A DNA stretch of 64,000 bases, taken from Asterias rubens. Its lineage: Eukaryota. The stretch lies in NCBI RefSeq assembly GCF_902459465.1, contig NC_047069.1:15748001-15812000 (forward strand). The letters are read 5' to 3'. Below, in pieces: positions 1-64,000 of this stretch (the first letter of the stretch is position 1; the number at the start of each line of letters is the position of its first letter). The position numbers and the translations under genes are program-made. The notes beneath the pieces are model-generated. The model did not search any database. It saw only the letters and a program-made list of their open reading frames with translations, and was not told where the DNA came from.

Positions 1-2541
1 CTACCGGCCGACCAATCCTCTTCTCCTGCAGCTGGCCTGACTATGAACGCGGACGTGGAATTAAGGTATGAACAATGAGGTCTCGAAATCAAGCATCTGA
101 AAGCACACTTGGAAATAAATGTTGTACTGAACTGAACACAACTTCGTGTGACAAGGGTGTTTTTTCTCGCCTTATTATCTCGCAACTTTGATGACCAATT
201 GAATTCAATTTTTCACAGGTTTGTTATTTTGTGCATATATTGAGATACACAAAGTTGGAAGACTGGTCTTTTTTTACCAATGGTGTCCAGTGTCTTTAAG
301 CAGCTTTATGAAATTGGACCTAGGTCTTATCAGTCTGTGTCATTCAATATCTTAGATAAACTACACTCTTGTTGCTGAGAACTGTAACATCTGGAGAAAC
401 TACAACGATATTCAAGATTCTTGGACTTCCATTCTCGGAATCATTGATTATTACGCATCACAACAAGACACATTGGTCAAAGCTGCAGGACCGGGTCACT
501 TCAATGATCCTGATATGGTAGGAAAATGTCTTTGTTAACGTCCTAACAAACCTGTCATGGTATTAACAGTGTTGTCCAGAAGCGCATGCTGCTGGCAATT
601 TCGTCGGCTCCTCGATCCTCTGCTGCACAGATTCTTTCCCCTCGGAAATTCAGTCCCCCCCCCATATGGCAAACTGTGTACAAACTTCTGATAGCGCCCT
701 CTTTTGAATCCTCCTCCTCCAGCCCATGTTAATTTCCGATGTGGGGGACCAAATTTCCGACGGACAGAATTCCCTTGGACACTGGCTACTTGTATTCTTT
801 TTTTCTTTTTTTTCATTCCCCATTTTTTTTTTTAAGATAATGTTTTTTTGTGTTTTTTTTTCAAACATTGTTTGCCTCCTCCAATTTTCCCTGAGCTAAA
901 GTACTGTCAACGACTGGGAATTTTTTGTCAAATAAAAAACCCTTTCTATTATACAAATCAGTTTCATTACTGCGCCGTGCTGTACTCTATTTACATCTGT
1001 ACAAGCAACCGATTAGGAGGCATCAAGTTACCCCATCCATCCAGTTGGAACAATTCTCATGTGTCCAATAACATTAAACATACTTAACGGACAGGCAGGT
1101 TCAGGAGTTAATGTTACAACAAATGTGATGATTTAACGAAAAACTAATTCAGCGAATAATGGGAAAGTCTCAACATGATTACGACCTCAGTCGACTAGAG
1201 AGAGAGAGAGAGAGAATTCAACGGATTAAGTCAGAAATTGCTCAGATCGCACCACTGAGCATCTAGAATCGAAAATACTTCCGGGTCCAGTGTATGTACG
1301 TAATATATTTAGCAATTGTTTTGATTGATGTGGTCTTTTCATTCCTCAGCTTATTGTAGGTGACTTCTCATTGAGCATAGATCAAGCTAAAACACAGTTT
1401 GCCATGTGGGCTATCATGGCTGCTCCACTGCTCATGTCTAATGACCTTCGAACTATTGACCCCGTATACCGTGCCATCCTACTCAATAAAGAAGTCATTA
1501 AGGTCAACCAAGATCCCCTGGGGATGATGGGAAAGCGTGTCTTAAAGGTAAGTGCCATTTCATCATCTTTATAAGCAATTTTACTTGAGACCGGTTCCAG
1601 GCAACCTCGATAAAGAAAAGTCTTACATTTCAATTTTCACCGTGTTTTACCCAAGTGTTCCTTTTGCGTACAGTATAGTGGGTTGCCTGTAAAACATTGT
1701 CTCAAATAATGAGGACATAAAGCTCATATATTTCTGATAGCCCACTGAAGCTCACAAGCCCATTAAAGCAAGAAGTTACAAACCCAACAAGGAGCAAGTT
1801 TGAGCAAGGGACTATAGTTGACTGTTGTCGGCCATTGGGCGATTTTGCCTGGTACCCAGGCGATGTATTGCATTCATCGGTCACCTTGGAACATTGACTA
1901 GAGGAATGATCCCTGCTCGAATTTGGCCAAGGTGGTTCGGCCAATTACGCAGTGTATATTACATGTGTATGTATTACACTGTCTTTTTCGGTGTGCAATC
2001 TGCGCCTACTTTAAGCAAGGCTAGAAAGGGAGCAATGTAAAGAGTTTCATAGCATGTTCTTAGAATATCATCACGATTGAATGTTGTTCCAAAGTATATT
2101 TACAAATTGAATTCTTTTTTATTTGTGTTTGTTAACAAATCCTGTGAAATATGGTCGGTATTATCAGGTGGTCGATTCCTCTTTGATTGAAAAGTTTGTA
2201 CTGTTTCATTCGGCCTTTGCGATTTTTTCAAAAAAGTCTTTGCGATACCTTGTTAAGCCTTTGCGATGTTACGATAACACTCTTTTCAGTTGGCAGATGG
2301 TCTGGAGGTCTGGACACGGCCTCTGCAAGGCAAATCTTACGCCATGGTGATAATGAGTCGAAGCACCCGGCAACCGGTCCATTTGAACACCACCCTAGCT
2401 GTACTTGGATTCACGCAGAGTGCAGGTTTTAATATAACAGAGTTATGGGAAGGTAAAGCACTGGGACATTTCAATCCAAATGACTTGTTACCTTTTGTTA
2501 TCAATCCGAATGGAGCTGAAATCGTTCGTTTGACGCCATGA
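1..2541 (+). CDS. NAGA: GH27 alpha-N-acetylgalactosaminidase-like gene 1, 3' part (exons 4-7; 5' exons lie outside the window)
   Basis: Exons <1-65 ([22 protein letters not shown]|gt), 356-517 (162 nt; [14 protein letters not shown]...GHFNDPDM), 1350-1547 (198 nt; [16 protein letters not shown]...NQDPLG), 2290-2541 (EVWTRPL...INPNG, TGA). All GT-AG, phase 0. The 162 and 198 nt sizes match human GLA exons 5 and 6. Ser in SCSWP is NAGA-type. Confidence 0.93.
75..299 (-). mobile_element. Kolobok-like TTAA MITE (family A), truncated copy
   Basis: Reverse copy ending ...ggtgtccagtgtct|ttaa. Confidence 0.75.
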
Positions 2542-4612
2542 TCTCAGTCATTAGTAATGACAGTTAGTTAATAATAATACCGGAGTCTTTCTTTCTAATG
2601 GTCGTATAACACAGGCATGGAACTTCTCAGCTAATCAGCTCTTTTTCTTTTCAAAACAGTGCCATAGAAAACTGAAATACACTGTACAAAAGTTAAGTGT
2701 GGTCGGCAATTTCCTGTTTTATAGAAAGTTCCATGTCTGATAACACACTCATGGCGCTGGAACTAAAACAAACATCTTAAGACAGGTTTTTCAAATGTTT
2801 GAATTATGCAACTACTTTCTGAAGCATCTTATAAAGGTTTACAAGTTGCTGTGTGGATTTAGCAGCCACTGCCAGAAATATTTGGGCAAACCCTTTTGTT
2901 AGCGAAAAGTGTAACTGGGTTCTTTGATGTGCGTTGCACAGCGCATGGAACCTACAGCGGAGCGTTCCAAAGACTGAGCAATAATGGTTTAAAGTGCCTT
3001 GCAATACTGACACAAGGTGTCAAAGCTGGGAATAAAACCCAAAGTCTGCTGATAAGAAACAAGTAGTGCTTGGCTTAAGTCTTGTTTGGGGCAACAGTAT
3101 TTAATTAAAGCCTGACTGCTGCTAAAAACCCGCTATCAGTCCATGAATACTTTCATCAATAAATCAGTCATTAGTGACAATTAATGACCAAAGTTTTATA
3201 AATTATTTCCGATAAATTGTCTCAATTCAGTTGGGTGTTAAATCAAAGGTGTATTCTAAGAATAATTTGGTTATTTGGTATTCATAGTTTGACTTTTTGA
3301 CTTTTCGAGCAGGGGAAGGGGAGGCCAATAATTCAAACTTTGAGAAAAAAAAAAAAAATAATAATAATAATTTGAATCTAACCACTTTCGATTAGTAATT
3401 TAATTTTATTATTTTCTTTGGTTATAAGGTAAAACTTATCCAGTCATTTCAGTGAAAACCTTTTGTAAAATTGTTTACAATTTTTACTTTTATAAGTGTG
3501 TTTTTCAATAATGAAATTGAACATCAAGTTTCATGAAATTAAGCACAATATTAGATTTACTCTTATTGCATTTACTTTTACTGGAAACAAATATAAATTA
3601 CTGGTAAAAAATTATCAGTAATCACAATCAATGAATCAGTTAAAAATATGTAGTTTTTGTATTACGGATAAAAACTATCAGTCAGAAAAACACAAAGGAA
3701 CCTGGTATTTTGGTTAAGTTTTTATGGTGAGTGAATTACTGACAGAAAATCAAGCTGTCATTTGTCAGTTTTTGTGATGAGCTGGAGGCCTTAACCAAAA
3801 ACTTTTACAATTTATTTTATTATTCAAAACACACACTGCGTAATTTTGGGGTATTGACCCATTTCACCTGACGTCATCATCAGAAAAATCTTGAATGCGC
3901 CATACTGGCGGGCAATTTCACTGTGTGTTTTCATATATAACTCTATGCTGTGCGTTAAGCATGGTGAGTGTGGCATCAGTCGCAGCGTGTGGCGCGCGTG
4001 CAAGGGGTCAATAGAGAAGTATCCTGAATTCTGAAAAAAAACTAGAAGAGTAGAATATATAGCAAGACATGTATACACATGGTGTTACTGCAAAGTTAGT
4101 ATACAACGTATACGGATTCAGTAGTATACACTTTTAGTGGATAAAATACAATTTCTGAAATTTTCCAGATATTTGACAATTGTTGTGATGTTTGCGTTAT
4201 ATTTCAAAATTCACTATTAACTTTACTAGACAAAGTTGTATAAACTAGAAAACAAATCAAATCAATTTAAACTTTACTATGAGAGAATGTATCTTCTTTT
4301 ATTTTCATAAACACATGGGAACTAATTCATTGATAAAGTACCTGGAAATAAACACTTTTGTACCATTTGATAAACTAGTTTGAAAATCAGTGTTTTTCTT
4401 TTAATATTTTAATTTTAAAAATTACATTATAAAAACACTTTAATTTTCTATCTTTATTTAAGCTCGTCTCCCAAAGTCGTCTTGACATTTGCCACATCCA
4501 TCAAGAAACAACCGGTATTTTAGTCGTCAACAAAATTACTTTGGGGAGAGAGAAAAACATTGTTTTTAAACCATACATGAGATGAAAACCACAATATACA
4601 TTTTTTCAAGTT

Positions 4613-4997
4613 AACTATGGTTTGGAACAAATTTGCACATCATATTTAGTAAAATTCACAAAACTGATTAAATGCAAAACATGAACAAAGTTAGCAAAAT
4701 TTAAATCAAATTCAAACTCGACCTAAATTACTTCAACTACTGAAGTACAAGTTGTACAACAAAACCCCACTTTCTGGTACAGTAAAATTATAATATTTGG
4801 TTGTATCAAGTTATTAAACTATGGTTTGGATTAAGTTTGCTTGTCGTATTTTTACAAAATTAACAAAACTGAACAAATGCAAAATTACCAAAATTTAGTC
4901 AAATTCAAACTTAAATTACTTTAACTACTGAAGTACAAATTATACAACAAAACCCCACTTTCTGGTACAGTAAAATTATAATATTTGATTGTATCAA
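4613..4997 (-). repeat. Approximately 190-bp tandem duplication copying the last ~25 codons, stop and 3'UTR of copy 7g
   Basis: 4613-4808 repeats 4817-4997; the copy reads [24 protein letters not shown](TGA) and has no acceptor. Confidence 0.85.
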
Positions 4998-5181
4998 ATA
5001 CTCCAATAAATTTACCGTGATCTAATGCATCCTCAAATTCAAATCCAGGTCTGAACGTAAAACCCAGCTCTTTCAGAGAAACGTTAACTGTTTTAGGCTT
5101 GGATCCTTTATTTAGAAACAGCAGGGCGTATTCTTCATAGCCAGCTAGTGTCCGAACCCATATTTCAACCGTAGAGTTGCG
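4921..5181 (-). CDS. Gene 2 terminal exon copy 7g (86 aa), most distal
   Basis: tttttctatacatccag|[25 protein letters not shown]...[18 protein letters not shown]; phase 0. Confidence 0.88.
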   Translation of the reverse strand, partial: RNSTVEIWVRTLAGYEEYALLFLNKGSKPKTVNVSLKELGFTFRPGFEFEDALDHGKFIGVFDTIKYYNFTVPESGVLLYNLYFSS

Positions 5182-8100
5182 CTGGATGTATAGAAAAATG
5201 AAAGAAGGTAAGTGGGACCTAATGGTTGTGGATTTAAGACACTGCTCTAGAATTCCAAAGATTGTGGGTTCGAATCTCACACGAGTAATACGCCTGTGAT
5301 TGGCTATAGCTGTGTCTGGATTGAGGAGCTTGGCTATGGCTGTGTCTGGATTGGATAGCTTTTGGCTATGGCTGTGTCTGGTATGAGAAGCTTGGCTATG
5401 GCTGTGTCTGGATTGGATAGCTTTTGGCTATGGCTGTGTCTGGATTGAGAAGCTTGGCTATGGCTGTGTCTGGATTGGATAGCTTTTGGCTATGGCTGTG
5501 TCTGGATTGAGAAGCTTGGCTATGGCTGTGTCTGGATTGGATAGCTTTTGGCTATGGCTGTGTCTGGATTGAGAAGCTTGGCTATGGCTGTGTCTGGATT
5601 GGATAGCTTTTGGCATTGGCTGTGTGTAGTTTGAGTGGCTTTTGATAATCACTACTGTAATGGTGTCCATAATGGCTATATGCCCAGATTAACCACAAAA
5701 ATTATTAAATTCCCAGAGCAGCCAACAGTAACATTAATAGCCCTGCACAGGCAAGGCTTCACGCAATAGCAGCTGTAGCCAGAGCCATAAGCCATTGATC
5801 CCAACATTTTTAGCAGTGTCCAGTCCATGTTGATGCTGCACATGATCACCATTAATATGAATTGAAAACAGGGCACCAGTGAATTAAAGCAATGAAAGTA
5901 TCAGTTTCTTACAGCACAGTGAATGATCAAGATGGCTGCTGGGTGAAATCTTTGAGAGTCAACTTGGAGACAAAGTGGAGTCGGTATTGTCACGAAAGTA
6001 CTTTCTTTGAATCACAGGTAAAATGCTCATCTTAAATCCGCATGAAATGTGTTTTGATCCACTTCCTTTCAAAGGATTGTTTAATTCTTTAACGGCAACA
6101 AGCAGCGTGTACCCAAACGCCCATAGTGGCCAGCCGCACAAGCTGCAAGGTTTGACCTAATTCCATTCACAAGATGTCTCAGTAAAGGTGATGTCCATAT
6201 ATGTGTCACTTTCTCTATGGTCCAATGTAGTTTGTTAACAAAGTATCCCAATTTCTAAACACAAAACTAAGTTTTCTGTTCAAGTTATTTTTGTTGACAT
6301 TTTTACTGACAAAATTTGGTTAACAATAGTTTTTAGCAATGTCTGGGCATTGTATGATAATTATACATAAATGAATGGTCTCTATAAAGAGTTTAAAGTA
6401 CACCTTTGAAATTTCTCATCTCGATCTTTAGGTTGCCAATTAAAGAGCATAAAACTACAATTGTTGCAGTGCTAACACAACTGGCTAACACACCTCGGTG
6501 GTTGGGTAAAAACCAAAACTAATATTCTTTATCCCTGATGCAAAATGTAACATCTCTTAATCTTTATTAGATCCCAAAAAGGGTAATTCAAAATTCAATT
6601 CATAAGCTGTGACTTGTGGTTAAAAAAATACGGTACTTTTTTTTATTTTCTGATCCTCATTTATTTGTAGATAAACCAAAGTCAGGACCTTCCATGGAGC
6701 TTTGTTTAACTACTGTCGTATAAATACAGCATGAGAGCTCCAGTTGCAGGTGCGGTGAAGTTGTAGACCTGGTAAGGACCTATGTGACCAATCTCCTTAT
6801 GATTTAAGACGTCTCGTAACTCGTACCCAATGTACGTTAGTCCGAGATCTTTGAATCTTAGCGAAATAGTTTGAGGTTTTGTGTCGGTGTTGAGGATCAC
6901 CACAGCCCATTCTCCGTTCTGGAAATTAAGTGCCCTTAGCCAGACTTGGACGAACTTTCCAAACTGTAAACACCAAGAAACAAATGAAGGACCTGGTAAG
7001 TCAACTTCCTCTGCAAGATTGGGGATTCGGATTCGAGAATTGTTGTAAGATGCTCGATAAGATGATAGGGAGTTGAGAGTGGGGAAGGTCCATAAGTGAA
7101 CTGTCCTATACAATTCTTTTTCATTCAGTCTTATTTTTCATAACGAGCCTTGCAACAAAATAAATTTATTCCCAGTGTTCAAACATCATAAACACAGCAG
7201 TGAAACTTAAGAAATCACAATTATGAATCAATAAAAAAACAGTCTTTACAACTTTAATTTATTTTTTAGTGTTTTATCCATACACTGATGTATGTAAAAT
7301 CACTTTCCCAATTCCTGTGAAGAAATTACACAGGTATTTTAATCGGGTGGTATTCAAACTTTGCCATTAAAGAGCAGATGTAATACCACTAGACCACTGA
7401 GTTTAAATCCTATATTGTAATTTTGATAGCTCATGTTGTATTGCTCATTGTTTGAAAAAAGTTTAGTGTTTTTTATCTTCAAATATTGTTTATTCTAGTG
7501 GTAAGCGCCTTGAGGCTAATTGGCATAAGGCAGTATATAAATTCTCTTTTATTATTATTATTATCTACATGATCTATTTTTATATTTTTTTTCCCAGGGA
7601 ACCGTGTGGTCATCAATCACTTCACAAAGTCCATTGGTTTAAGACTCAAAGAAGTTGCAAAAACCGTAAGTTCCAGTAACTGATCTATCAATTATTCTTA
7701 TTACCGTCTACTGGATAATTATACGAGATTATATGAGATTCTGTGTAATTCTTCTAAAGTGTCATGAGTTAATATAGGTAGGATAAGCGTAGAACATGAG
7801 TGCCCCATTGGCAGGGGCTGTGAAGTTGTACGATAACCGAATCCCAAGTTGCCCAATGTCCGTGTGGGTCAAAACCTCTCGTATGAAGTACCCCATATTG
7901 AAGGTGAACCCCAGATCGCCGAATTTGAGAGACACCGTTTGGGGCTTTGTGTCTCGGTTGAGAATGACAACTCCCCATTCTTGCCAAAGAGTTAGAGGCC
8001 GAAGCCAGACATCAACGGTTGTTCCAAACTGTGTGCAAATCAAGCAATTTACCTACTTATTCAATCCGCTTCATCCCCAACGGGACAAATTTAACAAAAG

Positions 8101-11100
8101 GACAACTGGAATTTTGAACCTAGTTGGGAAACCGGCTCAGCCAACTAAGCATAGTCAAAAGTAATTAAGCCCAGTTTATGTTTTAACTGGTTTCAAAAAA
8201 AGGAAAACTGGAATATCAAACCTAGTTGGTGAACCTGAGCTTAATCCAGTTGAACATCAGAACATTATCAAAAGTAGTTGTTCAACTTTGACACCAAAGA
8301 ATTTCTACGGAAAAGGGAAGAATAGAGCACTGGCAGGACCCCACAGACCCGATCCTTAAGGTTGTGCGTGTGCGGGATTTGGTGTGTGTGTGTTTTGGTG
8401 AATGAAAGATGAGTGACAAGATTTTGAATGCAGCTAGCTTGAATTGTAGTACCCTTCCAAAAAGATTAAAATAAACATTTTCCCAATCCATCGTTCTCAC
8501 CATACGCGTGTGACTTGCCAAATTTGGTAAAACCAGCGGAGGAAAATCGAGCACAGCAAGAAGAAAACAAAATGTGCAGAGAAAGCATAACAGACTCTTG
8601 ACTCGATGTTATAAATTTGTACTTATTTTTTAATTATTTACTTTTATCTGTGAACAATTTCGGGTAAATCAATCCCTCTGCCCAAAAGAAATCCCCATAC
8701 CCTCATATACACCTCATGTTCTGTTAGTATACCATGACTAAGCACCCCAGGTATGCAAATTATTCAAAATAATCGTAAAATCTGATGACTAAAATGTAAA
8801 AATTTTCTTCATTCTCTTCCTTGGACGTCTTCCTTTATAGGGAGAAGATTCACGACGATGAATTTAACTACTGTCATAAGCGTAATACATGAGCGCCCCC
8901 AACGCAGGCACAGTGAAATTCAGCTCTTGATGCCTGTCCACATGACCGACTTCCTTATGAGTCAAGATCTCTCGTAGTTCGTAACCCATCATGTAAGAAA
9001 AACCCAACTGGCTCAGCTTAAGAGTGACTGTTTGGATCTTGGTGTCCTGGTTGAGGAACACAATCGCCCACTCTTCATAATATTGAAGAGGTCGAAGCCA
9101 GACTTCTACACTCCCGAACTGTGGATGGAAAATCAAGGAGACGAAGCCAGTGGTAAGTGTGATAACAAGTCGCTCATGTGACCTTTTGTTGTTCAGTTCC
9201 TATTTTGACATGTTGGAAGCAAGTCGCTTGTGTAACTTTTTGTTGTTGTTCAGTTTCTATTTTGAAATGCTGGAAGCAATGTCCATCTAGAATGCTGGAA
9301 ATAGTGTCAATCTAGAAAATACTGTCTAGCAAATTTCTTTGCTAAGTAAAAAATGAGTGGGGCACCATGACAGTTATAGCAAGATTTTTCTGTGCTCAGC
9401 AAAGTTTTATGCTTACAGACTTTACAAATTGGGTGCTTTCACAGAGTAAACATGAGAATAGACCTTGGTACCTCTTTGCTTACATAACGATAGTTGATTT
9501 AAAAATACATTTCTGACACTTATTCTCTTGATAGAATTTGAACTGCCTCTAGCTACCGCGCAATCTCAGTGGTCTAGTTAGTATGACACTGCTCTAGAAT
9601 AGCAAAGGTTGTGAGTTTGAATCCCACCCGAGTAATATACCTGTGATTTTTTTCACAGAACTCCGATAAAAACCAAAATAAATATTCTTTATCCCCGATG
9701 CAAATTTAATATCTTTTAATCTATTGTTATTTCTCAACAGGAAGTTAACTCACAAGATAAGCATAAAGCTGGATAGCTCACGGTGCAGGGGCTGTGAAGT
9801 TGTACGGTAATTCAACTCCAAGTTGCCCAATGTCCATGTTGATCAAGACCTCTCTAATGATCAAGTACCCCATCCCAAACCTGAACCCAAGACCTCTGAG
9901 TTTGAGAGACACCGTTCTATGCTTTGTGTCTTGGTTGAGAATGACAACGCCCCATTATTGCAAATAATGAGAAAGAGGCTGAAAGCCAAACATCAACAGA
10001 AGTACTAAACTGTGATCAAACCAGGGGAGAATCTATTGGTAAGTTGACATCTGTTTCTCAGAATCCTAGAGAAGACTTTTTATTCTCTCTCTCTCCCCCC
10101 CCCCCCCCCCCTAGTCACCATAACCATGGCCCTCCTCCTTCCTAACATCCATTGAGCTCAAGTCAAAATGATTTTTGTTGGCTATTCATCTTGGCTATTC
10201 ATGGTTTATTTTGTCAAAAAAGAAACAACAAATCCTGGTGATTCAAAGACTCTTTGTTCTCTTGGCTTTGTTAAGTCATGGTTCTTAGTGCCTCTCATCA
10301 AAAACAAAATAATTCCAGCTATTCCGAGAATGATAATCTCATCAGTGAGAAAGGGAAAAATGTAAGATCTCTAGCATTAAATTGGCTACATGTAACTGCT
10401 TATAATAATTGAAATGACAGTTGCATGCATTTGTGCCTTGTTAAAGTTGGCTATACTTTTATGACATAAACAAATTAACTTTTTCTCAACAAATATTCTT
10501 GTAAATTGTACAAATGAGTTACGCTGCAAAATGAGTTGCTGATGAATGCTTTGATGAGAAGTGGCATGAGTTATGAAGATGAAAAGTTTGATGTGAAATG
10601 AAAATTAGTAGTTTGAATTTATCAGGAGGGACTGACAGACGCTTGGTAGTGACAAAGAAACATGACAGAAAGAACTGGCTGCTGGCATTAGGCATTGGCA
10701 GCAATATTGAATAAGTCTAAACTTAGTTTGTTATTAAGGTTTGTCGATAACGTTATGGATATTTAAACTGGTTCCTACATGTAGATGTGGTAGACAGTGG
10801 GAAGACAAAGTAAATGGTTAAAATCAAAAATAAAGACTTGACTATCAAATTAGCATGCGTGTATTAAGTCAAACTCAGTTTAACTTGGTTTTCGGTGTCG
10901 TCATTCAAGATGCAAAAATTTCAGAGATACAAGATCCTTGATCCAAAGATACAAGATCTTTGATCCCTGATCCATAGTTACAAGATCATTGATCCTTGAT
11001 TTCGGAAAAAAAATTTTGAACCACAAATACAAAATCCTTGATCCCGAGATTCAAGATCCTTGATCCAAAGCTCAAAGATGCATACAAAAACACAACTTCA

Positions 11101-14100
11101 AGTCATCATAAATTAAAAAGTACATTTTTTATTACTGAACCAACACCAAATTTAAAGGCATTTATCAAATTGGAATGTGACAGAAGGAATGAACACTCAC
11201 TAAACCTAGACTGACGGAATGAAAATTAACCAATCGAAAAATTTAACATATAATAGACCACTGTACTGCTGGTATTACAGTTTGCTTACTGCGAGAATAA
11301 GTGCTGTAACTGTGTACTGAATTTCAGACAATTGAGCAGAGACACACAATGGCCTCCCATTTTTCTGCAAAATGATAATCAACCTGTGTTGCATCAGTAC
11401 TAAGATCTATGAAGAGTAATACTCTAAAATAAAACCTTTACATAAACAAGATTTACATAGTTACTGGTATAAAACTTAGATAATTCTATTGTTGGTTTTT
11501 TTGTTAATATTTTCCCCAGATACAGGCAACAACAGAAATGTTGTTTACCATTTTCTTAGAGGTGGGATCCTTGGTAATCGAGAGCCATTTTGAATTCCAA
11601 ACAATCTCTCATTTTGAAAAAGATGATGAGAGGAAAGAAAGCTTAACATCTAAGATGTGTGCTTTTATTATCTGATCTCATTCGATATCAGACTTTCCTC
11701 CATTTTTGAAGCTTTGGATCCCGTGGATAATAGTAAACACGCGAGTACACCCATGTTAACTGTTTAACAATACATGGTTGTACCTGCAAGTTTACTAGCT
11801 ATACATTTTGTAGTGTTCCCATATCTGTCACTAAGGATATTGAAGGATTTCATTCAGCTCTTTTGCATCTAGCAAATATTTTGACTGAATGTCAATATTG
11901 GGTAGCATATGATGATTTTTGAATAGCAACTAATATAATTTACGTAGCAGTTTTCTATGCTACAAGAGAACTGTTGTTACCTGAATTGTATGTGTAGTGT
12001 GTGTGGTTTTATTCCTTGAAGGAACATCATAAGTCACATAATTTTTATTTCATTCGTCTTTCAAAGATAATCATTAATTTTTGAGCAGTTTTCTTTCTAA
12101 ATTAAGGCACTTCTGGATCAAATAACGCCCAATGGGAACAGCTTAGTACCATGTGGGCCTATGATCATCCCAAGTCCTGAAAAAAATCTCCAAAATCTAC
12201 TTTTTAACAAATATTTGTCTAAACATTAACGATAGCGTAAACTATTATTTCCAAAAATCTCCAAAAAGGAGCTAGTAAAAAACAGATTTTAAAGTCATCA
12301 TGTTGATGACGACTCGCCTTTCAACAACATGGCAGCACCCAAAACTATTCTTTATTAATTGTAATTAAACTGTATTTAAAAGAAAAAAAAAACATTTCAT
12401 TTGTTAGACAAATCTGTTGCTTCTTAGTCTCCAAATGTGTATTAATTCTATAGTATTTGAGGGAAACTTAATTCTAGTTCTTCTGATGGTTGCTCAAAGA
12501 GCCCCCAAACAGACTTTCCTCCACATACTGCATGTCTTTAAAACACGCATTCTATTTTTTTTGCTATTTCTTTCCTTTCTCTTTGTGGCGTGTCATGGCC
12601 GAGCGGTTAAGAGCACACGTAAAATTGGGGAGGTAGTGCTTTCTGCTCTACCGGCCAGGTTTCGGACTGATGATACAAGCCTACATCCGTATCGACTGTA
12701 AAAGGGGTAACCCTGTTCAAGCCCTAGGAGTAGGCGGCATAAAATAATTGTAGCCCACACCATGAAGTGGCCTTCAGGCCTTGTGTGTCTGGCGACGTGC
12801 ATAAAAAAGAGAAAAAAAAGTTAAAAACCTCCCATAGACTTTGTACACACATTCCTTCACCGTCTTTAGAATTCCCCTATGGATCTTGGGTTAATTTTTC
12901 CGTTTTGTTCTTGGTCTTATAAGGTAGTGAATATGACATCACAATGGTCAACAGGCAACAATGAAATAATACATATTCTATAAAAACTGATATATTTTTC
13001 TAGATAACCCCATTACTTTGAAGTGAAATACTTCTCAAAATGCTTTATACTATCGAAACCGGATGTACATGTACTTTTAACCAAAGTGTTTTATTGCTAC
13101 CCTTAATTTTAACAGTGATTACCAATCGTATACCTTCCCTTAAAAAACTAATTATTTGGACCCAATATGCTAGACAATATAGAAAACCCTTAAATTAATG
13201 AACTTTTGCCGAGTTGTTTAAGTAGATTCAGAGAGTTGTGAGAATTGACTATTGACTCGGATAAGCATAGTACATAAGAACTCCAACTGCAGGCACATTG
13301 TAGTTGTAGCTAGTGCTGATGTTGCGATGTCCAATCTGTGTGTTGGTCAGCACATCTCGCATCTCATATCCAGCAGAAGATTGGAACATTAGTTGTTTTA
13401 GTGACATTGGAACTGTAACTGGTTTGGTGGCGCTGTTTAGGAGCACAAAGGCCCACTCATCTGACCCAGCTAGGGGTCGTACCCACACTGCAACTGTCGT
13501 TCCGAGCTATTTGTAGGAAGTAAAATGGAATGGGAAGCCCAGGCTAGTTTTGTTGCTTAGTTGGTACTGGGCCCAATTTCAAAGAGCTTTTTGTAAAGCA
13601 CAAAAAGTAGCTAAGCACAACCAAGTCATGCTTACCAGAATAATGTTACCAGCCAAAATATTGCCACTTGTACAATCTGTGACTGTTTTTGTGTGTATTT
13701 GTGCCAAGCAAATGGCTGGTAACCAGTCTCTGTTTTAAAAGCGGGATTTCGCTGTGCATAGCATATTGTTATGCTCACAGGCTTTATGAAATCGGGCCCA
13801 GATTGGTCAAGTTTATTGATACAACACCAACATTCTATAGTTAATTCTTACTTTCTAAAAATAGAAATTGAAAACATTTTTCAAATAATTTGTGCCTTTG
13901 CAATTTTCACCATAATGGTAATAAATTCATCTTGTCTAATATAAAAATAACAAAAAATAATATTTATTTTATTTAGGAGGTTCTAACAGTATTATTTCTC
14001 TCATTACTTCTCTGAGTTCTGACTCACTTTAATTCCAAAGGCAGGACACCCTGATTTTTTTCTCGAAACCTTCCTTTATGTTTTAGAATTTCACAGCAAC

Positions 14101-17100
14101 TATTATATTGGCATGCAGATTTTAAAGCGATGTTAAAGCAGTGTCAAAGAGCTTTATTAATGCATTTAAGTTAAGTTCAGTTTCTGCAGAACAGATGCAT
14201 TTGCCAGGCACAGCAAAACTTTGAATTGTTTTTTTCACCCTTCAATTTCTATATGCAACAGCTGAGAAAACACTTAACCAAGGAAATCAGCTGATCATCT
14301 GAAAGAGTCATGTGTCCGATTGTAACAATATTTTGTTCGTAATTCACAGCTGTTTTATTGGAATAATTTCCATACAATAATAATTTAAAATGCCAAGGAT
14401 GTTTGTTCCATTGTGTTCAAATTGGAGCATCAGTAGGTATATTTAATGACAAAGTAATTTTCAAAATTAACTGAGAATGTGTTTGAGTAATTTGCAGAAT
14501 TAACCATTAATTCGTTTGTGTGTGAATCTGTGAAACTGACTTCCATTTTAAAAAGTGATCTGTTAAATTCTGGCTTGAATGTAAATCGTGCTTAAGACTT
14601 TGTACTTGAGAAGGGCATTGTTATTGTTATATTGTTGTCTCATGTTTTGTCACTTAATGTCGTAAGAATCGGAATTTACTACAATTATGGGATACCCCCT
14701 CTCATTCAACCCTTACCAATCTATGATCTGACCTAATCAAAGTTGCATCAGAAACAATTTCTGACACAATTTTGTCCAGGTCAAACCTTTAATTTACACA
14801 GATTGAATAGACTACTCATCTGTTGTCTAACCTTCCCACCCCACTCCTGTCCCTCTGCTTCATTATACATCTGTTTTATAACTCAGTATACTAATTTTGT
14901 ATTAAAATATCAAGGAAATTATAATTCAAACCACAGCCATTTTTTGACACCACATCTTAGGTTTCAACGCCAGCATCATCAGCCTATTTAAAGTAGTATC
15001 CCTTATTAGGTTCAAATTACGGGGCAAAAAACTGTTTTTACTTAATCACATTACTTTGAAAAGAAATGTTTCTCAAAATGCTTTTTACTATTGAAAGCTG
15101 CTCTAGCTCGTCTAGGCTTCTAACTAAAGGTTTTTGATGCCATTAATTTCAAGAGTGATTACCAAAGGTAAACCCGTAGATAAAGTGCTGAATTTACAGA
15201 CATTTAGAGGTCAATAGAATTAATTAATTACTGTATTTATTTACTTTGATTTTATTTACATAAGCATAGATCATTAAGTGTCCATAGAAAAAGGACTTTA
15301 TAATAGTGTATTGTGTATTTTAAGTTATTCAGAACGAATTTTGCCAGACATTTAGAGGTCAAACAATTGTATTTTTTTATTTCCATAGACGTAGATCATT
15401 ATTTGCCAATAGAGAAAGGGCTGTATAAGGGCTGTATGCATAAGGGCTGTATTTGTCCCGATGTAAATTTCCATCTACTAAGGCTGTATAAGTATTAAAG
15501 ACACTGGACACTATTGGCAATTTTCAAAGACCAGTCTTCTCACTTCTGTATCTCAACATATATGCATAAAATAACAAACCTGTGAAAATTTGAGCTCAAT
15601 CTGTCATCGAAGTTGCGAGATATTAATGAAAGAAAAAACACCCTTGTCACACAAACTTGTGTGCTTTCAGATGCTTGATTTTGAGACCTCAAATTCTAAA
15701 TCTGAGGTCTCAAAATCAAATTTGTGGAAAATTACTTCTTTCTCGAAAACTACGTTACTTCAGAGAGGGAGCCGTTTCTCACAATGTTTTAATACTATCA
15801 ACCTCTCCCCATTACTCGTTACCAAGTGATTTTGTGATAATAATTATTTTGAGTAATTACCAATAGTGTCCACTGCCTTTAATGTATTATTGTATTGAGA
15901 TATTCAGAACAAATTTCCAGACATTCAGAGGTCGACAATCAATTGTATTTATTCGTTTCCATAAGCATAGATCATTAAGACCCCATCGGCTGGCATTGTA
16001 TAATTATGAGCTTCACCGGGAGTCCAGTATCCAATAAACTTATGATTGATGATATCTCTCATCTGATACCCATAATCATACATCAAGCCAAGTTGTTCCA
16101 ATTTGAGGGAGACGGTCTGAGACTGTGAATCTTGGTTCAGGAATAAGATTGCATAGCCCTCCCAGAAGTCAAGATGTTTTAACCACACCTCTGTCTTAGG
16201 TTTCAACTGTTTGGAAATAAAAGGACAAAGGTGGGGCCTAAATGACTAGTACTAAGAGATAAAGGAACTATTGGTGGGACCCAAATTACTTTTACAGTTT
16301 AATGGGCCTAATAAAGGGCTGCTTTTGGAGGTAAAAGGGCTAAATGATTAATAGAACACAGATGGGTTCTAAAGAGGGTTTAACATTTTTTAGGACTTTA
16401 GAAAGGTATAAGTGAACTCATGAGACATTTAAGCGGTGTTGGATTTTAAACTATTATTCCAAGATGACTTCTTGAAATGATTGTGTCTCCAGCTCATTTG
16501 TCTTTTTTTTCATGCTCAATTTTGCAATGGGGGCAATTTTGAATTTGGAATTGAACCATTGAACAAAATTTGAGAATTCAAACAGATTTGTTAAACTTTT
16601 GTGTCGTCAGGAGTTTACTATTTTTACAATAACTGTATAATTTGTTTTACAGCAATGTTTAAAGATTGACAAGGATTTTTTTGTTTGGGGTTTAAATAAG
16701 GGGGTGTAGAAAAGCAGGAAAACTTTATGAATGGAGGACGAGACTTTAATGTGAAATGGTGTTATTGCTGGATGTGAACTTGTGTGGATGTGGATGAAAA
16801 ACCAATCATTTTTTAATGTGTGGTTTACGGTTTGCGGCTAAATGTATGATTAAGAAATTATGATGTGAAATGAATGATTTGATTTGATTTGACGGATTTT
16901 GTATATTGACAATGTTGAGTCTCTGGCCAGTTTGTTTCTGCTGGCCTTTGCGCTTTCCCCATATTTCTACTAACTTTGTTCCGAGATTGCCCGGTAGCTA
17001 GAGGCAGTTCAAATCCTATGTTTTGGCAGCAGGTCTTGCACTGATATAAAAGATGTTAAATTTGCATTGGGGATAAAGAATGTTGTTGTTTTTTTTTTTG

Positions 17101-20100
17101 CAAGTTAACCATCTGTTATAATTTTGTACTGTATTGATTCCATAAAACTGAATCCTGTAAAATAGTTAAACATTTTAGATTGAATAACTCATTTTAAATT
17201 TAAGGAGTTTAAAAGAGTTTCGCACCAGATGTTTATCAAGTAATGGGAAAATGCAGATGCTGGGCACAAAGTTTTGAAGCATTTCTAAAAATGAGTCAAA
17301 GGTCATAAAATATTAGACCCTCCAATGTTCATCTTGCTACACTTAAATCAAATATTTAAAAAAAAATCCCTTTTTGAATGTTAAAAAGCAAACTCAGAAC
17401 AACAAACTATACAGAGAAATGAGAATATGATTGAAGTGACAATCTGGAATGACCCATGATAAAAAAAAATTAAAAAAATTAACTTACCTCCAACATTTTC
17501 TTTCCCATCTTGCCAGCAGGATCTTGGTTAATCCGGATGACTTCCTTGTTCAGTAAGATGTCTCTGTAGACAGGTTGGATATTGCGTAGATCGTTGGACA
17601 TCAAGAGAGGAGCGGCGAAGATGGCCCACATAGCCATCTGAGCGTTAGATTGGTTCACATTCAACCCTTTGTTGCCAATAATTAACTGTAAGTAACATCA
17701 GTAAATATACTTTGTTTGTAAAATCAAAGAATAGAGATATGTTGCGTTGAGGCTACTTGAGGTTGAGGCTTAGGCTACTTGAGGTACGACTTGAGGGACT
17801 GGTTGAGGTACGACTGCAGGTTGAGGCCTAGCCTACTTGAGGTACTACTTGAGGTTGAGGCTTAGAAAGTTGAAACTTGCTGGTCACTGCACCAGGAGGG
17901 AATTTTGAAACTTTTTTTTTGTCAGACAATTTCAAACATGAAGCCATCACTTGGAAAAACCTACAAATTACTAGTAAATGCCAATGATAAGGCTACATTT
18001 GTTTTCAATTACTGATGTACTAAAACCTGAACCTTGTTTTCAATGCTGTAAGGTTTTAAGGCTAGATAGCACATTAATCTGGCGGTCACATGTTAAAAAC
18101 CTGTGCTATGCATCTCTTTGTTCACCCCAAAATTTCATTATAAATGTACCAAGTTAGTTTTCCCTCGTGGTTTATGACTTGTGAGATTTAAAGGATTTGG
18201 GTACCTTTTCAAAATGTCCATAGATTTACATTAAACTTACAGGGTTTGAAGATAATGATAGTGGAAAGCTTCCCTTCAAATTTTACTTACTGAGGTGCTG
18301 TAGTTTTTGAGAAATGAGTAAAACAATGTCATGAAAATACGTTTGTAAATGATTTCCCAAAAACTACAGCACCTCAGCACGTAATATTTTCAGGGAAGCT
18401 TTCTACTATCATTATCTTCAAACTGGGTAAGTTTCATGAGACGAAAACTATTTTTGATGACATTGTTTTACTCATTTCCCAAAAACTACAGCACCTCAGC
18501 ACGTAATATTTTCAGGGAAGCTTTCTACTATCATTATCTTCAAACTGGGTAAGTTTCATGAGTAAAAACTATTTTTGATGACATTGTTTTACTCATTTCC
18601 CAAAAACTACAGCACCTCAGCACGTAATATTTTCAGGGAAGCTTTCTACTATCATTATCTTCAAACTGGGTAAGTTTCATGAGTGAAAACTATTTTTGAT
18701 GACATTGTTTTACTCATTTCCCAAAAACTACAGCACCTCAGCACGTAATATTTTCAGGGAAGCTTTCTACTATCATTATCTTCAAACTGGGTAAGTTTAG
18801 TGTAAATCTGTGGACATTGTGTTTTTTGTCCTACAAAAGTTACATAGACCCTTTAATACTCACCATATCTGGATCGTTGAAGTGTCCAGGACCAGCCACT
18901 GGGACAAGTGTCTTCTGATTGTCACCATAATACTTTATAATGCCTGTTACTGAATCCCAAGAGTCCTGAATGTCATTGTAGTTACGCCAGATGTTACAGT
19001 TATCAGCCACTGAAGTGTAATTGATCTGAAATAAAGCAATCAATCAAAACAATTTATATAGCTCAGTAGGATTTTTAAACTAGACATAGAATCTATTTCA
19101 TAGAAAATGCTCTTGACTTGAGTACAAATGGGTTTTCTGTTTTTTTTTTAAATGTTCACATTTGGTGAAGTTTTAATGTCCATAGAGAGACCATATAAAC
19201 ATCAAAGAATCAAAGAAATTTAAATCAAAGAATTTTCCGGGACTCGAATTTCAGGGGGAAATGTACAAGACCACAGGGTCTGTAGCTCAAAATGTTTACA
19301 GAAACAACTTTCTTTTCACAAGCTCAGAATCAAAATGAGAAACAAAATAATCTATCACAAACTGTTTTGGTTTGAACAAACACTTGAGAAGATCAATCTC
19401 ATTTGTCTTATGGGTAAGTATTCTTTGATACTCAACAGAATTAAAAAATATTCATTGAGGTTGTATTATTCGCTTGAAAAAAACTAAACCTTAAATTTTG
19501 TCCAGTTGTGAGTTTTGAGCAGCTTTAAAAAATTGGGATCAGGGTTTAATTTCTTCCTTACAGGGATATGGAAAGCTCGTTCATAGTCAGGCCAGCTGCA
19601 GGAAAAGAGAATCGGACGGCCGGTAGCATTCAAGTATTTAGTCATCTCAGGGTATCCTGGAGGAATTACAAAGAATTAGTTGAAATTTAAAAAAGGAAAG
19701 AAAAAGTTGTGATTGCTAACTGACAAAAAATGATTCACGTTTTTTGTTTTTTGCCCTCACACCAATGTGTACTAAATCCCGAGTTACATGTATGAAAAAG
19801 CTAGTGCCATACGGCAGCTCAGGACTGTATAATACTTGCAAGGGAGCTGAGAACGATTAAAGGAATGTTTTGGCCCAAGGTCCAGGGTACTAATTATGTA
19901 ATGTGCATTGAGACCTTATTATGAATTGCGCTACATAAGAACTAACTAGTTATTATTATAATTATTCAGATACAACACTACCCAAAGGAGATTTACACCA
20001 AGTGCAACCGCAAACCTCACTTCAAGATTTAAAAAACTAACAGATAGTTTTGAATCTCCAAGGAAGGTGTTACCCGTCTTCATTGTTGATACATTAGAAT

Positions 20101-22593
20101 AACATCCATCAAGTTTTAGACTATCGACACCCCAGCTGGCAAACGTCTGGGCATCGAGCTCAAGATGATTCAAGCTGCCTGGGTATCCACCACATGTCTT
20201 GGTTCCGTAATCACCGTAGATACCAAACTTTAGACCTCTGCTGTGGACCTGACCAAGATGAAGAGGAAATGATTAAAAATTCTCTTGGCCTGGTACTTCA
20301 CGGAGGCAACAAAGGTGATTGCTTCCATGCCCCTAGTCATTGCCTTGGTGCCCTTGAAATGCTCCTGTAGAAATTTACAATTTCCTCAAAAGGGTACCCT
20401 TTACCAAGGAGAAAATGCCTTGGTTTCCTTGCACTTTCAAAAAACGAAGCATACAGACCTGTAGATAATTTGAATTCCTCAAAAATCCATCTCTTACAGA
20501 CGGCATCATTGACTTATACTGTTCCAAATCTGGAGGCATCTTTAACAAGAATTCAAATCCTGGATTATGATGGATTTAGTTTGACTTACCCTAATGTAAA
20601 TTCAGTTTTGGTAATAACTAATAACAGTGTGAATACATCTACTTTGCTGTGTAGATATGTTCCTAGAGAACTTGTCTTGCTTATTAAGTCTACTGTCGCA
20701 GAGTAACTCTTGTAATTTGGGAGACTAAATAGTTCAGAAAAGAACTGCCCGCTTATGGGTGAGTTTTTGATTGGTCCGAACATTGTCAATGTCTTCTCTC
20801 CATTGGGTTCTTGGCTACTGTAATGATTAAGTTTTTTTTTCTGAGAGAGTCCTTGGCTTCATCAGCCAGAATTAATTAATGAAATGACCTACATCCGTTG
20901 ACTTACATAATCAGCCAGAGCTTTGATTCCACTCGGGAAGCGTACCGGGTCTGACTGAAGTCTTCCTTGAGCATCACGTTGTTTATTACTCCAGCAGTCA
21001 TCTATGTTGATGTACTGGTATCCAGCATCTTTGTAACCATCTTCAACCATACGATCTGCCATTTGCATCACAAGCTTTTCACTGTCAAATATTTAAGAAA
21101 AAAGATAAAACAAAGTGAAGTCTCTACTTTAAAAATAATTTGAACAAAAATTCTTAAAGCAGAACTCTTTTATTTATCAACTCATGAATAGCAAACTGAC
21201 ATTGAAATGTCAAAACAAAATTAAAGTAATGAAAAATCCTGAGAATAAAATTACTAGAATTTTATAAACTATAAGTTTTCTCACTTCTATAAAATGTACA
21301 GACAGGTGGCACATCACAAAAATTGTATTGTATAGTTACAATATGTTTATTTAATAAAATGTACAGATCATGTGATTTGTTTGTTTTAGTTGCCCCTGTC
21401 ACCCCTGTTAACTTTGTCTGTTCTTGAAGGTTTTGTTTGATCTGTGCAATTGTTATGGCAATATTAACCCTGATTAATAGTGCTGATCTCCTTTTTTCTT
21501 GATTTATTTATTTGGTGTTACTAGTAAGACCAAATACATTTTTTTTAAAGGAGTACATGTCTGAATAAACAATAAAAGGAACTGATGGAGGAATTCCTTT
21601 GGAAAATACATAAATAAAAAGCTGTTCAAATCAAGGGGTGGGTAGATTCTGTTTTATTTACATGAAAGATTTTAGCAGGTGTTATATGGTAAATCAAAGT
21701 TAGGTTTAGATTGTGCTCCCATTAGTTGATGGAATAACATATTGATATGAAATACAAAGTCCAAGCACCTTTAGTTATCTTATCTTTTAGTTGATGCACT
21801 TATAGATCTTGATAACCAGTAAGCAGATAATGCTAGCATGGAGGGAGGATATACCTCTGGTAATCACTCAAAAAATGTATGACCATCATACAGGATGTTC
21901 GCGACGCACCAACTATTAGTATTTTTAAGAGTAAACTTCAAGATGGATATGGGTAACATCATCGGGGGGGGGAGGGCTCACTTCATGTAAATCATTGCTG
22001 CTCAGTCACCTGCACGTGTACATCCCGATATGTGGAGATTGTGCAGTAATTCTCCAGAACCAGAACCACTTTACTTGGTATTACAGAAGCACTGCAGCTG
22101 TTGATAATGTATATAACATTTTGGAAAAACAATTCCCTTCAAATGAACGTGGTATCATAGAGAGAGAGATTAAAATCGATCCAAGCACAGATTTTTCTTC
22201 CTGTGTGGACGAAAACAGCTCCAGATTTCCATGTGAAATTGGTCCATAATTATAGGTATTTTATATTGGCATTGTGGGAAGGGAAAAGGGGGTTTGTAAA
22301 ACCACCCTTCTCCTTTCTACCATGCCCTTTGGCAGTTCAGCAAAATCAGTCACGGGGTAATCAGGTTAAGGTCTATGGATGTAATGAAAGAGACAAAAGA
22401 AATATAAAAAAAGGACAAAACAAATATGGTTGTATAATAAGTACCTGACACAATTGTAGGGATCATTCTTGCAGTCGGTATTGCAACGGAATCGTTCCCA
22501 TGTCATCCATCCCATAGGAGGCGTCCTTCCTAGGCCATTGTCCAATGCCTGGGTACTCACTGCACACAACATCAACAGAGCAACTGCCAACAT
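4921..22593 (-). CDS. NAGA: GH27 alpha-N-acetylgalactosaminidase-like gene 2: constant exons 1-6 plus an array of alternative terminal exons
   Basis: Exons 22593-22445 (signal peptide, [19 protein letters not shown]), 21081-20907 (175 nt, NIDDCW), 20248-20074 (175 nt, SLKLDGC nucleophile), 19656-19562 (95 nt, FSCSWPDY), 19025-18864 (162 nt, WRNYNDI acid/base), 17685-17488 (198 nt). GT-AG junctions and phases are consistent. About 403 aa with the nearest terminal exon. Confidence 0.95.
5301..5610. repeat. Higher-order minisatellite: five 62-bp dimers of alternating 30- and 32-nt units
   Basis: tggctatggctgtgtctggattg followed alternately by agaagct or gatagcttt; unit starts 5301, 5331, 5363, 5393, 5425, 5455, 5487, 5517, 5549, 5579. 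Confidence 0.92.
6706..6963 (-). CDS. Gene 2 terminal exon copy 7f (85 aa)
   Basis: ttggtgtttacag|[27 protein letters not shown]...[18 protein letters not shown]; phase 0; AATAAA motifs within about 70 nt downstream. Confidence 0.88.
   Translation of the reverse strand, partial: FGKFVQVWLRALNFQNGEWAVVILNTDTKPQTISLRFKDLGLTYIGYELRDVLNHKEIGHIGPYQVYNFTAPATGALMLYLYDSS
7762..8028 (-). CDS. Gene 2 terminal exon copy 7e (88 aa)
   Basis: gatttgcacacag|[26 protein letters not shown]...[21 protein letters not shown]; phase 0; AATAAA at 7553-7548. Confidence 0.88.
   Translation of the reverse strand, partial: FGTTVDVWLRPLTLWQEWGVVILNRDTKPQTVSLKFGDLGFTFNMGYFIREVLTHTDIGQLGIRLSYNFTAPANGALMFYAYPTYINS
8864..9118 (-). 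CDS. Gene 2 terminal exon copy 7d (84 aa)
   Basis: ttttccatccacag|[25 protein letters not shown]...[18 protein letters not shown]; phase 0. Confidence 0.88.
   Translation of the reverse strand, partial: FGSVEVWLRPLQYYEEWAIVFLNQDTKIQTVTLKLSQLGFSYMMGYELREILTHKEVGHVDRHQELNFTVPALGALMYYAYDSS
9745..10009 (-). pseudogene. Gene 2 terminal exon copy 7c, pseudo-exon
   Basis: gatcacag|FSTSVDVWL, then a +1 T frameshift (TGGCTTTCAG versus TGGCTTCGG in 7e), TAA where 7e has GAA (Q*WGVVILN), and TGA where 7e has Gly (APAP*AIQLYAY). Colinear with 7e. Confidence 0.85.
13249..13506 (-). CDS. Gene 2 terminal exon copy 7b (85 aa)
   Basis: cttcctacaaatag|[24 protein letters not shown]...[15 protein letters not shown]; phase 0; AATAAA at 13095-13090. 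Confidence 0.88.
   Translation of the reverse strand, partial: LGTTVAVWVRPLAGSDEWAFVLLNSATKPVTVPMSLKQLMFQSSAGYEMRDVLTNTQIGHRNISTSYNYNVPAVGVLMYYAYPSQ
14930..15430 (-). pseudogene. Scrambled relics of 7a-type terminal exon copies
   Basis: 15326-15401 and 15190-15278 match the 3' end and UTR of 7a (cagacatt.agaggtc...catagatcatta). 14949-14968 matches the 5' end of 7a (accaca------tcttaggtttcaac, 6-nt deletion, no AG). Confidence 0.6.
15495..15882 (+). mobile_element. Kolobok-like TTAA MITE (family A, about 390 bp)
   Basis: TTAA|AGACACTGGACACTATTGG...CCAATAGTGTCCACTGCCT|TTAA; internal hairpin gatttYgagacctca...tgaggtctcRaaatc. RR...YY termini with a TTAA TSD are the Kolobok signature. Confidence 0.85.
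15949..16206 (-). CDS. Gene 2 terminal exon copy 7a (85 aa)
   Basis: ttatttccaaacag|[12 protein letters not shown]...ILFLNQD...[19 protein letters not shown]; phase 0 acceptor. Confidence 0.9.
   Translation of the reverse strand: MKPKTEVWLKHLDFWEGYAILFLNQDSQSQTVSLKLEQLGLMYDYGYQMRDIINHKFIGYWTPGEAHNYTMPADGVLMIYAYGNE
18188..18856. mobile_element. TTAA-flanked foldback MITE with one arm amplified into about 4 x 121-bp tandem repeats
   Basis: Units start at 18352, 18474, 18595 and 18716 and are the reverse complement of 18245-18340; the terminal TTAA at 18853-18856 abuts the gene 2 exon 5 donor. Confidence 0.8.
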
Positions 22594-23410
22594 GTTGACT
22601 TTATCTGTAAACAAAAGAAAGTGTCAAAATGCATTCTCCTGAAGACGAGCAGAGTGCACTGTTTGAAACGTTGAGACCCAACCGGCTCTTTTCAGAGCCA
22701 ACACTCACCCTACAACAGATTTACACATGGTTGTACCCGCAAGTTTACTACTTTTTTATAGTTTCTTCTTATTTCTCCACACCATGCAAAGCTTCAAACA
22801 CACACTGTCAAAATGATGTTGGCAGGCTAGGTTGTGCCAACATACAGCTAAGGGCTTTGGTTTATTTTTGACAAAAATCAACAAGAAGCAGAGCAAGTTA
22901 CAATTGTAAACAACCTATATTATTAATAATTACAAATTACAAAACTCAAATTTCCTTAATAAATACAAACGCGAGCAATGCAGTCTGCAATAACACACTT
23001 CCCAAATTAGGAAGGGTTAAAATCATACAGCTTTTTTTTTATTTATTTTTTTAGCACTCATGTTTTGATGTGTAAACCAACCGAAAACAAACAAAACAAA
23101 CAATCGTACACCGAACAGAGGCGGGACAAAAAAAAACCCAGTAGTATTGCAGTATTGTAAACACCGAAAATCAAACAAATCGAATCAACAAATCAATCAT
23201 AAATACCGATTGCCGACGCAATACTGAAAATATCAAGCCACATATATATACTTGCTTTCTCTGGCTGAGCAAGTGAAGGCAATTCCCATCAGTAGAGAAG
23301 TAAATTTCCCGTCAAAATACTTGCCTTTTATGTACCCCCGTCTGCTTGTTGTGGTGAAGGTCGCAGCTAGCTAGCTCGAGAGGTCATGGACAAACTAGTC
23401 AGCTAGCAGT

Positions 23411-23457
23411 AACACGTGACTTTGGTCTTGTGTTTATCACGTGGTCAGTCATATGAC
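23411..23457. promoter_or_regulatory. CLEAR-like/E-box cluster in the divergent promoter region of GH27 genes 2 and 3
   Basis: CACGTGAC at 23413-23420 (GTCACGTG on minus), TCACGTG at 23437-23443, palindromic GTCATATGAC at 23448-23457; these lie between head-to-head lysosomal hydrolase genes. Confidence 0.55.
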
Positions 23458-24816
23458 ACAAACCCAGTACTCTTTAACGGACAGACTCCCAGACGTATGT
23501 AACGCGTAATTAACGTACCCAATGATGGCAATCTGTCTATCTACCAGAAAATCAACATGACAACGCGGGCATTGAAGCGTGCACTTCTAATACTGCCCAT
23601 CTTTCCTCCATCATGGATGAACGGTCATACATGTATGTTGAATGAACGGACCCTACCAATTGATAACAAATAAGGCTGAAAACATCAAGTTTCAGTTTCT
23701 TTTTATGAGATGTGTTAACCAGCTGTATAAAAAGGCAAGATTTAAGGTAAACTGAATACATCGATACACAAAACACAGGACAGTCACAGACCATCTCCAT
23801 GCACAGACAGAGCATGTGTACTGCTAGTGCTGCTTACTGTCACTGTCACTCTCACTGTAGTGTCAGTGTCAGACCATGGAGGAATAATTTATTCCTCTAT
23901 GGTCAGACTGTGTGTGGAGCCACTGAGCTGAGCTGAGTGTCGAGCCACTGAGCTGAGCTGAGTGTCATGTTTTTGCTAACTTTTTTCCATGATGGAGCTC
24001 TATGGTTTTATGAACTTAATGTCATGCACTGCAAGTTTCTAACTTTATTTGATTGCACTGCAATTTGCAGTTGCACTGATGCTGCACATGATGCACAAAG
24101 ACAAATGCATTACATTTACACAAACACCGACTATCATTTGTAATGTATGCATGGGTTTTGTTGTAAGTAAGATGAGTGCCCGTCTGTGTATCCTTGCCGA
24201 TTAGTTGGGATAACGTAACCCTCCGCCCGACAGCCAAGGCTGGAGGATTACGAACATGATCTTAGAAGTGGTAAAAATGGGGCAAATCTGGTGATAACGT
24301 AACCCTCCTCCCAACGGCAAAGCCGGAGGGGTTATTTTTTAATCGTACAGGGTGAAATGGTCAAACACGTACAATTTCGACAGCTAGTCAACAGATTTGC
24401 TCAATTTTTACCACTTTCAAAATCAGGACACATATTCTAGGAGCGCAAACTTAATCATCAATGTCTACTGAATCCTTTCATCTCAAAACACCATTGAGAA
24501 AATATTTTGAAGAAAAAGGACAAAAACTTACTAGATCCTGGAGCGAAACAGTCAGGAGGGTTATTTTAATCGCAACTACCTGCCGAAGAATTCAAGGTTT
24601 TTTAAAATGCTATATTGATTTTCTTATATATTTATAATGTAAATATACTTAGATATTTATGCATCTAATTAAAATCCTGCCACCATGTTTGCATTATTTA
24701 TGAAATAAATTAACGAAGTTGTTATGATATAACTTGGTATCAAATTTTAATTGTTAAAACAAAAAGTGATAGTGAAAAAGTGGTAGCAGGATATGGAAAT
24801 ATTTCCGAAAATATTT

Positions 24817-24929
24817 ATGCAAAAAATAGTTAATGGCCTGACGTTTCGACCCTAGCAGAGTCTTTCTCGAAGCCTTCGAGAAAGACTCTGCTAGGGTCGA
24901 AACGTCAGGCCATTAACTATTTTTTGCAT
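24817..24929. repeat. Perfect 113-bp palindrome (56-bp arms, 1-nt spacer); probable Penelope-like element inverted pseudo-LTR end
   Basis: atgcaaaaaatagttaatggcctgacgtttcgaccctagcagagtctttctcgaag-c-exact reverse complement; each arm contains GAGAAAGAC..GTCGAAACGTC. Confidence 0.75.
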
Positions 24930-25178
24930 TTGTACTCTCGGTCCATTTGGTTGGTAAGTTGTTTGCAACAGCTAGTTTTATTTTCTCAAAATTATTTATG
25001 TGACACTGTCTCTGTTTTTGCTTTGGTCTTACTGCTGGTCAATTTTCCCGAACTGGTCAAATGACTGAACTAACCAATAATTTAAAGATTAAAAAATAGG
25101 AAAACGGCCAACTGCAGTTGTTAAAATTTCAAGAAAAAGTTAGCTGCAGATGTCAAAAGAACTCGAGTACAGTGCCCC

Positions 25179-25564
25179 TTAAAGACAATAGAACTAATTG
25201 GTAATATTGTCAAAGACCAGTCTTCTCACTTGGTATATATATCTCAACATGTGCATAAAATAACAAACCTGTGAAAATTTGAGCTCAATCGGTCGTCGAA
25301 GTTGCGAGGTAATAATGAAAGAAAAAACACCCTTGTCACACGAAGTTGTGTGCTTTCAGATGCTTGACTTGGAGACCTCAAACTCTAATTCTGAGGTCTC
25401 AAAATCAAGTTCGTGGAAAATTACTTCTTTCTCAAAAATTACGTTACTTCAGAGAGAGCCGTTTCTCAAAATGTTTTAGAATTATCAACCTCTCCCCTTT
25501 ACCAAGTAAGGTTTTATGCTAATAATTATTTTGAGTAATTATCAATAGTGTCCACTGCCTTTAG
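25179..25564 (+). mobile_element. Kolobok-like MITE family A
   Basis: Full-length match to 15495-15882. Confidence 0.85.
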
Positions 25565-25750
25565 CCCAGTTACTGGGTCTAGTGCAATGCCGCCTAAAAG
25601 TGTTCAAAAAGTCAAACACTAACAAAGAAAACAATAGGCCCCCACACTTGTCTTGCTTTTATTAATTAACAACAGAATGTTTCTGTTAGCAACAGAGACT
25701 TGCCTTGGACTTACAAATAACCGATTCACTTTTTGCCTTCCAGATCGAAT

Positions 25751-28700
25751 ATGTTTCAGGAACCACTTCTGAAGTTTGTAGCTTTTGCCTTGCTCTGCAC
25801 CAGCATCAGTAACGCATTGGACAATGGACTTGCAAGAACACCACCTATGGGCTGGCTGACGTGGGAACGATTTCACTGCAATCAAAATTGTAAAAAGAAT
25901 CCAAAGACTTGTATCAGGTAGTTATAATTTAACTGTGTGCAATATTCATTTTGTTTCACTGTATTTAAAGGTAAAATATTTTGATTGACCTAGAAAACTC
26001 TGCTGTAAGGACAGTGGAAAAACAGCCATGCTAACATTTCCTTTCTGATTTCCTTTTCCCAAAAATTAAATTGGTGGACAAGAGGTGAAGGGCATCAAAC
26101 TCTAGCTCTTTTGTTTCTGAACAGAGTGTGGATTGAGTCCAAGCAGTGTCACTTATGTCCTTTATCCAGATATTCTAGTAAGAGATTGTAGTAGGATTAA
26201 AAGTGCACGTAAAAGAACCCAGAACACTAATCAAGGAATAGTATGGGTTCACCCCTGCGTTTCTGGCTCACATAGCAAGCACCCCCCCCCCCTTGTTTCC
26301 AAGTTTTCTTAAGGCTTGCAAGTTAAAGTGATTAAATTCACTTGTGAGACTTATCCTTGGTTTCTTCATTTTATCACTTGCTGATAAAATACATAATTTA
26401 ATGAATGGACACTCACAGCCGTTGTGGTGTCACCTTGGCTAGTTTTGTCATGTTGGGTGGGCTTTTAAAATCTTGTCCAGTTGTTCTTTTTGTGACCACA
26501 TGCACATTTCCTAGGTCGAGTGTTTTTTTGCAAAATGGCAGGGCACCCTTCTTCAACTAATCAGGTGCTATTGCGTAAAACAAAATAATCGGCACGCTGC
26601 ATCTGAGCTGGAACCTCACTTTGGTTCAGCTTCCAACCGCGTCAACACCAAATGACCAGAAATACAATATTAATGTCTCTAATACTACAACATTACAAAT
26701 TTTCTTTTTCACTTTTTCAGTGAATTTCGTTATAAACCTCCATTTTTATACAGTGAGAATTTAATGATGGAGAGGGATGGCTGATCGGATTAAAAATTCT
26801 CTTTTTAACTTGCTCACTGAGTTTCATTATAAAATCTCTGTTTTTAAACAGTGAGAATTTAATGATGGACATGGCAGATCGGATGGCAGCGGATGGATAC
26901 AGGGATGCTGGGTACGAGTACGTCAATCTGGATGATTGTTGGAGCGCTAAGGAACGCGACGCAGAGGGCAGGCTTCAAGGAGATCTAGAACGCTTCCCCA
27001 GTGGAATGAAAGCTCTCGCTGATTATGTAAGATTATGTCAAGCGTGTGATTTTGCAGGGTTTTCACAAAATCTTTTAAACCTCTCTGAATCCCTGGTTGG
27101 CACTTGTGTCACTCTGAACCATAATTGTTTCGTAAAAAGTTGGGAAGGTTGTGCATTCTGCTTTACCAACTAGGCTCCAAGTGGCTGATACCCATGCCTA
27201 CATTCTTACGAACTGTGAAGGGGGTAACCCGGTTTCAGCCCCAGGAGTGGGCAGCACTATGCCCCTGGTGAGAGTGGGTTTCTGGGTCAACAGCTCAAAT
27301 CAGTAAAGTGTAGCCCTCATCTTGAAGTCGCCATCTGGCCTTGTGATATAAGGCAATATCCTACTAAAAACAAATTAAAAAAAAGGGGGGGGGAATGTCT
27401 CTCATCAAGCTGTAATTAGACTTTCACGGGTTCAAATCCCACCTCAGTGATTTGCTTGTGGATTTATTTCACAGAACTAAGTGTATAGAGCTAATTTGTT
27501 TAAGGGTAAACACAAGTTATGTTGTTTATCCCAAACGCTTAAAAAACAAATAACATCTATTTAATTTAGACTTTGAAATAAATGTAAATGCTTCTCTTGT
27601 CTTTTAGATCCACAGCAGAGGTTTGAAGTTTGGTATCTATGGTGATTACGGGACCAAGACTTGTTCTGGTTTTCCAGGAAGTTGGGGTCATTTTGAGCTG
27701 GATGCGCAGACATTTGCTGACTGGGGCGTGGACATGCTCAAGTTAGACAGCTGCAGCTCTAATATAACTACATATAGTAAAGGTAAAAACAACAGTTGAT
27801 CATATCTTAATTTTATTCATTGCTCTAAATTTGGATATAACAGGTGTAGGAAAGAAACGATAAACAAAAGTAGTATCGCACCAAAAGCACATGGAACCTA
27901 CAGCTTTACTTCTCATTCTTCCGAAAGATGAAGCACTAGTGGTTAAATTTCTAGCTTAAGAAAGACAGGTACTCAAACCCACACTCTGCTGATCAGAAAC
28001 ATCAGGGCTTGAGTCCAGTGCACTTTGCTGTTTGGCCACAACACGCCAGAATAGAACGATATACTTTTCCTCAATAATGCTTAAGGCTGTGTTGATTATT
28101 ATTACAAAGATTGAATATTTGATTTTGGTGTTTTTTGTTTCTATATAGGCTACCCAGAGATGACCAGAGCATTGAATGCGACTGGAAGACCCATTCTATT
28201 CAACTGTAAATGGCCAAATGAATTACGACACTACGGCATGAAGGTAACGAGAGAACTAACAGAATTTTATTACTATACATGATGAAAATGCATTTATTTA
28301 ATTTTTTTGTTAAAGGGAAGGTACACGTTTGGTAATTACTCAAAACAAATATTAACTTAAAAACTGACTTGGTAGCAAGCATTGTAGAGCTGTTGATAGT
28401 ATCAAACATTGTGAGAAACGGCTCCCTCTGAAATGTTGAGAAAGGGGTAATTTCTCACTAAAATAATAAAAGACTTCTAGCCTGAAGTCTTTTATTCCTA
28501 TCTGAAAGCACACAAATTCGTCCAACAAGGGTGTTTTTTCTCTCATCATTTTCTCGCAACTTCGATGACCAATTTATTCTCAAATTTTCACAGGCTTGTT
28601 ATTTTATGCTTATGTTGGGATACACCAAGTGAGAAGACTGGTCTTTGACAATTACAAAACGTGTACCTTCCCTTTAAGTATTCAAGTTACTTATCTCCTA

Positions 28701-31700
28701 AAATTGATTTAAACTTCTTAGACAGAGTGGTACGGTACTTTTTTAAAACTAAATAGAACAATTAACAATCACTCCTTATGTCTCACACTCTTCAGTCTCC
28801 TGACCATGACTAGAGCAAGCTAGTCCAAACATTGAGAGCAATTAAGAACTCACTCCGCACAGTGAAGTTAACAGCGAAATGTCCCCTCAATCCACTAAGC
28901 GAAAGTAGTAGTCCCAGCTGATTCCTACTGTCGCCCAGGTAGTAGTTAATAAGTATGAAATTTCTTTTTTAGTACTTAGTAGCCTTTTGAATTTTGAAAT
29001 CTACTCCGCGAAAAAAGGAATAAAAAGAAAGACCTAGTTCCCAAAGAACCAAATTTACACAGTAGAAAGTAGATATTTCACGGAGAAACAATTAGAATCT
29101 AACTTTTGCTCCATGGATACACCCATGGTTTTAACGCACACCAAATATATTTGTATATGTTCTATATATACATTGATACCTCACCATGCAATGCCTCAAA
29201 AACTATACGCTCTTTATTTGAAACTGCAGATAAACTACACTCTGATTGCTGAGTACTGTAACACATGGAGAGCTTATATGGATATACATGAGACATGGTC
29301 GTCTGTTCTTTCTATCATTGATTACTTTATACTGAGTCAAGATGCAATGATACCTGTTTCAAGACCAGGCAGTTTCAATGACCCGGACATGGTTAGTCAA
29401 TATGAGAAAGCTTCATATTAAGAAAGCATTGAGGATCTTAAGAAGTCAAAATTTACATCTTATGCTTTGTAATTTAAACCATTGGTTTTACGTCCAAAAG
29501 GAAACACTTTTTATTGGGGAAGCTTAAAGACACTGGACACTTTTGGTAATTGTCAAAGACCAGTCTTCTCACTTGGTGCACAAAACAACGTACCTGTGAA
29601 AATTTGAACTCAATTGCTCGACAAAGTTGCGAGATAATAATGGAAGAAAAAACACCCTTATCATACGAAGTTGTGTGCTTTCAGATGCTTGATTTGGAGA
29701 CCTCAAAATTTGTTTGAGACCTCAAAATCTAACTCAAAATCGAAATCAAATATTTTAGTGGAAAACTACTTCTTTCTCGAAAACAATGTTACTTCAGAGG
29801 GAGCCGTTTCTCACAATGTTTTATATTATCAACAGCTCTCCTTTAATCGTTAACAAGTAAGTTTTGATGCTAACAATTGTTTTGAGTAATAACCAATAGT
29901 TTCCAGTGCCTTTAAAGGTAAGCCTTTTTTACAACCATCTTCATTGAGTGTAGCTTACAGAGCACTGAGGACGGCTAACTACTTTGGGCTCACATTTCAA
30001 TGCATCAAAAATTCTAATGAAATTGGAAATTTTGGAGCGGGAAATTTAGAGGATATAATTGATTCTTAGTTTCAACTTGAAATGAAGCAGGGGTAATTGT
30101 GGTGTGCTTTGGCCGAATGTTCAAGCGCACTGGACCAGAGCTCTGGTATTTTTTATCAGAAGAGTGTGGGTTTGAGTCTGGTATTGACACTTAAGCAAGA
30201 CACTTGACTGTTATCACGTATGTTGTGTAATGCATCTAAAAGAACCAAGCACACTTGTCGTTAAGAGATGGGGTTTGCCCCACTGTTTTCTAGCATGTGT
30301 GGCGGCATTAAAGGAATATTACAGAATTGGTTTTTGCTAACAAAACAGTTGCTGTCACTTTATGTAATCCACCATATACATAAACTGACAAACCTGTAGA
30401 AGTTTGAGATCGATCGGTCATCTGGGCCACAAGAGAATAGTGAAAAACAGATTACAAAATTTGCATTGCATCGATGCCAAAATAAAAATGAATTAAACGC
30501 TCACTGAGCGATAAACTCCAAACGCGAAGTTGGATTATTTATTTCTATCAAATTATGACATTTTAGACAGAAATATTTCAAGGGATGTTTTGAACTATCA
30601 TCATCATTAGACCGTGTAAGTTTTATTTAAATCTGTGATCTTCACGTTTTTTTTTTTTTTTACCAATTCTGTAATGTTCCTTTAAAGACACTGGACACTA
30701 TTGGTAATTGTCAAAGACTAGTCTTCTCAGTTGGTGTATCTCAATGTATGCATCAAATAACAAACCAGTGAAAATTCGAGCTCAATCGGTTGTCGAAGTT
30801 GCGAGATATTAATGAAAGAAAAAACACCCTTGTCACACGAAGTTGTGTGCTTTCAGATCCTTGATCTCGAGACCTCAAATTCTAAATCCGAGGTCTCGAA
30901 ATCAAATTCATGGACAATTACTTCTTTCTTGAAAACTACGTCACTTCAGAGGGGGCTGTTTCTCACAATGTTTTATACTATCAACCTCTCCCCATTACTC
31001 GTAATCAAGAAAGGTTTTCTGATAATAGTTATTTTGAGTAATTACCAATAGTGTCCACTGCCTTTAAGTGTGCGCCACAGCACTTTGTAAACAGTTACAA
31101 GGTGTAAACACAAAATTGTACAAAGGTTCTTATAATTCCAAACACAGCTCCTCTGCATACATGTAGAAATTATTTTGAGCACTTTGAGACTCCAGTCCAG
31201 TGTGAAAAGTGCTATATAAATGCTTTATAAGAACTGCGTATAATTACTACTATTATAATAATTAATTGATTTGTTGTTGACAGCTTGTTGTTGGAGACAA
31301 TGGTCTGACAGTCAACCAGTCCCAGGCCCATTTTGCAATGTGGTCAATCTTGGCTGCTCCGCTGTTAATGGCAAATGATCTTCGGAATATCTCGACTCAG
31401 TCTCGAGAGATTTTACTCAACAAGGAAGTGATAGCTGTCAATCAAGATCCTCTTGGTGCAATGGGAAAACTTGTGCTCAGGGTAAGAAAGTCAAACATTA
31501 ATTTCTATATGCATCTTCTGATCAGCAACTTTTTTCTTTCAACGGATTTTTTAAAAACATTATTTGAGTTTACTTAGGGCAAAGTTCTATGATGTGTGAT
31601 TTATTACACATGAGTTTGTACCCTCCGTTGGTTTTGATCTCTATAAATTTTTGTATAAAATTGTGAATTGACTGAATTAATGTTTAGTATCGGGATACAA

Positions 31701-32555
31701 AATATTATTTGTTTTTACCCCATTCTATGATGTGTGTGAAAATGCTCCACTCAGAATACGCACACACTCATTCAACCAATAGAATGTGTTCTCTTTGCGT
31801 CGTGATCGTTTTGGTTTCGTTATCGCTGCAGTGTGACTCTGCCTTAAGCACCTTCCTGTCTACTCAGTACTTTCCTGAGTTCTGGGAAAGAAAATCCCAA
31901 GGCATTTGATTGAATTACATCACGTTCAAAATCACAAAAAATCACAAAAATTATTTTGAAATTCTATCTGCAGAACTTTTTAATCAATATGTAAGGTTGA
32001 CAGATGAAAATGTAAAATTTCTAAATGAATATTTCAGAAGAGGGTTCCTTTTTAAAGTAAAATTTGAATATAAGAATAATGCTGACACAAATGTAAATGA
32101 GGTACAATTATTTCCTTTTCATTCATTTCACTTCTTAAAACTAAAAAGAAATTAGAAAGATAAATCATTGCAAAACTGTAAAATTTCTAATTGAATAATT
32201 CAGAGGAGGGTACATTTCTAAAGTTTGGTTTGATTGTGAAGAATCCTGTAGACACAAATGTAAATGAGCTCCAATTATTTCCTTTTCATTTATTTCACCT
32301 CAGATTGGATCAGCAGTTGATGTGTGGGTGAAGCCACTCTCTGAGAAACAACAGTCAGCCATTGTGTTTCTAAACCGGTTACCATCACCTACAACGGTGT
32401 CCGTCTCTTTGCAACAACTGGCTGTGAAATGCTTTGATAAGTGCTTCCTGAGGGATATCATACAACACACTAACATCGGTTACAGGGAGACAGGGAAACC
32501 GTATGACTACTGGATACCGGGCACTGGGGCTTTGATGTTTCATGTGCAACCTTGA
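25751..32555 (+). CDS. Divergent GH27 alpha-galactosidase/NAGA-family gene 3, complete (407 aa)
   Basis: Exons 25751-25917, 26852-27026 (175), 27608-27782 (175, MLKLDSC), 28149-28243 (95, FNCKWPNE), 29230-29391 (162, [11 protein letters not shown]), 31284-31481 (198), 32304-32555 (TGA). GT-AG with consistent phases. Signal peptide followed by [13 protein letters not shown]. Confidence 0.94.
28310..28677 (-). mobile_element. Kolobok-like MITE family A, variant termini
   Basis: TTAA|AGGGAAGGTACACGTTT...AAACGTGTACCTTCCCT|TTAA with the family A interior in reverse. Confidence 0.85.
29524..29915 (+). mobile_element. Kolobok-like MITE family A
   Basis: TTAA-flanked full-length copy. Confidence 0.85.
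30308..30685. mobile_element. Kolobok-like MITE family B
   Basis: TTAA|AGGAATATTACAGAATTGG...CCAATTCTGTAATGTTCCT|TTAA; shares its right TTAA with the next family A copy. Confidence 0.8.
30682..31067 (+). mobile_element. Kolobok-like MITE family A
   Basis: TTAA-flanked full-length copy. Confidence 0.85.
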
Positions 32556-33519
32556 TATCACTGATAGAAATCGACGAGACCCAAACCTATCAAAATTGGG
32601 ATATTTCTATCCTTGCTAAGATGTTCAATTTTCTTCGTTCAATTCAGAAACTTTATTAGAGTTAAAGGCTTGAATTGAGCCTTTTTGTTTTCAAACAATT
32701 TCTAGTCCATGAGAGGGGGGGGAAGGGCATCCCTCATCAGACTCCCCCCCCCCTGCATCACTGCGTGACAGGCGGCACTTACAGGCCACTGACATTATTT
32801 CTTTTATATTCATCCCCCCAGAATGAAATCAAAACTTTTCTGGCTACCTCGACCCAATTTCAAAAAGCATGTAAAGCATAAAAACTTGCTAAGCTTATCA
32901 AAATTTGATCTAACAGAAACTGGTTCCCTGCCAAAATTCCATAAAAAATTACACTGTGCCCCACTCATTTTTTGCTCCGCAAAGAAAATTTACTAAGCGT
33001 TTATGAAATTGGGCCATAAACGATATACATTCCAGGATCTTTCATCAACATTCTTTATTAGAGTAAATAAATTATATGTCTATAAATGATAACTGATGTT
33101 TTTTAACAGGGTACTTCTTCCTATGCAAGTCACTTTTTAGTGTTGTATTCCAGATGCTTTACAAACTTACCAAATCGTCTAGATAAATTGTTAAAGTGTA
33201 AATTTCTTTTTTTGGTAAGTAAGAATACTTTTTTTTTTAAGAAAAATAAATAGTTAGAGCCTAGGAGAGCGGCAGATAAATTTGGAGCTATCATATAGAA
33301 CCAATGCAGTGAAGCACTTTGTATTTAATTTTTTATATTACATTTTTTTGGCACATTTAAATAAAAATGTTGAACTTAAAACCTTTGTATATTTTGGCGA
33401 GAAATAAATATTTTATAAGTGTATTTTAAATAATTTCTTTGTGTGTAAGATGTGATTGATTGACTCTGTTTTTGAAGTGCATTCATCTTCATCTGAATTT
33501 TCTTATTAACCTTTGCAAA

Positions 33520-33790
33520 GCGCAAATCCAGACCCTAACCTAGCCCTATATAGGACTCTTCATTGTGCTGTTCACTACGAAAGTGTTCACTACGAAAGGC
33601 TGCCAGGGCCAACCCTACTCCTAGAACTATGCAGTTTCGTTACGGGAGACGATAGCGGAACGAAACCGCATAGTTCTAGGAGTAGGCTAACCCTAACCCA
33701 GTCCTGACCCTAACCCCAACCCTATCTGACCCTACAGGCTATATATTCTTGCTCTATAGGCCTAAGCCCCAAGCCTAAACCCCAAGCCAA
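33520..33790. repeat. Degenerate CCCTAA-rich repeat flanking a 28-bp-arm hairpin
   Basis: Arms 33614-33641 and 33659-33686 (1 mismatch); ccctaaccc motifs on both sides. Confidence 0.65.
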
Positions 33791-33881
33791 TTCCAAGCTT
33801 GTATGCTGAGTTTTAGAAAAGGCAAGGGTACCCTGAAGAAATTGTAGATTTCTGCTATGGAGCTACCGAGGCAATGACCAG

Positions 33882-34125
33882 GGTCCAATTTCATAGAGCT
33901 GCTAAGCACAAAAATTTGCTTAGCATGAAATCTTTTCCTTGATAAAAAAGGATTGCCAACCGGATTTCCATTTGTTGCATATTGCTTGTTACTGGTATTC
34001 AGCTGATGTTTGCAGATTCCTGAAAATCATGTGGAAATTTCGTTGGTAATCCGGTTTTTATCGAGGCAGAAATTTTATGCTAAGCAATTTTTTTTGCTTA
34101 GCTAGCAGCTCTATGAAATCGGGCC
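33882..34125. mobile_element. PIF/Harbinger-like MITE
   Basis: TIR GG(T/C)CC(A/G)ATTTCATAGAGCTGCTA with CAG direct repeats; a related copy lies at 13570-13798, about 60 nt upstream of the 7b acceptor. Confidence 0.65.
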
Positions 34126-34615
34126 CAGGGGGCCACGGAGGCAATCGCCTCTGTTTGCATCCGTGAAGAATCGAAGAATCGGGCCTGCAATTCTACAATG
34201 TCCAATAGAAATTTTTGCAATATAATATGAGAGGCGTTGAAGTTGAACTTATGATATACCCCGCCTCAAGTGTTGATAAAAAAAGACAGCGCAACCTCCA
34301 TGAAATAACTTTACGTTGGTCACTAAAAGTTCATTGCCCCTTTTCAAAGTTCGTTGCTCCTGTATAAACTTTGTTTTCATTGAGGTAAACTTGGCCAAAG
34401 GGTGGCGCCCTCCCTATATTTTTTTAGACGACATACATGGCGGAGTTCGTACGTACGGTAACTTTGTTGAGGATCGTTGGAAAAAAACAGGTTAGCAAAC
34501 ATAGAAAATGATTTTATTGCAGGTATTGTTGTGCAGGGGTCGTTAGGAAAAATATTTCTATCTGCCGAGTCGAGTGCTGGTGTCGTGCCAAAAAGTGCCT
34601 GCTACTATCCTCAAT

Positions 34616-34960
34616 GGATAACTTTCCGTATGGCGCCACCACTTTTTCACTCATTTTTACAAAAAGCAAAAGGGATATCTCATATTGTGGTAAATTAGAT
34701 ACTATATTAATTATTTCATATCGAATGAAAAAATGGTGGCGCCATTCGGAAATTTTTCCGGTCTAGCTCACAAGCAGCAATGATGAGTCTTTTTTACTTT
34801 CACTTTGTTGTTTGTACAAACGTACTCCGGATAACTTTCCGTATGGCGCCACCACTTTTTCACAAATTTTTACAAAAAGGGATATCTTATTGAGGTAAAT
34901 TAGATACTGTATTATTTCATATCGTATGAAAAAGTGGTGGCGCCATACGGAAAGTTATCC
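34616..34960. mobile_element. Two ~135-bp MITEs (34616-34759, 34829-34960); a third copy is at 50425-50556
   Basis: 34-bp TIR GGATAACTTTCCGTATGGCGCCACCACTTTTTCA. Confidence 0.8.
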
Positions 34961-35137
34961 GAAACTTTTCCCATTCAATTAATCAGAATCTCTTATGACA
35001 TTCATTTACTAAATCTTAATTTCATCGTCGCCACCAACTTCCGGCACTTTTTTTTTTTTTTTTTTTTTTTTTTTGTGCACCTGAGGAGGTTTTCAATCGA
35101 TTGGGCTAGGATGAAAAAGTGGTTTTTATAGGGGATC

Positions 35138-35184
<47 letters not shown>

Positions 35185-35349
35185 CTATAAAATTTATGTA
35201 AAAAAACACCCCGTGATTTGTCTACAGGTCCCGTTTCTCCCTTCTCTCCTCGATCCTGCCTTCTCTCTCATCCAGTCTCCATGTATCTCTATCTGGTGTC
35301 TATGCTGGAAGAAATGGATAGTTAGTAATCATTGAAATAATGTAATGCA

Positions 35350-35434
35350 GTACCGGGAGTCGAACCTGTAAAGCAGAGTTAACAAGTTACTATACATTCA
35401 ATAGTCCATAGCCTAACCCACCGGGCTACGAGGC
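35350..35434 (-). other. tRNA-like Pol III cassette (pseudo-tRNA or SINE head) inside the Merlin 5' region
   Basis: A-box TAGCCCGGTGG (35428-35418) and B-box GGTTCGACTCC (35366-35356); no proper cloverleaf. Confidence 0.5.
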
Positions 35435-35785
35435 GTTGATACCAAATTTAGTTGTCTGTCCTAGATGTGTTTGCCATTACCTGGGTCAATAAAGGTCATA
35501 ATGAATATGTAATTTAAATGAATATTAAAATAAGCTGTGATTGTCCAGTGCTTTGCATAAGTTGAATATTCATACCGTCCTGAATGACGAACTCCTTCAC
35601 GCATCAGTCACGTGAAAGGTTATTTTGGATTGTTCCACTAGTATGAGTCCCGAGGGGAGTTCCACCGAGGACGCACGTAATCACCAAGAGTAATTATTTA
35701 GAAAGTCTCCCAATTGTTCTGTTGGGCTATATAAGGAAGCTCTTGAAGTCTTGAAGTCATCTTGTCATGCTTTCTAAGTTGAAAC

Positions 35786-36721
35786 ATGAATACCTTTTGG
35801 AATGCTGAGAGATTGTTTGAGACTGTTGCCACGCCGGATGCTGCAATTGCGTTCTGCAAAGAACGTGGACTAATTGCCGACGCCCCCGATTGCCGGTACT
35901 GCCGCCACCCGTTGACATGGTCCGTGAAGACGGACCATGCCGACGGGTTCTCGTGGCGGTGCACACATCGGGGGTGCCGGAAGCGGTCTCGCAATTGCAG
36001 CATCCGTCATGGCAGCTGGTTTAGCGACAGCAAGATGTCACTGAAAAAAATCCTCAAGCTCACCTACTACTGGGCGGCACGAGCGACAACCTCTGCGGCA
36101 ATTAGAGAAACATCAGTCCACGAAGGTGAACAAACCAGTAGTAAAACTGTCGTGGACTGGTTCACTTTTTGCCGCGAGGTTTGTCTTCGTGCCGTCGAGG
36201 AACGGTGCAGCAAGGGGATTGGTGGGCCGGGCATGACGGTCGAAATCGACGAGTCAAAATTCGGTCGCCGGAAATACAACCGAGGTCGTTTGGTTGAGGG
36301 TAAGTGGGTGTTAGGCGGCATTTGCCGTGAGACAAAGGAAATTTTCCTGATTGAGGTGCCAAAGCGGGATTCAGCGACCCTTATTCCTTTAATTAAGGAA
36401 TATGTGGCCGCTGGATCCACAATCATATCGGACTGTTGGAAAGCATATGATTGCCTCAGTCAGGAAAATTTTACTCATCTCACGGTAAATCACTCCTTAA
36501 ATTTCGTTGATCCTACCACTGGCGCTCATACTCAAAATATTGAGTGCCAGTGGTGGCAGATCAAGAGGAGTCTGCCGAGCACCCACGCTACCAGCTCTAC
36601 CGACGGCTTCGGTTTCCGGTTGGCTGAATACATGTGGCGCCGTCAGAATGCCCTGGTCGACCACTTCGACCAAATCCTCAGTGACATCTTGCTGTTGTAT
36701 AAACCACCGAAACGTTTTTGA
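35786..36721 (+). CDS. IS1595/ISXO2-type (Merlin) DDE transposase, intact intronless 311 aa
   Basis: N-terminal CRYC...WRC...C zinc ribbon; VEIDESKFGRRKYNRGR, TIISDCWKAY, TVNHS..FVDP.TGAHTQNIE motifs; TATA-like ctatataagg at about 35728; AATAAA at 36791-36796. Confidence 0.93.
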   Translation: MNTFWNAERLFETVATPDAAIAFCKERGLIADAPDCRYCRHPLTWSVKTDHADGFSWRCTHRGCRKRSRNCSIRHGSWFSDSKMSLKKILKLTYYWAARATTSAAIRETSVHEGEQTSSKTVVDWFTFCREVCLRAVEERCSKGIGGPGMTVEIDESKFGRRKYNRGRLVEGKWVLGGICRETKEIFLIEVPKRDSATLIPLIKEYVAAGSTIISDCWKAYDCLSQENFTHLTVNHSLNFVDPTTGAHTQNIECQWWQIKRSLPSTHATSSTDGFGFRLAEYMWRRQNALVDHFDQILSDILLLYKPPKRF

Positions 36722-38211
36722 ATTGGCCCGTCCCCGACAACTCTCACGACTACCCTACTTTAAGGCACTGCTCCGCAGAAACGCCAGACAAATAAATCCA
36801 AAGATAGAATCATAGTTAACCAACCAACACATTACCGTTTATTAATTTAAATAACTTCCAAGAAAATTGTCCCTTACAAATATTCGATTAATAATGCAAC
36901 ATGATCCCTTACCTAAAACATACTCAAAAGCAACTGGTGACCCCAAGTTCAAATAAGGCAAAATGTCCATATCATCCAACTGCAATTTAAAGGGATTATT
37001 ATACATTACATGGATGTTGGACTTCATTTCCCCTTATTTTTGCTGGGTGGCTAAAATAAGATATACCCCCGCCGTACATGCCCGTAGACTAGGTCAACCT
37101 GCTTATTATGCAATGACGGTCATTGTATTGAAACCATAACAGCCTATTCTTATAACATAACATTACCTTCATAAACGCACGTGGTTATTTTGTGGTTTGT
37201 TTGAATTTCCCTCCGTCCTCCCTCCCTCCCCTCCTCCCTTCCCAAAATAATTTCAGTGTACCCATTTCGGAAATGAATCAGTCCTAGCGATTTTTTCCAT
37301 TGCGCATGGACGCTGACCGACTGATTGGAGCGTTGAACAACAACACTCACACACACAAACAACATAAACATGGCGGAGTTCGATGTCACTGGGAGTCGAA
37401 AACGGCCCAATTTTGACCTTTGTTTACAAACTGTTACGTTTTTTTTCTCTCTTTTTTTTCTGGATGTATATATGCGTTAACCCTTCTTCTCAGGTAAGAA
37501 AAAAATTCAGTGGTTTTGGAGTTAATTAACGGCGGATAAATTGGTGGCGACGACCGGAAGATTACCCAGGATGGATCTCTCACGCCAATAACGAGTCTGC
37601 TTTTTTTCTGATTCTTTTTATAAAGTTTTAATTTTGTTAATGCAAATCTCTTTTCTTTTCTTTTTAAATCTCGCCAAAATTAGGCCCTATGTATGTGACC
37701 ATTTTATTTTTTAGCGGTGGACACTTTATGATATGACACCGGTGTCAAAGAGGTCCTAAGGAATTTTGTCCGCTGGAGATTTAGTTACCATATTAGGAAA
37801 TTAGGGAGCTTTCGATTCGGGACAGGAGGAGGGAGGGAACTGTAAGGGAGCGGAAAAATCGACTTCCCACAATGTTTACTGATCTGAGCATGGCCATTTT
37901 GGATTGACCCGGATCATGCATATATTAAATCATCACGACCTCTTTGGTTGGCCCTATGTTGGCCAATAAGGGGCTTCCAATGCAATGGTCACTTTATGTA
38001 TCTGCTCCACCGACATCCCGGCCAAAGTTCGAAAGTTTACAAACTCTATTATTTCCTTGAATCCTTGAAGATTTCATTTTAGAACATAGGCCTAAATATG
38101 AAAACCTAACATTTGTCTTACTTTCTTAATTGAATTTTCAAGCGAAAAGCCATCAACTGTAAGGTGGATCACTATTGACGAGCCTTCCGGCTGCTGAATT
38201 GAAAGGTTGAA

Positions 38212-41200
38212 ATGAAAGACTCTGGGAGTGATGTGTCCCCATGTGGGAAGCAGAAGGTTGTCAACATCGCCCGTGTGTCTGCTCCCACTAAGGAAGAGTT
38301 CCTTAACAACTACTTCCAGAAAGGTACAAACATGTTAATAAATAAAGTGGCCTTGAAATAACCCGTGGTACTCATTAACTTAGCACCCACAGCCATTGCA
38401 GTGGTGCTCTGTGCTTTTTGTGTGGGGCCCTGTGCAAGGTTCCTGTACACATTTTCATTTATCATATATAGCAGTGCCCCTTACCAGAGGAAAATTGCTG
38501 TGCCGCCTCAAAAGTGAAGGTTCATGGCCTTGAGGATGATCTGAAAATACTTCACAAATCTTTTCTCTTGAAATCTGAACCATGATTTACCAACGTTATT
38601 TTTTTAAAAAAGAGTTTGCTGTTTAGTTCAGCTGAAAGTGTGACAAAGTTCTTCCCTATTTTTTAATTTCTTTCTCCAATAACAAAAAACAGGCCTAGAA
38701 TCACACAGAGGCTACTGTGCTGTTGCCCCGTTTTCTTGGCCTCGATGCATATTCATAAAGTTCGAATAGACCTTACAGGCAATACACTTTTTGTACATTA
38801 GTCTGATTTTCGCTTCTTCTAGTGTTCTAAAGCTTTGTACATGTAGGTCAGCCCTTCTACTCTTTAAAATCTTCCTTCTTTTTTCCCAAGGGCTTAATAT
38901 TATGCCTGACCTTAACATTTTTCAATAGAAAAGGCTTGGCTCGGCTTGGTCATATCAAGCGGGTTGTTTGGGTACCACGATGGATGCCTCTGCTTTCGGG
39001 GATCGCCACAGGTCTTTGACCTCTGTCCTACGTGCAGGACAGCAATGTTTCGACCTGTCCAGACTCGGATGCCAGACCAGGACTTCCTTTGTCCTCCTCT
39101 CCCTCACTTGCCCCTTAAATGAAAAGACTCTGTTCTTTCTCAAAGGCGAACTTCCTGGCCTAAAAATGTTTATCACATGTTTTGTGCTTGATAGATACTC
39201 CAGTGATAATCACTGATGTTGCGAGCAGTTGGCCAGCGGCGTCCTGGAGCCTTGAGTCTATCAAAGAGAGAGCTGGTCATAATAAAGCTTTCATCAGACA
39301 GAACACCAGTAAACAGGATTATAAGGTAAAAGACAATAAGCCATTTGCAAGTTAGATTTTAATACTGTCCGGTACAATGACTTGATTAGTTAGTTACAAT
39401 GCAACGCTTACATTTGAATACCTCAGACTATCGAGATAGTTGCTACGCCACGTGATTAGGGGCAAGCTTTTGCGTAGTTACGTAAGAGACGTTGAACACC
39501 CATACACGATTCTGAATGGATGTGTATGACACAATGGTACCAGGGTTTGCTCATCCTGGAGGTTGCTATACAAAAGCTTGCCCCGAATCATGTTACCATG
39601 TGTATGGCACAATGGTACTAGGGTTTACTCATCCTGGAGTTTGCTATACAAAAGCTAGCCCCTAATCACGTGGCGTAGCAACTGTCTCGATAGTCTGAGG
39701 ATTTCAAATGTAAGCGTTGCATTGTAACCAAGCGAGTCATTGTACCAGACATTATTCAAATCTGACTCGCAACTGGCTTAGTATTATAAATGGTTTATTG
39801 CTTTAATTGCAACGGGAATAATGGTCAAGTGTCTTGTTTGAGGACACAAGTGTCATGACTTGGGCTCAAACCCACACTTGCTGAACAGAAACACGAGAGC
39901 TTGAGTCAAAGCTTGGGCGATATCACGATATTATCGAATATCGCGATATTAATTTGGAAACGATTTCGATATCGGATGGATTTGGTTTTAATCGAAATAT
40001 CGATATATCACGATATATCGCGATATCGATTAAAAATCGCGATGTATTTGCTAGCTGAGACATCTTGCACCCCATAGGTTTGGAGTAAAACCAGAAGAAT
40101 AGGTCATTAGAACACCTCTCTTATGCTATGACTGTCTCTTCTACAACTTTCACTTGGAGTTTGAAGACTGATGATGTCAAATTTAATTAATCGCGATTAT
40201 ATCGAATATCGCGATATAATGTCGGCGATATATCGTGAATAAAATAAATCGATATCGCCCAAGCTTACTTGAGTCTGGTACTCTTATCTGCTCGACCATG
40301 ACACCCCTTAATAAATGTTTTTTTTTTTTGTTAAAACAAAATGGGCATTTCTGTTATTTTTTCCCCCCATTCCCATGAAGAATTTAACTCACCTATAGGT
40401 AAAGAATTTCAGAAAACCTATCAAACTTTCACGCTGAGTTTGAGTTGGAACGACCTTGATAAAGGGCAAAAGTTTCAGCCCCTCAAAAAAATAGTAAAAT
40501 AAATAATATATGCCATGACTTTTTGTTATCAGCCCTCACTTATAATGGTTTTTATTAATGAATGATGTTTGATACAAGTCTTTAATTCAAATACAGATCG
40601 GCAAAGCATACAACATACGGGAGAGTTCATTGGGAGATTACATCAGTGATTTGGAAGTAGGTAACGCCCGATCTCGGAATTCCTACCTGGCTGTGCAGAA
40701 CATCAAGAGTACATTCCCAGAGCTGGAGGTTGTTCATTTATTCATTTTTCATTTTCTATTTAAAGACACTGGACACTATTGGTAATTGTCAAAGACCAGT
40801 CTTCTCACTTGGTGTATCTCATTATATGCATAAAGTGATAAACCTGTGAAAATTTGAGCTCAATTGGTCGTCGAAGAAAAAACATCCTTGTCACACAAAG
40901 TTGTGTGCTTTCAGATGCTTGATTTCGAGACCTCAAAATCTAATTCTGAGGTCTTGAAATCAAATTCGTGGAAAATTACTTCTTTCTCGAAAACTACATC
41001 CTTTCAGAGGGAGCCGTTTCTCACAATGTTTTATACTATCAACAGCTCTCCATTACTCGTTACCAAGTAAGGTTTATGCTAATAGTTATTTTGAGTAATT
41101 ACCAATAGTGTCCACTGCCTTTAAAGGGTTTGGTACCTTTTTTAGATCAACTTTTAGGCCAAGAAATAAATCCTTACTCACTGCATGAAGATGTATATAA

Positions 41201-44200
41201 TTATACTTTACCTGTATAAGTTTCAGCTTCATTAGTTTTCACTAGGTTTTTGAGAAAATAAGATTAAATCACCAAGCAATTTTGTTCAGGAGATTCGCGT
41301 TAAAAAAAGGTGTACATGCTCAAATAATGTTCGTCTCGAAAATCTTATAGTGAATATGCATGAAAGCAGATAATGCGCCTATAATTAAGGTCCAAATTAT
41401 AAATCACATACACCATGTCCATGACCAGATAACTTGTCGATCACTAGTCCATCACCTTTTTCACTGGTCAATATTTCAAATGAAATAGGGAGATTTTTCA
41501 ACACTTTAGTAGCCAGTCTGACCACTTTGAGTAAATTTTGACTGGTCCCCTCTGGTGTTTTAACTGTTGGCCAGCAGACCGGTGTTAAGAGAGATGGCTG
41601 AAATGTTGTACATGCCAGCTTCTGGGCCGGAAGTAGCCAAAACCTTGTGGGTACAGCGGATATGCGTGTATGTGACATATACTGACAACACTCAGAATTA
41701 GTAGTTGGTTGATCTACTCTAAGCAGACCCTCAAGTATGGCAGCTGGCCAAAAAGGCATGCCTCATAGAGCAACTGGTCCCCTATCTGTCTTGTTTGAGC
41801 TTGTCACAAGTATTACTGGGTGACTGCAGAAAACAAATCTAAAGAGTATTTGAAGGGGTTCACATCAAAATACAGTTGCAGTTGTAATTTACTGATAATG
41901 ACTGTTTGACCCCCTACCCACATTCTTTCCCCAGGATGACGTTCCAATGCCAGACTACATCGGCAAGATACACATGGGCCCTTACTTATGGATAGCAGTC
42001 AATGGACACTATGGTAAGACGTGGCCGAGATTTCACAGGTTAACCCTCCTACTGTATGACCATTTGATATCTGAGTGGTTTTGAATGATAGATTCACTAT
42101 GCCAGTCTGCAATAAGTTATCGTGTGGTGAATACATACATAATAATAACCAATTCTTATATAGCGCATTTCACAATAACCGTATCATTGCGCTTTACATT
42201 TGTGCCCTGGTCATAAGGCCAATAACATCCCTTTTTTAATGTTTCTCAGCTCCCTTGGGAGTATACAACCTAGGCAACAGTTTATATCGCTCCAAAGGAT
42301 TTTCATTCACAATATCAACCTCTACCCTCGCAGGTACCCATTTATTCCCCTGGGTGAAGAGAAGCAATTATAGTAAAGTATCTTGCTCAAGGAGACAAGT
42401 GTCACGACCGGGATTCGAACCCACACTCCGGTGAATTCGCACCAGAACTTGAATTCGATGCTCTTAACCACTCGGCCATGACACTCCACAAGTGTAGTGC
42501 TAAGTCAACCCTCCTGCTATCTGACCATTCAAAATCGTCCAAGTGTTTTTGAATGATAGATGCACTAGCTAGTCAAAATGTTGAGACCCACTAAGGACTC
42601 ACTCCGCGACAGTGAAGTAAATGCGAGAAGTCCCCTCCTACTTTCCGCCCAAGTAGTAGTTTTCAGAACTGAGAAGCCTCCCGAATTCCAAAAGTCTACT
42701 CTGCGTTAGTATAATTAGGACATCGAGGTGTTGATTTCCACGCAAATTTTTTTTTCCTGTAATTCTTCAAATTTTAACAAAGATAATCCTAATTTTTAGG
42801 ACTAGTCCTAGGAGTTGAAAAACTTAGGCTAGTTCTAAGTTAGGACGAGTAACTCGAGATAAGACTAGTCAACCTTTTGTGAAATCCACCCCAGAACGCC
42901 CCTATAAATAGACCAACATGTCTCACATTCTTGGTTCAATTATGAACTCAGTCTGCAGCAGTGAAGTTAAAGGCAGTGGACACTATTGGTAATTGTCAAA
43001 GACTCGCCTTCACAGTTGGTGTATCTCAACATATGCATAAAATAACAAACCTGTGAAAATTTGAGCTCATTCGGTCATCGAGATAATAATGAAAGAAAAA
43101 AACACCCTTGTCACACGAAGTTATGTGCGTTTAGATGGTTGATTTCGAGACCTCAAGTTCTAAACCTGAGGTCTCGAAATCAAATTCATGGAAAATTACT
43201 TCTTTCTTGAAAACTATGGCACTTCCGAGGGAGCCGTTTCTCACAATGTTTTATACCATCAACCTCTTCCCATTACCCGTCACCAAGAAAGGTTTTATGC
43301 TAGTTTTAGAACTAATAATTATTTTGAGTAATTACCAATAGTGTCCACTGCCTTTAAATAACAGGAAGTCCCCTTGATCCACTAAAATTATAATCTACAC
43401 AGTAACACTCATGTTGTTACTGCAAACCAAATAATGCATTATGTCTATTTGTGTTCAGAATATTGCCACTTTGATCCAGACGATGGACTCTTGGTAATCC
43501 TGACCGGGCACAAGAGAGTCCGTCTGTATGGGTGCAGCCCCGCTCCCCTCTACCCTAACCCATTGGGGTCAAAGGGGCGTACCATACAGGCCCAGGTCAA
43601 CTGTGATGAACCAGACCTGGAGGAGCATCCATGTTTTGAGGTGTCGACGTGTCACTGTGGAGAGGTCAACCCTGGAGAAATGTGAGTGAAATCTTGTGAC
43701 TTTGGGGTCGAACAAAGGTAACTTTTCTAGAGTGGGACTCGAACCAACGACCTCCGGATTTATGTACCGGTGCTCTACCAGCTGAGCCATCTAGCCCTAT
43801 GTTGACAGTCTCCCTTTTTTTGTCTAAACCTTTCCTTTGTGCACTGTGACGTTAACTACTGTTTATATGCCAATCGGCTATATTCCAATCCGACACTCTA
43901 GCCAACATTCGCAATATCGCATACACGTTTATTGTGTGCAATTCTTGTTTATCCAAATTAATATGTCCAACATACATTGTAGGTGGCTTGTTTACTCATT
44001 AATTTCAAAACATAGTATTATCAGATCAATTTACATTATTTATAAAATAAAACCCCTTGCACAATGCTGAATGCAAGGGGGGGGGGCTCTCAATTATTGT
44101 ATGAACATTTTGACTCTCAAAATGGGGTCCCCTTGTCAGTGCGCTGCACGTTGTAAAATGGGTCAACAACGCCATCTATGGGTTTTTGATACATGTCTTT

Positions 44201-46935
44201 ATTTCAGGTTATACATTCCTGCTTTCTGGTGGCATCAGGTGACATCCGTTGAAACATCCATTTCTGTGAACTTCTTCTTTGGTGATGCCGGTGAGAACAA
44301 CTTCATCACAAAAGCCATGGTAAGAAACAAACAATTCTATCTTTGATGTGGCATAAAGGAACGCGTTGCCTTTGGAGTCTACATGTACTTCTAAAACATC
44401 TTTCAAGCATATTCATTTTTATATTAATTTTGGTGATGTGCAGTAAGCTTGGGCGATATCACGATATTATCGAATATCGCGATATTAATTTGGAAACGAT
44501 TTGGATATCGGATGGATTTGGTTTTAATCGAAATATCGATATATCGCGATATATCATGATAATCGCGATATATCGCAATATCGATTAAATATCGCGATGT
44601 ATTTGCTAGCTGAGACATCTTGCACCCCATAGGTTTGGAGTAAAACCAGAAGAATAGGTCATTAGAACACCTCTCTTAAGCTATGACTGTCTCTTCTACA
44701 ACTGTCACTTGGAGTTTGAAGACTGATGATGTCAAATTTCATTAATCGCGATTATATCGAATATCGCGATATATTGTCGGCGATATATCGTGAATAAAAT
44801 AAATCGATATCGCCCAAGCTTAATGTGCAGTGAGTTTTGTCTCCGTCTTTTTTTTAATGTTTTTTATTTTATTGTGTACTTTGAAACTGCTTTATTGTAC
44901 CTAAGTTGCATTATTTTTTACAATATTATGGCGTTCATGCACCTTTTTTGTCAATAAGGCTTTGATTTCTATTTTGCTGGTTTTCACTAGTGGACTTTTT
45001 TTTTAAAAAACTATTTTTTACTATTATGCGCCCTCAAACAGGTTGGTCCTGGAGTAAGCTCAATATATTCAATAAATTATTACTAGTATTTATTTATAAC
45101 AAAAATACCTTTTATAGCCCAAAGTGCCCAACTCGAGGACAATAGGGACTTTTCGTTTTCAACGACGGATGGTTCTGCGACGGTAAAGATGACAATGTGT
45201 ATTTGGGGGTAATGTGCCTTTGATGTTGCACAGTCAGAGTATGTTATGGGAAATGTACTTGGCTAAGTATAGACGATGTGACCTCTGACGTCACACGAAA
45301 ACCATAACATGATTCGCGCGCATACCGCCGGGCAAAACCTTTGTGTTTTGGCAGCCAGCTAGAAAGTGTACGCAATCTTACTGTGACTGCGCAACTCAGT
45401 GCCCGGCGAAACATGACGTATAGAGTGTTTTGTCAACAGAGGGCGGTTTGAATGTAAACATAGGTCACATCGTCTATAGGGCTATAGATTTGAACTGTAG
45501 TTTTGAAAGTACAAATCTGCGATGGCCCTACAATCCAATATCTTTCTCATGTCATAGTCTGTCTGAGTGCCAAATGGCATGCTTGTATCCCCAAAGGTGC
45601 AGTCCCATCACTTTACTCATTACTGAATACCAAACACATTTTGTTTTCATTGTATCTCCAAAACCCAGTTTGAGTTTGAGTTATATTTAACACTGTCTTA
45701 ATAAACCCTCTTTTCGCCATTCTTTGGCCCGTTTCAGATGCTCTTCGCACAAGCTACTTATTGAAATAGGAAGATATATTGGGTTAGAGTCAAGCCAAAG
45801 AATTTGCCCGCATTGTCACCTTGATGTTGAAACGGAAATCCATTTTCTGCTAGATTGCCCAATATACAATGACCTTAGGAGTTGTTGGTTTATGTCATTA
45901 ATCAAGACAACAACTTTGAAATTCTTGGTAGGGAAGATAGATTCAAGTTTTTTTAAGGACCATCCTGATGAAGCTATAATTAATTAATTGCAAAATATGT
46001 CTTTTTATTTACTGTTTTCAAAGGAAATCTAACGGTGTGATTAGGCTTTACCAATATATGTTTTTGTTCTAAGTTAACACTCCATTCCGTATGACTTCTT
46101 CACTCATTGTTATTTATTATTATACTGATGTTACCCTCCCCAGGGTTATGGGGTCTGTTCCAGTTTTGGAACAAAGTGAAATACAATACAAAACAATGAT
46201 CTTATAGTTCTAAGCAAACTTCTATGTTCTACTCTTCTTTCTTTTTCACTTAAGAGCATCACAGAGTGGGATGCCTTCTCCCACTGGCTCTTCAACATCA
46301 TTGAGCAGAACTGGGGCAATGACACCCTTTTTTGTTTCACTCTTTAGACAATGCCATTACTCAATGTATCCCGAAAGTAACATCAAAACGACCTTCATTT
46401 TCTGTTCTTTTAAAAAAAAATTATTTTAAGAGCCTCTCAAAGTGGGATGCCTTCTCCCACTGGCTCCTCAACATCATTGAGCATAACCAGGGCTATGACG
46501 ACATTTTTTCGTTTCACTTTTTTACACTATGCCATTACTTGATGTCAAGTGCCTTTAAGTGCTACAACAACATTCCTTGTTTCAAAGTACTCATCTTAAG
46601 TTACATCAGAACTACCTTCATACTCTGTTTTTTTGTTCTTCTCTTTTTCTCTCAAGAGCATCACAAAGTGGGATGCCTTCTCCCACTGGCTCCTCAACAT
46701 CATTGAGCAGAACCGAAGCTTTGACAGCCTCCAATTAGTCCTCGCCCATCTCCCCGATTCCTTAGCCTCGTTCCTCTTCAAAGAATGGAAGGACAAAGCC
46801 TCCCGGGAACAGATCGAGATCCTCGTCCAACTCGTTATGGACTACCTCCAGTTGGACTCCTTACCCACGGATGAAGACAGGATGAGTAAAAATCCACCTC
46901 CGATTAAGATCAGGGGACTGCTGTGGAGGAAGTAG
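38212..46935 (+). CDS. JmjC/cupin-like Fe(II)/2-oxoglutarate oxygenase (JMJD5/TYW5/HSPBAP1-like small JmjC), 355 aa
   Basis: Exons 38212-38323, 39195-39325 (PVIITDVASSWPA), 40597-40728, 41935-42013, 43459-43681 (YCHFDPDDGLLVILTGHKRVRLY), 44208-44319 (LYIPAFWWHQV), 46657-46935 (...KIRGLLWRK*). Phases are consistent and the HxD...H metal triad is present. Confidence 0.9.
39330..39808. mobile_element. Foldback element with long TIRs; a second, diverged copy is at about 59951-60262
   Basis: Core 80-bp arms 39393-39472 and 39649-39728 are about 90% complementary, with weaker complementarity outward. Confidence 0.8.
39908..40267 (+). mobile_element. hAT-like non-autonomous element, copy 1
   Basis: TIR (T/A)AAGCTTGGGCGATATC; 8-bp TSD CTTGAGTC (39900-39907 / 40268-40275); many ATCGCGAT subterminal motifs; inserted into a SINE. 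Confidence 0.88.
40760..41124 (+). mobile_element. Kolobok-like MITE family A
   Basis: TTAA-flanked copy about 30 nt after the JmjC exon 3 donor; its right TTAA is followed by AGGGTTTGGTACC, the start of another element. Confidence 0.85.
42139..42485 (-). mobile_element. Full-length tRNA-derived SINE; fragments at about 12588-12805, 27960-28050, 30110-30290 and 39830-40310
   Basis: Head gtcatggccgagtggttaag...ggttcgaatcc, central gtctccttgagcaagatac motif, tail ending in (TTA)n. Confidence 0.75.
42967..43357 (+). mobile_element. Kolobok-like MITE family A
   Basis: TTAA|AGGCAGTGGACACTATTGG...CCAATAGTGTCCACTGCCT|TTAA. Confidence 0.85.
43727..43797 (-). mobile_element. tRNA-derived SINE head (not a functional tRNA)
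   Basis: TGGCTCAGCTGG A-box and GGTTCGAGTCC B-box; D-arm pairs but the acceptor and T stems are broken. A different SINE family occurs at about 5215-5300, 7325-7400 and 9550-9665. Confidence 0.7.
44444..44822 (+). mobile_element. hAT-like non-autonomous element, copy 2
   Basis: Same TIR; 8-bp TSD ATGTGCAG (44436-44443 / 44823-44830); nearly identical to copy 1. Confidence 0.9.
45268..45478. mobile_element. MITE with a perfect 17-bp TIR
   Basis: TATAGACGATGTGACCT / AGGTCACATCGTCTATA; internal TGACGTCA. A similar small element with TATTGACCC ends lies at 3852-4013. Confidence 0.7.
45700..46000 (+). mobile_element. 3' fragment of a non-LTR retrotransposon ORF2 (L2/CR1-related, C-terminal CCHC region)
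   Basis: LARFRCSSHKLLIEIGRY...RICPHC...ETEIHFLLDCPIYNDLR motif in JmjC intron 6. Confidence 0.75.
46255..46715 (+). repeat. Triplicated acceptor plus first ~57 nt of the JmjC last exon
   Basis: aag|AGC(A/C)TC.CA.AGTGGGATGCCTTCTCCCACTGGCTC.TCAACATCATTGAGCA at 46255, 46431 and 46657. Confidence 0.9.
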
Positions 46936-48109
46936 TGCTGAATATGCATGAATGGACTCATGAATATGAATGAGATAAATTTTGTGACCGCCTCCTCTTA
47001 AGATCAGGGGGTTGCTGTGGAGGAAGTAATGATAAATATATGCATATGCAACAGACACACGAGTATGAATGAGGAGGTGATGAGAGACACTGGGACTGGC
47101 CTTACAGGCCTAATGATTTTATCGGATAAAAAAGCTGTGACGAAAGCTTTTCTTTTTATCTGTGTTTTATGATTAGTCTGAGCTGATGTACTGTCAGCCT
47201 GCATTTTTGATCATTTGCATGCAGCATACATGTACATGGGCACAATGTTGTGTACATCATGAAGCGTTGTTTATTCATGTTAATGTACATTGACTGCAAA
47301 TCATTGTGTAAAATTAATGCAACGTCAACCAAGTCAACCAACGTACATCTGGCCATATCCGGCCTAACTGGTATCTGGCGTTGTTCGCGAGCCTCGAAGT
47401 GTGAAATCAGATGTTCTGGCTAGGTCGATACATGGTGGACAAGGTTGGTAATGGTGTCTGCATGGAGGGATTATAAGGAGCTGCCCCTACACCTTGTGAT
47501 TATGCTATCCGATAATTATTCATATTTCACTCAAATGCCTCCAATATTTGTATAAAAAGGAACCTACTGATGACTTGAAATTAGAGCTACAGTCTTGCAA
47601 CTTTAAACTTGTTTTTTGAAAGTCAAAGACAAATTTTACTGTAAAGTTTTGTATACAATTCTCATAATTGAAAATGTCTCCGTTTTGTGAGATAGAACTC
47701 CTTGAGACTAAACAGTTAAAAAGGAAGCAAAAGTGAGGAGCAGCAAGCATACATTGTGTTGCAGTTTGTTTATATTTTTTAACATTTGGGGTACCTAGCT
47801 TTATTCATATTGTCGTAGTTTTCACTTTAACCACACAGGAGAAAACAGACACTTTTTAAAACGGCAGTTTCAAAATTATTTTATTGTTGAAAATCAAAAC
47901 TGGTAACATTGTTGAACAGCTGAAATCTGAAATTACATGTAAGTTTGTGGATTTGTTTATTTAGTATCCTGTGCATTGCCGTATTGAGTTTACATGTTCG
48001 TCAGTTTTACTTAGTATCATAGTATTGTATATTTCCTATTTTTAAGTGGATACCTACTTCAATCTTTATGAGTTAACTCATGCGGCCTTTCCAGACTCTC
48101 CTCGTTCTC

Positions 48110-48257
48110 TAGTCTTGGTGCAAGAAGTTTTTGTTGAGTTAGTAAAACCATAAAACCATTTGCTGCACACATTGCAACTTGTTTGATGTGCAGTGTGGGG
48201 CAGGGAATCGTGATTAAATTGAGTGATAATGAAGAACAACATCTTGCACCAAGACTA
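48110..48257. mobile_element. 148-bp MITE-like inverted repeat
   Basis: TAGTCTTGGTGCAAGAAGTT / AACATCTTGCACCAAGACTA (1 mismatch), TA at both ends. Confidence 0.55.
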
Positions 48258-48898
48258 CTTATTCTCCTGCCTGTAGCCCAACCAGTGTGACCAATTATTG
48301 TAAACAATTAGCACAAAAAGAAACAAGATTTGCAAAATTGTGTATGGAAAATGCAATAAAGTTGCCTTTGTTTTTAAAAGTAAGCCAAAATAAACTGAAA
48401 TAGAGTAATTTGAAAACAAAACGGTAAATTTTAATAAACCATTCTGCTACAAATCAACGAATGACCATCTCTTCAACAACCCATTGTTTTTTAATGGTTC
48501 CCAGTTAAGAGTTTTCCAACCAGCAACAGTAAAAACAATATTCTGTGTGGGGGAAAAATGTAAATAAAAACAGCCCTTCTGTGAATGATATGATATTTTG
48601 CAACAAAACTCAACAGAAGCTCATGTAAATTAGAAGTTCAAGGTCATGTAAATTATATAAATTACCTGTAATTATTATACTAATTATTTTAAAGTTATTG
48701 CAGAACGAAATAAAACTTATACATTATTAATACATAAAAACAGTGTGAAGTTGTGGAATATTATTTTGTGAGTACATTTTTGGGGCTCTGAAACAATTAG
48801 AGTTGAATTTAAATTGTAAAAGTTCTGGAAGTAATTCAGAACTATCCTGATTTGCCTCACTGCCGCAAATAATCCTCATAACAACAATAACCCGCAGA

Positions 48899-49362
48899 CC
48901 AGTGTCAGATGCAATTGTGTCCGCCATGCAATACTGTCCGCTCCGGATCCTTTTGCATATGCAATCGTGTCCGGAGCTATGCAAAAACCGTCCGGCGGAC
49001 ATGCACATGACTGTACTAAGTGCGCGCGTAAGCGAGTGTGCATGCACTGAACCATAGATTCACGTATTTAATTGTTATTATTGCAGCGAATTACCCAATG
49101 GCCGAATATTTCCCATGTCAATTCATGACTCGACATGCACTTCAGCTTCTTGTAAACAAAATTGGCGAACATGTTCCGCCGACCAAGGGCGTTCAATTTA
49201 CCGCAAGGACGGTTTTGCATGGGGCGGACACAAATGCATATGCAAATGTGTCCGGGCGGACTTAATTGCATTATGTAGCAGCGTCCGGGCGGACACGATT
49301 GCACATGCAATAATGTCCTCCGGATAGTATTGCATAGAGGACATAATTGCATGCGACACGGG
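48899..49362. mobile_element. Non-autonomous DNA element with ~42-bp TIR and GTCCG/ATGCA subterminal repeats
   Basis: ccagtgtcagatgcaattgtgtcc... versus the reverse complement of ...ggacataattgcatgcgacacggg. Confidence 0.7.
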
Positions 49363-51423
49363 CTACGGCAATGGCTACGACTGTTGCTGGGGTGTTGCTA
49401 AGGACATCTCATACTTCAACACATGACGACGCTGTGCTCTAGCTGTAGCCACAGCCATAGCCACTAACTCAGACACAGCCATACAGGTTGACTCCAGGGT
49501 CCACCCCAAAAACACACAAGCCTTTTATTATACATTGTTATGCAGATTCGGTCTTGGAAACCAAGCAACCAGACTATCACCATTGAGAAATCGCATGTTA
49601 AACACAACTGCGTACAGAGTAATTGCATAACGGGATTCAAGATGGAACCTGGGCATTCCTGCAAGAAGGACAACTTCTACCTCCATGATCCGACCGACTA
49701 CTTCTAAGCCGGGACTGTTTAACCTGCTGAATGTATGTACCTTTTTCATAACATTCCTCTCAAGAAAATTGGTAGCTAAAACAATGTTTATTGACAGTTT
49801 AAAAAGAAAACCGGACCAACGCATGGCGGGACTCAAGTGCACTCTTGCCCAAAAGGAACAAAAGTCACTAGGCCTAAAGCGTTGTCAGGATCTTCTTCCG
49901 GTTTCTGCGCCGAATTTTAAAAAGCTTAAATTTACTTATTTGTTGGCTTATTTTGTTCATGACATGAACACTTTGTGGCCTATAATTTCAAATGTCCCGG
50001 TCATACTTTCCTGCAACCTATTCCGGACTGGTTAGGATAGGGTCTGTAATTAGAGTTTAAATGGACATATAAAGTGGCAGTTAGATATGGTTGGGAATCA
50101 CGTCACTACATCCAAGATACTATACACTATAGAGACTCCTTCTATGACTTGCCTTTAAGATGCAACTCAGATGTATTTTATATGTGCTTTATGTGCTTTA
50201 TATTATAAGAAGATTCTTTAGGAACTGTTTGTTCACAACATTACTAATTACAGCCCTAGATGATTATTTTTCACGGGGCTCGGGAGGGTACGTATCGATG
50301 TATACAAACGAATTGTATTCTTTATCCCCGATGCAAACGTAACTTTCGAGATAATAATAAATAACAACAAATCATTGTTGGTTAAGCAAAACATTTGGCA
50401 CTTTTAAGGGTTGGTACAAATTTTGGATAACATTCCGTATGGCGCCACCACTTTTTCACTAATTTTTACAAAAAAGGATATCTCATTGAGGTAAATTAGA
50501 TACTATATTATTTCATATCGAATGAAAAAGTGGTGGCGCCATACGGAAACTTTTCCCAAATTTTTACCACCCTGCAAATTATTATCATAACCACCCCATA
50601 GCATAAAAACCACGCTGGAGTTGTCCGGTCCAGTTTTTAACTTGGAAACCCTGCCTTCCTATCCGTTCTATCTATCACTTGAAACTTGTGGAAGCATAAT
50701 ATAATTGTATATACACTGGGCACGCTGGTTTAATTTTGTAAGCAAAAGTGGGCAAAATAAAATAAAAACTGCTAGTTTCAACTCAATAAAATTAGTGAAA
50801 TGTTGTTTCTTCTTAAAAGATAGGCCCTACCTGGTACTAAATAATTCTTATAAATATATTTTTAAATGTTTGAGTTATGACACATTTTTATTTCCCAATT
50901 CTCATATTTTTGAAAACTTATAATTTAAACAGCCAGAGTCCGAAGATGACTTCTTGTGACAGCAGTACTTTCAGAGTGTCACTCAATAAGGCGTCGAGAC
51001 ATTACACATACTATACTCATTATAAGGCTTGATGCCTTACTCAATATATTTCTCATAAGTTGCATAAAAGCATCCTGTTTTATTTTGAAGCTTCACCGCT
51101 GAGAGAAAAATACTTGTGATTTGATTTTTCATAAACTGTTGACTTTATAAACTTTGGCTATGTTTGGCTGTAGTTCCCAACTTCCTATACCCACACTTGG
51201 AACTCTTTGTTTATTGCAGTCTATAAGCACAAAGCGGCGTCTTATAATGAATGCGTTTCTGAATCGGAACACACGGTAAATGCCGGATAAGTTTCGCGCG
51301 TAAAACGCCCCCCCCCCCTTTTCACTACTATTGGTCAGGTCATGTTTCTGACCCAACCAGATTGGTTGAATATTTGCCCTCAATACGGACATCGCGTGCC
51401 GGACCAACGGGTCCGACAAAAGT

Positions 51424-51791
51424 CTTTAGCTGGACACGTTTGGTAATTACTACTCAAACTAGTATTATATAACGAGCAACGATGAGCTGTTGATTTTAAA
51501 ACATTGTGTGAGAAACGACTTCTTCTGAGATAATTTAGTTTTCTAGAAAGAGGTATGTTCTCACTAAAATGAATCTGAGAAAGACTGCAAGCCTGAAGCC
51601 TTTTTCTCAGACATCTGAAAGCACACATGTGTGCAACAAATGCGTTTTTTTCTTTCATTATTTGTTTTTGCAACTTGTATGACCAATAATTGAGCACAAA
51701 ATGTTCACAAATTTGTTATTGTGTGCATGTTGAGATACATAGAATGAGAATACTGGTTTTTGACATTATCAAACGTCTCCAGTGCCTTTAA
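51424..51791 (-). mobile_element. Kolobok-like MITE family A, diverged
   Basis: Reverse-orientation match to the family interior and termini. Confidence 0.7.
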
Positions 51792-52960
51792 CAGCATTTT
51801 ACCATTGATGTGGCAGGCGCCATTTTAGCAAACAGGGCTTTTTTGCTCTGATTACTTTTATTGATTGGACAAAACCAATTATACCTAAAATGAAGAGATA
51901 AACAACGTGACTGTGTAACTGACATATTGTCATTTAGTATGATAAAGTTTTTTGAATTGGTGTATTTTTAGTTGAATATTTGGTGCTGTATCAATATTCT
52001 CAAAAATTACTAAACTATCAGAGTTTAATAAGACCCATTGCAATGTTTTATATTTAGATTTGTATGTACTCATATTTAATGCAATTCTCTTGTTGTAACC
52101 TTGGAGTTGCCATGTTTACCAGTTTTGTATGTAAAATTCGATGCAGTTTTGCCTGTAGCAAAAGGGTTTTTCATTTTGTTGCCATATTTTACATATATAT
52201 CATTAAGGCATGGTATACTTTTGGTAACTGTCTGGGACCGGTATCCCTACTTGGTTCATCCATATCCACACTACATAAACAAAATATAAAAAATGTGTGT
52301 TGGCAAAATTAGTCATCGAAGTTTCAAGAAAATATTCAGAAAAACACCCTTGTTTGCATACAAATTATCTGCTTTCAGATACCTGAGAAAGGCTTCTTCA
52401 TCACATGCCTTACAAAAGCTTATTCTCAACTTTTTTTGTGTGACAAAAATACTGCAATACTTCAAAGGGTTTCGTTAAACAATGTTTTATAATGTAGACA
52501 TCTCTTCACCAGTGCTCTTTCAGTTTATAACCAAAGTTATATCATCCCTTTAAGTTTCTGAACTAATACATGGGGAAGATATAATGCCACTGGACTCAAG
52601 TTCTGATGGCCGAGTCACAGAATGTGGGTCCAGTTTACTATTGTAATGGTTAGGCCTGTAGCAAACTTTATAGGTAGGCCAATAACCAGTCATTATTGTT
52701 TGAGGGATATGACGTTTTTTGGGAGTAGATTTTTTTTAAATTAAAGCAATTTTGCACCATTTTACTTATTAATTTATGGTTTTTTTTGGGGGGGGGGTGG
52801 ACAGACCCCAGTTATGTGTCTGGTTGACAGAATGTTTAGAAGCGGATGTGTAATCGGCCAATCATCTTGTCACTTGACTCAAGTTCTGATGGTCAATTCA
52901 CAGATTTCACAAAGGTTTAGGACTACATGTAGTCCCAACTTAGGACTAGTCAAGATATAC

Positions 52961-53370
52961 AAAAGGCAGTGGACACTATTGGTTATTACTCAAAATAATT
53001 ATCAGCATAAACCTCACTTGGTAACGAGTAATGGTGCGAGGTTGATATCAACCACAATGTTTTATACTAGTATAAAACATTGTGAGAAACGGCTCCCTCT
53101 GAAGTGACGTAGTTTTCGAGAAAGAAATCATTTTTCACGAGTTTGATTTCGAGACATCAAGTTTAGAATTTGAGGTCTCGAAATCAAGCATCTGAAAACA
53201 CACAACTTCGTGTGACAAGGATGTTTTTTTTTTCTTTCATAGTTATCTCGCAGCTTTGACAACCAATTTAGCTCAAATTTCACCGGTTTGTTATTTTATG
53301 CATAATGTTGAGATACATCAAGTGAGAAGACTGGTCTTTGACAATTACCAATAGTATCCAGTGTCTTTAA
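52961..53370 (-). mobile_element. Kolobok-like MITE family A
   Basis: Reverse full-length copy nested in an older ggactagtc/taagttagg repeat. Confidence 0.8.
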
Positions 53371-53404
53371 GGCTATTCCTAAGTTAGGGCGACTAACTCG
53401 TCCC

Positions 53405-53720
53405 AACACTGTGGACTCAAGTTCTGATGGCAGAGTCATAGAATGTGGGTCCAGAATGTGGGTCCAGATTCATTGTCATAAGTTATCTTTGCACTGGACT
53501 CAAGTTCTGATGGCTGAGTCATAGAATGTGGGTCCAGAATGTGGGTTCGGATCCATTTTGTATAGTTAGGCCTTGAGCAAACTTATGATTACATAAACGA
53601 GTATAGTTGGTCAAGTTATCTTGGCACTGGACTCAAGTTCTGATGGCTGAGTCATAGAATGTGGGTCCAGAATGTGTGGGTCCAGATCCATTTTCATAGT
53701 TAGGCCTGTGGCAAATTTTG
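53405..53720 (+). repeat. Tandem amplification of a SINE-head-like unit
   Basis: ggactcaagttctgatggc.gagtcatagaatgtgggtccag occurs 3 times here, with dispersed copies near 52590 and 52876. Confidence 0.7.
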
Positions 53721-53787
53721 ATGACAGAATTCTTAAAAACGGATTGCAAAGTTATGTATGGCTCAGGGGGCTGTACAAAGAGTTAAT

Positions 53788-54607
53788 AAAGACACTGTAC
53801 ACTATTTGTAATTGTCAAAGACTAGTCTCCACACTTGGTGTATCTCAACATATGCATAAAAATAACAAACCTGTGAAAATTTGAGCTCAATTGGTCGTCG
53901 AAGTTGCGAGATAATAATGCAAGAAAAAACACCCTTGCCACATGAAGTTGTGTGCTTTCATATGCTTGAGTTCGGGACCTCAAAATCTAATTCTGAGGTC
54001 TCGAAATCAAGTTCAAATATTTTAGTGGAAAGTTACTTCTTTCACGGAAACTACGTTACTTCAGAGGGAGCCGTTTCTCTTAATGTTTTATACTATCAAC
54101 AGCTCTCCAATGTTTGTTATATACCAAGTAAGTTTTTATGCTTCCAACTATTTTGGGTAATTACTAATAGTGTCCACTGCCTGTAAGGCTCGTCTTATCT
54201 CGAATAAGGACGGGTTACTTAAAGACACTGGACACTATTGGTAATTGTCAAAGACCAGTCTTCTCACTTGCTGTATCTCAACATATTATGCATAAAATAA
54301 CAAACCTGTGAAACTTTAAGCTCAATCGGTCATCGAAGTTGCGAGATCATAATGAAAGAAAAAACACCCCCGTCACACGAAGTTGTGTGCGTTCAGGTGC
54401 TTGATTTCGAGACCTCAAATTCTAAACATGATGTATCGAAATCAAATTCGTGGAAAATTACTTCTTTCTCGAAAACTACGTTACTTCAGAGGGAGCCGTT
54501 TCTTACAATGTTTTATACTATCAACCTCTCCCCATTACTCCTTACCAAGTAAGGTTTTATGTTAATAATTATTTTGAGTAATTACCAATAGTGTTCACTG
54601 CCTTTAA
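53788..54607 (+). mobile_element. Two adjacent Kolobok-like MITE family A copies (53788-54186 and 54219-54607)
   Basis: Both match the family consensus; the second has TTAA at both ends. Confidence 0.85.
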
Positions 54608-57600
54608 GACTAGCGTTAAGTTTTTAATAACTACTAAAGAGTCATCCTAGTCCTTAGTTAGGACTGCACCTATTAAAAAAAAAACCTATGTCAAAGATAA
54701 CATAAAATGTTGTTACTCCTTTTTAATCACATGACTTTACTTTTCAAAGAGTTGTCACTCACCGCACTATTTAATGAGTCGACATTAAAACTTGTTTGTT
54801 TTTAGGAGCAACAGGTGATAGCAGGCTGTTAAGTTGGTTATGCGTAAACGGGTTGTATTTTTTGTTTTGTTTTAATATGCCATTACTTAGTATAAGTAAA
54901 CTGCAAGTTGGCACACGAAGTCCAAGATCTGCAGGTCTGCTTGTTGTTGTCAATTTGCCTCATCACCTGCACCATATGGCGTTTCCATCGAGTTTGCTTT
55001 AGCTACATTGGACTTATGTTTATGTACATCATCGCCACGCTGATGATGATTGTAAGTCTTCATAATGAATAACTGATGCCTTATCAGATTTACTTTCAAT
55101 TCCAAGTCATACTCCCCATCACACTAACTCCTGCAGTGAATGCTGTTGACCACAATGGATATCCATGCAGAAGTTCATTTTGGACTCACAAATGACTCTA
55201 TATTATGTTCAGTCGTCTTTTTGGACAACACACCTTTCGAGGACAACATTGATGTATAATAATTATGAGCTTCTTCATCTTAGGAGATTTGAATGAGGCA
55301 ATGGTGCTTGTGAATCAATACTCACTGTGTGGGGAAACAGCACTGTCTCCCAAGCTCCTCGTGTTGACTGGTTTGCTGCTCATAAGACTACCTCTTTCTT
55401 CTGATGACGCTATACCGCTCATAAGATACTACATCCATCTTCATGATCATGATACAAATGATGATTGTGCACTCTGGTGCTCACGGTGAAAACACCAAGA
55501 TAGCCCGGTCAGAGGTTCATTGAATCCTATTTTCGCAGTGAGTGAAACCGCAATGATTAATGATGAAATATCTTGTGCATACATTTTGCAACCTAAATCC
55601 TTCAAAATTCTTCAAAATTAAAGCTATATGCCTCTTTTATAAATTCTAATAATATTATTGTAATACTATTTATAGTTTTCAAGTAACAGGGTAGTTCATT
55701 TTATTTTTTTTTAAATGTTTTTGTTTTTGAGATTTTAAGGATATTTTTTTATATGAGGAGGCCTTTCTTTTTCAATGGTAAAATGCTGTTCACGGTAGGG
55801 CGTTCATACTGAGTGGCGTAAAAACAATCCCTTACCGTTGTCGTCGTCGTTGTCGTCGTCGTCGTCGCGCTCGGTTTTCGCGCCAATTCGTATTAGCCAG
55901 GGCTCAGGGCTGCGTTCATATTGATGCCAGGTCATCTTTTCACCTTTACACTTGTTTTACATATTATTGTAAATCCGTGCGGAGTAGAACCATTACTTCT
56001 TGCCGCGGTCAAAATAAGTGGATGTTCTCAAGTTGAGAATATACCACTTAACACTGCTCACTCGTAACACTGCTGATTATACATAATAGGTTGGGTATAG
56101 GAACACATCCCAAAATAATTGATAGATAATTGGTCACTCTTTTCACCAACTATGATTGTTTAGTTAAGATAGATCTGCTGTTACAAGAAGTCACTTTATA
56201 CCTTCACTTCTTCCCCCATGCCTACATGCCCAGTGTATCAACCTGTTTCAAAGCTACTTACCCCTGTTTATTGACAAACATTGAAACCATCTCAGGAATA
56301 TCTTCGGACTCCCGGGTAATTGAATCAAATGTAACAATTGCATCTGGGATTATTAAGAATAATGTGTACATTTTGAGACACAACCTTGAAATTAACCTAA
56401 AAACTTGTAATAAGTCCATGGTTAGTTTGCTAGCATGTTTCTTTTGGTTCGGATCCTACAAATACAGTTTTAAATTTGTGATTGTCTAAACTACAGTCCA
56501 GGAGCGCATCTCACCAAATCTTATCATCACCACAGTTGCTCCTCGTAAAACATTACAAACCAAACATACCCATCGATCGCACAAAATGTTTTGTTTGTTT
56601 TGAGAGAGTTCCCATTAGCTTCATTTTCAGAAAGTTTCCCAAATTGGTGAATCCGCTTGGAACATTTTTCTCTTGCCTTTTTTTCATAGCTTTTTCTAAA
56701 AGAGCCCCCAAAACTGTTCTTTTCTGATTTTTGAATTAAATTGTTGTCGGCGGCGGCAGTGTTCCCCCGTGTCTGTGCTCTTTTATGAGCTATGCCTATA
56801 ACCTCAACGACCCTGCAAATATTACATGCCCATGGTCCTACTATTGCTTCAAACACAACTTCCAAACAATGCCTTTTAAATATTTTATGTTATCCGTTGA
56901 TATCGAGTTGTTGACTGTCCCATTCAAGAGTCTGATAGGATGAAAAGCTCACAAAGCGTTACACACATTGAACACGTTACGCACCAATAAACACAGGAGC
57001 GCGTTTGTTATGTTTATACCCGCCGGAAAATCAACAGCTCTAGATGGAAATCAACAAGATTACAAACAATAGTACACAGGTTTAAAAAAAAATTATGCTG
57101 TATATTTTACCGTATAAAATATATTTAAATCAAATAACAGAAATATTATTTGTATTGTGAGTCAATTTTTTTCAACCACGTTTAAATGAATATTGTTAAA
57201 ATAGTAGTTTACTGAACAAGGCATACGAGCACACGTTAATTGATTGGTTGAATTTGTGTACCAAAGTACTAGGCAACTAGACAGTGCATGACAACAGTTG
57301 TAATATCTGTCACAAAATACAAGCGATATCGTCAAAAATATAACAATAACATCAATTTGACTTGAGAATTTATGCATTCATCATGACGACTGTATCCTTT
57401 AGGACTGTTTTATTGGAGTGAATGGACTGTGAGATGTTGGTGAATTGAGATTTTAGACTGAACGAGCTGGGTGAAATACCCGGTTTATTTTTCATTTCCC
57501 ACCTGTTCTACAGCACACGACGAACGAGGATCGTACGGGGGCCATAGCGCCACAGACAGGCCGTGTTGTGAACGGAAACGTTGTGTGCGGGGATTGCCCG

Positions 57601-57690
57601 TTTATGTGATTGGAGCCGTCCATGTGATGTACAGCAAGCGTTTTCAAGATGTATGAGATAAATACCGCAAATGTGCGGTCATCAACAGAA

Positions 57691-59800
57691 ATGGAGAGTA
57701 AGTTTACATTAAATAATTATTATTATTACTAATTACCGTTTTTTTTTAAACCTTTTCTTTCCCCATTTTACAATATTTGACATTTGCATAATTTAAAAAA
57801 TGAGGAAAGAGCTCCTGCCACTGGCTGGGTCAATAAAACTCATCAAGTTCTGATTTTATTTAAATTTTAATTTATAACTATGTATTTATCTGCTGTCAGA
57901 CCATTATTTGCATCCATTGATGATGTCAATAAAAATTGATTCTATTTGTTCTGTTTAGTACTTGCTTTAAATAATTGCATGCCTCGAAATAACCCATTAC
58001 GCCCTGTAGAATTATAAGGTTGGTTTCACTATTGTCCCCCAGGTGCATACAAATATGAAGGGCAAAAAATTTCATATTATTAGGGTTTGATGACGAGCAA
58101 CTAGCCAGCTTGGGTTAGGTGACTTGGAATTAGAAACTTGACCGTTTACTACACATGTCAATGTCATTGGTGCATGATGTCTAATGCATCCATTTCATCC
58201 TGAACTTTCTCTTCATCGACTGCAAATGTCCGGCTGCTGTCTACTGCAAGACAATCCTTGCGTGATACCCCACACTGTACCTCGCTGGTATGGGTTCCTA
58301 GACTCCTGGCACGACTCATCTCTTCCTCCACTGCAGTTTGCTAGAGGCCTTAAAGATTGTACTCCAGTGGCTGCATCTGGGAGCGACAATTGCCTGTTCT
58401 AAACTCTCTTTCAACTACCATCAAAGTTGATGAATCTCTCAGTATGGAACTGCGTCTCCGGACATAAGATGTGGTGAACAATTGTGCACCAACATGCATC
58501 TTAAAACTGGACTTGTCACTGTCAGCCCATCCTACAAGGAAGGAAGCCTGCCAAAGTTGTTTGTCTACCTGGACAATCGAAACAATAGCCACTGTTATTG
58601 ATGCACCAGTCATCTTCATCTATCGCCAATTCATGCGATAGCAGATGTGTGTGTGAGAATCTTAAACACAACATTAAATCAAAAAGTGGTTTGCGCCATG
58701 GAGCTATTACAGCTCCGTGTTCGCACAAAGGCCCTGTACTACATCATGTGGACAGCAAAGCACCTCTCGTCTGCTTAGTCTGCTGGCACCTGGACTCCAA
58801 ATCACTTCATTCCCCACTGCAAAAAAATGAGGTTATTACTGAGTACAGACATTCACGGAAGTTGTGGCGTCAACTCCTCTACCTTGCGAAGAGCACAAAG
58901 CAGCTGAAGCCCCTGTTCTATCATTGCACCACTCACACATTCCTACTGTTACCGCTGACGTCTCTCCTGTTGACCTCTCCCCTGATAGTCAACCTGGACT
59001 ATGTTTTTATGAGGAGGGTTCTGCTGTACTAACCTCTACGCCAAAGCTTCCTTCACGAGTACCGGCACCATTTGTTGTCCTCTTCCCTGAACTCTCACAT
59101 GGTCACTGAAACTGCTGGCATCTCTCTTGTCCACGTCTCTCCTGATCAACCTAAACCGTTCACCCCAAGTGGTCCGGCTGACAAGTTAAAGTGTTGAAAA
59201 ACTTCTCTATTTAGTTTGATTGTTAGCTGGTGAAAAAGCTAATAGAGTCTGAGGAGGGAAATGGCAAGGAGCTGTGAGGGGTCGGAGCTCCGCTAGCCCC
59301 CACGACACTCTCCTATGAAGGCCTAACCCCTTTGACTCTTTGCTGTGCTCGGGGAAGACCTAGGCCCCCAGCCCAGGCTTTGGAAAGGGCCCTGCCCGCC
59401 CTTTCTTTCATGCTTTTTATAATTGGCCGAGTCTTCCGAGCAAGGTGAGTACTGGTCCTGCTGGCCAGTCACTTAACACTTTAAGAGCAAACCTATCATT
59501 CTAGGTTTATACCATAGTATCCTTTTGTGTAGCATTTAATTTATTGTTTGTGTATTCTTTACGCAGATCCCAAATTTGACTTGGGCCCACGAAAATCAAA
59601 CAACAACCATCCGTCGGTCAGCATTAGTAAAGAGGACATAGCGTCCGTCATTAAGCTCAAACCTCCAGCCAAGAAAACATGGGAACCAGACGTGAAGACG
59701 ATGATCTCAACAAAGAAGTGGCTCAGCACCTACGGGTTGAAGAAGAACCGCTTGACGATGGATCAGATCTTGGCTACCATTGGTTTCAAACACAGTGATG
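57691..59800 (+). CDS. VWA3B: von Willebrand factor A domain-containing protein 3B, first exons (gene continues beyond the window)
   Basis: Exon 59567-59800 (phase 1-1) encodes MISTKKWLSTYGLKKNRLTMDQILATIGFKHSD, matching the human VWA3B N-terminal LISSEKWLQLHGLKSNKLTLKQILSQIGFPHCED as I recall it. Candidate start exon ATGGAGA|gtaagt at 57691-57697 gives MENPKF... in the correct phase. Confidence 0.8.
58184..58830 (+). pseudogene. Decayed vertnin-like OTU protease domain, probably a transposon relic, in VWA3B intron 1
   Basis: Motifs in order across three frames: SGSDNCLF* (GDGNCLF-like), ELRLRT*, WTIETIATVIDAPVIFIY, IMWT, PNHFIP; at least 2 frameshifts and several stops. Confidence 0.6.
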
Positions 59801-60466
59801 GTAAGTCAAGGACCTACGTGTATTTTCATAGGCCCCTGTACCTGCTGAAGCAGAAAATACTGCTTTAATATCAAAGGTTGTTGTGTAGATACCCCCGTCA
59901 CAAAATGTCAGTACATATTCTAATCTAACTCGCACATGCATAAAATGTGCTAGTTAGATTTGAAGAATGTCTGGGTACATTGGCTTGCTTAGTCACAAGT
60001 TACTGTTTACATTTGAATTCCTCAGACTACAGAGACAGTTGCTATGTGACATGATACGGGCCTAGCTTTTGTGTAGCAACCTCCAGATGAGCAGACCCAG
60101 GTACCATTGTGCCACATACTGTATCCATTCAGAATTGTGTATGGGTGTTCACCTGCTTGATCATGTGACATGGCAACTGTCTCTATAGTCTGAGGAATTC
60201 AACCTTAAGTGGTGACTTGTGATCAAGCACGTCATTGTACAGACAATATTCAAATCTAACACGCAAATGGCTTATTAGCTTGCGATGGGTTTGCAAGTAG
60301 TTTTCAACAGCATTCGGGGCCCCATAGGACTCCTTGCAGCTGCCAGGTCAGGTTTCTTTCTTTTATCTCAAACTAAAACCTGGTGACATGTTTCGCATCA
60401 TCAATTGATCTCAAATAAATTTGTTGATGCCTGGCAAGTGTCCGGCAGGGCATTGCACACATCAGT

Positions 60467-60547
60467 AGGGCCACTGATTTTCCGCGATCGCGGAAAACGG
60501 ACGGAATTCGCGGAATCCGCCCTTTGAAACGGAAAACGGGATTTCAG

Positions 60548-60582
<35 letters not shown>

Positions 60583-61451
60583 CCTTGACGCCAAAACTAT
60601 TTAAATTGCATTCTTTATTAAGATTCTTTTTGTTAAACTAAAAAGGCATCACAAATCAGACCATTAAAAAGTACGAGATCGTAACCGTGGATCATTCTGT
60701 TCTACTTCACACCATCCTCAATGTTTACACACATGATGTACACACGTTGTTAACATGGTTAAGCGAAGGGCATTATTCGCGGCACGTTTTAAACATTTTT
60801 TGTTCACCCAAATTGCATTTTCTCCCTCTCTTTTACCAACAATATACACAAACTAGCTTACCTATGATCTATAAGAACACATACAATGTTTTTTCATCTC
60901 GGAAAGGTCTAAAATAAAACCGTAAACTATCAACATTCTGTCGCCAAAGCGAAAACAAAATGGCTGACATTTTGTTTGTGGATGGAGAACGGTCACGTCC
61001 ATAGACTTGTTCCCAAGTCTTTGATCATGCTGAAACAGCGCCCTCTTGTGGATACACTCCTGTCATTAGCCTACAATGTGGCTGATGCAGAGAATCAACT
61101 GCAGTTTTAGACTTGGAATCAAGTCTATCACATCATGTGCATTAATACTGCAGTCACAGTGCAACCTTTTTACCCTTACTACATGTTTTTGTTTCATCGA
61201 ACAGCAGTATACAAAACAATCCACAATTATAAAAAAAGTATTTTTTTGAAATTTGTCAGTTCAAATGAACATTTTACGAAGTCAGCAGTGCAACTTATCT
61301 CAAATTGATTTTTATAAGTGTGTCCCTGGGTATTAAACAACCTTTTATCTAATTAAAAAAACATGAAACGGAATTTTTTGTGCCTGAAATGGAATTCATG
61401 TTTTTGCCAAACGGAATTTGCACTTTTCTGAAACGGAAAATCAGTGGCCCT
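60467..61451. mobile_element. Approximately 985-bp hAT-like non-autonomous element
   Basis: TIR AGGGCCACTGATTTTCCG / CGGAAAATCAGTGGCCCT; flanked by ACATCAG(T/G) direct repeats; CGGAAT/CGGAAA subterminal repeats. Confidence 0.75.
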
Positions 61452-62904
61452 ACATCAGGTTTACACACATAGGTAGGACGTTGGCCCAGTGCCTACCAGA
61501 CACCGGCCGATAAATTGACCAAGAGTTTGATTTCCATCAGTCACAGCAGCGTGTTTGACACCTTTAATTGCCTACCGCGCCATCTTTCGCCGCCTGATCT
61601 CTGCTTTGATGATGACTTTGGTATAAGATGGGGGTTGGGGTCCGAGGACCAATGTGTAATGTTAGGGGGTCCAAAGCGGCTATTGAAAGTTTAATGTACC
61701 ATCCCATAGGATCTTCTTTCGGCTTTTATTGATATTTTATATAACCTGCACAATTGATCTGATGGAGATTGTGCAGGCGGTTACGAAAACTACATCAGAA
61801 CCAGCAAATACAGCAATACACAAAATACACGTAGCCTACCTCAACCATTGCATTCCTAAAGCGTCACTTCAAAAATCAGTACCCCCACAAAAGTTTTCTC
61901 TTGAAAATGTATGCAATAAAGTTTTGTATAAATTTGGTTATGAATATCTTGAAAAACCCATGAAAAAACATGGGATGTGTTTTACTAGTCCTTACCCTAC
62001 AACTATGTTCCACAAATACGAATAGATTCATAAATCATAATCCAACGGCTGACTACTGACAGTGCAGATTTTAAGCTCTCTCCGGGCAATACATGTCATG
62101 AGTTCATGCATTCAAAAAAGATGTGATCAAATATCAAGACATTTTTAAGGACTTGTAACTCCCCAGGCGAATGTGTACAGATCACATTGCATTGAAAAGA
62201 ATTTCTAATTCAAAGTTCTGAAAGAAGTACTTCCACCACCACACACCCTGTGTGGTAATACACTCTGCAGAGTATAAAGAAAATACAAACATTACATCAG
62301 GGGTAAGCACTAAATTACAATTGAGTGCTGAATGTTAGCCAGACCGACTCCGTTAAATGGCCTGGGCTCAATTTTTTATAAAATATTTTCTGCTTAAGTT
62401 TGGATCTTGATCTCTTATTAAGTGCTATTCATTCAACAGCAATTTAACTGGGGTCCCTTGCTTAATTTTAGCATGGTTGTAAAACGTAGCAATGGGTGAC
62501 AAGATTTTGCAAGAGAACGTGGACAGTAAAAAAAAATTGAAGCCTTTCACACGAGGTACATTTTGTGAAATTGTATAACCATGCTACAATTTACCAAGGG
62601 ACTCCTTGTTAAATTGTTCTCGTGTGAAAGGGGCTATAGGTTTGATAATGTCTGGTGATCCATTGTCCGATTGTCTGCAACCAGCAATCTTGCACTGTCA
62701 TTACAACAAGACCCCCACTGTGGATTCTCAGGATTAATGAATACATGGGAATCCGATCTCGTATTAACTAAACTGATTAAGCGCCATGGTAACGATGTAC
62801 ACAGGTCTAGTCTGCTCTGCTGTGAGCGGCTGAACAAAAATACTATGTTCACCCGTATACTGTGTTTTTTAACAAAAATAATGTATACTTTATAACCAGC
62901 TGAA

Positions 62905-63090
62905 TGCACTGGACACTGTTGATAATCACATAAAATAAGTGTTAGCATAGAAACTTACTTGGTAACGAGCAATGGAGAGCTGTTGATAGTATAAAACATT
63001 GTCTTCCAACTTTGATGACCAATTGAGTTAACATTTTCACAGGTTTGTTATTTTGTGCATAATGTTGAGATACACCAAAGGTGTCCAGTT
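62905..63090 (-). mobile_element. Kolobok-like MITE family A, internally deleted
   Basis: gcactggacactgttgataatcac...gagatacaccaa...gtgtccag fragments. Confidence 0.6.
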
Positions 63091-64000
63091 CAGTTCTGCA
63101 CTTTCTTGGGTTTTGGATTAGAAAGCTAGCAATAATTTTGCTCCAACTAAAGTGCTAGTACAATTCATTTTCCTTTCTGGAATTACATGACTAACGCGGC
63201 TACCCACCTTCTATTAAATACCAATAATATTTTGTAAATTTGTGCCCCTTTGAACATTGACTTCAGCAGAGAGTTTTTTCCGCGACTATGAACAATTTAA
63301 TGACAGGCATCCAAATTTGTTTTTTTTGATAAACATTGTGCAAGTTTCAGTTCTACAGCAAGCTTTATCGGTGTTAATTTTTTCCACGACTATGAACAAT
63401 TTAATGACAGGCATCCACATTTGTTTTTTTGGATAAACATTGTGCAAGTTTCAGTTCTACAGCAAGCTTTATCGGTGTGAAGTTTAGCATAATAATTCCT
63501 AGCTGAATGTTTGTGAAACACCTAAGCTGTTACCGCAGCAACCGTGCCCTTCTACCAGGGCGGCGGTAAATCAAAGGTGATAAGATACAATACATTCACC
63601 CAATGGCGTCATCTAAGTGTTGAATTGTTACATCAGTAATCAGTCGTTACCAGGTGCACGCTACAATGTCTGCACTTGTGTCCCTTTGTGTCAATACAGT
63701 GTTCAATTACGCCAACTTCCCTCTTTGAAAGGTTGATATGTCATGATTTATTAACCCGACTCATTCATCAGTGATTAAACGATGATTGTTGATGATTGTT
63801 GTTGACAAAGTCAACAAGTAGTAGCTAACATGAACTTTATATTTTAGAATAATCTAACCAATTTACAAATAAGCCTATTGAATGATGTGGTTGCATTATG
63901 AATTTTGACTATTTTTTGGAAATCCGAATTTCACTGTGCTTTATTCGGCGAAAAAAAAAAATGTTTATAATCCTCTTTAAAAGTCTTATTCCTACTTCTG

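Follow-up and report, generated by a model that had tools for sequence, protein, structure and literature searches.

A tandem array of alternative last exons in a GH27 α-N-acetylgalactosaminidase-like gene of the starfish Asterias rubens

Several protein classes include genes in which a constant part is joined to a single member of a tandem set of homologous variable exons. In UGT1A and the clustered protocadherins the alternatives are first exons; in Drosophila lola, mod(mdg4) and PGRP-LC they are 3' modules. These genes differ from the Asterias rubens gene described here (gene 2) in the gene end or the protein class concerned, and some of them use trans-splicing or promoter choice, of which gene 2 gives no sign. 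The nearest analogue is found in the insect serpins (Drosophila Serpin 42Da, Pteromalus PpSerpin-1 and Manduca serpin-1), which resemble gene 2 in that a constitutive backbone is followed by tandem homologous alternative exons coding the C-terminal part, in a turnover of exons through tandem duplication, in the sharing of orthologous alternative exons among species, and in alternative splicing trading off against gene duplication (PMC4006314, PMC10513286). The serpins belong to an unrelated family in another phylum and swap about 40 residues that include the specificity loop, whereas gene 2 swaps a near-whole domain of about 85 residues located off the active site.

Within its own family, GH27, which has been much studied owing to Fabry and Schindler disease, the vertebrate enzymes (chicken 1KTB, human NAGA 3H53 and human α-galactosidase A 1R46) share with gene 2 the two-domain fold, the catalytic motifs and an organization into 7 coding exons with domain 2 in the last one. 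To our knowledge the human GH27 genes have a single last exon; we know of no cassette array in them and of no agreed role for the C-terminal β-sandwich past stability and dimer contacts.

The 64-kb window (the whole stretch of DNA analysed) contains gene 2 on the minus strand, with coding exons 1-6 at 22593-17488 followed by six intact and one broken copies of the last exon (Table 1). These copies form a real array, and we regard it as highly probable that they serve as tandemly duplicated alternative last exons. A tblastn search of the window with each cassette peptide found all seven copies on the minus strand, together with single copies at the ends of genes 1 and 3, and with the splice model it confirms the seven copies, six of them intact, that a first-pass annotation had placed downstream of exon 6. 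That annotation had also described a phase-0 acceptor and a stop codon for each intact copy, and both are present: the AG acceptor occupies the same alignment position in 6/6 intact cassettes, 5-6 residues ahead of a conserved VW, with a polypyrimidine tract upstream (pyrimidine content 0.50-0.82), and because every intact cassette has its own stop codon an mRNA ends in a single cassette. Pairwise amino-acid identity, judged by eye at 35-55% in the annotation, holds at the low end and extends in the computed range to 61%. Exons 1-6, searched for across 2600-17400, gave chance-level matches only (E about 1 or worse), in agreement with the earlier claim that no copies of them lie between the cassettes. 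The defects of 7c are identical in A. amurensis, and this dead copy provides an internal control for the appearance of a cassette without selection.

Table 1. Coordinates of the exons and cassettes of gene 2 and of the single cassette copies of genes 1 and 3 in the window
Feature	Position	Strand	tblastn span	Observations
Optional 5' leader exon	23207..23243	-		Upstream in-frame ATG at 23243; donor GT after 23207, acceptor before 22604
Exon 1, coding part	22445..22593	-		ATG at 22593, signal peptide, mature N-terminus; splice model identical to RefSeq X5
Exon 2	20907..21081	-		Splice model; PF16499 match
Exon 3	20074..20248	-		LKLDGC nucleophile motif
Exon 4	19562..19656	-		SCSWPDY substrate-recognition loop
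Exon 5	18864..19025	-		Acid/base Asp motif NDIQDSW
Exon 6, last constant exon	17488..17685	-		Phase-0 GTAAGT donor after final base 17488; codes first β-sandwich strand
Cassette 7a (type a)	15949..16206	-	16206-15952	In A. rubens X3, A. amurensis X3; orthologues in Patiria, Acanthaster X3
Cassette 7b (type b)	13249..13506	-	13506-13252	In A. rubens X1 and X5, A. amurensis X2
Cassette 7c, dead copy	9748..10032	-	9981-9757	One frameshift and two in-frame stops
Cassette 7d (def type)	8864..9118	-	9118-8867	In A. rubens X4, A. amurensis X6, intronless contig L006
Cassette 7e (def type)	7762..8028	-	8028-7765	Without A. rubens annotation; in A. amurensis X5; weakest pyrimidine tract (0.50)
Cassette 7f (def type)	6706..6963	-	6963-6709	In A. 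rubens X2, A. amurensis X4
Cassette 7g (type g), most distal	4921..5181	-	5181-4924	Without A. rubens annotation; in A. amurensis X1; orthologues in Patiria X1, Acanthaster X2
Gene 1 end, single cassette copy		+	2290-2538	
Gene 3 end, single cassette copy		+	32304-32552	

The family assignment was based on a (β/α)8 catalytic domain of the PF16499 type, a nucleophile Asp in K-x-D-G-C, an acid/base Asp in D-I-x-D-S-W and a C-terminal PF17801 or PF17450 domain. All six intact cassettes score above the Pfam gathering score for PF17801 (Melibiase_C), covering about 67 of the 71 profile positions, while exons 2 and 6 match PF16499 (Melibiase_2; E = 6e-26 and 6e-21), as do the full isoforms. The match of a full isoform to chicken α-NAGAL 1KTB runs from end to end (E = 2.5e-148, residues 17-401), the LKLDGC and NDIQDSW motifs align with those of the chicken enzyme, and the catalytic aspartates D155 and D216 are invariant in an alignment of 56 sequences. 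In the NAGA-type loop that recognizes the N-acetyl group, small Ser and Ala residues replace Glu and Leu; the gene 2 loop keeps the Ser and has Asp at the Ala position, and the substrate specificity of gene 2 is putative. The AF2 model of the 7g isoform (pLDDT 93.2, pTM 0.90; pLDDT 94-98 across most of the cassette) has alternating strands and helices in the catalytic domain and an eight-strand sandwich in which strand 1 comes from exon 6 and the other seven from the cassette. All isoforms have in common the signal peptide, the (β/α)8 barrel with both catalytic aspartates and strand 1 of domain 2, and they differ in the remaining seven strands of the C-terminal β-sandwich.

Splicing of the phase-0 exon 6 donor to any one of six acceptors (7a, 7b, 7d, 7e, 7f or 7g) is largely supported. 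The A. rubens RefSeq isoforms XP_033631496-501 (X1-X5), which like all XP_ isoform records are predicted Gnomon gene models, join the exon 1-6 model to 7b, 7f, 7a or 7d (4/6 cassettes), and mapping of their N-termini shows that the leader-exon ATG adds 16 residues before the signal peptide in X1-X4. Isoforms X1-X6 of A. amurensis use cassettes g, b, a, f, e and d respectively, hence all six. An intronless contig of another asteroid (L006) has all of the predicted junctions joined, including that of exon 6 to 7d (17488 to 9118), and its 3' UTR aligns collinearly with what follows 7d; it could be a transcript or a processed retrocopy, and would in both cases derive from spliced mRNA. No transcript-derived protein fragment spanning exon 6 and a cassette was found for A. 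rubens, the cassette-profile search returning only six short ORFs, those of which that were read being genomic and intron-led.

The array is shared among asteroids. The independent A. amurensis assembly is collinear with that of A. rubens (DNA identity 76-97%), and Patiria miniata has four cassettes whose order (a, b, def, g) and flanking paralogues match those of Asterias; from the collinear assembly and the matching Patiria layout it follows that the array is no assembly artefact, a possibility that the first-pass annotation had raised together with a check of other sea-star loci. The cassette tree recovers orthology clades for type a (100/99), type g (100/100) and type def (93/81), and signature motifs specific to each cassette type are kept between asteroid orders, near-identically in types a and g. 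The array has been kept since before the split of Forcipulatida and Valvatida. Six versions of domain 2 on one barrel, with these motifs retained, suggest that the domain has a particular role of its own, and the gene 2 isoforms offer a ready-made set with which to probe it (oligomer state, stability, pH, glycosylation and partners). The central proposal of the first-pass annotation, that a single catalytic domain is joined to alternative C-terminal modules to give up to six isoforms, gains support from the RefSeq models, the L006 junction, purifying selection and the asteroid conservation. Its statement that no such system was known stands in that our literature search found no paper describing a swappable last-exon array in GH27, but RefSeq already lists the isoforms themselves, for amphioxus as well as for several echinoderms.

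The purifying selection is evident from the pattern of substitution in every intact cassette, and it bears on whether only 7a or a few cassettes are used, the rest being decaying copies stitched into gene models by homology. The dead 7c, the want of an A. rubens model for 7e and 7g, and the predicted nature of the XP_ records would all accord with such relics. Between A. rubens and A. amurensis, however, the intact cassettes have far fewer non-synonymous than synonymous changes (Sd 31.2, Nd 13.8; binomial test against the neutral 0.777, p = 3e-11), giving a pN/pS of 0.13 that is not near 1, and this holds for each of them: synonymous and non-synonymous changes number 4 to 1 in 7e, 4 to 0 in 7f and 7.2 to 3.8 in 7g, where neutrality would give about 1 to 3.5. 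Introns of the two species are 76-97% identical. Among the paralogous cassettes, synonymous sites are saturated (pS 0.71-0.92, with pN 0.26-0.42), yet the frames are still open. With type a and g motifs near-identical across orders, and 7c at hand to exemplify absent selection, we consider decaying relics very improbable. Slighter still is the chance that each cassette is a separate transcription unit, with its own gene or promoter, joined by trans-splicing or coding a stand-alone small protein. Intron-blind gene callers do report free-standing cassette ORFs of 66-135 aa on metagenome contigs; the leaders of these ORFs are nevertheless intron sequence, variable where the cassette is not (in ORF P0001 the 50-residue leader shows 2 changes and the cassette 0), and a lone cassette would have neither a signal peptide nor sandwich strand 1. 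The array holds no exon 1-6 copy, and in L006, as in all models, the junction from exon 6 to the cassette follows cis order.

Alternative last exons of this kind would be chosen by competition between a proximal acceptor, probably followed by cleavage and polyadenylation, and elongation to the distal cassettes. AATAAA or ATTAAA occurs downstream of every cassette, but at background density (about 2.4 per kb), and the hexamers were dropped as a sign of separate 3' ends because such a density is uninformative. Choice of the 3' splice site alone, with one shared poly(A) site after 7g and the later cassettes carried as 3' UTR, is an unlikely but not negligible alternative, which the background hexamer density favours. 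The compact spacing also speaks for it: a and b lie only 427 nt apart in Patiria, where the entire array spans 3.6 kb, d, e and f of A. rubens are spaced by about 800 nt, and the L006 3' UTR, at 922 nt or more, exceeds the 835 nt that separate 7d from 7e in A. rubens. Those 922 nt contain no second cassette, however, and in A. rubens the 11-kb array would give the 7a mRNA an 11-kb 3' UTR; a far-upstream stop without a downstream junction is tolerated, yet UTRs that long are unusual. The swap of cassettes would tune properties governed by domain 2 (for example dimer partner, stability, glycosylation or surface charge) and not catalysis itself.

RNA pairing was considered as a means of control. 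Comparison of 40-nt windows of the post-exon 6 intron with the 500 nt upstream of each cassette gave no common docking window for docking-selector pairing, and control of the Dscam exon 6 type is unsupported for want of a shared docking site, though short or degenerate sites could escape the scan. The sole strong duplex in the scan was an inverted interspersed repeat, for which a tRNA-derived SINE was rejected since no tRNA was found in it. Duplex energies over the whole Patiria region equalled those of shuffles, and the Asterias-Patiria comparison yielded no conserved intronic or non-coding block beyond the coding parts of the cassettes and a single acceptor.

Last-exon variation extends beyond asteroids. 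The crinoid Antedon has one exon 1-6 set and five last exons, and RefSeq isoforms also vary at the last exon in Amphiura (an ophiuroid, its array size taken from proteins only), Apostichopus (a holothuroid) and Branchiostoma (amphioxus). The cassette tree, built on only 86 columns, suggests that at least three cassette types predate the echinoderm classes; it places 7g inside the asteroid clade, and 7g was rejected as an orthologue of the 'type 2' cassette of crinoids, ophiuroids and holothuroids. The A. rubens array may descend from a multi-cassette gene of the echinoderm ancestor that in asteroids was partly resolved into three genes (1, 2 and 3), the def cassette probably having re-expanded in the Asterias lineage to give c, d, e and f. 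We further propose, tentatively and at less than even odds, that the last-exon array is ancestral to echinoderm, possibly deuterostome, GH27 and about half a billion years old, with loss in vertebrates, part-conversion to genes in asteroids and at least three types (canonical, 'type 2' and AYPSE-type) each shared among classes, the cassettes acting as a programmable module that determines the dimer partner, whether the enzyme is secreted or lysosomal, or how substrate gains access to the single barrel. Such an ancestral array would be an undescribed way to diversify glycosidases and would offer a clear example from nature of splicing alternatives traded off against gene duplicates. The few known arrays of alternative terminal exons would gain from it an old deuterostome member, in which exon arrays and gene duplicates interconvert.

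Gene 2 may also be connected to a known protein. Starfish α-GalNAcase II was purified from the digestive organ in a study that presents no gene or cDNA, describes the genes as still to be isolated and does not mention C-terminal variants (PMC5445309). The loop reported for it, SGSAPAY (PMC5445309), is absent from gene 2, which has SCSWPDY. The 20-residue N-terminus of α-GalNAcase II is identical to the predicted mature N-terminus of gene 2 (20/20) and differs from those of genes 1 and 3, a sequence match that we take as a lead to gene 2 as the likely locus behind the enzyme; the gene 2 product may accordingly be digestive rather than strictly lysosomal.

A translated self-comparison search places three GH27 genes in the window, with genes 2 and 3 head to head; their relative order and orientation recur in Patiria miniata and A. 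amurensis, and among these three cluster paralogues the cassette array is confined to gene 2. Gene 2 junctions, set by GT/AG dinucleotides, an uninterrupted frame and consistency with the paralogues, define exons 1-6 encoding a 318-residue core that ends in a phase-0 GTAAGT donor. Seven copies of the last exon (cassettes 7a-7g) lie 3' of exon 6 on the same strand, and the other exons are not copied: searching the array with exons 1-6 gave matches at chance level only. Six of the seven retain an open frame of 84-88 codons, and each of these six has a phase-0 AG acceptor at the equivalent alignment position and its own stop. Because frames, acceptors, stops and the exon 1-6 search all agree, the first-pass annotation was correct in describing seven copies, six of them with intact frames, in its acceptor coordinates, and in finding no copies of exons 1-6 between the cassettes.

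Features of the GH27 cluster, gene 2 and its cassettes, with matching RefSeq isoform models
Feature	Position	Strand	Basis or description	A. rubens	A. amurensis
Gene 1	last exon 2290-2538; truncated by window start (window 1-2538)	+	translated search		
Gene 2 constant part incl. leader	17488-23243	-	translated search, splice model		
Gene 3	exons ~25778 to 32552	+	translated search		
Leader exon, in-frame ATG	23243-23207	-	upstream start of A. rubens X1-X4		
Exon 1	22593-22445	-	GT/AG, frame, paralogues		
Exon 2	21081-20907	-	GT/AG, frame, paralogues		
Exon 3	20248-20074	-	GT/AG, frame, paralogues		
Exon 4	19656-19562	-	GT/AG, frame, paralogues		
Exon 5	19025-18864	-	GT/AG, frame, paralogues		
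Exon 6	17685-17488	-	GT/AG, frame, paralogues		
7a	16206-15949	-	translated search, open frame	X3	X3
7b	13506-13249	-	translated search, open frame	X1, X5	X2
7c	~10032-9748	-	translated search; frameshift, two stops		
7d	9118-8864	-	translated search, open frame	X4	X6
7e	8028-7762	-	translated search, open frame	none	X5
7f	6963-6706	-	translated search, open frame	X2	X4
7g	5181-4921	-	translated search, open frame	none	X1
Inverted repeat copies	16983-17099 (intron after exon 6) vs 9531-9718 (~400-600 nt upstream of 7d) and 6508-6559 (between 7f and 7g)				
Interspersed repeat family	~15495-15770, 25240-25500, 28500-28680, 29520-29720, 30680-30965, 40760-41120, 43000-43360, 53060-54600, 62900-63100	both			

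The proposal that one catalytic barrel is joined to alternative C-terminal exons is supported by isoform models and by one independent sequence derived from spliced mRNA. A protein search with the gene 2 exons retrieves A. rubens RefSeq proteins named alpha-N-acetylgalactosaminidase-like, of which X5 (XP_033631501.1) is identical to predicted exons 1-6 plus 7b. RefSeq models cover four of the six intact cassettes in A. rubens and all six in A. amurensis, and isoforms X1-X4 of Patiria miniata and X1-X4 of Acanthaster planci carry four distinct last exons per species. To our knowledge, the NCBI pipeline adds extra isoforms only with transcript-alignment support. A 2205-nt intronless contig from another asteroid (assembly GCA_014845345.1; exons 85-96% identical to the window) contains all predicted junctions, 17488 to 9118 included, and its 3' UTR is collinear with the sequence downstream of 7d; transcript or retrocopy, it stems from an mRNA in which exon 6 had been spliced to 7d. 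The leader-exon ATG of A. rubens models X1-X4 adds 16 residues ahead of the signal peptide, which, were this start used, would no longer be N-terminal.

The six cassettes are under coding constraint. Among A. rubens paralogues pS is saturated (0.71-0.92) and pN is 0.26-0.42: the cassettes are old duplicates with coding retained. The A. amurensis locus is collinear with the window (76-97% DNA identity); between the two species the constant exons give a pN/pS of 0.06 (Sd 22.5, Nd 5.5) and the six pooled cassettes 0.13 (Sd 31.2, Nd 13.8), so that the dN/dS comparison called for by the first-pass annotation returns ratios not near 1, with paralogue pN well below pS. Non-synonymous differences make up 31% of cassette changes against a neutral expectation of 78% (binomial p = 3e-11), and every single cassette shows the same lean, including 7e and 7g, which have no A. 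rubens model. The frameshift and stops of 7c, the picture of a copy free of selection, are identical in both species, and its death predates their split.

Each intact cassette, taken alone, scores above the gathering cutoff of Pfam family PF17801 (C-terminal beta-sandwich of alpha-galactosidase), with near-full profile coverage, and exons 2 and 6 match the catalytic-domain family PF16499. Over its whole length, a full gene 2 isoform can be aligned to chicken alpha-N-acetylgalactosaminidase (1KTB, E = 2.5e-148) and also to human NAGA (3H53); both catalytic aspartate motifs are present, their aspartates invariant in a 56-sequence alignment. An AlphaFold2 model of A. amurensis X1, which carries the most divergent cassette (7g type), has a mean pLDDT of 93.2 and pTM of 0.90, reaching 94-98 over most of the cassette. 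Strand 1 of its 8-strand sandwich (residues 314-319) comes from the end of exon 6 and the remaining seven strands from the cassette, therefore the exon boundary lies within the first turn of domain 2; in the modelled fold a last-exon swap would exchange nearly the whole domain. The cassettes differ in net charge at pH 7 (-4 to +0.8), in the loop following a conserved I/V-G, and in sequons (one each in a, b, d, e and f, three in g, at differing positions). Domain 2 of GH27 structures contributes to the dimer interface and stability, so partner choice and stability are our leading guesses for what the swap may affect.

As to how a cassette is chosen, in the isoform models the single exon 6 donor pairs alternatively with several terminal acceptors. 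This choice is probably linked to 3'-end cleavage and polyadenylation behind the cassette that is used. Every cassette has poly(A) hexamers downstream of it, at background frequency only. That all cassettes instead share one distal 3' end seems unlikely, although the short cassette spacing in Patiria leaves room for such an arrangement. A search of the array for Dscam-style docking/selector pairing found none, nor did comparison of Asterias with Patiria reveal conserved intronic blocks. The sole strong intron-intron duplex (~-68 kcal/mol) is formed by an inverted interspersed repeat with copies 85-95% identical, which might cause 7a-7c to be looped out of the pre-mRNA or might simply reflect where transposons happened to insert. 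Copies of an abundant interspersed repeat family are scattered across the window in both orientations, one of them inside the array between 7a and 7b.

The array is well supported and its history is unexpectedly deep. The orthologous locus, which the earlier annotation proposed to examine in other sea stars, carries the array both in A. amurensis (collinear) and in Patiria, where the four cassettes of gene 2 run a, b, def (the class of 7d, 7e and 7f), g over 3.6 kb and the gene is flanked, as in Asterias, by gene 3-like and gene 1-like paralogues. In a maximum-likelihood tree of 49 last-exon peptides, whose 86 columns limit its resolution, clades a (100/99), g (100/100) and def (93/81, with 7d, 7e and 7f inside) are recovered and 7b lies near the valvatid b pair; a 97/94 group holds all asteroid gene 2 cassettes, the gene 3 last exon, Amphiura X15 and X6, Antedon X4 and X5 and one hemichordate protein; a second clade (95/89) holds Antedon X1, Amphiura X5, Apostichopus X2 and Diadema X1; and Antedon X3 falls together with the last exon of asteroid gene 1 (95/86). 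At the Antedon locus, five last exons over 13.5 kb come after a single set of exons 1-6, and its five RefSeq isoforms are identical over the first 322 residues and divergent thereafter. Apostichopus X2 and X3 are distinguished by the last exon alone; in Amphiura, whose isoform numbers reach X18, at least six last exons occur in combination with two exon 3 versions; and amphioxus isoforms vary in exon 5 and the last exon. The simplest reading of these sequences is that the echinoderm ancestor had a multi-cassette gene whose cassettes were of at least three types; asteroids would have spread these types over three genes, the Asterias lineage later re-expanding def. Asteroid cassette types keep their own signatures between orders, for instance the C-terminal half in type a and the PGFEFEDA motif in type g, which argues for type-specific function.

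Amphiura filiformis proteins P0167 and P0183 swap two versions of exon 3, which carries the nucleophile motif, and Branchiostoma P0225 and P0267 two versions of exon 5, where the acid/base motif lies; both cases resemble mutually exclusive internal exons, within this same gene family. Two 7d copies are present in A. amurensis (22151-22402 and 23941-24192 of its locus, L003) versus one in A. rubens, whose 7d protein is identical to the non-collinear copy.

Two alpha-GalNAcases have been purified from starfish digestive organ, their genes still awaiting isolation at publication (PMC5445309). The N-terminus of alpha-GalNAcase II matches the one predicted for the mature gene 2 protein at 20/20 positions (22545-22486, minus strand), a stretch unchanged in A. 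amurensis and different in genes 1 and 3. Since the published MS-derived active-site loop (PMC5445309) mismatches gene 2, that gene 2 may encode this enzyme is a lead rather than proof; if it holds, the gene 2 enzyme would be digestive and not purely lysosomal. The first-pass annotation knew of no such system for a lysosomal glycosidase: full-text searches indeed turned up no paper describing alternative last exons in GH27 or echinoderm NAGA-like genes, but the isoforms are already public in RefSeq and systems of this kind are known. Insect serpins are the closest analogue described, with arrays of alternative C-terminal exons (PMC10513286, PMC4006314) and a trade-off between alternative splicing and gene duplication common to both.

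Single cassettes were also called as free-standing proteins (P0001-P0011) on short echinoderm contigs in marine metagenomes (ENA ERZ1764477, a TARA sample); as genes these were rejected, being mis-called exon ORFs. The 7f-7g intron contains a minisatellite (5300-5645), just upstream of the 7g acceptor region, with tandem units reading ...SRHSHSQ... and ...NPDTAIAK.... A local tandem duplication (4672-4818 versus 4860-5006) has copied the last 24 codons of 7g into its 3' flank (4736-4807, minus strand) at 96% identity to the source, and A. amurensis has the same duplication (L003 28063-28116).
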